Assembly: GCA_963812015.1 (NCBI GenBank)
Contig: CAWETI010000003.1
Span: 1,280,001 to 1,344,000 of the forward strand
DNA length: 64,000 nucleotides
Source of the DNA: an uncultured delta proteobacterium
GTDB lineage: Bacteria; Desulfobacterota; Desulfobaccia; Desulfobaccales; 0-14-0-80-60-11
Direction: 5' to 3'
The translations under genes were made by a program, and so were the position numbers. Positions 1 to 64,000 of the stretch are shown here, piece by piece. Under the pieces are notes generated by a model. The model searched no databases and was not told the origin of the DNA. It saw only the letters and a program-made list of their open reading frames with translations. How positions within the stretch are numbered: the first letter of the stretch is position 1; every line of letters starts with the position of its first letter.

Positions 1-432
1 AAACCCCTCCACCAGCAGGCCCATCTCGTCATAGATACAGAAATTCAAAGGTCCCACCAGGCGGGTCTTGCCATGGGCCCGGAGCCAGGCGGCCGCCGCC
101 TCAAACAGGGCCGCGGCTGCGTCCTGGTCCTGGATACACTCAAAGAACCCGAAGAAGCCGGTTTCCGGGCCATGATGGGTGTCATGGAGCCGGTTGATGT
201 GGGCGGACAGGCGCCCGATGGGTTTGCCGTTACGATAGGCCAGAAAATATCGCGCTTCCCCAATTTCAAAGAAGGAGCCGTGTTTGGGGTCCAGAAACTT
301 GCGCTCGTGGTCGAGGATAGGAGGGACCCAGTAGGGATCTCCCTGGTAAATCCGCCAAGGGAAGCGGAGAAATTCCCAAAAGGCCGCGTCATTCTCAACG
401 GGAGAAACCGTAATCTCCTCGGTTAAGTGCAT
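1..432 (-). CDS. YghO/bacterial ceramide synthase (bCerS)-like GNAT-fold acyltransferase, 3' end runs off the window
   Basis: Not in the ORF track. Manual translation from ATG at 432 (SD-like AGAGGT at 439-444) is open to base 1: MHLTEEITVSPVENDAAFWEFLRFPWRIYQGDPYWVPPILDHERKFLDPKHGSFFEIGEARYFLAYRNGKPIGRLSAHINRLHDTHHGPETGFFGFFECIQDQDAAAALFEAAAAWLRAHGKTRLVGPLNFCIYDEMGLLVEGF. The FPW.IY..DP.WVPP, GFFGFFEC and GPLNF...DE.GLLVEGF motifs match the YghO/bCerS family. Confidence 0.8.
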   Translation of the reverse strand, partial: MHLTEEITVSPVENDAAFWEFLRFPWRIYQGDPYWVPPILDHERKFLDPKHGSFFEIGEARYFLAYRNGKPIGRLSAHINRLHDTHHGPETGFFGFFECIQDQDAAAALFEAAAAWLRAHGKTRLVGPLNFCIYDEMGLLVEGF

Positions 433-443
433 CAATGTACCTC

Positions 444-1412
444 TTATTGGGATTTGGGCAGAACGATGCGAGCCTTCAAGCCTTCTTTTAAGGCCAGATC
501 GGGGTTGGGGACCTTTAACTCTACTTCATAGTAGGCAGGCTGATCCGGGCCGGAGGTAATTGAGGACCAGGAGATGCGGCTGACCTTGCCCTGGAATTTT
601 CGCCCCGGCAGGGCGTCCAAGGTCAATTCGGCCAGATCGCCGATTTTGATCTGGAGCGCCTCGATTTCAAAAGCCTGGGCCCGCACCACCATGGGGTCCA
701 TCACGCCCACTTGAAAGGCGGCCGGCAAGGGGGTCAGTTCGGCGTCAACCCGGATTTCGGGGTTGACCCAGATGACGTAACCGCTGATGGGCGCCTTCAG
801 ACTTACTTCCCGGGGAACCTGGCCGGATTTTAAGGAAGTCCCCAGCAACTGGCTCAAGACCTCCCGGTCCTGCTGGGCCAGTTGGCGGTCCTTTTGCACC
901 CTCTCCTGGATGGTTGACTTTTGTTTATTCAGAAACTGCATTTCCTGGGTAGTCTGGGCCAGAGTCTGGGGTGGGGCCAACTTTTTCTGGACCAATTGGG
1001 TGAGTTCCCGTTGTTTGGTCTGCACGGGCACGAGACTCCGTTCCACATCCGCCAGTTTCGTCTCCATTTCGGCAAGTTGGGGCGGCGAGAGACGTTGTTG
1101 GATTGCCATGAGGGATTCCGGGGCGAGGCTATAGGTCGCCAGGATTTCTCCTGCTTTTACGGGCTGCCCGGAGACCACCCGTAGGGCCGTGATGATCCCC
1201 TTAAAGGGCAGATCGATGCGCCGTTTCAGGGAGCAGAATAGTTTCCCGTTAAAGATTATTTCTGACTCCCCGGAGGGGGGAGGCGGCGAGGGCTTGGCGA
1301 CCGGAGCTTCGGCGGCGTATCCGGCCTCCAGGTTGCCTAGGCCCAGGCAGATGGCCAAAACCAGGCCGCCCAGGGCTAACCGCTTACTTTTGCCAAGAGT
1401 TCTCATCCACAT
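444..1412 (-). CDS. Efflux periplasmic adaptor (MacA/HlyD-type membrane fusion protein)
   Basis: N-terminal hydrophobic segment, lipoyl half-motifs (V.SGQ.VKAGE.LA, LKAPISGYV), coiled coil, C-terminal LKEGLKARI; adjacent to TolC and ABC genes. Confidence 0.85.
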   Translation of the reverse strand: MWMRTLGKSKRLALGGLVLAICLGLGNLEAGYAAEAPVAKPSPPPPSGESEIIFNGKLFCSLKRRIDLPFKGIITALRVVSGQPVKAGEILATYSLAPESLMAIQQRLSPPQLAEMETKLADVERSLVPVQTKQRELTQLVQKKLAPPQTLAQTTQEMQFLNKQKSTIQERVQKDRQLAQQDREVLSQLLGTSLKSGQVPREVSLKAPISGYVIWVNPEIRVDAELTPLPAAFQVGVMDPMVVRAQAFEIEALQIKIGDLAELTLDALPGRKFQGKVSRISWSSITSGPDQPAYYEVELKVPNPDLALKEGLKARIVLPKSQ

Positions 1413-2862
1413 AAGTATTACCTAAGTCTCCCGAAAGCTCCCGAAGCTTCAGAACCGCCATGTCATACTGCAAGCCATTGCGTACCGCTTCCTTTTGGGC
1501 CTCCAGCACCTCTTTGCGACTTTCCAAGAACACCGGGAGCGTCACCTCTCCAGAGTGGTACCGTACTTCTTTCTGGTGAGTCTTGAGCCGAGCCAGTTCT
1601 TCCCGGGCTTGGGAATTTTTCAGGGCCACTTGTTTTTCTTGAATGTCCACCAGGTATTCGTACCATTTCTCTTCCAGAAAATTCGCTTTGACATCTTTTT
1701 GGGCTCCGATCTGCTTTAAAACGGCCTTTTGTCGGGAGACGTTGCGGACCCGTTTAAGTCCATCCCACACCGGGATCTCGAGACCGACGCCGACATAGAG
1801 GCCATGGGCAGTGGTCACACTCAAGGGGTCCGGCGTCTGGGTGTTGAATAAAATGGTGGGAAAGACCTTGGCGATGGCCAGGGAGACATTATAACCCTGC
1901 AGCTTTTTATGGATCTCGAGAGCCTTGAGTTCGTAGGAGCGGCTCTTGGCTTGTTCCAGGGAAGCGGTGGCCGGAGCGAAATTGCCCAAGACCTGGCGCT
2001 GGCTGTCCCGGAAATTAACGGTGATATCCTGGTTGGCCGGCAACCCCAAGAAATTCCTCAGGAGGACTGAAATCCGCTTAATGGACAGAGCGATTCCCTC
2101 CTCCTCGCCCTGGGCCAATTGCAATTCCTGCTGGGCCACCTTGACTTCCAGGGAGGTGCCGGTCCCTATATTCATCCGATTTTCCCCGTAGGTGAGGTTC
2201 TCCCGGGCCACCTTAATCAGGTCCTTCTGATAGCCTGCCAACTTGTTCAGGGCATCCAGTTGCAGGTAATAATTCCCCAACGCGTACAGACCCTGGGAAA
2301 TAACTTTGAGATGGGTGAGCACCGCCACTTGCGTGGCCAACTTCTGGGCTTGGAGACTGAAGTACGCTCCCATTGGGTTATACGGGTCCGTCGAAAAGCT
2401 TAAACTATAGGGTGCGCCGCTCAATCCTGCCCCAGAAGGACGGTTGACATAATAATAAGTCCGAAAAGTTAAGGGGGGCACCATGCCGTAGCGACTGTCG
2501 GTTTCGTCCATCCGGCGGATGTCTATATCCAGGGAACTCTGCATTAAACGAGGCGACCGGTTTATCGCGATCCTGACACTGTCTTCAAAGCTCAGCGGGG
2601 AGCCAGGAACAACGGTCTGGGCAGTCGGGTTCGACTCGGCGCCCTGGGCCTGCCGGCACACGCAGATAACCCCGCTGGCCATAACCAGTAGGGCGACGAT
2701 CAGGCAGGCTTGCGTGGCGGCGCTCCAAGAGGAGAAACTAAGAGGGGTTTGCCAGAAACGCCGTGCCGCTCGGGCGTTGTCAACCATAGCGTACAGAGAA
2801 CTCCCCGCAAGGCTGGTTCTGGTGGTCAGGCGCAATTGAGGCTTCCTGGTAAGTAGGCTCAT
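1384..2862 (-). CDS. TolC-family outer membrane efflux protein
   Basis: LSFEDSVRIAINRSP, GTGTSLEV..AQ..L, VGLEIPVWDG motifs; ~490 aa; overlaps both neighbours. Confidence 0.85.
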   Translation of the reverse strand: MSLLTRKPQLRLTTRTSLAGSSLYAMVDNARAARRFWQTPLSFSSWSAATQACLIVALLVMASGVICVCRQAQGAESNPTAQTVVPGSPLSFEDSVRIAINRSPRLMQSSLDIDIRRMDETDSRYGMVPPLTFRTYYYVNRPSGAGLSGAPYSLSFSTDPYNPMGAYFSLQAQKLATQVAVLTHLKVISQGLYALGNYYLQLDALNKLAGYQKDLIKVARENLTYGENRMNIGTGTSLEVKVAQQELQLAQGEEEGIALSIKRISVLLRNFLGLPANQDITVNFRDSQRQVLGNFAPATASLEQAKSRSYELKALEIHKKLQGYNVSLAIAKVFPTILFNTQTPDPLSVTTAHGLYVGVGLEIPVWDGLKRVRNVSRQKAVLKQIGAQKDVKANFLEEKWYEYLVDIQEKQVALKNSQAREELARLKTHQKEVRYHSGEVTLPVFLESRKEVLEAQKEAVRNGLQYDMAVLKLRELSGDLGNTYVDENSWQK

Positions 2863-3566
2863 TGTTCATAGAGGACGCCGTCTCGTATCGAACTGATCCG
2901 GGTGCATCTAGCGGCAATTTCGGGGTCATGCGTGACGACTATTACGGCAGTCTTACCGTCACTGACGATTTCTCCAAAATGTTCCATGATCAGGTGCCCA
3001 TGACTCCGGTCAAGCTGTCCGGTGGGTTCGTCCGCCAGGATGACCTGGGGTTGGTTGACTAAGGCCCGGGCCACGGCCACCCTCTGGCGCTCACCCCCGG
3101 AAAGGCGATTGGAGGAGTGGTGAATCCGGTGCTCCAGGTTCACGCGTTCCAGGGCGGCGGTAATCAGTTCCGGTCGGTCCCGGCGTTCAACTCCGGCATA
3201 GATTAAGGGAAATTCCAGGTTTTCATACACGGTGGAGTTTTCAAACAGATCGCAGCTCTGAAAAACAAATCCCACGCGGCTGCGACGAAATTCCGCCTGG
3301 GCGTTGCGATCCAGGTTGAGCACATCTCTACCCCCCAGGAAATACGAGCCGCTGGTGGGATGGAGAAAAATCCCCAGGATAAAGAGTAAGGTGGACTTCC
3401 CGGACCCGGAAGGCCCCATGATCGCCAGAATCTCCCCGGGGTAGACCTTCATGTTGACATCGCGCAGCACGTGGATCATATCGATGCCATTGTCGTAGGT
3501 CTTGTACAGGTCGGACACCTGAATCAAGGCGCCGTTGGCCTGCAGGGTAGATGCCGACTCATTCAT
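2859..3566 (-). CDS. ABC transporter ATP-binding protein (LolD/MacB-like)
   Basis: Walker A GPSGSGKST, signature LSGGERQR, Walker B ILADEPTG, H-loop VVTHD. Confidence 0.95.
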   Translation of the reverse strand: MNESASTLQANGALIQVSDLYKTYDNGIDMIHVLRDVNMKVYPGEILAIMGPSGSGKSTLLFILGIFLHPTSGSYFLGGRDVLNLDRNAQAEFRRSRVGFVFQSCDLFENSTVYENLEFPLIYAGVERRDRPELITAALERVNLEHRIHHSSNRLSGGERQRVAVARALVNQPQVILADEPTGQLDRSHGHLIMEHFGEIVSDGKTAVIVVTHDPEIAARCTRISSIRDGVLYEQ

Positions 3567-4734
3567 AGCGGATGGCGGTAACTACTTCCATGCGACTGGC
3601 CCGGATTGAAGGATAGAGGCCAGCCCCCACGCCAATCACCACCGCGAACAGAAAGGCCAGGGTCACTCCGAAGAGAAAGAGATTTTCCGGCGGTCGACTG
3701 CCGATGCAATAACTCAGGATCTCCATCATGATGCGGCCCATCCCGGCCCCTAAGAGGGCTGCCCCGCCGCTCAGGCAGAGAGCTTCGGCGAGGAATTGCG
3801 CCAGAATATCCCGATCTTCGGCCCCCATGGCTTTTTTTAACCCGATTTCCCGGGTCCGGGAGGTTACCGCGGCCATCATGACGTTCCAGATGCCGACGCC
3901 CCCCAGGAGGAAAGTGGCGCTGGTCGCCAGGTAGATCAGAAACTCGATCCACCAAGCCAGCTCCTGAACCCGTTTTAACGCTTCCCAGCCGCCCTCGACG
4001 TGAAGTTCCTCGGGTGACTGGCAGGATGCCACCACCCCGGGAATCGCAGCCGCTACGTCGCGAACATCATCCCAGGTGGTGCACCGCAGATAAAGACGGT
4101 CGGCCAACAGTCTGCCTTGAAAGCGATCAATGGCGGTGGTGAGGGGCAGAAACGCGGAGTTAGATAAGGTGCTATCGGTAACTCCCCCCAACACCCCGGC
4201 TATCCGATAGATCTCCTGGTTAATCTCCAGGATTTTGCCTTTGACGTTGGTGTCGCCAAAAATCTTCTTAGCCAGTTCCGCCCCTAAAACGATCTCCCGC
4301 TTATGCCCGGTTACGTCTTCCTCCCCGAACAGTCTCCCGGTTATCGGCCAGAAATTGCGGACCTGCCAGAAAGACGCATCCACCGCCATGGTGGTGAAGC
4401 CAAAGTGCTGGCCATGCCAGTTGGCTTGACCCCACTTGGCGGCTGTGAGGGATAATTCTTTGACGGCGTGGAGCTTTCTCAGGGCGGCGAGGGTCTGGTC
4501 CCGGAACCACTGGGGCCGGTAAGATCGAGTATTATCAAAGCTGATTCTGAGGATGGTGACGCCGCCGATCAGGTCAAGATTCTCGTTGAAGTTTTTCTTG
4601 ACCTCCCGGCTCATGGTGACGATGTTGAGGAAGCCAGCCACGCCCAAAGCGATAGCCAACACCACCCCGATATAGCGGCGGCGATGACGCAGTACTTGGC
4701 GCAAACTTACGCGTATGAGGTCGTTGAGCCTCAA
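3559..4734 (-). CDS. ABC transporter permease (MacB/FtsX family)
   Basis: GGVGIWNVMMAAVTSRTREIGLKKAMGA and GLYPSIRASRM motifs; large periplasmic domain after TM1; TTG start. Confidence 0.92.
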   Translation of the reverse strand: MRLNDLIRVSLRQVLRHRRRYIGVVLAIALGVAGFLNIVTMSREVKKNFNENLDLIGGVTILRISFDNTRSYRPQWFRDQTLAALRKLHAVKELSLTAAKWGQANWHGQHFGFTTMAVDASFWQVRNFWPITGRLFGEEDVTGHKREIVLGAELAKKIFGDTNVKGKILEINQEIYRIAGVLGGVTDSTLSNSAFLPLTTAIDRFQGRLLADRLYLRCTTWDDVRDVAAAIPGVVASCQSPEELHVEGGWEALKRVQELAWWIEFLIYLATSATFLLGGVGIWNVMMAAVTSRTREIGLKKAMGAEDRDILAQFLAEALCLSGGAALLGAGMGRIMMEILSYCIGSRPPENLFLFGVTLAFLFAVVIGVGAGLYPSIRASRMEVVTAIRYE

Positions 4735-4762
4735 GCAGGACGTTCCCCCAAATTAGTGTAAA

Positions 4763-6061
4763 TCAATCGCCCAGCATGCTGACGGCGGTGCCATTGGCAC
4801 TGGGATAGGTGGTAGAAAACCCACTCTCCTCCAGGAAAGCATCCGGCTGGGTGAAGTCACAAGCCCGGATACGATGTTTCTTAGCTAATTTTTCCAAAGT
4901 TTCGAGGACATAGCTAATCTGGCTTTCCTTGTGAGTGCTCATGTAAGCCGTGCGGATTACCGCCTGCCCCCGCGGCACTGCGGGATAGATGGCAGGCAAG
5001 GCAAAAACGCCATGCTCAAACATGTCGCGCGCGAAGAGAGCGGCTTTCTCTTCTGCCCCAATATAAATGGGGATGATGGGGGATTTTGAGTTTTTGGTAA
5101 TGAGGCCAATCTCCCGGTAGCCCGCATGGACACGGCGAGTGATGTCCCAGAGGCGGGTAACCCGGTCTGGGTCCTCGTCCAGGATATCCAGGCACGCCAG
5201 GACGGTGGCGGTGTTGCTGGCGGGAAGCGCCGCAGAAAAGATGAGCGGTTTGGAATGGTGCCGCAGATACTCCAGCACCGCCTCATCGTCGGCGGCAATG
5301 AACCCGCCGATGGAGGCCAACGCCTTGCTGAAAGTTCCCATGATGAAGTCTACTTCAGCCGTGAGTCCGAAATGATCGGCGGTTCCCCGTCCCCCCCGAC
5401 CCATCACTCCCAACCCATGGGCGTCATCCAGATAGATCAGCAAGTCTGGATGGCTCTTCTTCAGCGCCACCAGTTCGTCCAGGGGTGCCAGATCCCCGGA
5501 CATGCTAAACACGCCTTCGGTGACCAGGAGCAGGCAGCCGTTGGCGTTCTTCTGGCGGGCGGCCGCCAACTTGCGGGACGCAGCCGCGGCATCGTTGTGA
5601 CCAAAGGGGATCAATCGAGCCCGTGAGGCCTGACACCCCTCAAAAATGCTGGCGTGGCCTTCCCGGTCACAGACGATGATGTCTTGGGGGGTCAACATAC
5701 AGGCAATCGACCCCAAATTTGTGGTGAACCCGGTGGCGTGGACCACCGCCTTTTTCTTACCGACAAAGGCGGCCAGTCGATCCTCTAGGGTCTCGTGCAA
5801 GGTCAAGTTGCCGCACAAAAATCGGGATCCCCCGGGGCCACTCCCCCACCGACGTGCAGCTTTGGCCGTTGCCTCAATTACTCTGGGATCGTGTGTGAAT
5901 CCCAGGTAGTCGTTGGACCCAATCATAATCAGACGCCGGCCCGACACCTCCACTTCTGTGCCCCATGATCGGTCTATGGGCCGGAAGTAAGGGTAAAACC
6001 CTTGTTCCTTGGCGTCTTGGACCATAAGAGCAAAAGGTTGGCAGCGGTTTCTAAGTTTCAT
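4763..6061 (-). CDS. PLP-dependent alpha-oxoamine synthase, serine palmitoyltransferase-like
   Basis: GFYPYFRPI N-terminus (typical of Bacteroidota-type SPT), GSNDYLG, GSRFLCG, HASI, DDAHGLG, PLP lysine in GTFSKALAS. Confidence 0.8.
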   Translation of the reverse strand: MKLRNRCQPFALMVQDAKEQGFYPYFRPIDRSWGTEVEVSGRRLIMIGSNDYLGFTHDPRVIEATAKAARRWGSGPGGSRFLCGNLTLHETLEDRLAAFVGKKKAVVHATGFTTNLGSIACMLTPQDIIVCDREGHASIFEGCQASRARLIPFGHNDAAAASRKLAAARQKNANGCLLLVTEGVFSMSGDLAPLDELVALKKSHPDLLIYLDDAHGLGVMGRGGRGTADHFGLTAEVDFIMGTFSKALASIGGFIAADDEAVLEYLRHHSKPLIFSAALPASNTATVLACLDILDEDPDRVTRLWDITRRVHAGYREIGLITKNSKSPIIPIYIGAEEKAALFARDMFEHGVFALPAIYPAVPRGQAVIRTAYMSTHKESQISYVLETLEKLAKKHRIRACDFTQPDAFLEESGFSTTYPSANGTAVSMLGD

Positions 6062-6101
6062 AAAAGGATTCTACCCCCTCCCCCTCCGGTAGGTTTACAC
6101 C

Positions 6102-6130
6102 TTTTTAGTGCTATCTTAAGAAAATGTCAA
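6102..6130 (-). promoter_or_regulatory. Putative sigma70 promoter of the SPT operon
   Basis: Minus strand TTGACA (6130-6125), 17 nt spacer, TAAAAA (6107-6102), 40 nt upstream of the ATG. Confidence 0.4.
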
Positions 6131-6614
6131 TGAGATTTGTATTAACAAGTAGATAAACTCCCCCATACCGCCCATTGACATCTCGTATCCTACCACAAAC
6201 GAATCCATTTTTTGACAAAAAAATCTGCTGTCTCGCGATATATCGGTAAATATTAAAGATTATAACAATTTTTTTTTGAAATCCCCTAGTCTCCGGAAAA
6301 ATTTTTAGAAAGTTCACAGTGCTGGTCCCTTCTGGCATGAGGTTTGATTCAATCCGCAAGTTGGATGCGAACCCGTCTTGGCGCCCACCTGCCAACCGGC
6401 AAAGAACAAGGGAACGGATAACCCCCGGCGTCTCTGGCCAGGTTCCCCTGCCAGGGGATTAATCATTAGACCAACCCCACGATCTTGATGTTAAGCCTTG
6501 GGGATTGATCATGGAATGAATCCTTCCCCTGCTAAAATTGATAAGCGGCCCTATACAGGAAAAGGAACCAGAAATCCAGGAAATCCGGGCTTATAGTTCA
6601 TTCGCCTGCATTTT

Positions 6615-7091
6615 TTACAAACCGGCATCGCCAGGACCGCCAAACTCCATGGCCATGATGGTCTCCTGATTTGGATCGCAATCCTCCATGCTCAGACTGC
6701 CCTTGGGGCCGGGGCCTTTAGGAAGGATTTTCTTTACTTCGATCCGAAAGGGAACGACCTTCTCCTGCAGCTTAGCCTTGATAGCATTGATTTCTTTGAG
6801 CTTGGCCAGGATTTGTTTTTCATCCGGATTGTCAGCACGCCAGAGAGTCCTCAACTCCGCCTTTTTGACTAACTTTTCCTTGCGCAAACTGGCGGTGTCA
6901 TCCAGAAATTTCTGCCGCAGATCGAAAAGTTTTCCCGCCTGCTCCGGGGTAAGGTTAGCAAATTTACCCCAATGACCCCCATGCCCCCGGTGTCCCTTCA
7001 TCCCCCCAGGCTGCGCCCAAGAGGCAAAGGCCAGGCTCAAAAATAATCCCAGAGCCAGCAATACCACTACTGATAACTTCTTACCTTTCAT
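6615..7091 (-). CDS. Spy/CpxP/ZraP-family periplasmic chaperone
   Basis: Signal peptide, Gly/His-rich segment, LTPEQ motif, helical NPDEKQI..K.KEI; strong SD GGAGG. Confidence 0.85.
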   Translation of the reverse strand: MKGKKLSVVVLLALGLFLSLAFASWAQPGGMKGHRGHGGHWGKFANLTPEQAGKLFDLRQKFLDDTASLRKEKLVKKAELRTLWRADNPDEKQILAKLKEINAIKAKLQEKVVPFRIEVKKILPKGPGPKGSLSMEDCDPNQETIMAMEFGGPGDAGL

Positions 7092-7269
7092 TTTCCTCCC
7101 CCCTTGGCTTGAATTTCTAAGCCCGCATATCTGGCCCTTAATTATTAAACCCTAAAAATAAAATAAACCGGCGTGGCGTACACAAAATTTTCAGATAGAC
7201 AGGCGAGTGAGGAACTGAAGACATTAAATCAGGGATTTGCCGCCAAGCAAAATACTGCTTCTGAGATGG

Positions 7270-7820
7270 TTACCAATTTCCCCGGCCACGGCCGCCGGAA
7301 CCCATGCCGCCGCGCCCCCTGCCTTCGGTCCCTAGCCCATCGGGACCCTGCCCCCGAAAGAGCGGTGCGCCTTTCTCGTCCCGCACTTTCAGTGTGTGGC
7401 CGTTCTTTTTCACCTTGGCCGCGAGCAGTAAGGTCGTCTCGTCCTTGGCAACCTCAGAGCCTGTCACCTCCAGGGTATCCCCCTTTCTTAACGCAAAGCC
7501 TTGCTTATATACCAGGGATGACCTAACTTGATAGTAATATTGCCTTTATCGGTCTTAAGCACCAATCCCTGGATCGCCATCCCCGAGGCTGCCCGCCATC
7601 CCTGCATTCCATAGCGTCCCAGGTCCTCCACCTGTCCTTAAACCGTGGTCACGGTCTGGGGATTGTATACCTGGCGGCCCTGTGCTCCGAAGCCACCGTC
7701 CTACCCGCTACTCTGCCCAAGACCGCGACTTTGCACCGCCGCCGTCCAAGCCATTACCATTATCATGGTAAGAATAATCGGTGATAACCACCATCTAGTG
7801 CTCAAATGAATTTTAGGCAT
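7270..7820 (-). pseudogene. Degraded secreted OB-fold protein (YNP.TV.T..G / LG.PW / GDT.EV.GS / RDE.G.PL type)
   Basis: Reading from ATG 7820 there is an in-frame TAG (7703-7701), an in-frame TAA (7640-7638) and a 1-nt frameshift near 7507, while family motifs stay recognisable across all three lesions. Confidence 0.75.
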
Positions 7821-8137
7821 CCCTTATACCGGCCATGGGCTCCTCTGATAATCCTGCCTTGATATAAAGCATATTCAATTTCCTGAGGCCCGGCTTGAGC
7901 CCGGAATACCATCCCGGCAGCAGCTTGACCAGCATAACTCATGGGTAGGAAGGCGTTCATGAGTGCTCTGGGCCCCCACCCAACAGAGGTCGTATCGCCT
8001 GGGCCTGGCCGGGCGGGATGGTGGGGAAGGCATCAGGACAAAACTTACGGTATTCTCCCGGGGTTATGGCCGGGAAAGCATGAGAGCCGCGGTTGAGAGC
8101 GATGGAGCATTTTCTGGCCAACCCCTTCTGCATCCTC

Positions 8138-9385
8138 TTAGCCATTCGGCGTCCTGGGGGCGCAACTTATAAATCCCTGGTCCCGAATCCCCACCGTTGC
8201 CGGGTTCACCCCCCGGGAGGGAATCAGGCCGAGGAGCAGGTGGAAAAACCAACAACTTTGGGGAAAAAGCAGCCCATCAAAGAGTTGAAAATGCGCCAGC
8301 GCCGCGATAAGGGGGAACAGGAGTACCAGGGGATGGAAAAACAGCCCCGGCGGGGGTTTGAAGGCCAGGCCTATCAATCTGGCCAGGAGAATCCCCAGGG
8401 CGGCCAGATAGGTCAGGGTGAAAGGAAACCCCATACCAACCAAAAAAGTTAACAACATATTGTCGGCGCTGACGAGGTCGCGCACGTTTTGGGTAAAATG
8501 CGTTTTGGTGGCGTCCGGGTATTTGGTCTGGTAATCCTGAAGAAATATATCCCGGGGGGCCCGAAGGCCGATCCCGAGCCAGGGATATTTTTTAGCAATA
8601 CTCCAGGAGAAAGGGAAGTTTTCAACCCGGTAAGCAGGATAGGCCAGGGAGAGCTTGTGCCAGATGATTTTTTGATGAAGCACTCCCACCACCAGGGCCA
8701 TGGCCAGGCATAAGATCACAAAATATTTCCAGCGCAGGGTTCCAAATAAGACGCCCACCAGGCAGACTCCCAGGGGGATGAACACCACGGATATCCTTTC
8801 GCTGAGGCACAAAGTGATATAGCTGAGGGCCAGGAGGATGAGACCCAGGAGCATCAAGGGCCGCGACTTGCGGCCCAGCAGGGACAAGGGCGCAAAGGAC
8901 AGGAGCAGAATCACATTGGTGAGGGGATGGCTGCGGTCACAGATAAAATGTTCAATGTAGCCGGTGAGCATGTACCCCAGGAAGCTGAGGAGCAGCAGTC
9001 CTCCCAATAATCCCAGGCAGAGCCAGGTAAACCGGCGTTGATTTTCCGGAGTCTGCAGCAGGAGCCGGGCGCACCAAAATCCTCCCAACCCGGAGCTTAA
9101 TAAAGCGAACACCCGGAAGGAAGAAGGTAAGGGAGTGAGGCTGAAGGCCGCGCCCACCCCGGCCATCACCGCCAGGGCCGCGGAAATCAAGCATTCCGGC
9201 GACCTGAGCTTGATGGCGCCTCGGGGGCTGAGGACCACCGCCACCACCAGGGTGAGGAAACACAGCAAGCCGGAAAACAGGTTGGTTCTCTCCCCGGCCA
9301 CCAACAAGAACGAGGGGTGCTGCAAGACCAACTGGCAGGAGGTGGCGGCAAAAAATATCCAGATAACCTTTTCCGATCCGGTCAT
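8138..9385 (-). CDS. O-antigen ligase/Wzy-like polytopic membrane protein
   Basis: ~10-12 hydrophobic segments, YRVEN...SWSIAKKYPWLGIG, ADNMLL.FLVGMG, FHLLLGLI; start uncertain (9385 or 9505). Confidence 0.75.
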   Translation of the reverse strand: MTGSEKVIWIFFAATSCQLVLQHPSFLLVAGERTNLFSGLLCFLTLVVAVVLSPRGAIKLRSPECLISAALAVMAGVGAAFSLTPLPSSFRVFALLSSGLGGFWCARLLLQTPENQRRFTWLCLGLLGGLLLLSFLGYMLTGYIEHFICDRSHPLTNVILLLSFAPLSLLGRKSRPLMLLGLILLALSYITLCLSERISVVFIPLGVCLVGVLFGTLRWKYFVILCLAMALVVGVLHQKIIWHKLSLAYPAYRVENFPFSWSIAKKYPWLGIGLRAPRDIFLQDYQTKYPDATKTHFTQNVRDLVSADNMLLTFLVGMGFPFTLTYLAALGILLARLIGLAFKPPPGLFFHPLVLLFPLIAALAHFQLFDGLLFPQSCWFFHLLLGLIPSRGVNPATVGIRDQGFISCAPRTPNG

Positions 9386-9614
9386 TGCTGCCGATTCTCT
9401 TGGGGCCGCCACCCCGGTGAGGTCAAGCGGTTTGCTTTTTGGGAAAAATCTTAGTATGAAATTCACGTGACAGGTCAGCGCGCCAGGCGAGGCGTCCTTG
9501 CCCATTTGGCCTCAGATAGCCGGTGACTGGTGATGCGCAGCAGATTCGTGGGTTCGGTCCACCCAAAGCATTATTAACCTTATTTATTAGCAGATAATCA
9601 GGAGAAATGAAAGT

Positions 9615-10448
9615 ATGTTGGCCGGAAAAAAAGTGTTGGTGGTCATGCCCGCCTATAATGCCGCCCAAACCCTGGAACGCACCTTCCGGGACATCCCCGC
9701 TGATGTGGTGGATGATGTGTTGTTAGTGGACGACGCCTCCCACGATGAGACGGTGGAGGTGGCCCGGCGGCTCGGCATCCGGTGTTTTCTGCATGAGCGG
9801 AACCTGGGCTATGGTCGCAACCAGAAAACCTGTTACACCGAGGCCTTGAAATTGGGCGCCGATATCGTGGTGATGGTCCACCCCGATTATCAATATTCCC
9901 CAAAAATCATCCCGGCCCTGGCCGGCTTGGTGGCCAGCGGCGAATACGAGGTGGCCATCGGCTCCAGAATTTTAGGAGGGAAAACCCGGCAGGGGGGTAT
10001 GCCCGTCTATAAATATTTATTCAACCGCATGCTCACCCTCTTCCAAAATCTGCTCCTGGGCGCCAAACTCTCCGAGTACCACACGGGTTTTCGGGCCTTC
10101 TCCCGGAAAGTCCTGGAGACCCTCCCCCTGTGGGAGAACTCTGACGATTTTGTTTTCGACAACCAGATGCTGGCCCAGGTCATTTACTTCGGTTTTCCCA
10201 TCGGCGAGGTTTCCTGTCCCACCCGCTATTTCGAGGAAGCCTCTTCCATCAATTTTCCCCGGAGCGTGAAATACGGCCTGGGAGTAGTGGCGACTTCGGT
10301 GCAATTTTTTCTGCAAAAGCGCGGCTGGGTCCACTGCCGCATCTTTTCACCCCAGGGCCGGGGGCTCAGGCCCGGAAATTATTATGCCGAATCGGAGACG
10401 GGCCAGGCTGGCTCCAGCCCCTCGCCGCCGGCTGCCTCCCCTGAATGA
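9615..10448 (+). CDS. GT2 glycosyltransferase, DPM1/polyprenol-phosphate glycosyltransferase-like
   Basis: [41 protein letters not shown]. Confidence 0.92.
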
Positions 10449-10513
10449 GCCGGGGGCTGTCACTGCGTTTCAGGTATTGCAGCCGGCTAGTTCGGGGCAG
10501 GTGAAGGGCAGGC

Positions 10514-11602
10514 TCAAAGGCCGGGGGGTTCCTTAAGCCCGGCAACCTGACCGATCTGCGTCTCCCCGCTCCTCCGCCAGTCCTCCCCCAGTTCCGCCAG
10601 GGTCACGCCCTGCACCGGGCCGGTCTGCACCAGCCAGGTCAGGAAGGTGCGAATCTTAGCTGTAAACCGGTTGACCGCGGCCTCGGTGGGAAAGAGTCGG
10701 GAGGCCCCGGGTTTGAGCTCGGAGGAGTGGAAAAACATGGTAAGCACCCGGCCCCCGCGCCGGCGGTGCAGGGAGGCCGCTAATTTAAGGGGATAAAGGG
10801 GATACCAGGCCGGCTGCACCCCCGAGACGGCCAAATACCGGAATAACCAGCGCAGGCGTCTGCCCCAGGGAGGGGAGGCCAATGCGGCCAGGCGCGCCAC
10901 CAACTCCGGAGTCCCGGGCACCGTCGGTACCATGGTGATGGGGACCTCCAGCAGATTTCTCCCCCCCGGCCTGGAGTCCCAGAGGGGAAAAGGGTCCGCC
11001 GGGGCCAGAAAACCCCGGGGATCGGGATTCTTATAGGTGAGGGGCGCCACGCTGCTGTCCACCTCGAGGTCGAACTCCGGCAAGAGGCTCCAGACCTGAG
11101 GACCCGCATCAAACCGACCCATGCGGAAGGATCGGGGCTTGACCTCCAGGGCGTTTCGGACCTGGGCGGTCAAGTTGGCGAATTTGTCCCGGAGGAGTCC
11201 CCGGGGCAGGCGTTCGGAGCGCACCGGTTCGGGCTCGGGCGGATCAAGAAAAGGCGGGGTGTTCCAGGGGTGCAGATGGAGGCCGATCTCCGCCCCGTAG
11301 CGGTCCCGCCAGTGGGCCAGGACCCGGCAGGCGGCGGGGTCTTGGGCTACCCGGTAGGTGACCAGGAGGGTCAGGGGCAGGCCGAACTCCTGGGGGATGA
11401 ACGCCAGACGCTCCAGTTCGGCCACGTTGGTCACGCCCGGGGGGGTACGGGGATAGAGGCCGGAAAACAGCCCTTCCTCTTCCACGTCCAGGGAGATCAC
11501 CAATTTCATGGGCCATCCGCCCGGCTGGTCCTGATGATTCCCGCCATGGGGATTGAACAGGATAGGCTGATCCTCGGGTTGTGGTTCCTTGACGTCCATC
11601 AT
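10514..11602 (-). CDS. Polysaccharide deacetylase family protein (WalW-like)
   Basis: ISLDVEEE, EIGLHLHPW, FRMGRF, VDSS, FHSSEL motifs; start overlaps the upstream stop. Confidence 0.8.
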   Translation of the reverse strand: MMDVKEPQPEDQPILFNPHGGNHQDQPGGWPMKLVISLDVEEEGLFSGLYPRTPPGVTNVAELERLAFIPQEFGLPLTLLVTYRVAQDPAACRVLAHWRDRYGAEIGLHLHPWNTPPFLDPPEPEPVRSERLPRGLLRDKFANLTAQVRNALEVKPRSFRMGRFDAGPQVWSLLPEFDLEVDSSVAPLTYKNPDPRGFLAPADPFPLWDSRPGGRNLLEVPITMVPTVPGTPELVARLAALASPPWGRRLRWLFRYLAVSGVQPAWYPLYPLKLAASLHRRRGGRVLTMFFHSSELKPGASRLFPTEAAVNRFTAKIRTFLTWLVQTGPVQGVTLAELGEDWRRSGETQIGQVAGLKEPPGL

Positions 11603-12804
11603 CTCAGGTCCAGGACCACCTTGAGGCTCTGGTGGCGGCGCTTGTCGAAGGCCGCCTGGAAGGCCCGGCGGTAATCGGCCAGCGGGAAGAGGTGGGAAAC
11701 CAGCCCCTGGGAGGGGTAATCCCCCCGGGCCAGCAATTCCACGGCCTTGGGATAGGTCCGGACGGTCTGGCCCTGACAGACGCCGTAGGCGTAGGTGGAG
11801 GAGCCGGTGAGCTTGAGCTCCCTAAACCACAGGCTGGAGATATCCACCGGGCCCAAGGCCCCGGCGGTCCCCACCAGGACGTAGGTCCCCCGGCCCCTCA
11901 GGGTCAGGAGCCCCTCTTGCAAGGAGGTCTTGGACCCGACACAGTCGAAGAACAGGTCGGCGCCGCCCTCCAGGTTGCCGCCCCCCAGGGTGGTGAGTAC
12001 CAGGCGGGCCCCCACGGCGTCTCCCAGCAGGGTCCGGCCGGGGTTCGACATGACCACGCTGGCTCCCCCTTCAATGGCCAGTTCCGCCTGGAAGGGGTAC
12101 CGGGCCACCATCACCACCCGGGCGGCGGAGCCCAGGGCCCGGAGCAGACGAATCAGGTGCTGGCCGATGATGCCGGCGCCATAAATCACCACGGTGTGGC
12201 GGTCGTCCGGAAAGTGGTCCAGGACCGGTTGAAGGGCCGAGGCCAGGGAATCGGCGAGCACCGCCACCTCATCCGGGAGATTGTCCGGCACCCGCACCAG
12301 CCGGCTGGGATGGGCGGCCATCATCTCGGCCATGCCGCCCCCCACGCCCCGGGTGAGGCCCAGAATCACCCCGGGGGCCAACTCACCCTCCAGGAAATTT
12401 TCGCAGAGGTTATAGGCCCCTGCGGCGCAGTAACGGCACGGCGGCACCCCCCTGACTTCGCAGGGAAGGACCGGCTCCACCACCACCCGGTCCCCCGGCC
12501 GCCATTCCGACCCCGAGGGGGCTTCCGCCACTTCGGCCACTACCTCGTGGCCCAAGACCGCCGGCAGGGAGGCGTAGGGTTCCAGCAAAAAGGATTCGGC
12601 GCCCTTGAGCAGCCCCAGGTCGGAACCGCAGATGCCGCACAGGCGGGGGCGCAGTACCACCCAGGAAGGCCCGGGGGGGCTGAACTCCACTTCTTGCAAC
12701 CTGAGGGGCGCCACCCGGGCAAAGAAGGTCCGATGCCAGAAGCGGTTCAGGCCTTTGGCCAGTAAGTAGCGCCAGACCGAGCGATAATAAACCAGGGCTT
12801 TCAT
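11599..12804 (-). CDS. Zinc-dependent medium-chain dehydrogenase
   Basis: GICGSD, GHE, structural Zn cysteines C-x6-CxxC-x7-C, GAGIIG. Confidence 0.9.
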   Translation of the reverse strand: MKALVYYRSVWRYLLAKGLNRFWHRTFFARVAPLRLQEVEFSPPGPSWVVLRPRLCGICGSDLGLLKGAESFLLEPYASLPAVLGHEVVAEVAEAPSGSEWRPGDRVVVEPVLPCEVRGVPPCRYCAAGAYNLCENFLEGELAPGVILGLTRGVGGGMAEMMAAHPSRLVRVPDNLPDEVAVLADSLASALQPVLDHFPDDRHTVVIYGAGIIGQHLIRLLRALGSAARVVMVARYPFQAELAIEGGASVVMSNPGRTLLGDAVGARLVLTTLGGGNLEGGADLFFDCVGSKTSLQEGLLTLRGRGTYVLVGTAGALGPVDISSLWFRELKLTGSSTYAYGVCQGQTVRTYPKAVELLARGDYPSQGLVSHLFPLADYRRAFQAAFDKRRHQSLKVVLDLR

Positions 12805-13001
12805 GGGATTCGATTTATCGTGGGACAGGTTTCCTTTTTCGTGCTTCCCAGGACTCTGTCCCGGGAAGGGGAGCTTGTCAAGACCATTCTTTCTCCCGGG
12901 GGTTGGGGATTCAACCGCATTGGGGTATAATGGCTGATAAATTGGGACTCGTCAGGCCCCGCGGCGTTTATTATACCAAAATATCGAGGAACATAATTTT
13001 C

Positions 13002-14216
13002 ATGGGAACCAGGAGCAGGATCGCGCTGGGAGTGGTGCTTAAAAACTTCCGGCGCCTGGCGAAACATCCCTGGATCGGCACCAAGCTGGCGACCCTCCAG
13101 GGTGAAAAATGGCTCTTCAACCTGCTCTATCCCCGGGCCCACACCGGGGAGGCCCGGAAAATCCGCCAATTGAGCTTCCGCATCACCGACCTCTGTAATC
13201 TCCGCTGCCACACCTGCGGCCAGTGGGGCGACCAGGGATTTCTTCACGGCCAGAATTTACGGAACTTGAAACGGAACGAAGTCTCTCTGGATCGCTACCT
13301 GGAAGTCTTGCGGGATCTGACCCAGCACGGCCACCACCCCTTTGTGTATCTCTGGGGCGGCGAACCTATGCTCTACGAGGGCTCCCTGGAGTTGATCGAG
13401 GCGGCCACCGCCCTGGGGCTGCCCACCTCCATCGCCACCAACGGCACCCGGATTGCCGCCGCCGCCGAGCGGCTGGTCCGGGCCCCGATGTTTCTGCTGC
13501 AGCTTTCCATCGACGGCCCTGATGCCGCCCTGCACAACCAGGCGCGGCCGGGGGTGGGGGGGGCCGACAACTTCGCCGATATTCAGGCCGCCCTGGCCGC
13601 GGTGGGCGAGGCCAGGCGGGCCCACCGCGGCACCCTCCCCCTGATTGCCTCCCTCACCACCATTTCCCAGGCCAATTTCCGGCACCTGGTGGACATCTAC
13701 GAGGCCTTTCGGGACAAGGTGGACCTGTTTGTCTTTTACCTGTCCTGGTGGATCGACGAAGAGCGGTGCGAGGCCCACGAAGCTGACTTTAGCCGCCGCT
13801 TCGGGTTTACGCCGGTGCGCCCCCGGGGCTGGGTGGGCGGATGGAAGCCGGATGACTACCGGGAGCTGAACCGCCAGCTCGAGGCGGTGCTGGACCGGTC
13901 CCGGCCGGGGCCGGCGCCGCCGGTCACTGTGATCCCCTCCATTACCGGGGAGGACAACCTGCGCGCCTATTACACCGACCACGGGAACTACTTCGGCTTT
14001 CAACAGTGCATCTCCATCTTCCAGGCCGTGGAAGTCAACAGCAACGGCGACCTCTCTCCCTGCCGGGACTACCATGACTATGTGGTAGGGAACATCAAAG
14101 AAGCCACCATCACCGAGCTTTGGAACTCGCCGGCTTACCGGCGGTTCCGCCGCAGCCTGAGCACCGAGGGGTTGATGCCCGTGTGCTCGCGCTGCTGTGG
14201 TTTGATGGGGTATTGA
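13002..14216 (+). CDS. Radical SAM protein with C-terminal SPASM/twitch domain
   Basis: CNLRCHTC (CxxxCxxC), GGEP, SIDG, C...GDLSPC...VGNI...ELWN...C.RCCG; ATG 13002 preceded by GAGGA. Confidence 0.93.
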   Translation: MGTRSRIALGVVLKNFRRLAKHPWIGTKLATLQGEKWLFNLLYPRAHTGEARKIRQLSFRITDLCNLRCHTCGQWGDQGFLHGQNLRNLKRNEVSLDRYLEVLRDLTQHGHHPFVYLWGGEPMLYEGSLELIEAATALGLPTSIATNGTRIAAAAERLVRAPMFLLQLSIDGPDAALHNQARPGVGGADNFADIQAALAAVGEARRAHRGTLPLIASLTTISQANFRHLVDIYEAFRDKVDLFVFYLSWWIDEERCEAHEADFSRRFGFTPVRPRGWVGGWKPDDYRELNRQLEAVLDRSRPGPAPPVTVIPSITGEDNLRAYYTDHGNYFGFQQCISIFQAVEVNSNGDLSPCRDYHDYVVGNIKEATITELWNSPAYRRFRRSLSTEGLMPVCSRCCGLMGY

Positions 14217-14217
14217 G

Positions 14218-15471
14218 ATGCAGAGAACTTGTGGGGGAGGGGTGCAGGAGCGGGACAGCCGTTGCCTCCCCCCCAACCTCCCTTCTCCACACCCGTTCAG
14301 GGGGTTGGGAGGGGAGTTTGAGGGGAGGGCGGGGGACTTGACTTACGAAAAATCCCCCGGCCCTCTCCTCAAAACCATTCCTGCCTCCTCAGCCCCGGTG
14401 CGCCTGGTAGTGCTCCTGCAAGATTTAAAGTTCGGGGGCACCCAGCGCCAGGCCCTGGAGTTGGCCCGGCGCCTTGATCCCACCCGGTTTCAGGTGGAGG
14501 TCTGGCTGCTGGCGGCGGGGGAGGAGATGGCCCCTGGGGCACGGCGTCACGGCATCCCTTTGATTTGGCTGGGCCGGCAGGAACGGGTGGGGCCGATGGC
14601 CTTGGCCCGGTTAGGACGGCGGCTTGCCCATCAGCCCGTCGACGTGCTCATGCCCCTCACCGTGGTACCCAATATCTGGGGCCGGGTGCTGGGCCGCCTG
14701 GCCCGGGTGCCGGTGATTGTGGGCAACTGCCGGGGCGGCGGGGCTCCCCGGCGCCAACACGAACGCTTACTCTGGCCTCTGGCCCACCATATCCTGTGCA
14801 ACAGCCAGGTCTTAAAAGCCGTCTTAACCGACCGCTGCGGGGTCCCGGAACGCCGCATCACGGTGATCCCCAACGGGGTGGACTCGGATTATTTTCAGCC
14901 TGCCGCCGAGCCTGGCGCGGGGCCGCCCCGGGTATTGTCTCTGGCCCGAATGGTGCCGGATAAAGACCACGACATCCTGATCGAGGCCTTTCGCCTGACG
15001 GTCCGGGAGCACCCCGAGGCGGAACTGTGGCTGGTGGGGGATGGCCCCCGCCTGGAGGAGGTCCGGGACCTGTCCCGGCGGCTCCTGCCTCCGGACCGGG
15101 TCAGATTCCTACCCCCCCGGGAGGACCTGCGGCCCTTGTTGCACCAGGCCAGCCTCCTGGTGCTCAGTTCTCGAACCGAAGCCCTGCCCAACGTGGTCCT
15201 GGAGGCCATGGCGGCGGGCCTGCCGGTGGTGGCCACCCGGGTGGGCGGAGTTCCCGAACTGGTGAGGCCGGGGCTGACTGGCTGGCTGGTGGCCCCGGGG
15301 GACGCCCCAGGGCTGGCCGCGGCCCTGGGCCAGGTGCTGGGAGACCCCGCCACCCGGCAAGCCATGGGTCGGGCCGGACGACTGCGGGCGCGGCAAGAAT
15401 TTTCCCTGGATACCATGACGCAACGGTACGAGGCGGTGCTGCTCAATCTCCTCAAGCAGGTGAGACGCTAA
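14218..15471 (+). CDS. GT4 glycosyltransferase
   Basis: GGTQRQ, VIPNGVD, KDH, EALPNVVLEAMAAGLPVVATRVGG; the conserved domain begins ~14395 and the first ~60 codons overlie a palindromic repeat. Confidence 0.9.
   Translation: MQRTCGGGVQERDSRCLPPNLPSPHPFRGLGGEFEGRAGDLTYEKSPGPLLKTIPASSAPVRLVVLLQDLKFGGTQRQALELARRLDPTRFQVEVWLLAAGEEMAPGARRHGIPLIWLGRQERVGPMALARLGRRLAHQPVDVLMPLTVVPNIWGRVLGRLARVPVIVGNCRGGGAPRRQHERLLWPLAHHILCNSQVLKAVLTDRCGVPERRITVIPNGVDSDYFQPAAEPGAGPPRVLSLARMVPDKDHDILIEAFRLTVREHPEAELWLVGDGPRLEEVRDLSRRLLPPDRVRFLPPREDLRPLLHQASLLVLSSRTEALPNVVLEAMAAGLPVVATRVGGVPELVRPGLTGWLVAPGDAPGLAAALGQVLGDPATRQAMGRAGRLRARQEFSLDTMTQRYEAVLLNLLKQVRR
14301..14374. repeat. G-rich palindromic repeat, family A
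   Basis: TTTGAGGGGAGGGCGGGGGA...TCCCCCGGCCCTCTCCTCAAA; related copies near 35597, 36310 and 62861. Confidence 0.75.
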
Positions 15472-15473
15472 AG

Positions 15474-16712
15474 ATGGCCGGACCCCGGGTGGCCTACATT
15501 CTTCTCTGGTTTCCCGAACCCACCCAGACGTTTATTCTGGATGAGGTCAATAGCCTGGTGCGCCTGGGCCTGGACGTCAAGGTTTACACCCTCTTCGGGC
15601 CGCGGCCGGCCTCCCGCCTGGAGGGGATGGCCGAGGTATTAGCGCCGGTGCATCATTTGGGGACGGGCGCCCTTAGACTCCTGAGCCGGGATCTGCTGCG
15701 TCCCGGCCTCAACTGGGGCCCAGAGGCGGCGGCGTTTTGTCGGCAGGTGGCGATGCGCCGCTGGCGCAACCTGGAGACCTGGGGCGAGGCCCTGTGGGCC
15801 GGGTTTGCCGGTGTGCACCTGGCTGGGGTGATGACTGCCGACGGGATCGACCATATTCACGCCCCTTGGGCCAACGGCCCGGCCACCGCCGCCTGGGTGG
15901 CCTCGACCCTCAGCCGCATCCCCTTCAGCTTCAGCGGCCGGGCCCACGACCTCTATCCCTCCGACGGGGCCCTGGGGGAAAAAATGGCGGCCGCCAGCTT
16001 TGTCCGCACCAACACCCAAATCAACCAGCGCTACCTGGCGGAACTGTTTCCCCACCTGGCCGGGAAGGTGGTGAACATTTACAACGGCGTTTCCCTGGCG
16101 GCGCCGGCCGCCCCCCGGCCCCCGGCCCGGCCGCCCTTTCACCTGCTGGCCCTGGGCCGCCTGGTGCCCAAAAAGGGATTTACGGTCCTCATCAGGGGCT
16201 GCCGCTATCTGACCGCCCAGGGGGTGGATTTTCGCCTCACCCTGGCCGGCGACGGCCCGGAGCGGGGGATAATTCGAGACCTCATCCGCCAGCAAGGGCT
16301 GGCGGACCGGGTGAGCCTGCCCGGGGCGGTGCCTCACCGGGAGGTGGCCCGACTCATGGCCCAGGCCGACCTCCTGGTCACGCCCAGTCTGATTGCGCCC
16401 TCCGGAGACCGGGACGGCATTCCCAATGTGATCATGGAGGCCTTGTTCTTTGAGGTGCCGGTGGTGGCTTCCGCGGTCTCCGGCATCCCCGAGGTCATCC
16501 GGGAAGGCGATACCGGCTGGCTGACCGAACCCAATGATCCCGAAGCCCTGGCCCGGACCGTAGCCGCGGCCCTGGCCGACCCCCATGAGGCCCGGCGCCG
16601 GGCTGAGAAGGGCCGGGCCCTGGTGGCCCGGGAGTTCGACTCCCTGAGAAACTACGCGAAATTGAAGGGGCTGTTCGAGGGGGCTATTACTCGGCTGGAA
16701 AAGTTAGCGTAA
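15474..16712 (+). CDS. GT4 glycosyltransferase (WcaL-like)
   Basis: FPEPTQTFILDEV, HIHAPW, GRLVPKKG, GDRDGIPNVIMEA; ATG 15474 lies 2 nt after the upstream stop. Confidence 0.9.
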   Translation: MAGPRVAYILLWFPEPTQTFILDEVNSLVRLGLDVKVYTLFGPRPASRLEGMAEVLAPVHHLGTGALRLLSRDLLRPGLNWGPEAAAFCRQVAMRRWRNLETWGEALWAGFAGVHLAGVMTADGIDHIHAPWANGPATAAWVASTLSRIPFSFSGRAHDLYPSDGALGEKMAAASFVRTNTQINQRYLAELFPHLAGKVVNIYNGVSLAAPAAPRPPARPPFHLLALGRLVPKKGFTVLIRGCRYLTAQGVDFRLTLAGDGPERGIIRDLIRQQGLADRVSLPGAVPHREVARLMAQADLLVTPSLIAPSGDRDGIPNVIMEALFFEVPVVASAVSGIPEVIREGDTGWLTEPNDPEALARTVAAALADPHEARRRAEKGRALVAREFDSLRNYAKLKGLFEGAITRLEKLA

Positions 16713-16903
16713 ATGATTATCCATACCTCAAAGATGAGCGGTGCATAAAGTCCCCCTTTGAAAACGGGGGATTTCTTCTCGTCCCCAAGCTTGGCTTGGC
16801 AACCAGAAGAAAGAACCGCCGGGGGTGGCTGTTCCCCATGTGCATGGCTGATCGTCACCCGCCGGGGTCCTCGGCCCTGAGCCCGTGCCACCCGTAACTC
16901 CCC

Positions 16904-17956
16904 TCAATAATCCAACTTCTTTTCCCGGATAAACTGGTCGACCAGAGCGAAGATCTCCTGGTTGCCGCAGAAATTGCCTCCCTGGATATGGGCGCGGCAG
17001 TCCTTCAGGTGCGCTTCGAAGGTGGGGATGATTTCGGGGGGAGGGCGGAATCCGGTGAAGTAGCGGCCGTATCCCAGTCGGTCGATATAGAAGGCGTTGA
17101 GAAACTGTTCAAAGGCGTTTTTGATGGGGAAGGAGATCACCGGCTTGCCGTAGTACAGGGCCTCGGAGGCCAGGGTATGGCTGCCGCCGCAGACCACGTA
17201 GCGGCAGGACGACAGATCGTCCAGAAAGCCGGTCTCGGAATTTTTCTTGAAGTGAAGGTTGCCTTCGGTGCGCGCCTCGTTGAAGCCGTAAACCATCACC
17301 GGTGAGGGGATGGCGCTCAGGAAGGGGAAAAAGCGCTTGAAGGTGGTATAGCCCTGGTAGGCCACTACGTGCTCGCCGATGGTGGCCTGGCGTTCCCGCA
17401 CGCTTTCCCTCAGGAGCGGCGGCAGTATTTTGGCCCGGGCCCCGGGCTTCACCGGGGGCCGGAAAAAGGAGATCACCAGAAAATCCGTGGCCCGGCTGAA
17501 CAGGGAGGACACGGCATAGCTGGTGGAGAGATAACTGGGATACTGGGTCCAGGGGACCGGGTGGCGGCAGCAGGTGATGACGTGTTGATGGTCGATGGAA
17601 AGGCAGGGGACGCCGGTCCGGCGGGACGCCCGGGGCACGAAAAACTCATAATCACTCATGGTCACGTCGGGTTGGAACTGGTCCATGAGGGACAGAATCT
17701 GGCGGAGGTGGCGGCGGGATTGGCCCCTGACCTTGAAGCTGGCGATCAGGGTGGCGAGGACGTCCACGCGGTGGCCCCGGACCACCGTGGGGGGATTGGG
17801 GCATTCCACCACCGGAAATTCCTGTCCCAGGATGGCGGCCCCGGTCTGGTGGCTGACAAAGAGAAACTCGTGCTCGGCAAAATGCCGGGCAATGGTCAGG
17901 GCCCGGACGGCGTGGCCGTGTCCGATCCCATGGACCCCATAGAGAATTCTGGCCAT
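16904..17956 (-). CDS. MJ1255/VC2487-like (GT28-related) glycosyltransferase
   Basis: ILYGVHGIGHGHAVRA, SDYEF, SIDHQH, GS.TLASEALYYGKP, FEQ.LNA. Confidence 0.85.
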   Translation of the reverse strand: MARILYGVHGIGHGHAVRALTIARHFAEHEFLFVSHQTGAAILGQEFPVVECPNPPTVVRGHRVDVLATLIASFKVRGQSRRHLRQILSLMDQFQPDVTMSDYEFFVPRASRRTGVPCLSIDHQHVITCCRHPVPWTQYPSYLSTSYAVSSLFSRATDFLVISFFRPPVKPGARAKILPPLLRESVRERQATIGEHVVAYQGYTTFKRFFPFLSAIPSPVMVYGFNEARTEGNLHFKKNSETGFLDDLSSCRYVVCGGSHTLASEALYYGKPVISFPIKNAFEQFLNAFYIDRLGYGRYFTGFRPPPEIIPTFEAHLKDCRAHIQGGNFCGNQEIFALVDQFIREKKLDY

Positions 17957-18028
17957 AGCGTTAGGTACCCCAGGAAAGGGCCGGGGTCAGCCGGGGTAAG
18001 GTTTTTTTGACGAGGGCGGGGGCGAAAT

Positions 18029-19240
18029 TCATGGAGTGTGCCTTTGGGGTCCCGGTTTGAGGATAATTTCCCGGACCCGGCCGCCCCAGGTCACCCGGTA
18101 GGAGATGCCGCGCCAGGAGAGGGTGTTGGTGCGCCAGGTCTTGAGGTAGCACCAGGCGGCCATGAAGATATTGGCATAAAAGGCCAGGAGCCAGGGCCCC
18201 AGCGGCGCCTTTTGGGGCACCAGGGTGCGGCACCAGGCTCCGATGGCGGTGAAAACCAGCAAAAATCCGAGACTGGCCAGGGCCAGGGGCGGGGCCGTCA
18301 GTCCCACCAGGCCCCCGAGAACGGCCAGCCCCGCCAGGAGAATGGGCCCGGCCAGCCCGATCACCGCCAGGGAGGCGGCCAGCCAGGAGAGGGGCAGGCA
18401 GTATTTCGCGTATAAGATCTGCCGGGTCAGCCAGGTGGACCAGCCGTCCAGGGTCTGTCCGGTAAGCTTGGTGCTCATGGTCGCGGCGGCCACGGGCACC
18501 ACCCGGATGCCGAATCGCAAGAGGCGCCGCCCTAACGGCAAGTCGTCCAGCATGCTTGACCCCCAGACCCCTTCCACCCCGGATTCGCGGAAGACGGACC
18601 GGAGAATGGCGGTGGCGCCGCCCCAGGGCAGGATGACGCTGGGCAAGCTGTGGAGCAGGTGTATGGTCAGCACGGTCTGGAGCATCCCCAGGGTGGCCAC
18701 CCGGGCATCGCCGGGAATGATACGGTGGAAGCCGGTGGTCAGGACCGCGGCGCCGGTGGCCAGGGGGTGGATGAGCTCCTGGAGAAAGTTGGGCGGGGCG
18801 TCATGGGTGCTGTCGCAAAAAACCAGGATTTCCACCGAGTCGTCCAGGACCCCGAGGCCGGCCAGAATGTTGTGGTTTTTCTGTGAGCAGCCGGAGGCCG
18901 GGCCGCTGACGATGTGGCGGCTTTGCGGGTGGCGGGACAAAAGACTCTGTACCAGGGAAGTGGCAGGGTCTTCCAGGTCCCGGGTGACCAGGACGGTTTC
19001 ATAGTTGGGATAAGGCTGGGTGAGGAGCGACGTGAGCGCGGCCCGCATTTCCGGCGTGTTCCCGGTCAGAGGCACAATGAGGGCGACCCGGGGATAGGCC
19101 GGCCAGGGGCCGGACGCCGGGGATGGTCCTCCGGGGGCCGCCCCGGGGAAACTCCGGCGCAGATGGTGGCGGCTGTGGGCCAGCAGCACCATCAGGACCA
19201 GGAGCTCCAGGACCATGGAGGCCAAAAGCAGGGCCGTCAA
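18029..19240 (-). CDS. GT21/GT2 membrane glycosyltransferase, ceramide glucosyltransferase/HpnI-like
   Basis: N-terminal TM, PRVALIVPLTG, SQK.HN, VFCDS, WGG, DD..L, W.TRQ, C-terminal WRGISY; TTG start. Confidence 0.75.
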   Translation of the reverse strand: MTALLLASMVLELLVLMVLLAHSRHHLRRSFPGAAPGGPSPASGPWPAYPRVALIVPLTGNTPEMRAALTSLLTQPYPNYETVLVTRDLEDPATSLVQSLLSRHPQSRHIVSGPASGCSQKNHNILAGLGVLDDSVEILVFCDSTHDAPPNFLQELIHPLATGAAVLTTGFHRIIPGDARVATLGMLQTVLTIHLLHSLPSVILPWGGATAILRSVFRESGVEGVWGSSMLDDLPLGRRLLRFGIRVVPVAAATMSTKLTGQTLDGWSTWLTRQILYAKYCLPLSWLAASLAVIGLAGPILLAGLAVLGGLVGLTAPPLALASLGFLLVFTAIGAWCRTLVPQKAPLGPWLLAFYANIFMAAWCYLKTWRTNTLSWRGISYRVTWGGRVREIILKPGPQRHTP

Positions 19241-19408
19241 TCAATCCCTCCCGCAGTCTTTCTCTAAAATAAAGGCCGGGTGCCTCGACCCAGCCGCATA
19301 ATCCGTAAGCTGAAAATCACTTACCAGATACCTTTCGGTCCTGTCAAGGGAAATTCCCCCGCCGGGGGCTCACCCGATGACCGGATTATTCTGCAAATCT
19401 CATGAGTT

Positions 19409-20845
19409 TCAGAGGGTGCCCCGCCTCCGGAGCCACCACCGCCCCGCCAGGTACAGGGTGGGGGCCAGGGCCAGGGCCTCGGTCACTTCCCGGGGCAGAC
19501 GGCCGTTTCCCACCAGGTAAAGCAGAGCGCCCACCAGGACGGCGAGGCCCAACTGGAGCAGCGGGCGCCGGAGTATGAGGCCCAGCCGCCGCTGGCAGAA
19601 AGAGACGGTCAGAAGGGCCACCCCGCCCTTAGTGAACACCATGGCCAGGGCCGCCCCCAACAAGGGAATCCGGGGAATGGCCAGGCTGCACCAGAGCAGA
19701 TTGAAGGCCAGGCCGCTCAAGTAAAAGACCAGGAGCAACCGGTGGAGACGCATGCTGATCATCAGAAACCCCGCCAGATTGTGCATGAAGGCAAAGGCCA
19801 CGGTCACCACCAGGACCTTTTGCAGCCAGATGGCGTCGGGGTACTTGGGGCCGTAAACCAGGGTGATGATGCGGTCGCTTTCGATGAACAGCACAAACAT
19901 GACCGCCAGGGCCGCGGCCAGGAGCCAACGGGCGGTATTTTGGGCCAGGAGGGCGACCCTGGCGCGGTCCACCTCCCAAAGCTGGACAAAGATCGGAAAC
20001 ATGATGGCTTGGAGGAGGAGGTTGGAGACCAGCCCGGAGATGCCGTCCACGGTCTGCCAGGTGACGCTATATTGGGCTACCCCGTGGGCTCCGGCGTACT
20101 TCTGGAGGAAAAAGAGGTTGGCCTTGTTGTAGAGAATGGCCGAGACTTCGATGAGGGCAAACACCAGCCCCAGGTGCAGGGTGGAACCCAGCCTGCCCAT
20201 GGAGGGCCACTTGAACCGGAAGCGGTCATGGGAGCGGACCAGGATAAAGCTGCCTGCCAGATTGACCAGGGCCTCAATGAGCTTAAAAGCGGCCAACACC
20301 AGGGGAGGGGCTCCCAAGGCCAAGGCGATGAGGGCATAGCTGAAGGCCAGGCCGGCCCCCAGGGCTTTGACCGTGCTCTGGAGATCCTGGCGGCCCCGAA
20401 CCTGCAGGGCCACAAAAAAAGTGTTGGACAGGGCATCCAGCCCCATCCCGGCGCTGAGCATAAACATGACGTGTTTGAGTGCCGGGGGGTAGCCCTGCCA
20501 CTCCATGAAGCCCACCACCCCCATGAGGGCCAAAATCAGCAAGGCCCCCTTGAGGAAGGACACCTGGGTCAAGGCGGCATCCGAGTCGCGGTCTTTTTGG
20601 CCCAGGAGGGACACCAGGGGCAGGTTGAGGCCAAATTCCGCCACCAGCAGGAGGATGCTGCCCAATCCCATGGCCAGCATAAACTCCCCGTAGGTGGTGG
20701 AGCTGACCCGGGCCAGGTAGATGAAGAAAACGGCTTGCAAGGACTCCCGGACCCAACGGGCACTCAGGAGATAGGCAAAATTCTTGAGGATGCGGGGAGG
20801 GGCGGGCTCCCCCTGGACCGGCGGGTTATGGCGGCTATCGGGCAT
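19409..20845 (-). CDS. Wzx-type oligosaccharide flippase
   Basis: ILKNFAYL...YLAR..S..YG, EFGL, ~12-14 TM segments, LVYGPKY; start placed at ATG 20845. Confidence 0.85.
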   Translation of the reverse strand: MPDSRHNPPVQGEPAPPRILKNFAYLLSARWVRESLQAVFFIYLARVSSTTYGEFMLAMGLGSILLLVAEFGLNLPLVSLLGQKDRDSDAALTQVSFLKGALLILALMGVVGFMEWQGYPPALKHVMFMLSAGMGLDALSNTFFVALQVRGRQDLQSTVKALGAGLAFSYALIALALGAPPLVLAAFKLIEALVNLAGSFILVRSHDRFRFKWPSMGRLGSTLHLGLVFALIEVSAILYNKANLFFLQKYAGAHGVAQYSVTWQTVDGISGLVSNLLLQAIMFPIFVQLWEVDRARVALLAQNTARWLLAAALAVMFVLFIESDRIITLVYGPKYPDAIWLQKVLVVTVAFAFMHNLAGFLMISMRLHRLLLVFYLSGLAFNLLWCSLAIPRIPLLGAALAMVFTKGGVALLTVSFCQRRLGLILRRPLLQLGLAVLVGALLYLVGNGRLPREVTEALALAPTLYLAGRWWLRRRGTL

Positions 20846-21270
20846 AAAAGGATCGACGCTGGCCTTGAGGTGGTTTTTTCCAGACCCGGGGTTCCCGGTA
20901 AGGGGGCGTCCCGAAACTTTATATATCAAATATTCCCGCCGCGGGTGAGGAAAAGTCTTCTCTGGGGCCGAAATTCCCGTCTGGGCGCCTTGCTTCCCTG
21001 AGGAGGTTGGATACCCGCCCGGAGATGAGACGCAGGTTCGGGCCGCAAAAGTGATTGCCATGCCCTCGGCGATACTTTATCATTTGAGCAGGCCAGGGCA
21101 GGTCGGCCCAGGGGGGTGACCGGCGGCGACGGTCCTGGGGGCTCTCTTATCGAGCCTGGCCTGGGGGCAATTTTGGCCATTGACCGGGATCAGCTCCCCG
21201 CCCCGGCGGCAGGCTTTCCGGAACTACTCGCCTCCCTGCAATGACCAAGTTTATCCTGGAATAGTCAATA

Positions 21271-22419
21271 ATGCCGGACGACGACCACGATACCGCCACC
21301 AACTGGTTCCAACGCAATCCCAAGAAAACCCTGGTGGTGGTCACCCTGGTTTTCATCCTAGCGATAGTCTACGCCTCGGAAAAATTTCTGGAATTCAACA
21401 ACCGGCGGCAGGGGATTTTCCTGGAGGCGGAAAGAAGGTATGTCCGGCTGAAAGAGTACCGCCCCGGGACCCGCCTGCGGCTGGCCTTTCCCCAAAATCA
21501 CCGGCCCTACACCGACAATGTCTTCACCAAGCAGTACCAGTTTGATATCGACCAAAATGGCTTTATCGTCCCTTCGAAGAAATATGACCGGCCCGATAAA
21601 GTCATCGTGTTCCTGGGCGGGTCCACCACCGAGTGCATGTTTGTGGACCCGGACCACCGGTTTCCTTACGTGGTGGGGAACATCCTGGAGCGGGAGACGG
21701 GAGCCAAGATCAATTCCTACAACGGCGGGATGTCAGGCAACAACACCCTGAACGCCATCGATATTCTGATCAACAAGGTGATCCCCCTGCACCCCCAGGT
21801 GGTGGTCTACATGGAGAACATCAACGACCTGAGCACCCTCCTGTACGCCGGGACCTACTGGAATGAGCGGACGGCCCGGTCGCCCCTGGAGACCCTGAAA
21901 AAGCGGCAACTGGCGGGCAAACTCCTGCAAGAAATTTTTATCCCCAACCTCAATGACGCCTATAGAAAGCTGAAGAAGTCCCTGGCCCGGGCAGAGGAGG
22001 ATGAATTTGCCGGGGCCAGGGGTAAAAAGCTCACCATTGACCAGGCCCGGTTAGTCCACGCCTTCGCCATGAATCTCCAGACCCTGGTCTGCATCTGCCA
22101 GGGGCATGAAATCGTGCCGGTGTTGATGACCCAGGCCAACCGGATCACGGACCACCCCGACCCGGTGGTGGCGGCCTATATCAACCGCGACGGCGGCGCC
22201 ACCGGCGTCAGCTACCAGCAATTCAAAGAGCTCTATGACGCCTTCAACGACACCATCCGGGAAGTGGGCCGGAAGAATCACGTCATGGTCATCGACCTGG
22301 CCCGGGAAGTCCCCCCCGACAAAAAATATCTGTATGATTTGGTCCACTTCAATGACGCCGGGTCCCAACTGGCGGCCCGGATCATTGCGGCCAGGTTGAA
22401 GGGAATTCTGCCCCCGTGA
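21271..22419 (+). CDS. Membrane-anchored SGNH/GDSL-family protein
   Basis: N-terminal TM, GGSTT (block I), NGGMSG, NIND, YDLVH (DxxH). Confidence 0.85.
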   Translation: MPDDDHDTATNWFQRNPKKTLVVVTLVFILAIVYASEKFLEFNNRRQGIFLEAERRYVRLKEYRPGTRLRLAFPQNHRPYTDNVFTKQYQFDIDQNGFIVPSKKYDRPDKVIVFLGGSTTECMFVDPDHRFPYVVGNILERETGAKINSYNGGMSGNNTLNAIDILINKVIPLHPQVVVYMENINDLSTLLYAGTYWNERTARSPLETLKKRQLAGKLLQEIFIPNLNDAYRKLKKSLARAEEDEFAGARGKKLTIDQARLVHAFAMNLQTLVCICQGHEIVPVLMTQANRITDHPDPVVAAYINRDGGATGVSYQQFKELYDAFNDTIREVGRKNHVMVIDLAREVPPDKKYLYDLVHFNDAGSQLAARIIAARLKGILPP

Positions 22420-22465
22420 GGACCGGTCCTCCCCTCAATAATCTCTTCAATCCCGCCCGACACCA

Positions 22466-23101
22466 CTACCAAAGCCCCCCCGACCTCGCCACCTTTACCG
22501 CCAGGGTCAGGCCGTCGTGCTCGGGGGAGTGACGGGGCAAGAAGCTCAGCAGGTGGACGGCGCGCCAGGCCGGGTTCTCGAAGATTTCCCGGTTAAAATC
22601 CGCCGCCCCGGAGAACCCCACGTTGTCGGCCACCAGGAGGCCGCCGGCCCGCAGGAGGCGGCGGCAGTGGGACAGGGCCGGCAGGTAGGATTCCTTGTCG
22701 ATGTCCAGGAAGACCAGGTCAAAGGTCTCGGACATGCCGGCCATGAGGTTTAAGGCCTCCCCCACCCTGACCTCCACCACCTGGGCCAGGCCGGCCCGGC
22801 TCAAATTGGCCCGGGCCCTGCCGGCCATGGTCTCGTCGTATTCCAGGGAAATCACCCGGCCGTGGGTTGCCGCACAGGCCCGGCCCAGGAAGATGCCGGA
22901 ATACCCGGTGGCGGCGCCCAGCTCCAGGATACGGGCGGCCCCGGTGGCCGTGGCCAGGATGAAGAGGAGTTCCCCCACCACCGGGCCGACGATGGGGATG
23001 GACTCACGTTCAGCCTCTTCCTCCAGTTCCAGGAGCAAGGCATCGCCCGGGGGCGCCAGGCCCCGAAAATATCCTTCCAGATCAGGCATCATTTTACCCA
23101 T
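22466..23101 (-). CDS. SAM-dependent O-methyltransferase (Methyltransf_3/TrmR-like)
   Basis: IPIVGP..G.LL, LELGAATGYS, FDLVFLDIDK, GGLLVADN; SD GGAGGG before ATG 23101. Confidence 0.88.
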   Translation of the reverse strand: MGKMMPDLEGYFRGLAPPGDALLLELEEEAERESIPIVGPVVGELLFILATATGAARILELGAATGYSGIFLGRACAATHGRVISLEYDETMAGRARANLSRAGLAQVVEVRVGEALNLMAGMSETFDLVFLDIDKESYLPALSHCRRLLRAGGLLVADNVGFSGAADFNREIFENPAWRAVHLLSFLPRHSPEHDGLTLAVKVARSGGLW

Positions 23102-23292
23102 GGTCCCTCCGTCGATATCGGTATAGGAAGAGATTGCCTCGAAAAATTGTTGAGTTTCGAGTAATATTATGGCAGGAAAAAGGCGGCAGGGGAAGGGGAG
23201 GCTGGGGGGGATCATTAGAACAATGAGTAAGAAATATCCATATCGTTTAGAGACCTGATGAGGTTATTGGAGAGGCAAGGGTTTATAAATGG

Positions 23293-24417
23293 ATGGATAG
23301 ATTTTATAAGAAAGAGGGCATGGGGTTCATGCATCTTATTGATAATGGTAAATTAAAAAGAACGCCTAAGAAAGTTATTAAAATCTTAATTATTAATTTA
23401 ATAATTTTCTTGTTAATTGTAGTCGCAGTTGAAATGGTGATTAGAATTATATTTCCAAATATAAATGTATTGGGTAATAGCAAAAATCTTTTTCAATATA
23501 ATAAATATGGCAGTAGTTTTGGGTTAACTCCAAACAATCATGGATATTCTTACGGGGCTGAAGTTATTACGGACGCGAGAGGATTCCGGATCGACCCATC
23601 CTCGCAAATGTCCAGCGGAAAATATGTAATTTTAGTTTTAGGAGATTCGGTAAGTTTTGGCTTGGGGGTTGCGGCCCGTGATTCATTTCCATTAATGCTG
23701 CAAAAACATGTAAAGGATTGCCAAATTATCAATGGCTCAGTGATTGGTTATTCATCTGAAGATTATTATAATGTATTAAGTCATTGGATTAATTCTGGAT
23801 TAAAATTCGAAGGAGTAATAGTTAGTATTTGCCTAAATGATTTCTCTACTGAGTCTCAGGCTAATATAGAAAAACAATTTCAACTAGGATATTATAAGAG
23901 ATATCCGAATAGGGTAGTGCGGTTGATAAGATATATTTCAGATAACTATTTCAATTTCAATGATTTCTTGAAAGGAAATTCAAAAACCTATCTGTTGATA
24001 AAAAATATGATGCTTGACTAATCAAAAAACTACTTTTTAGCAGACACAACATATTATGATATGCCGGGGATAGAAAGTGTTATATCCGAAAATCTCAAAA
24101 AAATAAATGATCTTGCGGCCAGAAATGGCAAATGGATTGTGTTTTGTGTATTTCCATACGAATATCAATTACGTCAGAGCTCCTATAATAACCGTGAGAC
24201 TGCCAAGCCACAAATATTGATCAACGAGGTGGCCGAAAAAGATAAGTTGCCGGTGAAAGATTTATTGCCAGATATTTATAGAGCTCTCCAAAGATCCGGA
24301 TTAAGTTCAAAGGATATCTATCTTTTTGGTGACCCGATGCATTTATCTCGGCTCGGTCACCAAATAGCTGCTCAGTGCTTATATGAGAAGATCATTACGT
24401 CTGGTCTGGCAGATTAA
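23293..24417 (+). pseudogene. AT-rich SGNH/GDSL protein split by an in-frame TAA
   Basis: ORFs 23293-24021 (LGDSVSFG, NGSVIGY, CLND) and 24061-24417 (DPMHLS..GH) are in the same frame, separated only by TAA at 24019-24021. Confidence 0.75.
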
Positions 24418-24742
24418 GGTTATCCGGACTTCCAGATCGGGGATCAGTTTGCTCATGGTCCCTCTTTCCGGGACCGCCAGGGGAAGAGAATGCCTCGAAC
24501 ATTTGTTTGGGTTGCGGGTAAGATTATGCCAGGAAATCGGAGGAGGAAAAGGTCGGGCGGCCTGCCTCCTTGCCCGGTTTTTCGACCATCTGCCGGTACC
24601 CTGGCGTTTGGGAAGTGCAAAATTAAACCAGCCTCACCCCGGACCCAGTCCAGGGGCTGCCTCTGAGTCTCCCGCAAAAATTGCCCAAAAAACCATATTC
24701 ATGATAAAATTATAAATTGAGATAAGGGTATAAAGGAGAAGT

Positions 24743-25162
24743 ATGGCGCCAGAAAAGCTGCAAGGCACCAGCCCCGTGGCCCGGTGGCTGACATCCACTC
24801 CGGAGCAAGCCAAAGATACGGGCATGGCCATGGTGTTGATCTGCCTCCTCCTGGGATATTGGGGCAAGTTTCCCAAGTTTCTGCCCGTGAGCCTCGTGCT
24901 GTTGCTCATCACCATGATCTGGCCCAAGGCCTTCCGGCCCCTGGCCGGGCTCTGGTTCGGCCTCTCCCATCTCCTGAGCAGCGTCGTCTCCCGGGTTATT
25001 TTGTCGATCTTGTTCTTCCTGGTGGTCACCCCCATCGGCCTTATCCGCCGATTGACCGGGGCCGATGCCCTGCAATTGAAGAAATGGAAGCAGGGCCAGG
25101 ACTCCGTGTTCACGATGCGGGAGGGCCCCGTTCAGGGGAAGGATATGCTGAACCCTTATTGA
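24743..25162 (+). CDS. SxtJ-family membrane protein
   Basis: W.GLS..L..VVSRVIL.ILFFLVVTPIGLIRRL.G.D.L, ends in NPY; upstream of SxtK-like peptide and carbamoyltransferase. Confidence 0.8.
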   Translation: MAPEKLQGTSPVARWLTSTPEQAKDTGMAMVLICLLLGYWGKFPKFLPVSLVLLLITMIWPKAFRPLAGLWFGLSHLLSSVVSRVILSILFFLVVTPIGLIRRLTGADALQLKKWKQGQDSVFTMREGPVQGKDMLNPY

Positions 25163-25171
25163 AAGTAAGCT

Positions 25172-25333
25172 TAGGGGCGGGTTTAAAACCCACCCCTACA
25201 TGGGGTTTTCCATCGACCTTATTAATATCCAAGGAGTTTTTTCCACTCGTTCCCAAGTTGCACTTGGGAACGACAATAATCCCAAACTAAGCTTGGCTGG
25301 TAAAGGCGTTCCCAACCCCGGCTTGGGAACAAG
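25172..25333. repeat. Cluster of palindromic repeats (AGGGGCG...CCCCTAC and CGTTCCCAAG...CTTGGGAACG families)
   Basis: AGGGGCGGGTTTAAAACCCACCCCTAC; CGTTCCCAAGTTGCACTTGGGAACG; related copies near 16778 and 34220. Confidence 0.7.
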
Positions 25334-25376
25334 GCTATAAAGTTACAGCCACGCAAGTGACGCAAGGAGTTGTGCT

Positions 25377-25526
25377 ATGGATTTTGTCAAGGATTTGTGG
25401 GGGTTCCTCAAGGTAAGGAAAAAATTCTGGTTGTTGCCCATCATCTTGACGCTCTTGTTTTTCGGCGCCTTGATGATCTTTGCCAGCGGTTCGGCCATCG
25501 CGCCCTTCATCTACACCATCTTTTAA
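25377..25526 (+). CDS. SxtK/DUF5989-family 49-aa membrane peptide
   Basis: Below the ORF-track cutoff; MDFVKDLWGFLKVRKKFWLLPIILTLLFFGALMIFASGSAIAPFIYTIF*; SD AAGGAG. Confidence 0.88.
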   Translation: MDFVKDLWGFLKVRKKFWLLPIILTLLFFGALMIFASGSAIAPFIYTIF

Positions 25527-25538
25527 GGGGATAACCGC

Positions 25539-27401
25539 GTGCCCGAAGCGATTCTCGGTATTTCCGCCTTTTATCACGACAGCGCCGCCGCCTTGCTGGT
25601 GGACGGCCAGATCGTCGCCGCGGCCCAGGAGGAGCGTTTCACCCGCAAGAAGCACGACCCCGCCTTCCCGGCCAATGCCCTGGCCTATGTCATGGGGGAG
25701 TCGGGTCTGGCCCTGGGAGATTTGGCTGCCGTGGCGTTCTATGACAAGCCCTACCTCAAGTTTGAGCGCCTGTTGGAGACCTACCACGGCTTTGCCCCCC
25801 GGGGCCTCCGGAGCTTTCTCGCGGCCATGCCGGTGTGGATCAAAGAAAAGCTGCTGATGCGCAGCCTGCTCAAGGAGGAACTGGCCAAGGTGGGAGCCGG
25901 CAGTCCCCCGGTCCTCTTTCCCGAGCACCACCTGTCCCACGCGGCCTCGGCGTTCTATCCGTCGCCCTTTACCGAGGCCGCCATCCTCACGCTGGACGGG
26001 GTGGGGGAGTGGGCCACCTCCACCATCGGCTTCGGCCGGGGCCACGAGCTCACCATTTTGCGGGAGCTCCATTTTCCCCACTCCCTGGGCCTGCTCTATT
26101 CGGCCTTCACCTACTACTGCGGCTTCAAGGTCAACAGCGGCGAATACAAGCTTATGGGGCTGGCGCCTTACGGCAATCCCGACTCCGACCAGACCAAAGG
26201 CTGGAAGACCCTGATATTGGACGAGCTGGTGGACCTCAGGGAAGACGGCTCCCTGCTCCTGAACATGGATTATTTCGACTTCGCCACCGGCCTCACCATG
26301 TGCCGGAACGACAAGTGGGAATCCCTGTTCGGGGTGCCGCGCCGGGCCCGGGAAACCTTCCTGGACCAGAGGTACATGGACCTATCCCTGGCCATCCAGT
26401 TGGCCACGGAAGAGATTGTGCTGCGCCTGGCGGAGACCGCCAAAAAGCTCACCGGGGCCGACAACCTGGTGATGGCCGGCGGGGTGGCCTTGAACTGTGT
26501 GGCCAACGGCAAACTGATCCGCCGGGGCACCTTCAAAGACGTCTGGATCCAGCCGGCGGCGGGGGATGCCGGCGGCGCCCTGGGCGCGGCCCTGGCGGCC
26601 TGGCACATCTGGCAGGGCCAGGGGCGCCAGGTCCCCAATTCCCAATTGGACAACATGCAGGGCTCCTACCTGGGACCGGAGTTTACGGATAACGACAGCA
26701 TCAGGTTGGCCCGGCGGCACCATGCCCCTTATCAGCACTTTGCCGATTTCGACGACCTGAGCCGGGAAGTGGCCCAACTCCTGGCCCAGGGACAGGTGGT
26801 GGGGTGGTTCCAAGGGCGGATGGAGTGGGGGCCCCGGGCCCTGGGCAACCGGTCCATCTTGGGGGACCCCCGGCACCCGGAGATGCAAAAACGCCTGAAC
26901 TTGAAAATCAAGTATCGGGAGGGCTTTAGGCCCTTTGCGCCATCGGTGTTGTCTGAGGAGGCGGCCACCTACTTTGAGTTGGACCGGCCGTCCCCCTACA
27001 TGCTGCTGGTAGCCCCGGTCAGAGAGGAGCGGCGCAACCCCCTGCCCCCCGGCTATGAGAACCTGGAGCTCTTTGACCGCCTCTACCACCTGCGGTCCGA
27101 CGTCCCGGCCATCACCCACGTGGACTATTCTGCCCGCATCCAGACGGTGCATAAAGAGACCAACGCACGCTACTGGCGGCTGATCCAGGCCTTCAAGGAG
27201 CACACCGGCTGCGGCCTCATCGTCAACACCAGCTTCAACGTCCGGGGGGAGCCCATCGTCTGCACCCCGGAAGACGCCTACCAGTGCTTCATGCGCACCG
27301 AAATGGATTACCTGGTGGTGGGCGACTACCTGTTCGACAAGCAAAAACAGCCTGCCTGGCAGGAAGCGAAAGACTGGCGGACGGAGTTCGAACTGGATTA
27401 A
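25539..27401 (+). CDS. O-carbamoyltransferase (NodU/CmcH/SxtI family)
   Basis: GISAFYHDSAAAL, AAQEERF, HHLSHAASAF, DGVGE, EYKLMGLAPYG, GGVALNC, E.GPRALGNRS, NTSFN. Confidence 0.96.
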   Translation: MPEAILGISAFYHDSAAALLVDGQIVAAAQEERFTRKKHDPAFPANALAYVMGESGLALGDLAAVAFYDKPYLKFERLLETYHGFAPRGLRSFLAAMPVWIKEKLLMRSLLKEELAKVGAGSPPVLFPEHHLSHAASAFYPSPFTEAAILTLDGVGEWATSTIGFGRGHELTILRELHFPHSLGLLYSAFTYYCGFKVNSGEYKLMGLAPYGNPDSDQTKGWKTLILDELVDLREDGSLLLNMDYFDFATGLTMCRNDKWESLFGVPRRARETFLDQRYMDLSLAIQLATEEIVLRLAETAKKLTGADNLVMAGGVALNCVANGKLIRRGTFKDVWIQPAAGDAGGALGAALAAWHIWQGQGRQVPNSQLDNMQGSYLGPEFTDNDSIRLARRHHAPYQHFADFDDLSREVAQLLAQGQVVGWFQGRMEWGPRALGNRSILGDPRHPEMQKRLNLKIKYREGFRPFAPSVLSEEAATYFELDRPSPYMLLVAPVREERRNPLPPGYENLELFDRLYHLRSDVPAITHVDYSARIQTVHKETNARYWRLIQAFKEHTGCGLIVNTSFNVRGEPIVCTPEDAYQCFMRTEMDYLVVGDYLFDKQKQPAWQEAKDWRTEFELD

Positions 27402-27538
27402 GCGGCGGCGCGGGCCGCATCGGTTTACTTCGAGAGGGGCGCGGCTACCGTGCCCTTTTTTTTATTAAAAACTGAAAACCGTCAGGCATGTCTCTTGCGC
27501 GCTTCCAATATCAAATCGCAATAGAAAAATGAAGAATT

Positions 27539-27599
27539 GTAGGGGCGCACCTGTCTGTGCGCCCTCAATCAGGGGCGGACACATGCGCCCGCCCCTACC
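27539..27599. repeat. REP-like GTAGGGGCG...CGCCCCTAC doublet
   Basis: Internal hairpin flanked by GTAGGGGCG / CGCCCCTAC; similar units near 42258, 47594 and 59609. Confidence 0.75.
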
Positions 27600-27778
27600 G
27601 GGAAAATGCCGCTGGCTTCCGAGTTGTTATAAGTCTGCAAGACGCACCTTTCTTAAGGGAATTACCCTTTGGGGCTTAGCTTGGGATGACGCGAGATTTC
27701 TCCTAAGGCCCGTCAGGGTTGTGGTATAGTGGGCCATGATGGCGTAAAAATGACCGAGAATGAGATGAACTCACGCCC

Positions 27779-29422
27779 ATGAAGATTACCCTGGCCCAAC
27801 TTAATCCCGTGGTGGGGGACGTGCGCGGCAACCTTCAGAAGGTCGTCGCCACCTTTGAGCAGGAGCAGGGCGCCTCCGACCTGGTGGTCTTTTCCGAGCT
27901 TTTTCTGGTAGGCTATCCGCCCCGGGACCTCCTGGAGAAACCGGGGCTCCTGGCCCAGGTCGAGGCGGCTTTGGCCGAACTGACGGCCCTGTCCGCCAAA
28001 TATCCCGGCACCGGCCTCCTGGTGGGGGCGCCTCAGCCCACCGGCCGGGACACGGGCAAAGGCCTGTGCAACTGTGCGGTGTTGATCTATCAGGGACAGG
28101 TGCTGCTGCGCCAGGGCAAATCTCTTTTGCCCACCTACGACGTCTTCGACGAGACCCGCCACTTCGACCCCGCCGACCGGGTGGAGGTTATCCCCTTCAA
28201 AGACGAAATTTTAGGGGTCTCCATCTGTGAAGACGCCTGGTACGACCCGGAGTTGTGGTTCCGCCGGCTCTACCCCCTGGACCCCATCCAGGTCCAGGCC
28301 CGGCAGGGGGCGACGGTGCTCATCAATATTTCCGCCTCGCCCTTCCAGGTGGGGAAAGAGGAGCTGCGCCACCGGCTGCTCCAGGCCCATGCCCTGAAAT
28401 ACGGCATCCCCCTCATTTATGTAAACCAGGTGGGGGGAAATGATGAGCTTATTTTTGACGGCCACAGCCTGGCCCTGGACCCGGCGGGGGAGGCCCTGGC
28501 GGCGTTGCCGGGATTTCGAGAAGCAGTGGCCACGGTGGACCTGGCCCGGCCCGGCGTTCCGGGGCGGTACGCCCCCATGGAGCCCATTGCTTCGGTGCAT
28601 GGGGCCCTGGTCCTGGGTCTGAGGGATTATTTGGGGAAATGCGGCTTTAGCAAAGCCGTAGTGGGGTTGAGCGGCGGGGTGGATTCCGCGGTCACCTGCT
28701 GCCTGGCCGGCCAGGCCCTGGGTCCGGAAAACGTCATGGGGGTGTTGATGCCCTCGCCCTATACCTCCCGGGAGAGCATCGACGACTCCCTCATCCTGGC
28801 CCGGAACTTGGGGGTGGAGGCCAGGCTCATTCCCATCACCGCCATTTTTCAGAGCTACCGGGACGCCTTGCAGGGACCCCTGGAACTGGGTGAGATCGAG
28901 GTGACCCTGGAGAACATTCAGGCCCGCATCCGGGGCAACATCCTCATGGCCATCTCCAACAAATACGGCCACATGGTCCTGTCCACCGGCAACAAAAGCG
29001 AAATCGCGGTGGGCTACTGCACCTTATACGGCGATATGAGCGGCGGGCTCAGCGTCCTGGCCGACGTGCCCAAGACCATGGTCTATGAACTGGCGAACTA
29101 CCTCAACCGGGACCGGGAGGTCATCCCCCCTCAAATCATTCTTAAGGCCCCGTCCGCCGAACTGCGCCCCGACCAGAAGGACCAGGACACCCTGCCCCCG
29201 TATGACATCCTGGACCGGATCATGAATTGTTACCTCACCGAGGGCTATGCGTACGGGGACATCGTCAAGCTGGGTTTTGACCCGGAAACCGTGAAGTGGG
29301 TGATCCGCACCATCGACCGAAGCGAATACAAGCGCCGGCAGGCCGCGCCGGGCCTGAAGATCACTTCCAAGGCCTTTGGCATGGGACGGCGCATCCCCAT
29401 TGCCGCGAAGTTCGAGTTGTAA
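27779..29422 (+). CDS. nadE: Glutamine-dependent NAD+ synthetase
   Basis: Nitrilase domain (FSEL, KSLLP.YDVFDE, ICED) fused to synthetase domain (GLSGGVDS, ENIQARIR, TGNKSE, PSAEL). Confidence 0.96.
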   Translation: MKITLAQLNPVVGDVRGNLQKVVATFEQEQGASDLVVFSELFLVGYPPRDLLEKPGLLAQVEAALAELTALSAKYPGTGLLVGAPQPTGRDTGKGLCNCAVLIYQGQVLLRQGKSLLPTYDVFDETRHFDPADRVEVIPFKDEILGVSICEDAWYDPELWFRRLYPLDPIQVQARQGATVLINISASPFQVGKEELRHRLLQAHALKYGIPLIYVNQVGGNDELIFDGHSLALDPAGEALAALPGFREAVATVDLARPGVPGRYAPMEPIASVHGALVLGLRDYLGKCGFSKAVVGLSGGVDSAVTCCLAGQALGPENVMGVLMPSPYTSRESIDDSLILARNLGVEARLIPITAIFQSYRDALQGPLELGEIEVTLENIQARIRGNILMAISNKYGHMVLSTGNKSEIAVGYCTLYGDMSGGLSVLADVPKTMVYELANYLNRDREVIPPQIILKAPSAELRPDQKDQDTLPPYDILDRIMNCYLTEGYAYGDIVKLGFDPETVKWVIRTIDRSEYKRRQAAPGLKITSKAFGMGRRIPIAAKFEL

Positions 29423-29543
29423 TCTTTCACAGGCGGGTGTCGGGGAACCGAGGGGCGGTTCCCACCCAGCTTCTCCTAGCCTCTCCTCCTATGGACGGAC
29501 CTGGGTGTCCGCCCTTACTCACGGTGCTAAATAACCGCAGCTT

Positions 29544-30038
29544 TTACATCGCCTTGGGCGGCGCCGCGGGTACTCCCGGCGGTTCGGGGCCGGCCGGAGG
29601 TGTGGGCTGCGGCTCCGCAGGAACTTGAGCCGGCGTTTCGTCTGGAGGGATTTCGATGATTTTGCCCTTGGGCGTGGTTACGGGCTCCCCCGGGGTGGTG
29701 GGCGAACCCACGGCGCCCCCGGCTTGCTTGGCGGTTTTGAAATAGGCCGGGTCGACTTTGTAAAACACCTCCGGCACTTTATTCACCGATTTCCAGGGGC
29801 CTTGGGGGGCACGGCCCCGGTAGAAGAAGTCGTTCCAGAAAAAATAGTAGTTGCCCCGGTAGCGAAAGACGTCGGTGGGGAGGTTGGGGGCCCAGAAGAC
29901 CGGGGAGGCCCCGGGGACCTGGGTCCACTGGGGTTTGACGCCCAGCGGCACCGGGTTGATGCGAATGTCCTGAGCCCCGGCCGCCGAAGGGACCGCCAGG
30001 AGTGCCACTACCGCCAAAATCTTGAGAAAACGCCGCAT
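29544..30038 (-). CDS. Exported hypothetical protein with aromatic-rich core and Pro-rich tail
   Basis: Signal peptide MRRFLKILAVVALLAVPSAAGA; DVFRYRGNYYFFW...GPW; SD GGGAG. Confidence 0.7.
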   Translation of the reverse strand: MRRFLKILAVVALLAVPSAAGAQDIRINPVPLGVKPQWTQVPGASPVFWAPNLPTDVFRYRGNYYFFWNDFFYRGRAPQGPWKSVNKVPEVFYKVDPAYFKTAKQAGGAVGSPTTPGEPVTTPKGKIIEIPPDETPAQVPAEPQPTPPAGPEPPGVPAAPPKAM

Positions 30039-30263
30039 CGACTGAATCTCCCCGGTTAGGTTGGCGAGCCAGGGCCGAGGGTGGACCCTGCTTGGGCTCG
30101 GGTGTCTCCGAATTATCATAACGCAGCAAGTTACCGACTATATATATGAACCGGCCGGCAAAAAACTAGCCTTGAAGGCTTTGCCGGGCGACGTAGGGTG
30201 AAGTATAACTCCACGGGCCGGGTCGCCACAAGTCAGGCAATCTCCCCGGGCTGGAGGTCAACT

Positions 30264-30578
30264 ATGCGTCTCGTAATCGCCATGGTCATGATCGCCGTGG
30301 TCGTGTTTTTCTCCGGTCAGCCAGCCAGTCCGGGTGATGTGACCGTGGTGCAGGGAGGGAAAAGCTATTCCGGCTGGACGAATAATTGGGGGGGAATCCT
30401 GATCCAGAACTCCAGGGGCAAAATCATCATGCGCGGTCGGGTCAACCGGATGGGCGGCATCGAAATTATCCCAGTGGACACCGGGGAATCGTTTGTAGGA
30501 CAGGTAAACCCCATGGGTTATGGCTTGCTTATTTCTCCCCAAACCGGCAACAGCATGCGGGTCGAAGTGGAACGCTGA
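30264..30578 (+). CDS. Small exported hypothetical protein with internal beta-repeats
   Basis: SD GGAGG, signal peptide, three imperfect repeats (GWTNNWG, GRVNRMG, GQVNPMG). Confidence 0.65.
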   Translation: MRLVIAMVMIAVVVFFSGQPASPGDVTVVQGGKSYSGWTNNWGGILIQNSRGKIIMRGRVNRMGGIEIIPVDTGESFVGQVNPMGYGLLISPQTGNSMRVEVER

Positions 30579-30648
30579 GCCGGGCGCCTGCAAACGCGCT
30601 TTGGCCCCCAAACGTTGCCCTGGACCCCGCGGACGCGGGGCCTTAACC

Positions 30649-31365
30649 TCAGGCGGGAATACTCTTCTGCCGGCCCACGGCCAGGTCGTGCAGGGGGATG
30701 AGGATGTCCGCCACCTCTTTGACTCGCCGGGCGCTCTCATAGGCGTCGATGACATTGATATGAACCCCCGAGGGGATGGGAGGTCCCGAGGCGGGGAAAT
30801 TCGCCTCGTTGCAGCAAAACCCGGTGATCACCGCCTTGCCGGCCCGGGTGTTGACCACCACGGACTGGCCTCCCACCGTGTGTCCGGGGGTGAAGAGCAC
30901 GCTGATGCCATCCACGATCTCCGCATCCCCGTCCACCTGCACCACTTCCACGTCATCCAGGAGGTCGGGGAAGTAGCGGTGGTCCACCGGATGCGGCTCT
31001 TTAAAAAACTCGTATTCCCGTTTCTGCACGTAGACCCGGGCGTTGGTGCACTTGTAATCGTTCTCGCAGTGGTCGTTGTGCAGGTGCGTGTGGATGATGA
31101 TGTCGATGTCTTCCGGTTTGAGGCCGAAGCTATCCAGGGCTTCTTCGAACTCCTGGATTTTTAGGCCGTATTGTTCCCCCACCCCAGGGGGCACCATGAA
31201 CTGCTCCAGGCCCGTGTCCACCAGGATCTTCTCCGGCCCCCCTTCCAGGTAAAACACGTAGATGGGGATCCAGATGCGCTTGCCGTAGCCTTTGAGATAC
31301 GTCATGACGCCCTGATCCGTTTCGTTGGCGCCGATTACCAGGGGGTGGATGATATATTCCTGCAT
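30649..31365 (-). CDS. Metallo-beta-lactamase fold hydrolase, N-acyl-homoserine lactonase family
   Basis: LVDTG, THLHNDH (HxHxDH), TPGHT.G.QS, P.HD. Confidence 0.88.
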   Translation of the reverse strand: MQEYIIHPLVIGANETDQGVMTYLKGYGKRIWIPIYVFYLEGGPEKILVDTGLEQFMVPPGVGEQYGLKIQEFEEALDSFGLKPEDIDIIIHTHLHNDHCENDYKCTNARVYVQKREYEFFKEPHPVDHRYFPDLLDDVEVVQVDGDAEIVDGISVLFTPGHTVGGQSVVVNTRAGKAVITGFCCNEANFPASGPPIPSGVHINVIDAYESARRVKEVADILIPLHDLAVGRQKSIPA

Positions 31366-31480
31366 GGTCCTCTCCTGAAGCGATTTTTTTGATGAAAGTA
31401 TTATAAGGCCAAAACGAAGAATTTTGAATTATCGCAGCCCGGTTTTCAGACGGTAATCTCTTTTTAAGCCGGATGCCCGA

Positions 31481-31753
31481 CTAACAGAGCCAGCAGCCCT
31501 GCTCCCGGACCTCCTCGTACCATTTCACCAGAAGCGGCCGCATGGCCTTTTTGTCCACCAGGAGGAGGCGGCGCACCCCGGCCATGTCAATGAACCCGCC
31601 GAAGTAGGCGAACTTCACCAGGCCTTCGAGATTTTCCGGGGAGAATTCCCGGGCCCGTTCCGGCACCCGCTCCCACATCTCTTCCGCCTGGATGATCTCC
31701 CGCACCTGATGAAAATGGCGCTCAAGCCTGGCGGCGCCTGCTTCCGGGGGCAC
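31481..31753 (-). CDS. Hypothetical protein ending in CWLC
   Basis: GTG start 3 nt after the protease stop; natural-looking composition. Confidence 0.6.
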   Translation of the reverse strand: MPPEAGAARLERHFHQVREIIQAEEMWERVPERAREFSPENLEGLVKFAYFGGFIDMAGVRRLLLVDKKAMRPLLVKWYEEVREQGCWLC

Positions 31754-31756
31754 GGC

Positions 31757-32545
31757 TCACTTCATCCAGGGAGCAATGATCTGCCGGGCGATGTTGATGG
31801 GGATCGCGAAACCGATCCCCTGGCCCTGGGCGGAGATCATGGAGTTGATGCCCACCACCTGGCCGTTGATGTCCAACAAGGGGCCGCCGCTGTTCCCGGG
31901 GTTGATGGAGGCGTCCGTCTGGATGAAGTCCCCGTAGGTCCCCTTGCCCAGGCCCCGGCGCCCGGTGGCGCTGATGATGCCCACGGTCATGGTTTTTTCC
32001 AGCCCGAAGGGGCTGCCGATGGCAATGGCCCATTGCCCCACCTTAATTTGGGTGGAATCCGCCAGTCTTGCAGCTCTCAGGCCCGTGACCGGCACCTGGA
32101 CCAGGGCGATGTCAAAGCGGGGGTTGGCCCCCACCAGCCGGCCGGTCACTTCCCGGCCGTCGCTCAGGTGCACCAGGAGCTGTTGGGACCCGGCCACCAC
32201 GTGGTTGTTGGTGAGGATGTAGCCCCGGTTGTCGATGATGACCCCGGAGCCCTGGCCCACCATGCGCCGCTGGACGGGCTGGCCGCCGAACTCCCGGAAC
32301 ATACCCTCAAACGGCGTGCCCCGGTAGAAATCCTCGGGAACGCCCATGGGCTGCACCGTCACCACCCGGATGGCCTTGAGGCTCACCACCGACGGCATCA
32401 CCATCTCGGCCACCCGGATGAAGTCATCTTGCAGCCCCAGCGCACTGGCCGCCAAAGCCGGGGGCGGGGACGCCGGGCAGGTTGCCAGCAGCAGGGCCGC
32501 GGCCAATGCCAGGGAAGTAAACCAATATCGCATAAGCAGACGCAT
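31757..32545 (-). CDS. HtrA/DegP-family trypsin-like serine protease without PDZ domain
   Basis: Signal peptide, GSGVII, TNNHVV, DIAL, AIGSPFGL, QTDASINPGNSGGPL; stops right after the protease domain. Confidence 0.9.
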   Translation of the reverse strand: MRLLMRYWFTSLALAAALLLATCPASPPPALAASALGLQDDFIRVAEMVMPSVVSLKAIRVVTVQPMGVPEDFYRGTPFEGMFREFGGQPVQRRMVGQGSGVIIDNRGYILTNNHVVAGSQQLLVHLSDGREVTGRLVGANPRFDIALVQVPVTGLRAARLADSTQIKVGQWAIAIGSPFGLEKTMTVGIISATGRRGLGKGTYGDFIQTDASINPGNSGGPLLDINGQVVGINSMISAQGQGIGFAIPINIARQIIAPWMK

Positions 32546-32600
32546 GTAAGTCCTCCTGTAGGGGCGCATCGTCCCCCATCTATCTGCCCCAATACCTTCG

Positions 32601-33005
32601 TTACATTAATAGCCGCGGCGGTTTCGGTTCGGGTGCAGGACGCGGCCCGATGACCTCAAGGACCTCCGCCGGGATCATTTTTTCGATCAGGGCCAAAAAC
32701 GGCAACCCCCGGGCGGTGTCCAACCCGGCGTCGGGATCGAAATGCCGCACCCCCCCATCGCCGCCGATGGCCAGGGCTACGGCGGGGGCCGTCGGCTCCG
32801 GCCGGGTCCAGAAGACCGAAAGATCGCAGGGGGCTCCAGGGGCGGAACCCGACCAGCCCACCAGGGTGTGGACTTCCCCATCGGGATATGCCAGGGCCAG
32901 GGACGGGCCCCGCCAGAAGGGAGAGAGGACCGCCAGGCGCTGCCGGGGCAGGCCCTGGGCCACGTTGCTTCCGGGTTTGACTTCATATTCCAGATATTGA
33001 TTCAT
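32601..33005 (-). CDS. Hypothetical protein
   Basis: ATG-started ORF colinear with its neighbours; no motif recognised. Confidence 0.55.
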   Translation of the reverse strand: MNQYLEYEVKPGSNVAQGLPRQRLAVLSPFWRGPSLALAYPDGEVHTLVGWSGSAPGAPCDLSVFWTRPEPTAPAVALAIGGDGGVRHFDPDAGLDTARGLPFLALIEKMIPAEVLEVIGPRPAPEPKPPRLLM

Positions 33006-33138
33006 GTGGGTCTAAAGCTGCTCAGGATCAAGATGGAAATTACGCTTGGAACTATTAATTTTATCAAAAATAATCATTTTAAACGAGGCTGCCGCTGGGG
33101 AAAAATCGTCCTAAGCGATTCGGGCGAAATCGTCGTCC

Positions 33139-34098
33139 TTAATCTCCCTCCCGGCAATCGATGAGGACCTTCAGCACCCCGGGGCGCTGGGCCCAGGCCA
33201 GGGCCTCCAGGCCTTGGGCCAGGGGGAAGGTGCGGTCGATGAGGGGCCGGGGGTCCACCAGCCCGTCCCGGAGCAGGCGCAGGGCGCCGGCAAAGGGCCC
33301 GCAGCGGCACCCCACCAGGCGCACCTCGGGGACCACCAACGTGGCAGGGTCCAGGGGATACCGGCCCACAAAGGTGCTCTTCATGACCACCGTGCCCTGG
33401 GGCCGGACCCGCGTGAAGGCCAACTCCAGCCCCGAGGGGCTGCCGCTGGCTTCCACCACGAGGTCATAGTCCCCCGGGGGAAGATCGGCTGAGAGGTATG
33501 TGGCGATCCCCCGGGGCCGGGCCAGGGCCAGGTGCTCCGGATGATGCCCTGCCAGATGGATTTCGGCCCCGCTCAAGGCCAGGACCCAGGCAATCTGCAT
33601 TCCCAAGGAACCGTCCCCCACCACCAGGACCCGGGCCGCGGCCGACACGGGGGCAACTTCCTGGACTCGCAGGGCCGCGGCCAGGGGTTCGGTGAAGACC
33701 GCCAGGATATCCGGGATCTCAGGCGGCATGGCGTGGAGGTTGGCCCCGGGCAGGGTGAGGTGCGAGGCAAAGGCGCCGTCGTGGTCCTTGAGGCCCAGGA
33801 CCCGCCGCTGCCGGCAATGCCGGGCCAGGCCCCGGCGGCAGAAGTCGCAGACCCCGCAGCCGAGATTGATCTCTCCCACCACCCGCTGCCCCAGCCAGGG
33901 GGAATCCTTAGGCGCGGCCACCTCGCCCACGAACTCGTGCCCCATGATCCCCTGAAAACCGTGGTAGCCCCGCAAAACCTGGAGATCGGTGCCGCAGATC
34001 CCGGCCAGATGCACCTTTACGAGAGCCTCGCCGGGACCGGGTTCGGGCCGGGGCACTTCCTTTATCGCCGGTTGTCCGTCAAAGTAGAGGGCAAGCAT
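33139..34098 (-). CDS. Zinc-dependent alcohol dehydrogenase-like (MDR) protein
   Basis: GICGTD, GHEFVG, CGVCDFC-x7-C, EPLAAA, GDGSLG. Confidence 0.9.
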   Translation of the reverse strand: MLALYFDGQPAIKEVPRPEPGPGEALVKVHLAGICGTDLQVLRGYHGFQGIMGHEFVGEVAAPKDSPWLGQRVVGEINLGCGVCDFCRRGLARHCRQRRVLGLKDHDGAFASHLTLPGANLHAMPPEIPDILAVFTEPLAAALRVQEVAPVSAAARVLVVGDGSLGMQIAWVLALSGAEIHLAGHHPEHLALARPRGIATYLSADLPPGDYDLVVEASGSPSGLELAFTRVRPQGTVVMKSTFVGRYPLDPATLVVPEVRLVGCRCGPFAGALRLLRDGLVDPRPLIDRTFPLAQGLEALAWAQRPGVLKVLIDCREGD

Positions 34099-34217
34099 AA
34101 GAGCAATCAGCTTTCAGCCAAAAACACGACTGATTAAAGTCATTCCCTGTTTTCCAAGGTCTACCAAAGTACAGTGGTTCATAAAAGCGCTAACGTATTG
34201 CCCCGCTCAATCTGCTA

Positions 34218-34327
34218 AAGCAGGAGCTTGGGACAGGATTGCGTCCCCAAACAGGAGCTTGGGAACGAGAAGTAAATTTCCCCCTCTCCACCCGCTGGCG
34301 GGGGGAGAGGATAGGGGTGAGGGGGGT
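34218..34327. repeat. Palindromic repeats (GCTTGGGAACGAG and CCCCTCTCC...GGAGAGG families)
   Basis: CAGGAGCTTGGGA twice, then CCCCTCTCCACCCGCTGGCGGGGGGAGAGG. Confidence 0.6.
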
Positions 34328-34383
34328 GATATCTAACGCAATCGCATTTATGAAAAACGGTGCTAAGGCCAAATTGCCAGGCC

Positions 34384-35520
34384 TCATGAGGCCGCCTCCT
34401 CCAACACCTCCAGGGTTTGGGCCACCGTGCTCTCCCAACTGAGGGCGGCCACTGCCCGGGTTGCGGCCTGGGCCACCACCGGGTCCCGGCCCCGGGTCAG
34501 GAAGGCCGCCAGGGCCTCCGTGAGACCGGCGATGTCGTCCGGATCCGGGATAATGGCGCCGTTATCCCCTGGGGTGATGAATTCCGCCGCGCCATTGGCC
34601 GCGGTGGTGATCGTAGGCGTCCCACAGCCCAGGGCTTCCAACACCACGTTGCTGCACGGGTCATAGATAGTGGGCAGGACCAGCACGGTGGCGGCCTGAT
34701 AGAACGGCGCGGTTTCGGCCACCGGTCCCCAGAATTTGACCCGGTCAGCCACCCCCAGGCCTTCCGCCGCCCGCTGGTATGACGCGATGTTGCCTTTGCC
34801 CACCACCCACAGATGAGCGCCTTTATCGGTTAGACTGCTGAAGGCCTGCAAAAGATAAGTCAAACCTTTGCGTTGAAAGCCCGATCCCACAAATAATACT
34901 ATTTCGCCAGCCTCCGGCGCCCCCAGGTCGCGGCGCAGAGCCGCCCGGGGCCCGGGCTCCAGGGGGAAAAAGCGCTTTCGATCCAGGCCGTTCACAATCA
35001 CCCGGACCCGGGCGGGGTCCACCCCATAGTGCCGGATAACTTCGTCCCGGACCTGGCGGGAGTTGGCGATCACCCGGCGCAGTCCCGGGTCGGTGAAGAG
35101 CCGCCTTTCCATGAGGAGCATCACCCGGTGAAAGGGGCTGAGGCGCTGGCCGGCCCGGGCCAGGGGGGAAAGATAAGGGGCGCGGCGCGCCAGCCACTCA
35201 CGGTGGCAGCCGTCCCCGGCGCGGTAGACCTGGGGGGCCGGCCCCCGCTCCAGGCTGAAAACCACCTGGGGTCCGGTCTGCTTGAGAAGGCGGCGACTAT
35301 GCATGGCGAAGGAGAGGAGACGGAGGGTCTTGCCGCCCCAAACGGGGACCCGGACGTAGGCCACCCCCGGCCCCAGCGCGGCCTGGGCCTCGGGTTCCCT
35401 GTCGGCGCCGTACACCGTCACTTCGTGCCCGGCCGCGGCCAGACCCCGAACCAGGTAACTCAGAGTGGTCTCGGCCCCGCCGAGGGCCGTGACCCGCTGT
35501 CGTAGGAGTGCGATTTTCAT
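34384..35520 (-). CDS. GT4 LPS core glycosyltransferase (WaaG/RfaG-like)
   Basis: GGAE, YRAGDGCH..WL, FVGSGF.RKG, PTIYDPCSNVVLEA; end of the LPS cluster. Confidence 0.85.
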   Translation of the reverse strand: MKIALLRQRVTALGGAETTLSYLVRGLAAAGHEVTVYGADREPEAQAALGPGVAYVRVPVWGGKTLRLLSFAMHSRRLLKQTGPQVVFSLERGPAPQVYRAGDGCHREWLARRAPYLSPLARAGQRLSPFHRVMLLMERRLFTDPGLRRVIANSRQVRDEVIRHYGVDPARVRVIVNGLDRKRFFPLEPGPRAALRRDLGAPEAGEIVLFVGSGFQRKGLTYLLQAFSSLTDKGAHLWVVGKGNIASYQRAAEGLGVADRVKFWGPVAETAPFYQAATVLVLPTIYDPCSNVVLEALGCGTPTITTAANGAAEFITPGDNGAIIPDPDDIAGLTEALAAFLTRGRDPVVAQAATRAVAALSWESTVAQTLEVLEEAAS

Positions 35521-35531
35521 GGATTATCTAG

Positions 35532-35672
35532 TGGTGGCACAGGCGTCTCGCCTGTGCCGGCGCAGGCTACAGCCTGCGGCTACAGCCTCTATTGATAAGG
35601 GGTTGGGGATGGGGGCTCGGGGGAAGGGGTAGGGGCGCTTACGAAAAAGCCCCTGGTCCCTTTCCCCAAAAT
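35532..35672. repeat. Tandem palindromic repeats (GGCACAGGC...GCCTGTGCC, CGCAGGCT..AGCCTGCG, family A)
   Basis: Visible hairpins in the intergenic space. Confidence 0.65.
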
Positions 35673-35688
35673 CCTTTATCACCCTCCC

Positions 35689-36183
35689 CTAAACCCCGCC
35701 CTTGAGTTCGGCGATCGCGGCCTGCTCGAAGGCGACGGCCTTGTCCGACCGGGGCACCGAGGCCGGGCCCTGGATCACCCGTTGGGCCGAGGAGGTGTCT
35801 TGTTTGACTTTGGTAACCTGCATCTCCCAGATGGCCATGGCGTCGCTCATGGCCATGGGCTCTTTGACCAGACGCATAAGGCCCTGGATGCCCATGACTA
35901 GGTCGTCGGCCGCGATGATTTGCAGGGAGACCCGACCGTCCCGGCGCAGATTGGCGGAAGTGGAGGAGTTCCGGAGTAGGGCCACCCGCAGAGTTTTCTC
36001 ATCCTGGGCGTAGATGAGGGAAACGGGGCAGGTGTTGGGGGCGCCGTCGTCTCCCACGGTCCCGGCCACCACGATGATCCGGTTGGGGTTCTGGTTGAAT
36101 AAAGCCATCAGGTCAATGATCTGCTCTTCCCCGGGCTTGCGGGCCACGTTGACCTTCAGTCCATCTCCCACTACTCTGGCCAT
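35689..36183 (-). CDS. Pyridoxamine 5'-phosphate oxidase-like FMN-binding protein
   Basis: GTV.DDGAPN.CPVS, S.T.ANLRRDGRVSL. Confidence 0.8.
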   Translation of the reverse strand: MARVVGDGLKVNVARKPGEEQIIDLMALFNQNPNRIIVVAGTVGDDGAPNTCPVSLIYAQDEKTLRVALLRNSSTSANLRRDGRVSLQIIAADDLVMGIQGLMRLVKEPMAMSDAMAIWEMQVTKVKQDTSSAQRVIQGPASVPRSDKAVAFEQAAIAELKGGV

Positions 36184-36262
36184 GGTTCCCCCTTATAGTC
36201 GTAATTTTTTATATCTATTAGGTCTTAATTCCTAATAATAGACCCGATAAGTCTATTCTTTG

Positions 36263-36301
36263 GCCTGTGCAGGCGGGGCCCTTGGTCCCGCCTGCACAGG
36301 C
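36263..36301. terminator. Long hairpin overlapping the region just downstream of waaQ
   Basis: GCCTGTGCAGGCGGG-GCCCTTGGT-CCCGCCTGCACAGGC, a 15-bp perfect inverted repeat; no U-tract. Confidence 0.45.
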
Positions 36302-36305
36302 CATC

Positions 36306-37415
36306 TTACACGGGTTGGGAGGGGGGTGTGGGGGGAGGGCAGGGAGCTGGCTCCCTGGTCTTCCCCCCGCTAACCCATTCTTGCATGCGGGCCAAGACTT
36401 CCGCCGGGGTCAGTTCCCCCAGGCAGCGGCTGATCTTGGACCCCTGGCAGCCGTCCCGGCCGCAGGGCAGGCAATCCCAGTCCTTTTTGATCACCAGGTG
36501 GCCCTCGCCCCAGGGGCCCCAGTTGAACACCCCGCTGGGGCCGAAGAGCCCCACCGCCGGGGTGTTCACCGCCGCGGCCAGGTGCATGGGGGCGCTGTCC
36601 ATGCCGAAGAAGAGGCGGGCTTTACTGATGAGGGCCCCCAGCTCCTTCAGGCTCAGGCGGCCCGCCAGGTCGATGGGCGCGGCCCGGCACTCCTGATGCA
36701 CCGCGGCCAAGAGCTCCTGTTCATGGGGGGACCGGGTCCCGGTGAGGACCGTGGTCAGGCCCCACTCCTCTTGGAAAAACTCGATCACCCGGGCATATCC
36801 CGGGGGAGTCCAGCATTTGAAGCTCCAGCCGGCCCCGGGATGCATCACCGCAAAGGGCTTCTCGGCCAGTCCCAGGGATGCCAGCAGGTTTCGTATTTTC
36901 TGTTCCACCTGGTCATCCCAAAAAAACTGTAACCGGGGCTTTACGGGTTCGATCCCCAAGGACCGCACGGCCGCCAAATTCTGGTCCACCATGTGCATTT
37001 TCACCGGCGGGCGGGGCAGGAGCCGGGTGAAACAGCCGTGGCGCTGCCAGAAAGGCTGCCGGGGGTGAGCGAAGCCGAGTCGTTCCCGGGCCCCGGAGAG
37101 CCACGAGTAAATGGCGCCCCGGTCGCCCCCGGACAGTTCCAGTACCAGGTCGAAGCGTTGCCGCCTGAGGTCTCGGATGAACCTGAGGGCCTGCCCCCAG
37201 GTCTCGTTCCGCCGGTCCGCCACCATGAGGCCGTCCAGCCCCGGGTGGCCGGAGACCATATCCTCGGTGCCCTTAGGGACCAGGTAGGTCACGCGGCTCT
37301 CGGGCCAGGCCTCTTTCAAAGCGCCGATCACCGGGGTGCTCACCAAAACGTCCCCCGGTTGCTTGAGCTTGATCACCAGGATGCGGTTATAACTCGGGGT
37401 CGGCATCGCGGGCAT
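36306..37415 (-). CDS. waaQ: LPS heptosyltransferase III (GT9)
   Basis: RILVIKLKQPGDVL, GGDRGA, HPGAGW.FKCW, DSAPMHLAAA, LFGPS...WGPW. Confidence 0.82.
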   Translation of the reverse strand: MPAMPTPSYNRILVIKLKQPGDVLVSTPVIGALKEAWPESRVTYLVPKGTEDMVSGHPGLDGLMVADRRNETWGQALRFIRDLRRQRFDLVLELSGGDRGAIYSWLSGARERLGFAHPRQPFWQRHGCFTRLLPRPPVKMHMVDQNLAAVRSLGIEPVKPRLQFFWDDQVEQKIRNLLASLGLAEKPFAVMHPGAGWSFKCWTPPGYARVIEFFQEEWGLTTVLTGTRSPHEQELLAAVHQECRAAPIDLAGRLSLKELGALISKARLFFGMDSAPMHLAAAVNTPAVGLFGPSGVFNWGPWGEGHLVIKKDWDCLPCGRDGCQGSKISRCLGELTPAEVLARMQEWVSGGKTREPAPCPPPTPPSQPV

Positions 37416-38190
37416 CTTTGGGGCCCATGGCCACGCCCCGTTTGGCGGCCCGGATGAATTCCAGCAGGTGGGCCACTTCCGGGGTCAGGGGCACCTCCTG
37501 CTCCACCTGTGTCAGCCTTGCCTTGAGATTGCCCCGGCGGGAGAACAGGAGGCGGAAGGCCTGGCGCAGGGCGGCAATGTTTTGGGAAGCCACCCCGGCC
37601 CGCTTCAACCCCACGATATTGACCCCCTTGACGGTGTGGGTGTCGTCAATGATGGAGAAGGGCGGAATATCCCGGGAGGCCCGGGAGCCGCCCCGCATGA
37701 TGGCCAGGGTGCCCACCCGGATGAACTGGTGCAGGAGACAGTTGGCCGAAATAAAGGCCCGGTCCGCCACCTCGACGTAGCCTCCCACCAAGGCGCCGTT
37801 GACCACCACCACGCGATTGCCCAGGGAGGAGTTGTGGGCCATATGGCTCAAGGCCATGAGAAAATTGTGGTTGCCCACCCGGGTGGCGCTGCCGGGCTTG
37901 GTGCCCCGGTGAATGGTGACGTACTCCCGGATAAGGTTGTGGTCGCCGATGAGGGTGTAGCTCTCTTCCCCCGTAAAGGCGTAATCCTGGGGGTCGTAGC
38001 CCACGATGGCCCCGAAGCCGATGAGGTTGTGCTCGCCGATGGTGGTGTAGGGGCCAATATAGGCGTGGGCCAGGATGCGGGTGCCGGCGCCGATTTGGCT
38101 GGGGCCGTCAATGATCACCCCCGGCCCGACTTCAACATCCGGCGCCAGTTCCACCCCCGGGGCGATCTTGGCGCTGGGGTCAATGGCCAT
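37387..38190 (-). CDS. lpxA: Acyl-ACP:UDP-GlcNAc O-acyltransferase, divergent
   Basis: Hexapeptide repeats, PQD, IRE.VTIHRGT, HMAHN, HQF.RVG, N.VGLKR. Confidence 0.85.
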   Translation of the reverse strand: MAIDPSAKIAPGVELAPDVEVGPGVIIDGPSQIGAGTRILAHAYIGPYTTIGEHNLIGFGAIVGYDPQDYAFTGEESYTLIGDHNLIREYVTIHRGTKPGSATRVGNHNFLMALSHMAHNSSLGNRVVVVNGALVGGYVEVADRAFISANCLLHQFIRVGTLAIMRGGSRASRDIPPFSIIDDTHTVKGVNIVGLKRAGVASQNIAALRQAFRLLFSRRGNLKARLTQVEQEVPLTPEVAHLLEFIRAAKRGVAMGPKDARDADPEL

Positions 38191-38944
38191 TGAGGTTCCT
38201 CCCCCGGGCAAGTTCCCGGAGATAGTAATATTTCAGAAACTTGTACATGCTCATGAGCACCGCCAGGGTATAGCCCGGCGTGCCTTCCAGAAACCCCAGG
38301 CGGATAAAATAAAGATGGAAAAAGGAGAAAAAGGGCCTGACGAATAATTCTCCCGGATAGGGGCGCCGCCCGGCTTTGGCAAGTTCCTGGGCCGCCAGGC
38401 GGGCGTAGCGGTCCATACGGGTGACGTATTCGCTGACGCTCCGGTAGCTGTAATGCTCGAGGGGGGTCGTCAAAGTCCCCACAGGCCCGGCCACCACCAC
38501 CTCTTCGTGGACCTCCCGGTCCCGGAAACGGCCCTGGCCCCGGCGGAAAAGGCGCAGGGTGTAATCGGGGTACCAGCCCAAATGTCTTATCCACCGGCCG
38601 CAAAAGTAGTTCTTCCGGGGCACCCGGTAGCCGTCCAGAGGGCTGTCGGCCCGGACTACCGCCAGGATTTCTTCCCGCAGGGCCGGCGGCACCCGCTCGT
38701 CCGTATCCAGACTGAAGACCCAGTCGCCCCAGGCCTGGTCCAGGGCAAAGTTCTTGGTGCGGCCAAAGCCCTCCCAAGGGGCATCAATCACCCGGTCGGT
38801 ATAGGCCCGGGTCAGCTCCACGGTGCGGTCGGTGCTGCCGGTGTCCACCACCACGATGTCGTCGGCGAAGCTGACGGATTCCAGGCAGGGGCCGATGTTG
38901 GCCTCCTGGTTCAGGGCGATGATGATGACGGAGAGTTGGGGCAT
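38180..38944 (-). CDS. GT2 LPS core glycosyltransferase (KdtX/WaaE-like)
   Basis: LSVIIIALN, DTGSTDRT, W.GFG..KNFA, LDTDER, GWYPD..LRLF, VHE. Confidence 0.88.
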   Translation of the reverse strand: MPQLSVIIIALNQEANIGPCLESVSFADDIVVVDTGSTDRTVELTRAYTDRVIDAPWEGFGRTKNFALDQAWGDWVFSLDTDERVPPALREEILAVVRADSPLDGYRVPRKNYFCGRWIRHLGWYPDYTLRLFRRGQGRFRDREVHEEVVVAGPVGTLTTPLEHYSYRSVSEYVTRMDRYARLAAQELAKAGRRPYPGELFVRPFFSFFHLYFIRLGFLEGTPGYTLAVLMSMYKFLKYYYLRELARGRNLNGH

Positions 38945-38951
38945 GGTTTAG

Positions 38952-39026
38952 TAGTCAGTTGCCAGCAATCAGTGGTCAGTTGTCAGTTGGTGCATTTTCT
39001 GGAAACTGGCAACTGACCACTGACTA
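38952..39026. repeat. Heptamer (GTCAGTT/GTCAGTG-type) tandem repeats arranged as an inverted pair
   Basis: TAGTCAGTTGCCAG...CAGTGGTCAGTTGTCAGTT versus AACTGGCAACTGACCACTGACTA. Confidence 0.65.
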
Positions 39027-39197
39027 CTGCTTTAAAGGTTTGGCCTCGTCGATGAGCATGATGGGGATGTCGTCCTTGATTTCATAGACCAGGCGGCAGG
39101 TCTCGCAGATGAGGCCGTCGCCTTTATCGTTGAGGCGAATGTCCCCCTTGCACTTGGGGCAGGCCAAAATTTCCAGCAGTTCTTTGCTTATGGGCAT
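39024..39197 (-). CDS. ycaR: Trm112-family small protein
   Basis: Below the ORF cutoff; MPISKELLEILACPKCKGDIRLNDKGDGLICETCRLVYEIKDDIPIMLIDEAKPLKQ*; SD AAGGAG. Confidence 0.93.
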   Translation of the reverse strand: MPISKELLEILACPKCKGDIRLNDKGDGLICETCRLVYEIKDDIPIMLIDEAKPLKQ

Positions 39198-39211
39198 GAT
39201 GTCTCCTTAAA

Positions 39212-40159
39212 TTAAATTTTTGGACGTTTGAGACTGCTAAATAGCCCAGCAATTTGGTGGTCTTGAGGAGCATCGAAAGTAACTTTATATAGGCAAAGAC
39301 TCATCCCCACCTTCCCAGTTATAATTGATGGAGAGGAAAATGCTCCGGGACCAATTAACCATGGTGTAAAAGAAACCCTAATAAGTTGTTTGTTTATCTC
39401 TATTTTTAATTCTGCGACTGCTTTTCTATGTGAAATGTATTTTACACGCAAAGGATGGGTCTGTGCCAAGGGTGGGGGAGGTATTAAAATACTCATACAA
39501 TCTTGTCCTACCAAAGGATTAATTTTTGAAATTTCCTGTATTACACCAACTATAATTGCCTCAGCTTCCTTAATATTATTATGGGATAATTGATTAATTA
39601 AATATTCAATAGTTTTATTATTTATATTGGATGGTGGAAAAGCACTTATGGCAAATTTGTTACCGTGAAATGCATAACGTTCGGTGGACTTAAACATAAA
39701 ATCGATTTTGCCTGGAGGCTTTTCGAGCCAAGCGATAATTGGCCTGAATCCTTTGCGTCCCCACAACCAGCCAGCAAAAGATAGATAGAAACGACTATTA
39801 ATCCACTGGCTCCTTAATTCAGGTTTCATATCAGAAATTGCCTTCTTGCTTAATGATTCTCTTAAAATATTTATAGCTGGACCAATGTGAATAATTTTTG
39901 TCTTTCCAAAACCCATTGCAGGTGGCTTATTATCATTTATAAAACTTCTACCTATAAGTATTTCAGAAAGCCATTGATCCGTTGGTATCTTCCCGATGAA
40001 CGCATGGCCAGTATAAGAAATTGATAAAATACCATTTAGTGCACAAAATATAATACTTTTATTAGCAAGTTCATCAAATTTATTAGAAGATTTTGTAACA
40101 AGCCGGTCGGAAATTTGAAGAACTTGATATTTAGATGCATTTGAGATAATCAATGTCAT
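39212..40159 (-). CDS. AT-rich hypothetical protein with proteasome/HslV-type Ntn-hydrolase N-terminus
   Basis: After Met removal the residues are Thr1, Asp17 and Lys33, followed by SYTG; visibly AT-rich relative to its flanks. Confidence 0.6.
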   Translation of the reverse strand: MTLIISNASKYQVLQISDRLVTKSSNKFDELANKSIIFCALNGILSISYTGHAFIGKIPTDQWLSEILIGRSFINDNKPPAMGFGKTKIIHIGPAINILRESLSKKAISDMKPELRSQWINSRFYLSFAGWLWGRKGFRPIIAWLEKPPGKIDFMFKSTERYAFHGNKFAISAFPPSNINNKTIEYLINQLSHNNIKEAEAIIVGVIQEISKINPLVGQDCMSILIPPPPLAQTHPLRVKYISHRKAVAELKIEINKQLIRVSFTPWLIGPGAFSSPSIITGKVGMSLCLYKVTFDAPQDHQIAGLFSSLKRPKI

Positions 40160-40209
40160 TATAGATAGTCTCTATTCCTAAAAAATATTCTATTTAAAAT
40201 TATAAAAAA

Positions 40210-40944
40210 CTAACTCATATACCAGCCGCCGTTGACGTTGATGGTCTGGCCGGTGATGTAACCGTTTTGGGCCAGCATGACGGCCACCGCGGCCACTTCG
40301 TCCGGAGCGCCGAAGCGCCCCACCGGGATGAGATCCGGCTTGACCGTGAGATTGCCGGTCACCATCTCCGTTTCGATCAGGGCCGGAGCCAAGGCGTTGA
40401 CCGTGACGCCTTCTTTAAAGAGATGCCGGGCGTAGGAATGGGTCAGGCCCAACAGCCCCGCCTTGGACGCGGCATAGTGGGGCCCGGTGACGCCCCCGGT
40501 TTGGGCGGCCACAGACGAGACAAACAAGATCCGCCCCCAGCCCCGGGACCGCATGCCGGCCAAAACCTGCTGGGTCACCAGAAAGGCGGATTTCAGGTTC
40601 ACCGCCAGCATCTCGTCCCAGTCCGCCTCGGTGATGTCCGCCAGGGGTTTCTGGCTGACGATGCCGGCATTGTTCACCAGGATATCCACCGGCCCCAGGT
40701 CCAATTCGATGCTAGCCACCATGCGGGCCACCGCCGCGGACCGGGCGACATTGGCCTTCACCGGCAGAGCCCGGGCGCCGCGCCGGTGAATCTCATTGCA
40801 GGTTGCTCGGGCGTCGGCCTTCCGGCTCCGGTAGTTCACCGCCACGTCGGCCCCGGCTTCCCCCAGGGCGATGGCGATGGCCCGGCCGATGCCCCGGGAG
40901 GCCCCGGTCACCAGGGCGACTTTGCCGGTTAGATCGTCAAGCAT
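40210..40944 (-). CDS. Short-chain dehydrogenase/reductase (FabG-like)
   Basis: TGASRGIG, NNAG, YAASK, ITGQTINVNGG. Confidence 0.92.
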   Translation of the reverse strand: MLDDLTGKVALVTGASRGIGRAIAIALGEAGADVAVNYRSRKADARATCNEIHRRGARALPVKANVARSAAVARMVASIELDLGPVDILVNNAGIVSQKPLADITEADWDEMLAVNLKSAFLVTQQVLAGMRSRGWGRILFVSSVAAQTGGVTGPHYAASKAGLLGLTHSYARHLFKEGVTVNALAPALIETEMVTGNLTVKPDLIPVGRFGAPDEVAAVAVMLAQNGYITGQTINVNGGWYMS

Positions 40945-41027
40945 TTTCCGTTCTCCCCATACGTAAAGGAGTGCTCAAAATAGCCCTAAGATGGTAACCG
41001 CAGGCTTTTGCGGGAGAAGCCTCTGAA

Positions 41028-41104
41028 AAATCCCCCTAAATCTCCCTTTGCCAAAGGGGGATTTCCCACTATCCCCCCTTTTCTCAAGGGGGGCAGAGGG
41101 ATTA
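41028..41104. repeat. TCCCCCTTT...AAAGGGGGA palindromic repeat
   Basis: Two hairpin units; a related unit lies at ~16751-16774. Confidence 0.6.
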
Positions 41105-41152
41105 TGAATCCACACAGGATGCCCGGAAAACTTCTCAACCATCCTCATAGTA

Positions 41153-42199
41153 TCAACTAACCTCGGTTGGATTCAAGACTTTCTCACACGCAACCATAAC
41201 CATTTCCGGGGTGAGGTCCGTGAGGCACCGGGGCTCGGGGCAGCGGCGCTTGAAACAGGGGCTGCACGCCAGGCCCAGGCGGATTACTTGATGACCTTCG
41301 CCGAAGGGGCCGGTGCGCCAGGGGGCCGTGGGGCCGAACAGGGCCGCCACCGGCGTGCCCAGGGCGGCGGCCAGGTGCATGGCCCCGGTGTCGGTGGTGA
41401 CCGCCAGGCGGGCCTGCCGCAGCACCGCGGCCAGCTCTGCCAGGGAGGTGCGCCCGGCCAGGTTGAGGAGGGGCGCCTGACTCTGCCCCAGGATGCCCTC
41501 AGCCAACTCTTGGTCGGCGCGGCTCCCGGTGACGGCCACCAAAAAGCCCCGATGGCTCAGCCACTCCGCCAGGCGGGTCCAGGACGCCGGGGGCCAGAGT
41601 TTGGAGGCCCAGCGGGCCCCGGGATGGAGCACTACCAGGGGCTGGCCGGCCTCAACCGGGACCAGGGCCGAGGTGTCCACCGCCGCGTCCAGGCCCAACC
41701 GGAAGCGGGGCGGAGCCGGGGAAGCCCCCAGATAGTGGGCTAGGTTAAGGTAGTGCCGCACCGCGTGGGCCTCCGGGTCAAAGGCCGGCACCCGCTCGGT
41801 GAGGGCCAGGTAGCTCAACTCCCGGGTCCGGTCATAGCCCACCTTGCGGGGACTCCGGGCCAAAGCCACCCACACCGCGCTCTTAAGCAGGCCCTGGAGG
41901 TCCACCACCAGGTCGAAGGGGCGGGCCCGGAGGCGGTGCAGGAGCGTCATCAAGGTGGCCGGATTGGCCCCGGACAAAAATTCGGCGGGGCGCAGGCGGG
42001 GGGCTACCCAGACTTCGTTGAGGGCGGGGTGGCCGTTCAGCAAAGGGGCATAGGCGGCCTCCACCAGCCAGGTGATATGGGCGCGGGGATAGGCGGCCCG
42101 CAGGGCCTCCAGGGTGGGCAGGGCATGGAGCACATCCCCGAAGGAACTGAGTTTGACCAGGAGAATGCGCGGCTGGCGGGAAAATTTATTTTCAGACAT
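41153..42199 (-). CDS. waaC: LPS heptosyltransferase I (GT9)
   Basis: ILLVKLSSFGDVLHALP, DLQGLLKSA, HPGARW.SKLWP, DTGAMHLAAA. Confidence 0.82.
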   Translation of the reverse strand: MSENKFSRQPRILLVKLSSFGDVLHALPTLEALRAAYPRAHITWLVEAAYAPLLNGHPALNEVWVAPRLRPAEFLSGANPATLMTLLHRLRARPFDLVVDLQGLLKSAVWVALARSPRKVGYDRTRELSYLALTERVPAFDPEAHAVRHYLNLAHYLGASPAPPRFRLGLDAAVDTSALVPVEAGQPLVVLHPGARWASKLWPPASWTRLAEWLSHRGFLVAVTGSRADQELAEGILGQSQAPLLNLAGRTSLAELAAVLRQARLAVTTDTGAMHLAAALGTPVAALFGPTAPWRTGPFGEGHQVIRLGLACSPCFKRRCPEPRCLTDLTPEMVMVACEKVLNPTEVS

Positions 42200-42257
42200 T
42201 ATCCTCGATGCCAGGTCCCCAAAATTCGGGATCAAGGAGAGAATATCCGCGGTTTAG

Positions 42258-42315
42258 GTAGGGGCGGACCCGCGTGTCCGCCCGCTTTGGGGCGCACACA
42301 TGGGTGCGCCCCTAC
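42258..42315. repeat. REP-like GTAGGGGCG...CGCCCCTAC doublet
   Basis: GTAGGGGCGGACCCGCGTGTCCGCCC...GGGGCGCACACATGGGTGCGCCCCTAC. Confidence 0.8.
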
Positions 42316-42375
42316 AAAAAATGCCTATGGTTTCGCATAGTAACCCTGGAGCTTTGACAATTTTTTTTCTGGAAG

Positions 42376-42942
42376 TCATCCAACCTTTAAATCCTTCAAA
42401 ATCCACTCCACTGCTTCCAGGAGATCATGCGCCACATGGACCGGCTGCACCGGCTGGGTATCCCGGAGATATTGGTACTCCCCCCGGCCGTAGCCGGTGA
42501 GCACCAGGATGCCCTTGGCCCCGGCGTTGGCCGCGGTCTGGATATCCTTATAGCGGTCGCCCACGACATAAGAACGGGCCAGGTCCAGGTCGAGGTCCCG
42601 GGCCGCCTGCTCCATCAGTGTGGGCTGGGGTTTGCGGCAGGCGCAGCCTTCCGCCGGGCCATGGAGGCAGGCATAAATGCCGTCGAGATGCGCTCCCCCG
42701 GCGGCCAATAGCTGCTTCAGGTGCGCGTGGACCTCATCCACCAGGCCGGGGGGAAAATAGCCCCGGGCCGCGCCGGACTGGTTGGTGACCAGCACCACCT
42801 TCACTCCGGCCTCATTGAGGCGGCGGATGGCCGGGACCGCCTGGGGCAGCAGCTTAAAACGGCTCAGGTGGTTGATGTAGCCCATCTCCTCGTTGATGGT
42901 GCCGTCCCGGTCCAGGAACACCGCCGGTTGACTCATGGGCAC
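42376..42942 (-). CDS. gmhB: D-glycero-D-manno-heptose 1,7-bisphosphate phosphatase
   Basis: FLDRDGTIN, VTNQSG.ARG, C.H....C.CRKP, VGD. Confidence 0.93.
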   Translation of the reverse strand: MPMSQPAVFLDRDGTINEEMGYINHLSRFKLLPQAVPAIRRLNEAGVKVVLVTNQSGAARGYFPPGLVDEVHAHLKQLLAAGGAHLDGIYACLHGPAEGCACRKPQPTLMEQAARDLDLDLARSYVVGDRYKDIQTAANAGAKGILVLTGYGRGEYQYLRDTQPVQPVHVAHDLLEAVEWILKDLKVG

Positions 42943-44057
42943 TCCTTAAGCCAGGCCCCGGCGGCTGCCGCGACTTCGTCCACGCTGATGGCGTCCAGGC
43001 AGGAATACCCCACGTCGCAGGTGCGCTTGAAGCACGGGCTGCACGGGCAGGGATGGCGAATCACCGTGGCCCGGGAGGTGAAGGGGCCGGTGGCCCCGGG
43101 GTCGGTGGACCCAAACAGGGCCACCAGCGGCACCGAAAGCGCGGCGGCGGCGTGCATCAAGCCCGAGTCGTTGGTGACCAAAAGGCGGAGTTGGGACAAC
43201 ACCCCCAGGGCCTGCCGCAGACTGGTCCGCCCCACCAGATCCAGCACCGGTCCCTGGAAATGCTCCTTAAATTCGTCGGCCACCGGCCCTTCGTCCTTTC
43301 CTCCCAGGAGCACCAGGCGAGCGCCAAACTCCTGCTGCAGCACCCGGGCCAGGGCGGCGAAGCGCGAAGGCTCCCAGCGTTTGGCCGGGCCGTAAGCCGC
43401 GCCGGGGCTCAACCCCACCCAGGGGCCCTGGCCGGGGAGATCAGCCTCCCTCAAGAGCTGGGCCCCAACGGCTTCTTCCTCCGGCTCCAGGTAGAGGGTA
43501 GGGGGCGTAAAGGTGGCCACTCCCCCCAGGGCCTTGAGCAAGCCCAGAAAATAGAACACGGTGTGCAACCCGGCCAGCTTGCCGCGGCCGGACACGGCCT
43601 CCTTGAGGAAGAGGCGGCGGGCATCGGTGTTGTACCCGACCCGGGTCGGCACCCCCACCAGCCAGAGCCCCAGGGCGGACTCCATGGAGTTGGGCAAGGC
43701 CAGGGCCACCTCGAAGCGCTTGCGGAGTTCCCATAAGACCTGCCACTTGCCCTGGTCCGACGGGTAGCGGATGATCTCCGTCACCCCGGGCTGGGCCACA
43801 AAGAGCGGCGCCACCCGGCGGGTCGCCAGCACGGTGATCTCGGCCAGGGGAAAGAGCCGCCGCAGCCCCGCCAGCACCGGCAGGCTCATGACCGCATCTC
43901 CCACCCAGTTGGGGGCTCGCACCAGGATGCGCCGCACCACTTCAGGATCCCGGGTGAACCGGCGGGAGACCTGGAGCTGCTGATAGCGCTGCCAGACTTC
44001 CGGAGGCAGGGGCAGCTCTTTCGGTGGGTTGGATTTTTCCATGGGGGTGTCAGTCAT
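42933..44057 (-). CDS. waaF: LPS heptosyltransferase II (GT9)
   Basis: ILVRAPNWVGDAVMSLP, LPNS, PGAAYGPAKRW, NDSGLMH; start 44057 or 44042. Confidence 0.92.
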   Translation of the reverse strand: MTDTPMEKSNPPKELPLPPEVWQRYQQLQVSRRFTRDPEVVRRILVRAPNWVGDAVMSLPVLAGLRRLFPLAEITVLATRRVAPLFVAQPGVTEIIRYPSDQGKWQVLWELRKRFEVALALPNSMESALGLWLVGVPTRVGYNTDARRLFLKEAVSGRGKLAGLHTVFYFLGLLKALGGVATFTPPTLYLEPEEEAVGAQLLREADLPGQGPWVGLSPGAAYGPAKRWEPSRFAALARVLQQEFGARLVLLGGKDEGPVADEFKEHFQGPVLDLVGRTSLRQALGVLSQLRLLVTNDSGLMHAAAALSVPLVALFGSTDPGATGPFTSRATVIRHPCPCSPCFKRTCDVGYSCLDAISVDEVAAAAGAWLKECP

Positions 44058-44244
44058 ACCTGAGGTGAGATGCGGGGGCGCCGCCCCCTCTCCTTGATGG
44101 CTGGAAAATCTAGCCGCTGAGGTATTGTAAAACATTTTCCTCAGATCCGGTAGAGGAAGCCGCAGGGAGGAGCCCGGAGGCGCCAAGGGGCGGCGGTAAG
44201 GGTGCTTAAACAGGTTCAGGGAAATGGTGGCGGAACCTCCAGCC

Positions 44245-45345
44245 TCATGCCTCCCGACTCCGGTCCAGGGCCTCCAGGATAGGCTCGGCGTCCCCCAGCC
44301 GGGCCTCCACTTCCAGGACCCACAGGGGGACGCCTGCGTCCCAGCGCTCTCCCAGGCTGGCCCAATCCTTGGCGGTGGTGATGAGGGCCTCGGCCCCCAG
44401 GCTGCGGGCCGCGTCGGCCAGGTCCTGCACTTCCCGGGGGCTATAGGCATGATGGTCGGGGAAGGCCTGGAAACCTTTCAGGTCCACCCCCAGTTCCTGC
44501 AAGGTCGCGGCAAAGACTTCCGGGCGGGCCAGGCCGGCAAAGGCCATCAGGGCCCGGTGGCGCATGGCCTCCGGCGCTGCGGTCTGACCCCCGGGATATA
44601 ACGAGACCCGCACCGGGGCGATGGTCGCGGTCAACACCGCGTGGTCCGGGAAGGCTTGGCGGATGGCCGTAAGGTGCGTATGGTGGCGCTGCTCATCAAA
44701 CCGGGTCAGGATGATAATCCGGGCCGCCTTTAAGGCGGTGAGGGGCTCCCGCAAGGAGCCTCGGGGCAGGAGCTGGCCGTTGCCGAATGGGGAGGCCGCG
44801 TCAAGCAGCACCAGATCCAGGTCCCGGTGCAGTTGAAAATGCTGGAAGCCGTCGTCCAGCAGAAAGAGGTCCGGTTTAAACTCGGCCCAGGCGGCCATCC
44901 CCGCGGCATATCGGCAGGCCCCGGTGTAGACCGCCACCCCGGGCAGGGCCCGGGCCAGCCAGTAAGGCTCTTCCCCGACCTCGGGAGGTTTTTTATAGGT
45001 TTTCTGCCCGTCGGAGATGCAAGTGACGCCGGGGCTCTGCCCCCCGTAGCCCCGGCTGAGAATGGCCACCCGCCGGCCCCGGTCCCGCCAGAGCCGGGCC
45101 AGGCAGGCCACCACCGGGGTCTTGCCGGTGCCGCCCACCGTGAGATTCCCCACGCTCACCACCGGGGCCGGCAGTTTTTTCGTACGGAGCAAACCCCGAG
45201 CGTACAGGGTGCGCCGCAACCTGGCCCCCAGGCCATAGAGCCGGGCCAGGACCGCGGCGCCGGCGCGGACGACCGGGCCGGGAGGCGGGCCTTCGTCCGC
45301 CGCTCCCTGAAGGCGCCGGAACAGATTATGCCAGTAAGGCCGCAT
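44245..45345 (-). CDS. lpxK: Tetraacyldisaccharide 4'-kinase
   Basis: [41 protein letters not shown]. Confidence 0.95.
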
Positions 45346-45348
45346 AGT

Positions 45349-47502
45349 TTACCTTATAGACGAATTCAACGCCTCCTGGTAACATTTTTGGGCGTATTCC
45401 TTGACCATGCGCCGGGCGCTGAAAGGCGCCGCGGTGCTCTTGATGGCGTTCTTCATCAGTTGCACCCATGCTTGGGGAATGCCGTCATCGTCGGTCTGAT
45501 AGAACCGGGGCACCACCTGCTGCTCCAGGAGATTGTAAAGCGAGGCGGCGTCATGGGCATCGCGGTCCCCATCGGCGCTGCCGTCGATGGCCCAGCCGTT
45601 GTCGCCGTTAAAGGCCTCGATCCACCAGCCGTCCAGGATGCTCAGTTGGGGCACGCCGTTCAGGGAGGCCTTCATACCGCTGGTGCCGCACGCCTCCAGG
45701 GGAGGTAAGGGGTTGTTGAGCCAGACATCCACCCCATGCACCAGCAACTGGGCCAGCCGCTCCCCATAGTCTTCCACAAAGGCGATCCTGGCCCCCAACT
45801 GGGGGTCACGGGCGAAATTGAAGACCCGCTGCAAAACGCGCTTGCCCGGGTCGTCGACGGGGTGGGCCTTGCCGGCAAAAATGATCTGCACCGGCTGCCA
45901 GGGGTTCAGGAGAATTTTTTTCAGGCGTTCCAGGTCGTGAAAGACCAGGTCGGCCCGTTTATAGGTGGCGAAGCGCCGGGCAAATCCCAAGGTCAGGATG
46001 GTGGGGTCCAGCATCACCCCGCCCGCGGCTACGTTGGTGCAATTGATATGGTCATCCACCCAGCGGAGCCGGGCCCGCTCCCTGACCCGGTCCATGAGCT
46101 TGTCCTTGGCCCGACAGTGCACTGCCCAGAACTCACCGGCAGGAATATCATCCACCCGTTCCCACATGGCGGGATTGTCGTGATTTTCCAGCCAGTCGGC
46201 CCCCAAATACCGATTAAAGAGCAGCTCCAGCTTGGGGGCGATCCAGGAGGGCACGTGGACCCCGTTGGTAATCGAGGTGATGGGGACCTGGTCCTCCGGC
46301 TTATCCGGCCACAGAGGCTGCCACATCTTCCGGGAGACCTCGCCGTGCTTCGCGCTGACGCCGTTGCGGTAAGCCGACAGCCTCAAGGCAAAGGCGGTCA
46401 TGTTAAAGCCGGCGTTGGGGTCGGCGGGGTTGCGTCCCAAATTGAAAAAATCATCCCGGCTCAGGCCCAGGCGGGGGTAGAAGCTCCCGAAATACTTGTC
46501 CATCAGGTCGAAGGGGAAGACGTCGTGCCCGGCCGGCACCGGCGTGTGGGTGGTGAACACCGAGGTGGCCCGCACCGCCTGGACCGCGTCCGCGTAAGTC
46601 ATCTGGCCGTCTTCCATGCGTTCCCGGAGTCGCTCCAGGAGGGCGAAGGCGGGGTGCCCTTCGTTCATGTGGAGCATCGAATGCTTGATGCCCAGGGCCG
46701 CCAAAATCTCGGTGCCCCCCAGCCCCAGCACGATCTCCTGGAGGAGCCGCTGCTCCGGGTCGCTGATATAGAGGTGGTCGGAAATGCGCCGGTGGCCGGG
46801 ATCGTTGGCGGGGAGATCGGTATCCATCAGGTACAGGGGGATGCGCCCCACCATGACCTGCCAGACCGCCACGTAGATGGGCGGATCGGTCACCGGCACC
46901 TGCACCACCACCTGCTGGCCTTTATCGTCCAGGACCCGGCAGATGGGGGCGGCGTCCCGGTCCAGGACTTCGTCGGCCCCTTCCTGCCAGCCGTCGGTAT
47001 TGATCAACTGGCGGATGTAGCCGTCGGGATACATGAAACCCACGGCCACCAGGGGGGTCCCCAGGTCGCTGGCCTCCTTGAGATGGTCCCCGGCCAAAAA
47101 GCCCAGGCCCCCGGCATAAAACGGCAGGGAGTGGTGCAGGCCGTACTCCAGAGAAAAATAGGCGATGGGGGCGCACTCCGTGTCGGTGATATTGGCCGTG
47201 AACCAGCACACCTTATTGTCCAGGTCACGGCGGAACCGGGCCAGGACCGCGTCATAGTGGCGCAGATAGTCCGGGTCCCCGGTCGCGGCTGCCAGGATTT
47301 GGGGAGGTAAGACCGTGAGGAATTTGACGGGATTGTGGCCGGTCTCCTTCCAGGCGGGGCGATCCAGCATCTTGAAGAGCATCCGGGCCTCGGGGTGCCA
47401 GCTCCACCAGAGGTTGAAGGCCAGCTCGCCCAGCCCCGCCAGACGCTCGGGCAGGTGAGGAAATTGATTGTCAGGGCAGTCCATGGGCGCGCACACCTCC
47501 AC
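45349..47502 (-). CDS. glgP: Alpha-glucan phosphorylase
   Basis: NLWWSW, YAGGLG.LAGD, HMNEGH, FTTHTPVPAGHD, ARRFATYKR, EACGTSGMKA. Confidence 0.95.
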   Translation of the reverse strand: MEVCAPMDCPDNQFPHLPERLAGLGELAFNLWWSWHPEARMLFKMLDRPAWKETGHNPVKFLTVLPPQILAAATGDPDYLRHYDAVLARFRRDLDNKVCWFTANITDTECAPIAYFSLEYGLHHSLPFYAGGLGFLAGDHLKEASDLGTPLVAVGFMYPDGYIRQLINTDGWQEGADEVLDRDAAPICRVLDDKGQQVVVQVPVTDPPIYVAVWQVMVGRIPLYLMDTDLPANDPGHRRISDHLYISDPEQRLLQEIVLGLGGTEILAALGIKHSMLHMNEGHPAFALLERLRERMEDGQMTYADAVQAVRATSVFTTHTPVPAGHDVFPFDLMDKYFGSFYPRLGLSRDDFFNLGRNPADPNAGFNMTAFALRLSAYRNGVSAKHGEVSRKMWQPLWPDKPEDQVPITSITNGVHVPSWIAPKLELLFNRYLGADWLENHDNPAMWERVDDIPAGEFWAVHCRAKDKLMDRVRERARLRWVDDHINCTNVAAGGVMLDPTILTLGFARRFATYKRADLVFHDLERLKKILLNPWQPVQIIFAGKAHPVDDPGKRVLQRVFNFARDPQLGARIAFVEDYGERLAQLLVHGVDVWLNNPLPPLEACGTSGMKASLNGVPQLSILDGWWIEAFNGDNGWAIDGSADGDRDAHDAASLYNLLEQQVVPRFYQTDDDGIPQAWVQLMKNAIKSTAAPFSARRMVKEYAQKCYQEALNSSIR

Positions 47503-47650
47503 CAGGATTCGATCACCGGCGCTCGGTCAATTTAGCATATAATTCAAACTAATCCCTCTGGGGGGGAATGCAAGGGTGGATCGGCATGTGGAAGCAGGGG
47601 CGGTTCGAGAACCACCCCTGTTTCCTTATATCCCCCATCCTCACCCCATC

Positions 47651-49447
<1,797 letters not shown>

Positions 49448-49629
49448 AAGGGCGTCGGGGGCGGAAGCTGTTGTTTCCCCTTCTATACCTTATCGGCGGG
49501 CACTTTTCCAATAAAATCCGGGGAGTGAGGGAGGGGGGCCGGTGTGATAATGGTGCTCAGAGGCGACGTTCACCGGCCAATCCTAAGATGGCCGGGCCCC
49601 GGGGACTGCGGAGCAGGTCCGGCTGCCGG

Positions 49630-49782
49630 GGTCATCTTGCGTCAGGGTGCGCACGATGGCCCCGTCCTGCATGACCAGGACTGATCGGCCAGGCGCCGGG
49701 CCTGGTTCAGGCTGTGGGACACCGCCATGATGGGGTAGCGCTCCATCAGGGGGGGCAGGAGTCCCTCGATCTTCCGCAACTT
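49630..49782 (-). pseudogene. C-terminal remnant of an ABC ATPase (PstB-like)
   Basis: Translates KLRKIEGLLPPLMERYPIMAVSHSLNQARRLADQ, then a frameshift near 49681, then VLVMQDGAIVRTL; no start codon or Walker motifs. Confidence 0.65.
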
Positions 49783-49849
49783 AAAAATTCAGGGGCGGGG
49801 TGGGTTCGTGGCCACTCGAAAATCCCCTTGGGGGCTTTGACTAAACCGC

Positions 49850-50452
49850 TCAGGTCAACGTAATCACCTTGTCGGCCAACTGCATGGCGGTGACGATGTC
49901 CAGCATATTGGTGGTTTCCCCCACCTGCTTCTGCTCCAGGAGCTTGAAATGGTTGAGGCAGGTGCCGCACACCAGGAGCCTCACTCCGGAGTGCTCCAGG
50001 GCCAGGAGACCGGGCAGGACTTCGGAGCCGGCCACGGCCAGCTTTACCCCGCCATTCAGCAAGACGACGCACCACAGTTCCGGGCCCATCTCCTTGAGGG
50101 TGGCGATGAAATTGCCCATGAGCTTGGTCCCCAGGACCTCATCGCCCCGTCCTAACTGGTTGGCGCCCATGAGGACGAGAATCTTGCCGGGGGCCTCTGC
50201 GGTTGCCGGAACGAAGACCTGGCAGGCGCCGGCGTCCGTCCGGGAGCCGGTGATCGCGAAGCTGTCTCCCTGGGCCTCGGTCTTGGTCTCATAACCGGCC
50301 CGCTGGAGGAACCGGCTGACATTCTCCTGGGCGGCCGGGTTGTCCACCAGCACGGTGAGCCGCTCCACGTCGCCCCGGTCGATGAGTTCCTTGGTTTTGA
50401 TCACGGGGTTGGGACAGGCCAAACCCCGGCAGTCCAGATGTTTTTCCGCCAT
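49850..50452 (-). CDS. yedF: Sulfurtransferase-like selenium metabolism protein (TusA domain + DsrE-like domain)
   Basis: LDCRGLACPNPV, VDN.AA.ENV, G.GD..LG..LM, N.GVKL, CGTCL, VG.TTNM.DI. Confidence 0.9.
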   Translation of the reverse strand: MAEKHLDCRGLACPNPVIKTKELIDRGDVERLTVLVDNPAAQENVSRFLQRAGYETKTEAQGDSFAITGSRTDAGACQVFVPATAEAPGKILVLMGANQLGRGDEVLGTKLMGNFIATLKEMGPELWCVVLLNGGVKLAVAGSEVLPGLLALEHSGVRLLVCGTCLNHFKLLEQKQVGETTNMLDIVTAMQLADKVITLT

Positions 50453-50550
50453 GGCGTTAGGTTCTCCTCATGGTTGATCCCGGCGCGGCAGCCGCCCGGC
50501 CACCGGGAACGCGGCCGCGCCAGTTTGCTTCGGGCTAGTATAGCGTATCA

Positions 50551-51444
50551 TTAAGGCCCGGTGTTCTTTTTCTCCCCTTCCCCTGGCGGAAGGGGAAACG
50601 CATTATGCGCGCTTTTGGTCGGCGAATTCTCTGAAACCGCTCCGGGAATATCCCGCCCCGACTTCCCCCGGTGGCTCCGCTCCCCATGCAGGGCCGCGCC
50701 CAGGGCCCCCACCAGGTCCGGTTGCTCCGGGACGATGACGGGGAGGCCCAAATGCTCTTCCAGAAGGGCTTTTACGCAGGGGTTGTGGGCCACCCCGCCG
50801 GCAAACAGCACCGGCTCCACCACCCCTACCCGGCGCAGCATGGCCAGGGTCCGCTGTACGATGGCCAGATGCAGGCCGAGGGCGATATTGGCGGCCTTCT
50901 CCCCCCGGGCCATGAGGGAGGTGGCCTCGCTTTCGGCAAAAACGGTGCACATACTGTTGATTTGAATCCGCCGGTCCGCTTTGAGGGCGAAGTCGCCGAA
51001 TTCCTCCAGGGGCACCTGGAGGGCGGTGGCCATGAATTCCAGAAATTTGCCGGTGCCCGCGGCGCAGCGGTCGTTCATTTCAAATTTTACCACCTTGCCG
51101 CCTTCCCCCAGGGCGATGGCCTTGGTGTCCTGGCCCCCGATATCCAATACGGTGCGGGCCGCCGGGACGAGATAGTGCGCCCCCAGCGCATAGGCCTGAA
51201 TTTCGGTGATGGCCGTGACGTGGCGGTGTTTGAGGTTCTCCACCAGGAGCTTGCGGCCATAGCCGGTGGCCACGATGCGGGCCGGGGGCAGGCCCTCCAG
51301 CAGCCGGCGGCACTGGGCCAGGGGATCGAAGGTGGTGGGCAGCTTGGCCTGGCGCACCACCTGCCCGCCCTCCAGGAGCACCAGCTCGATGGAGCGGGAC
51401 CCGACGTCGAGGCCGACTACCCCGGGCTCCTCAGGAGATGACAT
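50551..51444 (-). CDS. ATP-dependent [4Fe-4S] activase/reductase (HgdC/DCCP-R family)
   Basis: GLDVGS, ATGYGR, DIGGQDTK, MNDRCAAGTG, CTVFAESE, GGVA. Confidence 0.93.
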   Translation of the reverse strand: MSSPEEPGVVGLDVGSRSIELVLLEGGQVVRQAKLPTTFDPLAQCRRLLEGLPPARIVATGYGRKLLVENLKHRHVTAITEIQAYALGAHYLVPAARTVLDIGGQDTKAIALGEGGKVVKFEMNDRCAAGTGKFLEFMATALQVPLEEFGDFALKADRRIQINSMCTVFAESEATSLMARGEKAANIALGLHLAIVQRTLAMLRRVGVVEPVLFAGGVAHNPCVKALLEEHLGLPVIVPEQPDLVGALGAALHGERSHRGKSGRDIPGAVSENSPTKSAHNAFPLPPGEGEKKNTGP

Positions 51445-51458
51445 GCTGGGGCATCCTC

Positions 51459-51683
51459 TTAATCAAATTCACGTTCTAATTCATTCCGAGCTTCGATCAA
51501 CAACTCATAAGCCCGTTGCAAGACCTTTATGCCCCGGGGCGAGGTGCTCCCGACCCTGGTGGAGGTATCCAGGGCCAGGAGAAAGAAGGCCAGATGCTCG
51601 GCGGTAAACGCCTTCTTGAGGTCATCCACTATCTGGAGGGACCGTCCGTCGAAGTACTGGTACAAGGGATAAATTTTCGCCAT
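51459..51683 (-). CDS. Small hypothetical helical protein
   Basis: 74 aa, ATG 7 nt after the upstream stop, fills the gap between reductase and activase. Confidence 0.6.
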   Translation of the reverse strand: MAKIYPLYQYFDGRSLQIVDDLKKAFTAEHLAFFLLALDTSTRVGSTSPRGIKVLQRAYELLIEARNELEREFD

Positions 51684-51690
51684 GGACCCC

Positions 51691-52965
51691 TCAATGCAAC
51701 ATCTCAATAAAGGCTTCCACCCGGGTCTTGAGCTGCTCCACGTCCTCCATGCTGTAGTCGGTTTCGATGCTGAGCATGGGGATGCCCGCGTCCTTCAGGG
51801 CCTTTTCCACCTTGAAGGCCTCGATGGCGTAAGGCTGACAGAACGACAGGCCGTAATGAATCACCCCGTCCGCCTTGAGATCCCGGGTCATCTCCACGAT
51901 ATGCTCCAGGCGCTCGGTATTGGGGGTGAAGCAGGCACAATCGATGCGCATATAGCGGTCGGCGATGGCGTCCAGCATGGCTTCCAGGGTTTCCCCGGAT
52001 TCATCCACCAGGTCCCGGGTGTTGCGGGCGCCGATGCACGATTCTTCCCCGACGATGATGGCGCCGGAAGATTCCACCACGAACGGCAGTTTCCAGTTGG
52101 GTATGGCCATGGGGCAGCCGGACAGCATGAGCCGGGGCGTGTCCGCCGGCGCCACGCCCTGGCCGGCCTTGATGCGCTGCTCCAGTTCGTCGCAGAGTTC
52201 CCCGATCTTAGCGGTAAACCGGACCGGGTCGTCATAGAAGCTGATCTGGTTGATGAGGAGCGCGTCCCGGCCCGAAATCGGGGTCGGCGCCACCGCCCGG
52301 AGACGGTTGACGCGCTGCAAGACGGCCCGCCGGGCATTCACCAGCTTGATGGCCTCCTTGAGCTTGGCGGCGCTAATGGTGTTGCCGGTGACCCGCTCGA
52401 TTTCGGCTTTAAACCTCAGAATCTCGGCCTTCCACAGGTCCAGGTCGCAGGCCTGCTTCATCTGGGGGATTTCCATGACGTAGACTGGGGCATAATCGGC
52501 AAAGATTTCGTAGGCCTTTTTCTTGCCGTCGCAGGTGGTCTCCCCCACCACCAGGTCGCAGGACTCGATGAAGGGGCAGAGACGGGAGAGCTTAAAGCCC
52601 ACAAAGGATTTAATTAGGGCGCAGGTGTTCCGGGGCAGAATCTTCTCCGCCGCCTCCTTGCCGATTTCGGCCCCGGCGCAGAGCCCCACACAGACGGCGT
52701 CCGCCGCCAGCACCAGTTCCTCCGGCACGAAGACGCAGAAGGTGCCGATCACTTTCTTGCCCTGGGCCTTGGCATCCTGCAATTCCTGGATGCGCAGGCC
52801 GTGGACCTCCGACAGGACAAAATCCAGATATTCCATGCCCTTGAGCCGGCCAGACTGGGTCAGATAGATGTCACCGTAAAATTTGCCCAGGACCTGAAGC
52901 AACCCTTCGTGGGCCCCGAGGTCCAGGTTGAGTTTTTCCCACATTTCGTCATAAGGATTCGGCAT
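51691..52965 (-). CDS. Double-cubane cluster-containing anaerobic reductase (2-hydroxyacyl-CoA dehydratase superfamily)
   Basis: MW..L.LDL..H..LL N-terminus, GTFCVFVPEE, GLC.G, LPRNTCALIK, CP, ETTCDGKKK, GCP, EESC, CACF, FC: the extended Cys set typical of DCCP. Confidence 0.85.
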   Translation of the reverse strand: MPNPYDEMWEKLNLDLGAHEGLLQVLGKFYGDIYLTQSGRLKGMEYLDFVLSEVHGLRIQELQDAKAQGKKVIGTFCVFVPEELVLAADAVCVGLCAGAEIGKEAAEKILPRNTCALIKSFVGFKLSRLCPFIESCDLVVGETTCDGKKKAYEIFADYAPVYVMEIPQMKQACDLDLWKAEILRFKAEIERVTGNTISAAKLKEAIKLVNARRAVLQRVNRLRAVAPTPISGRDALLINQISFYDDPVRFTAKIGELCDELEQRIKAGQGVAPADTPRLMLSGCPMAIPNWKLPFVVESSGAIIVGEESCIGARNTRDLVDESGETLEAMLDAIADRYMRIDCACFTPNTERLEHIVEMTRDLKADGVIHYGLSFCQPYAIEAFKVEKALKDAGIPMLSIETDYSMEDVEQLKTRVEAFIEMLH

Positions 52966-53130
52966 GGTGCTCTCCGTTCCATAAGTCCCAGAAGGTTGCG
53001 GACCCAGATCCCGACTTACTGCACGGCCGGGGTCCGGTCACGAGAAGCGAGGCAAAATTCTCCCCGCACCCCTGGAGGGGGATTGAGGGGAATTTGCCTG
53101 GTTGTTTTCGGCAAAGGCCTTAGGCGCGCC

Positions 53131-53559
53131 TCAAGCGGCCTTGACGATATTTCTGGCCGGGTTGGGTCCCAGCTTATAGGCCCGGTCGGTCATCTCCTGG
53201 CACACCGCGGCAAATTTCGGGCCTTCCGAGGCGGAGACATGGAACATCTCCAGCCGTTCCGGCTCTATACCCACTTCCGCCAGGATCTTTTTTGCCCTTG
53301 CCACCCGCTTGGCGGCGAACAGGTTGCCGCTCATATAATGGCAGTCGCCTTCGTGACAGCCGGAGACAAACACCATGTCGGCCCCCAACTCAAAGGCCTT
53401 GAGCAGGAATAAGATGTCCACCCGGCCGGTGCAGGGGACCATGATGATCCTGATGTTTGGCGGATACTGCAGTCGCATGGAGCCCGCCAGGTCGGCCCCG
53501 TTGTAAGAACACCACCGGCATAAGAAAGCCAGGACTTTCGGATTATACGAGGTTTGCAT
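53131..53559 (-). CDS. mvhD: Hydrogenase iron-sulfur subunit MvhD/FlpD (all-Cys form)
   Basis: FLC.WCSY.GADLAG, PCTGRVD, GAD.V.V.GCHEGDCHY..GN, ERL. Confidence 0.92.
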   Translation of the reverse strand: MQTSYNPKVLAFLCRWCSYNGADLAGSMRLQYPPNIRIIMVPCTGRVDILFLLKAFELGADMVFVSGCHEGDCHYMSGNLFAAKRVARAKKILAEVGIEPERLEMFHVSASEGPKFAAVCQEMTDRAYKLGPNPARNIVKAA

Positions 53560-53626
53560 AGTCGGTTTCCTTGTCCCGCCACCGCCTCGAACCGCCTGGG
53601 GTGGGGGCGCGTTTGGGATTAGTGGT

Positions 53627-54139
53627 TTATTGATCCCCTTTGGCCACCGGGTAGGCGGCCTCACCCCAGGCCTTGATGCCGCCGGGATACCGGTAGACGT
53701 TCTTATAGCCCAGCTTCACCGCCCACATGGCGCCGTTGTGGCTGCGGGTGCATTTGACGAAGCCGCAGTAGAACACCAGGGTTTTATCCTTGTCGGGTCC
53801 CAGGAATTTCTCGAATTTGGCCTTGGCGTCATCGTCCATCTCCTTTACTTCCGGAATGGGAAACTCATACTGCACCGCGCCGGGGATATGCTGCTTCACA
53901 TAACTGTCCTTCAGGGGCATGGTGTCGATGATCATCATGGGTTTCTTCTGGTCGATCCAGGCCTTCAGTTCCGGGGTGGTCACCGGTTTATAACCGCCCC
54001 GCGCCACTTCCCGGGATAAATTGACGGCAGAGGTTTCCGTATCCAACTCTTTGCCGGACCACGACTTGTCGCAGCCCACCAGGGCCAAGGCCACGATGAG
54101 AATGAGCCCACCCAGAAGGTACACGTGTTTTTTGGTCAT
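53627..54139 (-). CDS. Rhodanese-domain lipoprotein
   Basis: Lipobox LVGC, IDTMP...Y...HIPGA, YCGFVKCTRSH, GYKNVY.YPGGI.AW. Confidence 0.88.
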   Translation of the reverse strand: MTKKHVYLLGGLILIVALALVGCDKSWSGKELDTETSAVNLSREVARGGYKPVTTPELKAWIDQKKPMMIIDTMPLKDSYVKQHIPGAVQYEFPIPEVKEMDDDAKAKFEKFLGPDKDKTLVFYCGFVKCTRSHNGAMWAVKLGYKNVYRYPGGIKAWGEAAYPVAKGDQ

Positions 54140-54666
54140 TGTTTTGCCTCTCCTTTTAACCGTACTATTAGTTTCCTGACCCAGAGGCTTTGGGGTGATC
54201 GACCCCGCCGCCACCGGTACAGAAAAAGAGTTACCCCCATCATGATGAGGTCGCGCCATAAGGCGGTTTTGACGCTTTTTTGGGCGTCAAGTTCATCCCC
54301 GGTGAAACAGCCGCAGTCGATGTCCAGGTTTTGCCAGACCGCGAATCCCAGTATCACCAGGAATATGAGGAGTAAAATACCGATAACGGTGAGGCTGCCC
54401 CGGACTTCCAGGGTGAGCCCCAGGCCCGCCAGTAGTTCCAGGCTCGGCAGACCGATGGCCACCAGGGGCAGCAGGCCCTCGGGCACCAGGTCATACTGGG
54501 CGATGGCGTGGGCAAAGGTCCGGGGGTCCAGGAGTTTAACGAACCCTGCATAGATGAAGACCCCCGCCAGGGCCAGTCTCAGACCATGGTAAATCCAGGT
54601 GACGTAATCATCCCCGCCGCGGCCGGATTGGGGCCGGGACCGGCTGAGGGCGCCGGCCAGAGCCAT
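54136..54666 (-). CDS. MauE/DoxX-family redox-associated membrane protein
   Basis: LA.VFIYAG..KL.DP..FA..I..Y, LP.LEL..G, IDCGCF, RD; start uncertain (54666 or 54714); stop overlaps the rhodanese start. Confidence 0.85.
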   Translation of the reverse strand: MALAGALSRSRPQSGRGGDDYVTWIYHGLRLALAGVFIYAGFVKLLDPRTFAHAIAQYDLVPEGLLPLVAIGLPSLELLAGLGLTLEVRGSLTVIGILLLIFLVILGFAVWQNLDIDCGCFTGDELDAQKSVKTALWRDLIMMGVTLFLYRWRRGRSPQSLWVRKLIVRLKGEAKQ

Positions 54667-55068
54667 TTTCTGGCAGGTTTTGGGCTTGGCTTCGGTTCTC
54701 GACAAACGCATCACCCTGCATGGGGTTCAGACTATGATCAAACGGCGATGGACCAGGGCCGGACGAGGCCACCGGCCTGGTGGAGGCGGGTAAGGTCTAG
54801 GGGCGCTGCCTGGACCACACCCCGCGGTGGGGTCTGGCCGAGGCTGGCAACCGGGCGCGTGTGGGCGCGCCGGCGCCATTCACTGCTTTAAGAAGCTAGT
54901 GGCGTTTACGTCGGTAGGCCGAGAGACTGAAAAGACAAGTATGTAGGGTTAATGCAAGGGGGGGATTGATCCAGGGGTGCAGCGTGCGGAGGAGTCCCAG
55001 CGATCAGCCCATCCCTTGTCCGGCCTCCGAATCCAGAGCCTTACCAAGGCTCCCCGGACGCCGGCGCT

Positions 55069-55120
55069 TCAGGATTTCAGGGGTGTGAAAAAGAGCGGCC
55101 GATTCACTGGATCACCTCCT
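55069..55120 (-). other. Extended Shine-Dalgarno plus 12-codon uORF ending in UGA
   Basis: AGGAGGTGATCCA (55120-55108), then GTG at 55107: MNRPLFFTPLKS-UGA (55071-55069). Confidence 0.55.
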
Positions 55121-55141
55121 CGAAAAGAGTTACTGGGCAAG

Positions 55142-55170
55142 ATAATATAAGAGAACCTGCCATGAAGCAA
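55142..55170 (-). promoter_or_regulatory. Putative sigma70 promoter for the uORF leader
   Basis: TTGCTT (55170-55165), 17 nt spacer, TATTAT (55147-55142). Confidence 0.5.
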
Positions 55171-55402
55171 CAGATTTTTCCCACCGGAATCCGAAGGGGG
55201 CCGGCCAGGAGCAGCAAAGCCGCGAGGGCCGTAAGCTGAGAACCGCCTGGAGCCGCGCCAGGAGCAGGTTTCAGCCCCCGGGGCGCCCGGCTATCCGGCA
55301 GGCCGAGGAAAGGCGGAGCCTGAATAACCTCCTGCCGGTTTCCAATTTTCCGGACTTTACAGTACAATCCGGGGAAAATCTCAATCCTTCCTCCCGGAGG
55401 CC

Positions 55403-56773
55403 ATGATGGGTAATGCCATTAATCTCAATCACTTTTTGGCCGTGGGGCTCCAGGCCCAGAACTATGTCCTTACCCACATCCTGGTTTGGAGCATGCTGGC
55501 GCAGCTCATGGTGGCGGGCTGCATGTATGCTCTGGCTCGCCTGGCCGCCGAGGCGGTGCGGCCGTGGCTGCGTAAGCAACTGGCGCGGCGCCCCCTCATT
55601 GAACACACCTTGCCGCACCTGACCAAGCTGGTCGCCGGCAGATTACTCGGCCCCATCTTCACGGTCGTCTTCCTATGGTTCGCCCTGGCTACCGCAAGCC
55701 GCTTCCACTGGCCCCATCACGGCATCCGCATCGTCTTGAGCCTGTTCCTGGCCTGGGTGATCATTCGCCTGCTGACCTCCCAGATGAAAAACCGTACCCT
55801 GGCCAGGCTCATCAGCCTCATCATCTGGTCCATCGCCGCCCTGGATATCGTCCATCTGCTCATCCCCTTCCTCGACCTGCTCGACAGCATCGACCTGACC
55901 ATCGTTGGCGTGCCCCTGACGGCCCTCAGCATTATCAAGGGCGGCCTTATTTTAGTGGCGCTGTTCTGGCTGTCCAAGAAAATCTTGGGGTTCTTCGGGC
56001 ACTGGATTAAGACGGTGCAAAATGTCACCCCCTCGGTCCAGGTACTGTTGTATAAGCTGCTCAGCCTCACCCTCTTCACCCTGGTGATCATCGGGGTCCT
56101 CTATTATATGGGATTCAATCTCACGGCCTTCGCGGTTTTCAGCGGCGGCATCGGCCTGGGCATCGGTTTCGGTCTGCAGAAGGTTTTCGCCAATCTGATC
56201 AGCGGCCTCATCATCCTGGCCGACAAGTCCATCAAGCCCGGGGACGTCATTCAACTGGGAGATAGCTATGGCTGGATTAATTATCTCGGTGGCCGCTATA
56301 TTTCGGTGGTGACCCGGGATGCCACGGAGCATCTTATCCCCAATGAAGACCTGATTACCAACCAGGTGATCAATTGGTCCTACAGCAACAACCTGTTGCG
56401 GGTCAAGATTCCCATCGGTATCGGCTATGATTCCGACATCCCCCAGGCCATGGAACTTATGCTGGAGGCCGCGGGCGCGGTGCCTCGAGTCCTGACCGAC
56501 CCCGAGCCCGCCTGCCTGCTCATGGGTTTTGGCGACAACTCCGTCGATTTTCAACTGCGGGTGTGGATTCGGGATCCGCAAAACGGCCTCAGCAACATAA
56601 AAAGCCAGATCCTCCTGGGGGTGTGGGAACGATTTCACCAGCATGGCATCGACTTGCCCTTCCCCCAGCGGGTCTTGCACCACAAGTCCGTACCCGAGCT
56701 TACGGTCGCCATCCGGCCCCAGGACCACACCGCCGGCGGCGACCCCGGGAATGACCGATTGCAGCCGATCTGA
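55403..56773 (+). CDS. Small-conductance mechanosensitive channel (MscS/MscK family)
   Basis: GIGFGLQ.VFANLISG.IIL, IKPGD.I, IPN, NWS, GFGDNS. Confidence 0.92.
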   Translation: MMGNAINLNHFLAVGLQAQNYVLTHILVWSMLAQLMVAGCMYALARLAAEAVRPWLRKQLARRPLIEHTLPHLTKLVAGRLLGPIFTVVFLWFALATASRFHWPHHGIRIVLSLFLAWVIIRLLTSQMKNRTLARLISLIIWSIAALDIVHLLIPFLDLLDSIDLTIVGVPLTALSIIKGGLILVALFWLSKKILGFFGHWIKTVQNVTPSVQVLLYKLLSLTLFTLVIIGVLYYMGFNLTAFAVFSGGIGLGIGFGLQKVFANLISGLIILADKSIKPGDVIQLGDSYGWINYLGGRYISVVTRDATEHLIPNEDLITNQVINWSYSNNLLRVKIPIGIGYDSDIPQAMELMLEAAGAVPRVLTDPEPACLLMGFGDNSVDFQLRVWIRDPQNGLSNIKSQILLGVWERFHQHGIDLPFPQRVLHHKSVPELTVAIRPQDHTAGGDPGNDRLQPI

Positions 56774-56899
56774 CGGGCCGGTAAGAGTGTGAGCCTGTCA
56801 TGGGTTCATGGCAAACCAGCCCCCCCGGGTTGACAGACCTCTTCCGGTGGGATAAATGCTTAGCCAACGCTATACTCCAGACTGACAGGATTACCGTTC

Positions 56900-57880
56900 A
56901 TGGTGCTGATTATCCTCTGTGTGTTGGCCGGGTTGTGGCTGTTCCCCGGCGGGGTGGGCGCGGGCCCGGGCCTGCCCATGGGGGCGTCGCCCCCGGTCCC
57001 GGCCTCCGAGGTCGTGCGTTTTCCCTACTATGCCGCGCCGGCCCAGGCCTATCTCTGCGGCGAGCCGGTGCCCCTGGAGGAGCCCGAGGTCAAAGAGGCC
57101 CTGGACCGGGAGTTTGCCATCGAGGTCTGGAGCCGGGCCCAGACCACCATGTGGCTGAAACGGGCGCACCGCTATTTTCCGGAAATTGAACGGAAACTCC
57201 GGGCCCGGCGTCTCCCCCTGGACCTGAAATATGTGGTCCTGGCGGAAAGCGACCTGCGCGCCCAGGCCCGGTCGTCCGCCGGCGCCCTGGGCCCCTGGCA
57301 GTTCATGGCGCCCACGGCCCAGCATTTTCAACTGAGGTTAGACAAAGACGTGGACGAACGCCTGGAGTTCGGGGCTTCCACCGATGCGGCCCTGACGTAT
57401 CTGGACAAGCTGCACCAGATGTTTCAGAACTGGTCCCTGGCCCTGGCGGCATACAACGCCGGGGAAGGCCGGGTCCAAAAGGCCATCGCCGTGCAGGGGG
57501 TCAACAACTTCTACCACCTGAGCCTGCCGGAGGAGACCGAGCGCTATGTGCACCGCATCCTGGCGGCCAAAATCATCATGGAAGACCCCACCCGCTACGG
57601 CTTCGATATTCCCGAGGATCAGCTTTATCCGCCCCTTACTTATGACGAAGTGCAGCTCACCCTGGCTCAGGCGGTGCCGGTGAGAAGACTGGCCGAAGCC
57701 AGCGGCACCTATTATAAGGCCATCAAGACCCTCAACCCCTGGATCAAGGGTGATGCTCTGGCCCCGGGGGCCTTCCGCCTGAAAATTCCCAAAGGGTCCG
57801 CGCCCCGCTTCCAGGCGCTCATGCGCCAGGGGGAGCCGGCCGGCCCGGCCGCGCCCGGGGCCGGGACTAATAAGAAGTGA
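56900..57880 (+). CDS. Lytic transglycosylase (MltD-like SLT domain)
   Basis: LAES, S.AGA.G.WQFM, VDER, LAAYNAGE, LP.ET..YV. Confidence 0.9.
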   Translation: MVLIILCVLAGLWLFPGGVGAGPGLPMGASPPVPASEVVRFPYYAAPAQAYLCGEPVPLEEPEVKEALDREFAIEVWSRAQTTMWLKRAHRYFPEIERKLRARRLPLDLKYVVLAESDLRAQARSSAGALGPWQFMAPTAQHFQLRLDKDVDERLEFGASTDAALTYLDKLHQMFQNWSLALAAYNAGEGRVQKAIAVQGVNNFYHLSLPEETERYVHRILAAKIIMEDPTRYGFDIPEDQLYPPLTYDEVQLTLAQAVPVRRLAEASGTYYKAIKTLNPWIKGDALAPGAFRLKIPKGSAPRFQALMRQGEPAGPAAPGAGTNKK

Positions 57881-59259
57881 GGCCATGCATGAAGAAGGAG
57901 ATGACCAGTCCGGGGCCCGAGCCGGTTTCCTTGATCATCCAGGGCGCCTGGGTGTTGACCATGAATCCCGAAGACGAGGTGTTCTCCCCCGGGGCGGTGG
58001 CCATCAAGGACGCCGAGATTGTCGCGGTGGGGCCCCCCGGGGAGATCAGGCAACGCTACACCCCGGCCCAGGTGCTGGACTACCCCCAGGGCTTGATCCT
58101 CCCGGGCCTCATTAATGCCCATACCCATGCCGCCATGGCCCTGTTTCGCGGCCTGGCCGACGACCTGCCCCTGGAAGAATGGCTGAATAATTATATCTTC
58201 CCCGCCGAAAGCCGGGTCAACGGCGATTTTGTCTATTGGGGCACCAGGCTGGCGGTGGCCGAGATGCTGCTTTCCGGCACCACCACCTTCGCCGACATGT
58301 ATCTGTTTGCCGACCAGGTGGCTAAAGCCGCGGCCGAGACCGGCATCCGGGCGGTGGTGGGAGAGGTGCTCTACGACTTCCCCTCGCCCAACTACGGCCC
58401 CCCCGCCGCGGGCCTGAAGTTCAGCGAAGACCTGTGCCGCGCCTGGCGGGATCATCCCCTGATCCGGGTGGCCATCCAGCCGCATGCCGTCTACACCTGC
58501 TCCCCGGAGTTATTGCTGCAGTGCGGCGAGTTGGCGGAAAAGTATGACACCCGGCTCATTATCCATCTTGCCGAGACAGTTCGGGAGGTGAAGGACTGCC
58601 AGACCCGCTACGGCGCCACCCCGGTAGGGCACCTTTACCGCCTGGGACTCCTCAACCACCGGCTCTTGGCGGACCATGCGGTGGTGTTAAGCGGTGCGGA
58701 CCGCATGCTCCTGACGGCCAGCGGGGCCGGGGTGGCCCACTGCCCGGAGTCCAACATGAAGCTGGCTTCCGGGATCGCGCCGATAACGGACCTCTTGCGC
58801 CGGGGGATACCGGTGGGCCTGGGGACGGACGGCTGCGCCTCCAACAACAACCTGGATCTCATCCAGGAGATGGATACCGCCGCCAAGCTCCAGAAGGTGC
58901 ATACCATGGACCCCACCGTGCTGCCGGCGCCCACCGCCCTGGGCCTGGCCACCCGGGGCGGCGCCCGGGTTCTGGGTATGGCGGACCAGGTGGGGGCCCT
59001 GGCCCCGGGCCTGAAAGGGGACCTGATCGTGATTGACCTCGATCAGCCCCATCTGACCCCCCTCTATGACCCCTATTCCCACCTGGTATATGCCGCCACC
59101 GGCGCCGACGTTCAGACGGTCCTGGTCAATGGTCGCATCGTGGTCCAGGACCACCGCCTCCTCTCCTTCGACCTGGAAGAGACTTTGGTCCGGGCCCGGG
59201 AATTGGCCGGCGGGCTCTTGGCCAAGCAAGTCGGCAACCTGACCTCCCGTCCGGGATAA
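57877..59259 (+). CDS. mtaD: Amidohydrolase, 5'-methylthioadenosine/SAH deaminase-like
   Basis: PGLINAHTH, FRGLADDLPL..WL, DMY, PHAVYT, HLAET, HCPESNMKLASG, GTDG.ASNN.LD. Confidence 0.8.
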   Translation: MRPCMKKEMTSPGPEPVSLIIQGAWVLTMNPEDEVFSPGAVAIKDAEIVAVGPPGEIRQRYTPAQVLDYPQGLILPGLINAHTHAAMALFRGLADDLPLEEWLNNYIFPAESRVNGDFVYWGTRLAVAEMLLSGTTTFADMYLFADQVAKAAAETGIRAVVGEVLYDFPSPNYGPPAAGLKFSEDLCRAWRDHPLIRVAIQPHAVYTCSPELLLQCGELAEKYDTRLIIHLAETVREVKDCQTRYGATPVGHLYRLGLLNHRLLADHAVVLSGADRMLLTASGAGVAHCPESNMKLASGIAPITDLLRRGIPVGLGTDGCASNNNLDLIQEMDTAAKLQKVHTMDPTVLPAPTALGLATRGGARVLGMADQVGALAPGLKGDLIVIDLDQPHLTPLYDPYSHLVYAATGADVQTVLVNGRIVVQDHRLLSFDLEETLVRARELAGGLLAKQVGNLTSRPG

Positions 59260-59413
59260 GGCGCCTCGCCTCCGGTGCGGGCCGCTTCGACCTTGCCGGG
59301 ACCTGGCCCCACCTTCCCCTCTCGGACAGCTCACCCGCGCCCCGGCCCGCGGTTGCGCCTCGCCGTATCGTTGCGGGCATTTTTGAGAAAAAACGACATC
59401 GTGCCGATAAGTC

Positions 59414-59548
59414 TATAAGCTATTGCAAAAGCGGGTTATTGTGTCACCCTGAGCGTCAGCGAATGGTCTAGGTTATTGGAATGAATAGATTCTTCGCTTC
59501 GCTCAGCATGACCAACTGGCGCAAAAAGAGGTCTTGAAATAGGTTCTA
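59414..59548. mobile_element. Probable MITE with imperfect 15-bp terminal inverted repeats enclosing a GTCA..CTGAGCG..AGCGAA palindrome
   Basis: TATAAGCTATTGCAA (59414-59428) versus TTGAAATAGGTTCTA (59534-59548), 12/15 complementary; internal GTCACCCTGAGCGTCAGCGAA...TTCGCTTCGCTCAGCATGAC. Confidence 0.5.
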
Positions 59549-59812
59549 GCGTCAGGCGTGGTGGCAAGGGGTACAACCAAGGTGGCGTCAGGAGAGTTAT
59601 GGTTGGGTTTAGGGGGCGTGATGCATCCCGGCCTGGGGCCTACTGCCTCGCGCCCCTACCAGGCCCCATCAAAGAACTTTATTCCCGGCGACCCGGCATA
59701 ACTCCCATCCTCGCAGCCCGGCAAGACCTCCAGGGGCAAGCCGGGGGATAACTGCGGTTGAAGCGGCAGAGAGGCGCTCCCGGGAGGAGCCGTTGCCGCA
59801 GTGAGGTCGAAG

Positions 59813-60136
59813 ATGAGTGTTAAGATTATCAGCAGAAGGCTGGATTCCCGCAAGGTTAGTATCAAGATGGTGGATGGCTCCCTGATCCACGGGAAGATCA
59901 ATCTGGCTCATGATGAAGGGGCGACCCTAAGGGTGAGCGATGTCTTCACCCAAAAAGCTGATCCTTTTATTGTGGTGTTCGATGTCACGGCGGAGGGCAA
60001 AAGCGGGAGGGTAATGATCTTAAATAAACGCAACATTGCCTGGGTATCGCCGGAAGAAGAACCGGTGCTTCAGGAAGAGGAGCACCCGCCCGAGCCGACC
60101 GGCGGTTCCCTGAAGGATCGGTTGCGGTCCACTTAG
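59813..60136 (+). CDS. Hypothetical protein (DUF6812-like)
   Basis: V.IK..DG..I.GKIN....RVSD.F....PFIV......ILNK..I.WV.P; SD GAGGT. Confidence 0.7.
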   Translation: MSVKIISRRLDSRKVSIKMVDGSLIHGKINLAHDEGATLRVSDVFTQKADPFIVVFDVTAEGKSGRVMILNKRNIAWVSPEEEPVLQEEEHPPEPTGGSLKDRLRST

Positions 60137-60283
60137 GTTGGGCGCCTATCCCGAAGTGAGCGGCATATCAGCCGGGGCCTCAGGGCCCGGCGGCCTGCCG
60201 CACCAACCCTCATCCTCCTGAAGTCCGCTCTTACTCCTTCCCAGGAAACCGGGCCCCGGCTTGCCCCGATCCTCCCTACCCGA

Positions 60284-60658
60284 TTAACTCCGGGCAATCA
60301 AAAATACCCCTAAACAGGTGACGACGATGCCCGCCAGGCGGGTGGCGCCCACCGCTTCGCCGAACATGGCCCGGGCCAGGATGGCGGTGAAGACATAGCC
60401 CAGGCTGATGAGCGGATAAGCGTAACTGACTTCCGCCTTGGACAGGACGATGAGCCAGACCATGAACCCCAGGCCATAGCAGACGAGTCCCAACAGCACA
60501 TGGAGATTGGTGGCCGCTTTGATAAAGACGGGTGGCAGGGTTGACAGGGAGAGAGAAAAATTTCCGATCTTGGCCATGCCGTATTTTAATGACAACTGAC
60601 CGGTGACATTGAGGGCCACATCCACTAAGATCAGGATGAGAACTACGTATTTGACCAT
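60284..60658 (-). CDS. SMR/EamA-like small membrane protein (ArnE/ArnF-like)
   Basis: GQL.LK.G, W...LS...VSYAYP..SL.YV, FGE; four TM segments. Confidence 0.85.
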   Translation of the reverse strand: MVKYVVLILILVDVALNVTGQLSLKYGMAKIGNFSLSLSTLPPVFIKAATNLHVLLGLVCYGLGFMVWLIVLSKAEVSYAYPLISLGYVFTAILARAMFGEAVGATRLAGIVVTCLGVFLIARS

Positions 60659-60723
60659 TACACCATTCCTTGAAATAATGAATATATATGTTAACGTCTG
60701 ATTTTCGGAAAAGTTAAGTTCCG

Positions 60724-61512
60724 ATGCAAGAAAATAATGCTCCCGGGGCCCATCCGGGCCTCACCCGGATCCAGCGCCTCGACCCCCGGACCAAGCTGCT
60801 GCTGCTGGCGGCCAGCTTCGCCATGCTGCTGTTGCCCGAGAGCCCCCAGGCGGCGGCCCTGGCGACCCTGGCGGTCCTGGTCCACGTGACCCTGGCCCGG
60901 GCCTGGCGGGCCCTCCTCCCCATCCGCTGGCTGCTGGTGGCCCTGGCCCTCTTCAGCCTGGGGGTCTGGTCCTGGATGGCTCACGGCCCCACCCCCATTT
61001 TCTGGCGAGTCAGCCGGGAATCCCTAGCCTTCGGCACGGCCAACTTTCTGAAACTGGGCGCCATGATGATAGCCGGCCTCACCCTGCTGGCCACCACCCC
61101 GGCGGAAGAACTTTTCCTGGGCCTGGTGAAGTTGCGGTTGCCGTATGCCGGGGCCTTTGCCTTTGCCCTGGCGCTGCGCTGGGTGCCCGAGATCTTCGCC
61201 ACGGCCCTGCGGGTCAAGGAGGCCCAGGAGGCCCGGGGCTTGAACTGGGAGCAGGGTAATCCCCTGGACCGCCTGAAACGGCACCTGCCTCTGCTGGCGC
61301 CGATTTTCCTCCTGACCCTGCGGCGCAGCCAGTCCATGGCGTGGGCCCTGGAGGCCCGGGGCTTCCAGATGAGCCCCCGCCGCACCTATCTCCTGGAGTT
61401 GCGGATGTCGTCCGGGGATTGGCTGGCCCTGGGGGTGGCCGCGGTTCTTCTGGCCGGGTTCATCTGCCTGCATCTGCTCCACTGGGACCGGATTCCCGGC
61501 TTGCAGCTGTGA
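60724..61512 (+). CDS. Energy-coupling factor transporter transmembrane component (EcfT)
   Basis: LDPRTKL, TT...EL..GL, ALRWVP, AQEARG, ALEARGF. Confidence 0.92.
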   Translation: MQENNAPGAHPGLTRIQRLDPRTKLLLLAASFAMLLLPESPQAAALATLAVLVHVTLARAWRALLPIRWLLVALALFSLGVWSWMAHGPTPIFWRVSRESLAFGTANFLKLGAMMIAGLTLLATTPAEELFLGLVKLRLPYAGAFAFALALRWVPEIFATALRVKEAQEARGLNWEQGNPLDRLKRHLPLLAPIFLLTLRRSQSMAWALEARGFQMSPRRTYLLELRMSSGDWLALGVAAVLLAGFICLHLLHWDRIPGLQL

Positions 61513-61728
61513 AGGAGGCGCTAGTGTTGTGCTTCGGAATTTGTATGATATAAATCTGCAGGGGTTTTACGGCAACTGCTCATAAGTCCCCTTATGGAAG
61601 GTTTTGAACCTCATAGCTATTATGAAGCACAGCCCTAAAAATGGGTTCTCTTGTCAGGAGAGAGCCGGGGGGGGCCTTAACGGCGAGTCCGGGTGGCTGT
61701 CCTCTAACGTTCCTCCCCATCTGTAAGT

Positions 61729-62847
61729 ATGATCAAAATTAACACCTTATTGAAAAACTTGGGGCTTCTCCTGTTGGGCGGCCTGGTGGCGCTGGTGGTG
61801 CTGGAACTGCTGCTCAGGGTCTACAATCCCCTGGAGATTCGCTTCAAGCCCGACCGGATCGTTTTGCCGGTCAACAAGCGCTACGTCCTCGACAACACCG
61901 GCCAGTTCACTAAGCTGCCCCCCAGGACCCTGCATACCAAAAATGGACTGGGTTTTCGGGGCGATCCGCCCCCTCCCAACTTCCGGGATTGGCTGACCAT
62001 CGTCACCATCGGCGGCAGCACCACGGAGTGCTTCTATCTCTCCGACGGCCATACCTGGCCTGACCTCCTGGGGCGGAAACTATCGCAGGCTTTTACCAAA
62101 GTATGGATCAACAACGCCGGCCTGGATGGCGCCACCACCTACCGCCACCTCATCCTGATGGAGGACTATGTCGTCAAGGTGCGCCCCAAGGTGGTGTTAT
62201 TCCTGGTGGGCATCAACGACGTGGGGGCGCCCAACCTTGACGAAGCCGAAAAGCACCGGGGGCATTATTTGAGAAATATGTGGCGCGCCCTCCTGTATCG
62301 GAGCGAGGTCTATGCCCTGGAGCAAAATATCTATCACTACTTTATAGCCCAGAGTCGGGGGTTGCGGCACACGGAGATTGATTTAAGGAAAGTCGAGGTT
62401 CTAGCGGATCTGCCGGAATCAGCGGCGCAGAAGACCTTACAAGATTACCGGGCCAACTCCCTGCCCTTTTTTGCCGCCAGGCTAAAGAAGCTCGTCAAAA
62501 TTTCCCGGGACCACGGGATTGAGCCGGTCATGATCACCCAGCCGACCCTCTACGGGCCGGGCGTCGATCCGGTCACCGGGGTTAACCTGGCGACCATCAA
62601 GCTGGGAGAGAACCTCAACGGCGGGCTTATGTTCCAGGTTGTGGATCTTTACAACGGGGTGACCCGGCAGGTGGCCGGCCAAGAGAAGGTCCTCCTCATC
62701 GACCTGGCCCGGGAACTGCCCCGGAACTCCGCCTATTACTACGACTACCTCCACTACACCGAGGCCGGGGCGAGGGCAGTGGCCGGGATTGTCGACTCGC
62801 GGCTCAAGCCCTTTCTGGCGGCCCGCTATCCCGCTTTCAAGAAATAG
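61729..62847 (+). CDS. Membrane-anchored SGNH/GDSL-family protein
   Basis: GFRG, GGSTTEC, NAGLDG, GIND, YDYLH; paralogue of 21271-22419. Confidence 0.85.
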   Translation: MIKINTLLKNLGLLLLGGLVALVVLELLLRVYNPLEIRFKPDRIVLPVNKRYVLDNTGQFTKLPPRTLHTKNGLGFRGDPPPPNFRDWLTIVTIGGSTTECFYLSDGHTWPDLLGRKLSQAFTKVWINNAGLDGATTYRHLILMEDYVVKVRPKVVLFLVGINDVGAPNLDEAEKHRGHYLRNMWRALLYRSEVYALEQNIYHYFIAQSRGLRHTEIDLRKVEVLADLPESAAQKTLQDYRANSLPFFAARLKKLVKISRDHGIEPVMITQPTLYGPGVDPVTGVNLATIKLGENLNGGLMFQVVDLYNGVTRQVAGQEKVLLIDLARELPRNSAYYYDYLHYTEAGARAVAGIVDSRLKPFLAARYPAFKK

Positions 62848-62860
62848 TGGACTCTCAATA

Positions 62861-62913
62861 GAGAGGGGAGGGCGGGGGAATTTTTCATGGGAAATCCCCC
62901 CGGCCCTCCCCTT
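62861..62913. repeat. Family A palindrome between convergent genes (possible terminator)
   Basis: AGGGGAGGGCGGGGGAATT...AAATCCCCCCGGCCCTCCCCT. Confidence 0.7.
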
Positions 62914-62938
62914 AAAATTGCCGTCCTTGATCAAGCCG

Positions 62939-64000
62939 TTATTTGGGCTCGGCCGCCAGCACCTCCGGCTCCACGTTGGAGGCGTACTTGATAAAATTCT
63001 CCCGGAAGCGGGCCGCCAGGTCCCGGGCGGTGACCTCATAGGCCTGGGGGTCGGCCCAGGTCTTCTGAGGATAGAGGATGGAATCAGGCACTCCCGGGCA
63101 TTTGGTGGGCACGGTCAGGCCGAAAAAGGGGTCCTGGTAAGTGGGGACGTCATCCAGCTTGCCGGACATGGCGGCATTTAAAAGGGCCCGGCTGTAGGCG
63201 ATTTTCATGCGATGCCCCACCCCGAAAGGTCCGCCGGTCCAGCCGGTGTTCACCAGCCAGCAGCTCGGTTTATGCTCGTTGACTTTTTCCCGGAAAAGCT
63301 TGGCATAGACCTCGGGAGGCAAGGCCAGGAATGGCGCGCCGAAGCAGGTGCTGAAGGTGACCTGGGGTTCGTTGCCCATGCCCCGCTCCGTGCCCGCCAC
63401 CTTGGCGGTGTAACCCGACAGGAAATGGTAGGCCGCCTGTTCCGGGGTCAGCCGGGCGATGGGGGGCAGGACCCCAAAGGCGTCGCAGGCCAGCATGAAG
63501 ATGTGCCGGGGGTGCTCCCCCATTCCGCCGCGCACGATGTTTTGCAGATGGGTGATGGGGTAGGCGGCCCGGGTGTTCTCGGTGAGGCTGTCGTCGTTCA
63601 GGTCCAGGCGGCGGGAGGCCAGGTCGATGCCGACATTTTCCAAAATGGTGCCAAACCGGCGGGTGCATTCGTAAATCTCCGGCTCCGCCTTGGGATTCAG
63701 CCGGATGACCTTGGCGTAGCAACCCCCCTCGAAATTGAAGATGCCCCCCTTGCCCCAGCCGTGCTCGTCATCGCCGATGAGCTTGCGCTCGGGGTCCGCA
63801 GACAGGCTGGTCTTGCCGGTCCCGGAGAGGCCGAAGAACAGGGCGGTATCCCCGCCCTGGCCTTCATTGGCCGAACAGTGCATGGACAGCACTTCCTTTT
63901 GGGGCAGATAGTAATGGAGGATGGTGAATACCGACTTCTTGATCTCCCCGGCGTAGGAGGTGCCGCCGATGATGATGAGTTTCCGGGCGAAATTGACGAT
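62939..64000 (-). CDS. pckA: Phosphoenolpyruvate carboxykinase (ATP), 5' end outside the window
   Basis: [49 protein letters not shown]; the frame is open to the window end. Confidence 0.97.

Follow-up and report, generated by a model that had tools for sequence, protein, structure and literature searches.

How a bacterial sphingolipid might travel to the cell surface is the question raised by one operon of an uncultured delta proteobacterium of Desulfobaccales type, in which the genes of a tripartite exporter stand between those of a serine palmitoyltransferase (Spt)-like synthase and a YghO-family acyltransferase, a putative counterpart of bacterial ceramide synthase (bCerS). PMC11087976 (in part) states that neither a flippase nor a transporter was known at that point, and a pump-based route to the cell surface would be one not yet described for bacterial sphingolipids. 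The reading developed here, to which we give about an even chance, is that the operon makes a sphingoid-type lipid, glycosylates it in the periplasm and exports it through a tripartite pump; gene order, protein families, folds and conservation are its observed part. The likely product of the seven genes is a sphingoid (ceramide-like) lipid, built as a long-chain amine with an N-acyl group, which would probably be glycosylated on the periplasmic side before handover to the pump. The operon's own MacB-type tripartite pump would then expel it to the outer membrane or the cell surface.

Layout of the operon

The window is the whole stretch of DNA analysed, 64,000 nt long (G000:C3:1280001-1344000). 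The operon occupies its left end and continues beyond it:

4763..6061, minus strand: AOS1, Spt-like PLP-dependent alpha-oxoamine synthase, 432 aa, first gene of the operon (Pfam, NCBIfam, SPT alignment, tree)
3559..4734, minus strand: MacB-type permease, 391 aa, not fused to the ATPase, with MacB_PCD periplasmic domain and an FtsX module at the C-terminus (Pfam)
2859..3566, minus strand: ABC ATPase of MacB/LolD/DevA type, 235 aa (Pfam)
1384..2862, minus strand: outer-membrane factor, TolC-like channel, 492 aa (Pfam OEP)
444..1412, minus strand: periplasmic adaptor (membrane fusion protein) of the HlyD family, 322 aa (Pfam)
1..435, minus strand: GNAT1, YghO-family tandem-GNAT acyltransferase, first 145 codons, cut by the window edge
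L002:17296-18435 (= G000:C3:1279296-1280435): GNAT1 at full length, 379 aa, from the genome context
L002:15576-17345, outside the window: GT-C-like polytopic membrane protein, 589 aa, downstream of GNAT1
L002:14896-15390, outside the window: DUF4070 fragment, 164 aa, downstream of the GT-C-like gene
6062..6614, minus strand: non-coding gap ahead of the first gene, where the operon's promoter is presumed to lie, no family-assigned ORF

The ORF list and Pfam matches give six tightly packed minus-strand genes in the order synthase, permease, ATPase, channel, adaptor and GNAT. Their successive junctions are a 28-nt gap, overlaps of 8, 4 and 29 nt, and an 8-nt gap, in agreement with the initial annotation, which had described six same-strand genes with overlapping or nearly abutting ends and had their order right. 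Left of the window, the operon goes on with the remainder of the GNAT gene, the gene of the 589-aa membrane protein, which shares its first 50 nt with the end of the GNAT gene, and then the DUF4070 fragment. Within the window, each gene is covered and each junction spanned by contigs that four studies obtained from RNA libraries of close relatives, a weak indication given that DNA carry-over is possible. In the 553-nt gap before the first gene, GC content goes down to 0.47, no ORF of at least 80 aa could be assigned to a family, and a simple promoter scan returned no sigma-70-type match, so that the promoter was not located.

The synthase and its acyltransferase

AOS1 matches Pfam Aminotran_1_2 (1.5e-47), and its best NCBIfam model is SerpalmtaseCFB with 432.8 bits, below the curated Spt cut-off of 640; the next model follows 81 bits lower (351.5). 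The best solved relative is the Sphingobacterium SPT (334 bits; next protein 262, or 72 bits lower), whose structure 3a2b aligns with AOS1 over residues 6-398, the HAS, DDAH and FSK motifs being retained. In the synthase tree, AOS1 falls into a clade (support 96) with E. coli Spt and 42 GNAT-linked synthases, including GNAT/CerR-linked ones, while BioF, Kbl and the genome's other paralogues lie outside. The earlier Spt-like call for this gene is thus upheld by model, solved relative and clade, and the sequence of AOS1 supports its assignment as an Spt-like enzyme. As a calibration, synthases of canonical synthase-GNAT-CerR loci give the same model ranking with 482-593 bits, E. coli Spt reaches 601 bits, above the BetaP cut-off of 500, and the genome's AOS2 ranks a Kbl/BioF-like model first. 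Since AOS1 scores below the Spt cut-off and a long stem (1.55) leads to the pump-linked synthases, its amino-acid substrate may differ.

Autoinducer synthases also belong to the alpha-oxoamine synthases, the operon has no reductase, and siderophores and phytotoxins are secreted by MacB-type pumps from neighbouring genes (PMC5985334, in part). AOS1 might accordingly make a small amino-ketone able to diffuse, or another metabolite not bound for the membrane, such as a CqsA/LqsA-like signal or a natural product, acylated by GNAT1 and secreted by the pump. We assign this only a slight probability: the autoinducer-synthase model gives AOS1 195.7 bits against 432.8 for Spt, CqsA structures score 115 against 334 for SPT, and the GT-C partner and the glycan context point to an envelope product.

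GNAT1 has a weak Pfam match (Acetyltransf_1, 20.9 bits). The proposed comparison of its window part with E. coli YghO was borne out, as GNAT1 is a homologue over the full length (31% identity, E 2e-58). Its structure model (pLDDT 94.7) has a tandem-GNAT fold, and glucosamine N-acetyltransferases are among the nearest folds. In the GNAT tree it belongs to group I, split with support 99 (96 with another model) from YghO, from GNAT2, the genome's second YghO-like GNAT, and from synthase-linked pumpless GNATs; its branch contains none of the 44 GNATs that have a synthase at a distance of up to about 4.5 kb and no intervening pump. The suggested bCerS-like nature of GNAT1 is supported as regards YghO homology, but GNAT1 lies on a side branch, apart from the pumpless synthase-linked GNATs.

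In the Spt-bCerS-CerR ceramide pathway of Caulobacter and non-K-12 E. coli, an Spt-like synthase and a YghO-family GNAT, soluble cytoplasmic enzymes by sequence, likewise share one operon. Within the window genome's family, every one of the 39 synthase-bearing genomes has a member of each. In non-K-12 E. coli strains, yghO lies beside genes for a fatty acyl-AMP ligase, an SDR, ACP, spt and LptF/G paralogues, the gene set of Caulobacter ceramide synthesis (PMC11324152, in part). Among 80 loci with a GNAT-family member, 41 have a synthase at most 300 nt away, and a CerR-like gene is present as well in 35 of them. Two of the 41 are fusions, and P0177 is a further one. The present operon differs from that pathway, apart from the separate branch of GNAT1, in having no CerR, ACP or acyl-ACP synthetase. 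No CerR-like reductase, ACP, ligase or flippase was found within it, nor a CerR-like gene at any of the six pump loci, and the CerR-like reductase, ACP and ligase that had been looked for left of the window are not there. CerR-like genes occur in 13 of 41 family genomes, and the only one of the window's genome lies on another contig, beside GNAT2. In the absence of an operon reductase, the 3-keto group may persist in the product or be removed by an enzyme from elsewhere, for which the candidates would be the distant CerR-like enzyme or a nearby dehydrogenase:

11599..12804, minus strand: Zn-dependent alcohol dehydrogenase, possible stand-in ketoreductase (speculative; family match and G088 homologue)

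Its homologue in the relative G088 (63-64% identical) lies immediately upstream of AOS1.

GNAT2 is accompanied by the CerR-like reductase, a 2661-aa PKS and a phosphopantetheinyl transferase, and clusters with YghO and the synthase-adjacent GNATs. AOS1 could therefore work with this module for a ceramide-type lipid, while GNAT1 acylates another amine, e.g. an amino sugar on an exported glycolipid, as its nearest folds would allow. In G306, a single contig carries both the GNAT2/PKS/CerR-like module and the AOS1-pump cluster, some 10 kb apart, and of the 12 family genomes (of 41) with the GNAT2 type only, 11 keep AOS1 and 10 keep the pump beside it. Against this reading, which we regard as improbable, 21 of 41 genomes show the GNAT1 type only, e.g. 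the same-genus G009 and G051, and GNAT1 is there the sole family member available to AOS1; the figure becomes 20 when the window's genome, with its two types, is set aside.

The pump and the conservation of its linkage

The permease matches MacB_PCD (PF12704, 1.5e-22) and FtsX (PF02687, 3.6e-17), the ATPase ABC_tran (1.1e-34), the channel OEP in two stretches (6.8e-30), and the adaptor HlyD_D23 (1.7e-15), HlyD_3 and Biotin_lipoyl_2. All NCBIfam scores stay under their cut-offs: for the ATPase, 219.5 bits with the MacB N-terminal half, 216.4 with LolD and 167.6 with DevA; for the channel, 39.8 with type_I_sec_TolC; for the adaptor, 45.7 with RND_mfp and 37.2 with DevB. The mechanism of MacB-type pumps, with LolCDE and DevBCA as lipid precedents, is described in PMC5985334 (in part). 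Compared with MacAB-TolC of E. coli, the permease architecture, HlyD-type adaptor and OEP channel are alike, whereas permease and ATPase are separate proteins here, scores lie far under the MacB (966; permease 76.6 bits) and MacA (342) cut-offs, the channel is encoded in cis, and the pump is embedded in a biosynthetic operon. DevBCA-HgdD of Anabaena, which shares the split permease and ATPase, the adaptor and a TolC-like channel, exports heterocyst glycolipids made by neighbouring genes and may serve as a works-like model (PMC5985334, in part; compare PMC6161253). It is not orthologous (DevA 167.6 of 295.8, DevB 37.2 of 129, DevC 15.3 of 290 bits); here, moreover, the channel gene is inside the operon and the lipid would derive from an amino acid, in contrast to a PKS alcohol. 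For Caulobacter, LptF/G paralogues and a flippase, which E. coli has too, are named as candidate transporters (PMC11324152, in part), as opposed to the MacB-type tripartite pump here.

Such generic component scores, and the 41 of 80 loci where synthase and GNAT are direct neighbours without a pump, would fit an ordinary efflux or peptide-export pump inserted by chance, with synthesis and export unrelated. In evolutionary terms, the pump is indeed an insertion. Its retention makes chance distinctly unlikely. In a survey of 41 genomes of the window genome's family, where counts are overstated as kin are not independent, the synthase occurs in 39, and the permease lies within 0.6 kb of it in 36 of these; in the remaining three, it is in the same rearranged cluster once (G306) and unresolved in two fragmented assemblies. 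The two genomes without the synthase (G308, G314) also miss the permease. The linkage extends to Desulfovibrionales loci and is thus conserved across two orders; across six Desulfobacterota loci, synthase identity falls to 60% and GNAT identity to 43%. Pump genes directly abut AOS1 at permease identities of at least 51% (family f1) and of 47-51% in Desulfovibrionales L017 and L019. The seven-gene order is complete in four of the six loci and partial in two (L015, without adaptor and GT-C matches, and L018, which is cut).

Across Desulfobacterota, the synteny of synthase and permease is strongly conserved. The idea of a pump held between two biosynthetic genes fares less evenly: GNAT1-type genes occur in 28 of 41 family genomes and are linked to the synthase in 21. 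Of 39 relatives with both synthase and pump, 19 either have no GNAT1 or have it away from the synthase. Break-up of the cluster removes the GNAT and leaves the pump in place; in G088 (GNAT1 elsewhere) and G244 (GNAT1 absent), synthase, pump and GT-C gene are still together.

The GT-C-like protein and the glycan neighbourhood

The 589-aa protein is a predicted GT-C glycosyltransferase, judged from its structure model (pLDDT 80.5). Foldseek pairs it at E<=0.001 with 27 structures, all of them GT-C enzymes (DPY19, STT3, AglB, AftA, PglB, ALG9/12), and N58-D59-D60 after the first helix is invariant in 23 sequences. It matches no Pfam or NCBIfam family, and its 364 relatives are nearly all unannotated and from Desulfobaccales-type records. 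The ArnC/ArnT and GtrB/Gtr pairs, in which a polyprenyl-phosphate sugar synthase works with a GT-C transferase at the periplasmic face, offer a parallel in the fold with its invariant acidic pair and in the ArnC-like GT2 (231 bits over the full model) directly downstream of the GT-C gene in Desulfovibrionales L017 and L018; the 589-aa protein differs in its lack of a Pfam or NCBIfam match. Two glycosyltransferase genes of the window are relevant here:

9615..10448, plus strand: GT2, polyprenyl-phosphate-sugar-synthase-like (Glycos_transf_2, 5.1e-20), candidate donor supplier for the GT-C protein
18029..19240, minus strand: GT2/GT21-like glycosyltransferase of the conserved glycan-gene neighbourhood (Glyco_tranf_2_3, 2e-10)

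The best NCBIfam models of the former are AglJ, PpgS and dolichyl-phosphate hexose transferase, all far under their cut-offs, and homologues (66-88%) lie near the cluster in L014, L016 and L017. Homologues of the latter in G306 (41%) and G079 (35%) also match Pfam Glyco_transf_21.

The operon lies within a block of glycan genes (Wzy_C-like, GT2, two GT4, GT1_3, GT21-like, Wzx, WcaJ, GDP-mannose dehydratase, GDP-fucose synthase) that is syntenic with G306, and Desulfovibrionales loci run on into GT2, GT4 and asparagine-synthase-like genes. Pump homologues in two other families (38-48% identity) lie beside GT4, GT21-like, Wzy_C-like and Wzx genes with no synthase beside them; those of G165 and G079 keep GT4, GT21-like, Wzx and an uncharacterised 362-aa protein, and genome G079 has no Spt-like synthase at all. 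The substrate of this pump lineage may therefore be a glycoconjugate whose synthesis can do without AOS1. The pump could then export a glycolipid or polysaccharide of the cell surface, differently anchored and built by the surrounding glycosyltransferases, with AOS1 and GNAT1 only decorating it, supplying a minor part or recruited late, and a ceramide-like lipid as such would not be the cargo. We consider this rather unlikely, as the pump directly abuts AOS1 in the 36 family genomes, more tightly than any glycan gene, and the two readings overlap should the AOS1 lipid be the anchor on which the glycan is assembled.

Operon layout and surroundings

The stretch comes from G000, a 3.96-Mb genome in six contigs whose closest named relatives are Desulfobaccales metagenome-assembled genomes (MAGs). 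At its left end, ORF coordinates and Pfam matches bear out the six-gene minus-strand array described in the initial annotation, in the order synthase, permease, ATPase, channel, adaptor and GNAT acyltransferase.

Genes of the operon within the window
4763-6061, minus strand: Spt-like alpha-oxoamine synthase AOS1, 432 aa, Pfam Aminotran_1_2
3559-4734, minus strand: permease, 391 aa, Pfam MacB_PCD and FtsX
2859-3566, minus strand: ABC ATPase, 235 aa, Pfam ABC_tran
1384-2862, minus strand: channel, 492 aa, Pfam OEP in two stretches
444-1412, minus strand: adaptor, 322 aa, Pfam HlyD_D23/HlyD_3
1-435, minus strand: in-window part of the acyltransferase GNAT1, an ORF cut by the edge, with a weak Pfam Acetyltransf_1 match

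From the synthase to GNAT1, the junctions comprise a gap of 28 nt, overlaps of 8, 4 and 29 nt, and a gap of 8 nt. The 19 kb to the left of the window complete GNAT1 to 379 aa and add a further operon gene, encoding a polytopic membrane protein of 589 aa (resembling GT-C glycosyltransferases) and starting 50 nt before the GNAT1 stop. Beyond it lies a 164-aa fragment (L002:14896-15390) that consists of DUF4070 alone, the C-terminal domain of B12-binding radical SAM enzymes, and is apparently a remnant of such an enzyme; intact B12-radical SAM/DUF4070 enzymes stand right after the GT-C gene in two related loci (three in L016, one in L015). Farther left, genes for GDP-fucose synthase, GDP-mannose dehydratase and a WcaJ-type transferase run convergently. 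A CerR-like reductase, an acyl carrier protein (ACP) and an acyl ligase, for which the initial annotation had pointed to this side, are all absent from these 19 kb.

To the right of the operon follow genes for a Spy/CpxP-like protein, a Wzy_C-like protein, a GT2 glycosyltransferase, an unnamed 362-aa protein, a Zn-dehydrogenase and a radical SAM/SPASM protein and, farther on, two GT4 enzymes, a GT1_3, a GT2 related to GT21-like enzymes and a Wzx-type flippase. This glycan block is mostly syntenic with that of the relative G306; in another relative (G088) the pair of dehydrogenase and SPASM genes sits immediately upstream of the synthase, and in L015 it is near the cluster. The Spy/CpxP-like gene (6615-7091, minus strand; a secreted Metal_resist protein of 158 aa) shares the operon's strand and stands 553 nt upstream of it. 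The 362-aa protein (10514-11602, minus strand) has no Pfam or NCBIfam match; its homologues (41-61%) recur near this type of pump in L015, L016, G165 and G079, whether a synthase is there or not.

RNA-library contigs from four wetland studies, which derive from close relatives (88-99% alike), span all six window genes and every junction. This fits with expression, DNA carry-over being possible, and is no proof of a single transcript. Their depth drops upstream of 6160, to which no weight is given because such contigs cannot reveal a transcript start. Simple scans for a promoter and a terminator at the operon ends gave nothing above shuffled sequences.

Conservation of the synthase-pump link

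The coupling of the synthase to the pump is the robust part of this locus and, as far as the literature searched reaches, it is undescribed. The arrangement recurs in six Desulfobacterota loci (one Desulfobaccales, two named only 'delta proteobacterium', one Desulfovibrionales and two Desulfovibrionaceae), with lowest identities of 60% for the synthase, 43% for the GNAT and 42% for the 589-aa protein. Four of the six keep the full seven-gene order, while L015 gives no adaptor or GT-C match and L018 starts inside the channel gene. Within the bacterial family of the window (41 genomes, whose kinship means that the counts describe and do not test), the AOS1 type occurs in 39 genomes and the permease in 38, and in 36 the permease lies within 0.6 kb of an AOS1-type synthase on the same strand. 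The pump linkage, whose conservation the initial annotation had named as a check on its reading, is thus upheld by the six loci and by these 36 genomes.

The exceptions are few. Two genomes (G326, G327) are too fragmented for synthase and permease to be placed, and two others (G308, G314) lack both genes, while G306 has a different gene order, namely synthase, ATPase, channel, adaptor, GT2 and permease. In G322, a genome of the same genus, AOS1 matches in two pieces (G322:C9:5150-6350), one with two in-frame TGA codons, which reflects a broken gene or an assembly error.

The remaining genes are less constant. GNAT1-type genes are present in 28 of the 41 genomes, 21 of them on the contig of the synthase at a distance of 3.5-5.5 kb and 7 on other contigs; in G088, where the locus was read, the gene is truly separated from the cluster, and G244 has synthase, pump and 589-aa gene together with no GNAT between them. 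Twelve genomes contain only the type of GNAT2, a second YghO-like GNAT of G000, and one has no YghO-type GNAT; all 39 genomes that encode the synthase have some member of this family. The 589-aa gene is found in 27 genomes and CerR-like genes in 13. As GNAT, 589-aa and CerR-like genes are all patchy, the stable core of the cluster is the synthase plus the pump. In a phylum sample of 301 genomes, the GNAT family occurs in 96 and close relatives of the permease (E <= 1e-40) in 25. Directly upstream of AOS1 in G244 lies a sulfotransferase-family gene (L106:1576-2715), of possible interest for sulfated or sulfono lipids.

The synthase and the YghO-type acyltransferases

AOS1 matches PF00155 (1.5e-47) and aligns over residues 6-398 with the serine palmitoyltransferase (SPT) of Sphingobacterium multivorum (3a2b), keeping the motifs HAS, DDAH and GTFSK, which we take to be the catalytic His, Asp/His and Schiff-base Lys sites of the alpha-oxoamine synthase fold. 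SerpalmtaseCFB is its best NCBIfam model (432.8 bits), ahead of gly_Cac_T_rel (351.5), SerpalmtaseBetaP (341.4), BioF (340.5) and Kbl (330.2). Solved structures rank similarly, led by the S. multivorum SPT (334 bits) and followed by a Thermus BioF/Kbl enzyme (262), Sphingomonas SPTs (230-247), cysteate acyltransferase-type enzymes (246, 222), Kbl (224), BioF (190), ALAS (177) and CqsA (115). However, AOS1 stays below every curated Spt equivalog cut-off (SerpalmtaseCFB 432.8 of 640, BetaP 341.4 of 500, AlphaP 265.2 of 670). The value of 640 is a narrow one, because four synthases of canonical synthase-GNAT-CerR loci (a calibration that leaves out the L050 synthase) also have SerpalmtaseCFB first, at 482-593 bits, and fall short of it; the E. 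coli Spt clears its own cut-off with 601 of 500.

Phylogeny points in the same direction. The tree has 55 rows, namely 48 synthases of related loci, four paralogues and the Spt, BioF and Kbl of E. coli; it comes from a quick search and has several long branches, one row shorter than 340 aa was dropped, and the L050 row was used with an in-frame stop counted as a gap. AOS1 and five other pump-linked synthases form a clade (support 100) on a long stem (1.55), nested in a larger clade (support 96) of 49 rows that unites pump-linked and GNAT-linked synthases with E. coli Spt and leaves outside E. coli BioF and Kbl, the BioF of G000 and two further paralogues, AOS2 and AOS3. The grouping with Spt, away from BioF and Kbl, on which the initial annotation had staked its reading, is therefore recovered in a tree that holds neither HemA nor an experimentally characterised Spt. 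In effect, every relative measure places AOS1 with Spt, and its one shortfall is against an absolute cut-off that is narrow; it is thus a predicted Spt-like enzyme whose amino-acid substrate may differ from serine.

G000 encodes four alpha-oxoamine synthase paralogues: AOS1, two near-identical 422-aa copies, each beside an MlaC gene, and one BioF with BioH- and BioC-like neighbours. For AOS2, Kbl/BioF-like NCBIfam models rank first and solved structures give no preference; since AOS2 ranks in this way, the tests of Spt-likeness do discriminate. The 422-aa synthases have Kbl/BioF-like models first and are absent from most family genomes. Both lie on contig 3 next to a gene for an MlaC-like lipid carrier (L010:8768-10865 and L011:7563-11474); after one copy comes a gene for a B12-radical SAM/DUF4070 enzyme, and the other has an integrase and a cytosine DNA methylase as neighbours, which suggests that the segment was duplicated or is mobile.

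GNAT1 is a homologue of E. coli YghO over its whole length (31% identity, E 2e-58, 362 columns). Its AlphaFold model (pLDDT 94.7) has a tandem GNAT fold, and a PDB sequence search with it gave no match at E <= 1. The family is large, with 6896 representatives at E <= 0.001 and 3881 at E <= 1e-10, and one member (P0123) is a tandem of two YghO-type GNATs. Among the best 20 of 63 papers found for YghO, nothing concerns a role in lipid synthesis. The gene abuts an IS5 element in E. coli K-12, whereas in a strain lacking this insertion it stands beside genes for a fatty acyl-AMP ligase, a protein of the NAD-dependent epimerase/dehydratase family (SDR), an ACP, an Spt (so named by PGAP) and paralogues of LptF and LptG. 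This is the same gene set as that of Caulobacter ceramide synthesis, which PMC11324152 gives as aasR, cerR, acpR, spt plus cerS, with LptC2/F2/G2 as proposed transporters. YghO is equated here with the Caulobacter ceramide synthase (bCerS) on the basis of the matching E. coli cluster and that paper. Since IS5 stands where the other strain has ligase, SDR, ACP and spt (L007:14044-16341 in K-12 against L094:6506-12103), a ceramide gene set of the Caulobacter type seems to have been lost from K-12. Most of yghO is present in 4527 of 5426 E. coli genomes.

Scanning genomes with an alignment of 19 GNAT sequences gave 80 loci from many phyla, biased by that query towards members with the GFFGFFE motif and the best tblastn scores. 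In 41 of the 80 the GNAT has a synthase no more than 300 nt away, twice as a single fused protein (L051, L059), and 35 of these 41 also have a CerR-like gene, which occurs in 37 of the 80 overall. The YghO-type GNAT family is thus a regular partner of Spt-like synthases, which supports equating it with ceramide synthase. Fusions of an Spt-like synthase with a YghO-type GNAT, 758-780 aa long, come from Gemmatimonadota and unclassified MAGs (P0177, L051:7451-9727, L059:2795-5101).

The position of GNAT1 itself within this family is less simple. A tree of 83 GNATs splits (support 99) into group I, whose 17 rows are seven pump-linked GNATs including GNAT1 and ten with no synthase nearby, and group II, whose 66 rows include every one of the 44 GNATs with a synthase at most about 4.5 kb away and no intervening pump, as well as YghO and GNAT2. 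The split was repeated at 96 in a 51-row subset under the site-heterogeneous C20 model, the groups having been defined on the first tree. The initial view of GNAT1 as bCerS-like consequently stands as to full-length homology with YghO, but GNAT1 falls outside the branch of the GNATs that accompany synthases without a pump. PAP2_3 proteins, considered as a pointer to sphingolipids, lie within 300 nt of the GNAT in five group I and eight group II loci; they were given no weight, because the family turns up in most control genomes (11 of 14, with E. coli and B. subtilis among them) but not in G000.

Contig 2 carries GNAT2 (379 aa, 33% identity with GNAT1) in a row with a 2661-aa polyketide synthase (enoylreductase, KS, AT, ACP, KR and DH domains), a phosphopantetheinyl transferase and the sole CerR-like protein of G000 (L013:82-10094 and L101:15539-18960), with a divergent B12-binding radical SAM gene alongside. 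The CerR-like protein is 33% identical to the SDR of the E. coli cluster (E 8e-30) and 33-41% to CerR-like proteins of canonical loci, and such a gene is absent from all six pump loci. The canonical-type acyltransferase and reductase of this organism are therefore encoded outside the window. G306 has the same module some 10 kb away from its AOS1-pump cluster (L110).

Pump, GT-C-like protein and a possible route to the cell surface

MacB periplasmic core permease, ABC ATPase, HlyD-type adaptor and OEP channel all exceed their Pfam cut-offs, and every equivalog score of the pump proteins, for MacA/MacB or for DevBCA, lies below its curated cut-off. Homologues of the pump also occur with no synthase adjoining, the permease being 47% identical in G165 and 38% in G079, and their neighbours there include homologues of the GT4, the 362-aa protein, Wzx and the GT21-like enzyme. 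In G165 a canonical synthase-GNAT pair stands elsewhere in the genome, and G079 has no Spt-like synthase (best score 282 bits). These two glycan-associated pumps are the chief reason to think that the pump lineage may serve a glycoconjugate, and that the synthase would have joined this lineage in the Desulfobaccales-type family and the Desulfovibrionales.

The 589-aa protein has no Pfam or NCBIfam match, to a described GT-C sequence family or any other; nearly all of its 364 relatives lack a protein name. Its model, from a 23-sequence alignment (pLDDT 80.5, pTM 0.83), nevertheless points to a GT-C membrane fold, as all 27 Foldseek matches at E <= 0.001 are GT-C proteins (DPY19, STT3, AglB, AftA, PglB, ALG9, ALG12), with probability 1.00, E from 4e-8 to 6e-4 and TM of 0.37-0.49 normalised to the query; ArnT comes just below. 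GT-C enzymes are expected to carry an acidic motif in the first extracytoplasmic loop. In all 23 sequences N58, D59 and D60 are invariant, and in the model they lie directly past helix 30-52, where they may represent this motif. A second copy of the protein, 65% identical, is encoded at G000:C3:796301-798022.

Candidate genes for a sugar donor are also at hand. In L017 and L018, the next gene after the GT-C gene encodes a GT2 of 320 aa with an end-to-end match to ArnC (231 bits, below the cut-off of 529), and in the window a 277-aa GT2, with polyprenyl-phosphate sugar synthases as best matches, lies 3.5 kb upstream of the operon and is kept in L014, L016 and L017. ArnC and ArnT follow the same pairing logic, a polyprenyl-phosphate sugar synthase with a GT-C transferase.

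The following pathway is suggested by these genes, with every step inferred. AOS1 would carry out the condensation in the cytoplasm, where GNAT1, or a GNAT2-type enzyme in genomes without it, would N-acylate the product. Some further protein would flip the lipid, a step proposed because MacB-type transporters, according to PMC5985334, pick up cargo at the periplasmic face and drive it out by way of adaptor and channel, without moving it across the inner membrane. The GT-C protein would then transfer a sugar, and the pump would extract the lipid and expel it. The same paper describes LolCDE as extracting outer-leaflet lipid anchors, and DevBCA, together with a TolC-like protein, as exporting heterocyst glycolipids. 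As the operon has no reductase, the lipid may stay a 3-keto compound, or it may be reduced by the distant CerR-like enzyme or by the conserved dehydrogenase.

Known kinds of components meet in this locus: lipid synthesis of the Spt/YghO type, a tripartite exporter of the MacB type and an orphan GT-C enzyme. Of the initial proposal of sphingolipid synthesis with dedicated export, the gene array, the Spt-like synthase and the conserved pump link have held, but GNAT1 belongs to a side branch and CerR, ACP and ligase are missing; the prediction of a lipid synthesis and export system is accordingly evenly poised between right and wrong. Considerably less probable, and rather unlikely on balance, is the full Lpt-independent route, in which a cytoplasmic ceramide-type lipid would be flipped, glycosylated in the periplasm by the orphan GT-C enzyme with a polyprenyl-phosphate sugar, and pumped to the outer leaflet or beyond. 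The premise of an LPS-making anaerobe fares well, since LpxC is present in G000 (311 bits, over its cut-off) and lipid A is therefore very likely made. If the Lpt-independent route were true, such anaerobes would have a second, glycosphingolipid-based surface layer, the operon's pump would be the first machine dedicated to exporting a bacterial sphingolipid to the outer membrane, and its 589-aa protein the first GT-C enzyme to use a sphingolipid as acceptor.

Titles and abstracts of papers readable without subscription gave no published link between serine palmitoyltransferase and MacB and no bacterial sphingolipid efflux pump; in the same coverage, the best 10 of 13 papers on serine palmitoyltransferase or sphingolipids in Desulfovibrio held nothing relevant. 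PMC11087976 states that no flippase or transporter for bacterial sphingolipids had been identified, and PMC11324152 that their route to the outer membrane was not known, Lpt paralogues being only proposed. In PMC11334938, unusual ceramides (1-deoxy, sulfono) in the Black Sea are attributed to sulfate-reducer relatives as their likely makers, so the locus may account for environmental lipid signals too. With a synthase tied to a complete pump in almost every family member, and in a second bacterial order as well, the question of sphingolipid export becomes concretely testable, and natural variants of the seven-gene operon exist that lack the GNAT or the GT-C protein.

What the first reader, a model, noticed from the sequence alone, without database searches (positions are those of the whole stretch)
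21271..27401. Candidate trans-membrane carbamoyl relay: SxtI/J/K-like triad with a DltX-like Tyr peptide and SGNH partners
Seen: a carbamoyltransferase, an SxtJ-like membrane protein and an unannotated 49-aa peptide ending PFIYTIF-stop, preceded by membrane-anchored SGNH genes. No MBOAT gene is present in the window. Established: DltX-type peptides with a C-terminal FIYxxF motif use the Tyr to shuttle acyl groups to an extracytoplasmic SGNH-like transferase (DltD). Inference: an analogous, MBOAT-free relay O-carbamoylates a surface glycan (cytoplasmic SxtI to peptide Tyr to periplasmic SGNH). This would give SxtJ and SxtK a mechanism outside saxitoxin clusters.
Basis: partly seen in the sequence, partly recalled or inferred. 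Interest (0 to 1): 0.7.

Follow-up and report, generated by a model that had tools for sequence, protein, structure and literature searches.

The report
Tyrosine-tail carbamoyl relay without MBOAT
A carbamoyl-adding enzyme, a small membrane protein and a 49-residue membrane peptide travel together across many bacterial groups with membrane-anchored esterase-fold enzymes, and the peptide ends in the same tyrosine tail that known systems use to pass acyl groups outward, so it likely carries carbamoyl groups to targets outside the cell membrane by a route we did not find described.

Summary
The order is sxtJ-like, DUF5989, then an sxtI-like carbamoyltransferase. SGNH1 is intact. SGNH2 is a low-GC strain-specific gene broken by an in-frame stop. 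The genome's only MBOAT is about 730 kb away.

The peptide's Tyr and terminal Phe are invariant in 89 of 89 aligned homologs; charge bias puts the tail outside. Its tail, APFIYxxF, matches MBOAT acyl-shuttle tails (39 of 40 end F[IL]YxxF). An SGNH lies within 3 kb at 34 of 60 same-phylum loci (held-out model) and 17 of 20 cyanobacterial loci, versus 0 of 37 other carbamoyltransferases. The SGNH family occurs in 34 of 36 peptide-positive genomes lacking an MBOAT, versus 9 of 191 lacking both. This genome has one module and about 20 such SGNHs.

Best reading (0.55): SxtI carbamoylates the peptide Tyr, and SGNHs transfer the group outside. Unshown: any binding or chemistry, how a cytoplasmic enzyme reaches an outer-face Tyr, and the acceptor. 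The SGNH fold looks hydrolase-like. The scan noted this idea before on other genomes; our paper searches did not find it.

The parts
21271..22419 (+). SGNH1: intact SGNH protein with an N-terminal membrane anchor (Ser118; Asp356-x-x-His359); proposed outer-face carbamoyltransferase
   Evidence: PF13472. AlphaFold2 model pLDDT 87 with helix 17-46. S118 and H359 invariant in 73 family members. Falls in a fully supported FastTree clade with 4 SGNHs that flank or sit inside the module in other genomes and 4 paralogs from this genome.
22466..23104 (-). O-methyltransferase on the opposite strand; probably unrelated
   Evidence: PF01596. Its cluster holds only 3 of 140 loci.
23293..24417 (+). SGNH2: low-GC SGNH gene broken by an in-frame TAA at 24019-24021; probable recent acquisition, now a pseudogene
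   Evidence: Translation. GC 0.34 and no match in 6 loci from relatives. A contig confirms the letters, and another run's contig skips 23201-24566.
24743..25162 (+). SxtJ-family membrane protein (two membrane helices plus one long helix); proposed scaffold
   Evidence: PF19588. Family conservation, with no conserved His. Model of a natural J-K fusion.
25377..25526 (+). DUF5989 (SxtK-type) 49-aa membrane peptide ending APFIYTIF; Tyr46 is the proposed carbamoyl carrier
   Evidence: PF19451. W18, P21, A42, P43, Y46, F49 invariant in 89 of 89. Mean Lys/Arg 4.5 before the membrane helix, 0.06 after.
25539..27401 (+). SxtI-type O-carbamoyltransferase (TobZ/NodU family); proposed cytoplasmic donor enzyme
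   Evidence: Pfam. Full-length match to TobZ, GdmN and decarbamoylnovobiocin carbamoyltransferase structures. Clade-specific segments 67-106 and 495-522.
25166..25340 (.). Palindromic intergenic repeats between J and K; not part of the system
   Evidence: Inverted repeats; 39 blastn hits in the genome.
61729..62847 (+). Third SGNH of the same family in the window, 34 kb downstream; candidate dispersed partner
   Evidence: PF13472; family profile E 4e-46 and an N-terminal membrane helix.

Best explanation
The three genes likely form a membrane complex in which the cytoplasmic SxtI-type enzyme would carbamoylate the invariant tyrosine of the DUF5989 peptide, and membrane-anchored SGNH enzymes would take the group on their catalytic serine and pass it to hydroxyls on targets outside the inner membrane, probably envelope glycans. 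Steps: (1) SxtI makes carbamoyl-adenylate from carbamoyl phosphate and ATP and transfers the group at its Kae1-like site. This is TobZ-family chemistry from my own knowledge; family membership is shown. (2) The acceptor is Tyr46 of the peptide, giving a labile aryl carbamate (inferred from the motif). (3) The uncharged tail after the G38-S39 hinge moves between an inner vestibule and the outer face; the vestibule would be built by SxtJ and an amphipathic SxtI segment (67-106). This is inferred and is the weakest step. (4) The SGNH Ser accepts the group and transfers it (inferred from DltD and PatB). (5) One conserved module feeds many divergent SGNHs, which set target specificity (the gene counts are shown; the division of labour is inferred).
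For: Tail: Y46 and F49 in 89 of 89 aligned peptides, with no Tyr-to-Phe swap; 59 of 60 same-phylum loci found by the Pfam model end YxxF-stop. MBOAT tails: 39 of 40 end F[IL]YxxF, 18 with Pro just before, as in the peptide. That Tyr is the shown acyl carrier in DltX and PatA (PMC12148441). Topology is N-in/C-out. SGNH within 3 kb: 34 of 60 same-phylum loci with a model trained on other phyla; 17 of 20 cyanobacterial loci with a model trained on the window's phylum; 0 of 37 other carbamoyltransferase loci. The SGNH sits between core genes in 9 of 140 loci. Genome level at E<=1e-20: peptide+/MBOAT- 34 of 36, peptide-/MBOAT- 9 of 191, peptide-/MBOAT+ 6 of 41. The same SGNH family sits beside tailed MBOATs: 10 of 40 MBOAT loci score 68-170 bits on the held-out model. 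71 of 73 SGNHs have an N-terminal hydrophobic anchor, and Ser and His are invariant. Median identity: I 59%, K 61%, SGNH 18%. One J-K and one I-J fusion were read from genome DNA.
Against: There is no route for the group across the membrane like an MBOAT tunnel: SxtJ is small, poorly conserved (26%) and has no conserved His. The SGNH1 model is closer to hydrolases (CgnD Z 20.5, esterases Z 18-19) than to PatB (Z 15.2). The block II Gly is canonical in 56 of 73, unlike the transferase PatB. The published reading of the equivalent gene, sxtL, is a decarbamoylase (proposed, untested). 26 of 60 and 43 of 79 loci have no SGNH within 3 kb. Peptide-MBOAT similarity falls from 93% to 29% probability without the last 8 columns, so it rests on the motif. 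Most SGNH paralogs in this genome lie next to housekeeping genes, not glycan genes. Carbamoyl-serine intermediates usually turn over slowly (own knowledge). In published S. meliloti nodule Tn-seq only the sxtI homolog was classed as a symbiosis gene, on weak counts (59 hits against 44.6 expected); J, K and the SGNH were not.
Confidence: 0.55

Rival explanations
1. I-J-K is a membrane-tethered carbamoyltransferase that acts directly on an acceptor at the inner face. J and K are structural subunits, the tail is a binding motif, and the SGNHs are outer-face decarbamoylases or editing esterases, as proposed for SxtL.
For: Published assignment of SxtL. Hydrolase-like fold and block II Gly. It needs no membrane crossing. 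Co-occurrence and joint loss of sxtI and sxtL in Lyngbya wollei fit it equally well.
Against: It does not explain an invariant Tyr in a tail that matches the MBOAT shuttle tail up to the preceding Pro. It does not explain why the same SGNH family pairs with tailed MBOATs, or why one conserved enzyme goes with about 20 divergent SGNHs.
Confidence: 0.22
2. The relay is real but the acceptors are not mainly surface glycans: exported small molecules, lipids or envelope proteins, differing by SGNH paralog.
For: Dispersed paralogs mostly lack glycan neighbours. The S. meliloti locus has none annotated. The saxitoxin cluster acts on a small molecule.
Against: Recurrent neighbours of the module include NAD epimerases (22 of 140 loci), GT4 (16), DegT (11) and GT2 (11) (the GT4 cluster via its window members). 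The window has a flippase, glycosyltransferases and an O-antigen ligase-like gene upstream.
Confidence: 0.13
3. The peptide is a precursor, not a reusable carrier. Its tail is carbamoylated and then cut off by a CgnD-like SGNH peptidase to give a small modified peptide.
For: The best structural match of SGNH1 is CgnD, a slow leader peptidase from a cluster with a carbamoyltransferase and an Ile-Tyr-Trp core.
Against: The whole peptide is conserved across phyla, with no core variation. CgnJ is a methyltransferase, not an SxtJ. Many SGNH paralogs for one identical substrate make little sense.
Confidence: 0.05
4. The SGNH genes are ordinary MBOAT partners or esterases that share envelope islands with the triad.
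For: The family also sits beside MBOATs. It is not one clade. 33 of 69 peptide-positive genomes have an MBOAT.
Against: 34 of 36 peptide-positive genomes without a detected MBOAT carry it. 0 of 37 control loci have one. It sits inside the triad in 9 loci. Only 2 of 140 module loci have an MBOAT within the fetched flanks.
Confidence: 0.05

Closest known systems
DltB-DltX-DltD (teichoic acid D-alanylation)
   Same: A free single-pass microprotein with an outer C-terminal FxYxxF tail, plus an SGNH-fold partner (as described in PMC12148441).
   Different: No MBOAT and no carrier protein. The donor is a soluble TobZ-family carbamoyltransferase with SxtJ. Mostly diderm hosts. Many SGNH partners. The peptide profile has no meaningful PDB sequence match.
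PatA-PatB and AlgI-type MBOAT-SGNH O-acetyltransferases
   Same: Same tail, often with the preceding Pro. An overlapping SGNH family (10 of 40 MBOAT loci). AlgX and AlgJ match the family profile at E about 1e-12.
   Different: The tail is on a separate peptide. The group would be carbamoyl, not acetyl. No membrane enzyme with a catalytic His. The SGNH block II Gly is canonical.
SxtI/SxtJ/SxtK/SxtL of cyanobacterial saxitoxin clusters
   Same: Same gene set: O-carbamoyltransferase, SxtJ family, a small ORF and a GDSL/SGNH gene. The order I-J-K-SGNH is common in the cyanobacterial loci fetched.
   Different: No other saxitoxin genes were seen in the window scan. The literature has I, J and K acting 'in conjunction' with no mechanism, and L as a decarbamoylase. 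DUF5989 = SxtK rests on order, length (165 bp) and recall, not on an alignment to the named protein.
Stand-alone TobZ/NodU/GdmN O-carbamoyltransferases
   Same: Full-length homology over both domains.
   Different: 37 control enzymes from the same phylum have no J, K or SGNH neighbour, and lack the 495-522 insertion and the conserved 67-106 segment.
CgnD/CgnI of crocagin biosynthesis
   Same: CgnD is the closest solved structure to SGNH1 (Z 20.5, 244 residues, rmsd 3.6), and its cluster has a carbamoyltransferase.
   Different: CgnD is reported as a slow leader peptidase. No SxtJ or DUF5989 is mentioned in the paper or the searchable supplements.

Membership tests
MBOAT-SGNH tyrosine-shuttle systems (Dlt, Pat, Alg) | MBOAT protein in the system | tested here: not met
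   None in the window. MBOAT hits in 2 of 140 module loci. 36 of 69 peptide-positive genomes have no detected MBOAT.
MBOAT-SGNH tyrosine-shuttle systems (Dlt, Pat, Alg) | C-terminal FxYxxF motif with invariant Tyr | tested here: met
   89 of 89 for Tyr and the terminal Phe; 59 of 60; 20 of 20.
MBOAT-SGNH tyrosine-shuttle systems (Dlt, Pat, Alg) | Motif on the outer face after a membrane helix | tested here: met
   By charge bias only: Lys/Arg 4.5 before versus 0.06 after the helix. Not measured.
MBOAT-SGNH tyrosine-shuttle systems (Dlt, Pat, Alg) | Linked membrane-anchored SGNH with catalytic Ser and His | tested here: met
MBOAT-SGNH tyrosine-shuttle systems (Dlt, Pat, Alg) | SGNH has transferase-type features (PatB block II change, wing hairpins) | tested here: inconclusive
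   Block II Gly kept in 56 of 73. 54 of 73 have a one-residue gap before the His (D-x-H type; I recall this from AlgJ/AlgX). Fold is closer to esterases than to PatB.
MBOAT-SGNH tyrosine-shuttle systems (Dlt, Pat, Alg) | Tail docks in donor and SGNH active sites | not testable with these tools
MBOAT-SGNH tyrosine-shuttle systems (Dlt, Pat, Alg) | Covalent acyl-Tyr and acyl-Ser intermediates | not testable with these tools
   Needs biochemistry.
TobZ/NodU/CmcH O-carbamoyltransferases | Kae1-like plus YrdC-like domains over full length | tested here: met
   PF02543 + PF16861; PDB matches over residues 10-602.
TobZ/NodU/CmcH O-carbamoyltransferases | Catalytic motif GPRALG and conserved metal ligands | tested here: met
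   G431-P432-R433, L435-G436 and H130, H134, D153, D343 invariant in 89. The motif is named; the metal-ligand roles are recalled.
SxtI/J/K/L module | Adjacent carbamoyltransferase, SxtJ family gene and small ORF | tested here: met
   Both I and J within 3 kb of the peptide in 47 of 60 and 69 of 79 loci.
SxtI/J/K/L module | Direct homology to the named SxtK and SxtL proteins | not tested
   The named proteins were not fetched; the equivalence is from gene order, size and annotation.
Saxitoxin biosynthetic cluster | Core sxt genes (sxtA, sxtG and others) around the module | tested here: inconclusive
   The flanking genes scanned are glycosyltransferases, a flippase and NAD synthase. No genome-wide search for sxtA or sxtG was run.

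The most novel reading that the evidence does not exclude
A third class of bacterial trans-membrane acyl relay, beside MBOAT-SGNH and AT3-SGNH. A soluble ATP-dependent carbamoyltransferase, docked by SxtJ, loads a DltX-like microprotein, and one such module supplies up to about 20 dispersed SGNH transferases per genome, making outer-face O-carbamoylation a widespread, overlooked envelope modification. SxtL would then be a carbamoyl-transferring enzyme, not a decarbamoylase.
Probability: 0.45. Interest if true: 0.85.

Novelty: new variant of a known kind. Interest (0 to 1): 0.7.

Why it matters
It would give a function to two families of unknown function (DUF5989 and SxtJ). DUF5989 was found in 69 of 301 genomes of this phylum and 34 of 301 cyanobacterial-class genomes, and also in Pelagibacteraceae, Sinorhizobium, Nitrospira, Bacteroidota and Acidobacteria records. 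It would show that the tyrosine acyl shuttle can work without an MBOAT and with a carbamoyl group. It would explain a large set of orphan anchored SGNH genes. It would reopen the untested assignment of SxtL. It is directly testable in a harmless model: S. meliloti 1021 carries SM_b20469-SM_b20472 (SGNH, J, K, I), all non-essential in rich medium.

Tried and rejected

The fold search of the J-K fusion model gave only helical-hairpin matches, best Z 7.7; uninformative. Its K part had only 3 rows in the alignment. A first mixed J+K alignment was misaligned and dropped.

Longer DUF5989 'fusions' in the protein collection are mostly single-contig records that look like gene-caller read-throughs; not used. 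The two fusions read from genome DNA are single cases.

The IQ-TREE run did not finish. The FastTree tree has many long branches and open forks, so interleaving of module-adjacent and MBOAT-adjacent SGNHs is only suggestive. One apparent pair (L083 with L187) is explained by an MBOAT in L083.

The plain Pfam SGNH search cut its match list and was not used for distances.

My recollection that SxtACT is an AT3 membrane acyltransferase was not supported; the paper likens it to a CoA-dependent plant acetyltransferase.

A look at 5 cyanobacterial loci (ORF lists only) showed nothing I could call an sxt cluster.

RNA runs hold only relatives as contigs, so expression is not shown.

No phage match for the peptide. 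The Atlas returned only SxtJ clusters.

14 of the 34 above-cut-off cyanobacterial genomes, including the weakest peptide hits, could not be fetched, so 20 of 20 Tyr and 17 of 20 SGNH are biased to strong hits.


Full report
OBSERVATION. On the + strand the region holds SGNH1 (21271-22419), an opposite-strand O-methyltransferase, SGNH2 (23293-24417), an SxtJ-family gene (24743-25162), a 49-aa DUF5989 ORF (25377-25526) and a 620-aa O-carbamoyltransferase (25539-27401). SGNH2 is broken by an in-frame TAA at 24019-24021. A public contig, possibly from the source sample, carries the same letters. SGNH2 is 34% GC and had no match in 6 loci from relatives. The genome has one DUF5989 gene and one MBOAT, about 730 kb away. 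A divergent upstream block encodes a flippase and glycosyltransferases, and an O-antigen ligase-like gene lies further up.

THE PEPTIDE. DUF5989 passed the Pfam cut-off in 69 of 301 genomes sampled from this phylum and 34 of 301 from a cyanobacterial class. I analysed 140 loci: the window, 59 same-phylum regions and 80 cross-phylum loci. The 59 came from 60 regions fetched out of 78 matches, chosen mostly for long flanks; one was dropped as a duplicate of a cross-phylum locus, and that locus was left out of the per-set counts. In the 89 loci with complete I, J and K, W18, P21, A42, P43, Y46 and F49 are invariant. 59 of 60 same-phylum loci end YxxF-stop; the exception is a frameshifted gene. 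One second copy in a tandem pair ends PFVYPFV. The cross-phylum set was found partly with the tail as pattern, so its 79 of 79 is biased. Lys/Arg average 4.5 before the membrane helix and 0.06 after it, which predicts an outer C-terminus. In the same phylum, 39 of 40 MBOAT loci fetched (of 103 matches listed) end F[IL]YxxF, 18 with Pro just before; the 40th lies near a contig end. Profile comparison of the peptide with MBOAT tails gives 93% probability, but 29% without the last 8 columns. PMC12148441 (I read the abstract, introduction, first results and passages) shows that this Tyr carries the acetyl group in PatA, reports the same for DltX, and says other MBOAT pathways lack a DltX-like microprotein.

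THE TRIAD. I and J both lie within 3 kb of the peptide in 47 of 60 and 69 of 79 loci, in several orders. One J-K fusion (L008) and one I-J fusion (L056) were read from genome DNA; both fit J having its ends in the cytoplasm. The linked carbamoyltransferases are very conserved (median 59% identity across phyla). They share a segment at 67-106, partly amphipathic, and an insertion at 495-522 that same-phylum control enzymes lack. SxtJ is poorly conserved (26%), with invariant P97, near-invariant W71, Ser/Thr at 121, a terminal aromatic residue and no conserved His. A model of the J-K fusion shows two membrane helices and a 44-residue helix for J; its fold search was uninformative.

THE SGNH LINK. 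With a profile trained on other phyla, 34 of 60 same-phylum loci have an SGNH within 3 kb. Of 37 carbamoyltransferase loci outside the SxtI clade, 0 have one at E<=1e-6 (30 had full 3-kb flanks; two short ORFs scored at looser limits). Three further loci fetched as controls proved to be SxtI-like, and each had a J, K-like or SGNH neighbour. With a profile trained on the window's phylum, 17 of 20 cyanobacterial loci have one, mostly right after the peptide. The SGNH lies between core genes in 9 of 140 loci. At genome level (E<=1e-20, a limit chosen after seeing the data) the family occurs in 33 of 33 peptide+/MBOAT+, 34 of 36 peptide+/MBOAT-, 6 of 41 peptide-/MBOAT+ and 9 of 191 double-negative genomes. 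28 peptide-positive genomes contributed to that profile; 39 of the other 41 still score. Kin are not independent and many genomes are fragmented. The family is divergent (median 18%), yet Ser and His are invariant in 73 of 73, and 71 of 73 have an N-terminal hydrophobic anchor. It is not exclusive to the module: 10 of 40 MBOAT loci carry an SGNH scoring 68-170 bits on the held-out profile, against 32-204 for module loci. This weakens 'a private SGNH family' but supports 'SGNHs that serve FxYxxF tails'. This genome has 20 ORFs of the family at E<=1e-20 for one module and one MBOAT. SGNH1 groups with 4 of them and with 4 SGNHs that flank or sit inside modules elsewhere (FastTree only). Most paralogs lie next to housekeeping genes; about 6 of the 17 regions scanned have a glycan-related neighbour.

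EVIDENCE THAT CUTS THE OTHER WAY. The SGNH1 model (pLDDT 87) matches CgnD (Z 20.5) and esterases (Z 18-19) better than PatB (Z 15.2). The block II Gly is canonical in 56 of 73. CgnD is reported as a slow leader peptidase in a cluster with a carbamoyltransferase but no mention of J or K (PMC10070186 passages and 4 of 5 supplements, one scanned file unreadable; PMC10885120 passages). In saxitoxin clusters sxtI, J, K and L have consecutive accessions, L is a GDSL lipase proposed to remove the carbamoyl group, and L. wollei lacks sxtL and has a truncated sxtI (passages of PMC2684587, PMC2679770, PMC3037375, PMC5132012 and bioRxiv 10.64898/2026.06.11.731795). That joint loss fits both readings. S. 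meliloti 1021 has the module with a divergent SGNH. In PMC7268258 (passages and supplement rows; 2 of 14 files not searched) all four genes are non-essential in LB. Only SM_b20472 was classed as a symbiosis gene, on weak counts, and it was labelled an ornithine carbamoyltransferase, although it scores 1039 bits on the SxtI profile.

MECHANISM. Shown: gene content, motif invariance, specific genetic linkage, intact catalytic residues. Predicted: topology. Inferred: SxtI carbamoylates Tyr46; the uncharged tail moves between an inner vestibule formed by J and SxtI and the outer face; SGNH Ser carries the group to an acceptor. A conserved donor with a conserved peptide and very divergent, multiplied SGNHs is what a common intermediate with varied end acceptors predicts. 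I put the relay to envelope glycans at 0.55, a relay to other acceptors at 0.13, and direct carbamoylation with SGNH as decarbamoylase at 0.22.

KNOWN OR NEW. It works like Dlt/Pat by inference but is not a member, since the defining MBOAT is absent. It is the SxtI/J/K(/L) gene set outside toxin clusters. Searches for DUF5989 (0 papers), sxtJ+sxtK+carbamoyltransferase (7 saxitoxin papers), carbamoyltransferase/SGNH/DltX, O-carbamoyl/LPS/periplasm and acyl shuttle/carbamoyl/microprotein showed no paper proposing this relay. Most of those results were seen as listings only, the library lacks most subscription journals, and I did not read the original DltX paper. Three earlier AI notes of this scan reach the same idea on other genomes; I had written my reading before seeing them, and they are not independent evidence. 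Verdict: a real, widespread module; new variant of a known kind; interest 0.7.

Noticed in passing
window 23293-24417: SGNH2 is a 34%-GC gene with an in-frame stop, sitting between the methyltransferase and sxtJ. A contig from another run skips this stretch, which suggests a swap site for SGNH genes beside the module.
   Followed up: partly
window 25166-25340: Short palindromic repeats between J and K; 39 blastn hits in the genome, REP-like.
   Followed up: partly
window 39212-40159 (-): Low-GC 315-aa ORF with no Pfam match at E<=1e-6, inside a high-GC region.
   Followed up: no
window 8138-21061: Glycan-modifying block: O-antigen ligase-like gene, GT2, zinc dehydrogenase, radical SAM/SPASM, two GT4, MJ1255-like and HpnI-like glycosyltransferases, flippase. 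A candidate source of the acceptor.
   Followed up: partly
G000:C3:575963-578631: The genome's single MBOAT ends FIYFQF and is followed by its own SGNH: a canonical acyl relay in the same cell.
   Followed up: partly
G000:C3:1246417-1247466 and G000:C2:646937-647968: Two further carbamoyltransferase-domain genes; the first was checked and has no J, K or SGNH nearby.
   Followed up: partly
L110 / G301:C1:2546408-2565502: Trichodesmium has J-K followed by an array of about 9 SGNH genes, with no sxtI hit within 10 kb upstream.
   Followed up: partly
L265 (NC_003078.1:482210-486412): S. meliloti SM_b20472, labelled arcB2 (ornithine carbamoyltransferase) in a Tn-seq paper, is an SxtI-type O-carbamoyltransferase in this module; 30 Sinorhizobium and 8 Ensifer plasmid records carry the peptide.
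   Followed up: yes
L044:9661-10164 and L058:6436-6852: Tandem duplicated peptides; the second copies end APFLYPLF and PFVYPFV.
   Followed up: no
L264: A small cyanobacterial genome has two complete I-J-K sets in tandem with SGNH genes between them.
   Followed up: no
L184:11012-11194: A weak DUF5989-like ORF directly upstream of a divergent SxtI-like gene that lacks the 495-522 insertion: a possible distant sub-type.
   Followed up: no
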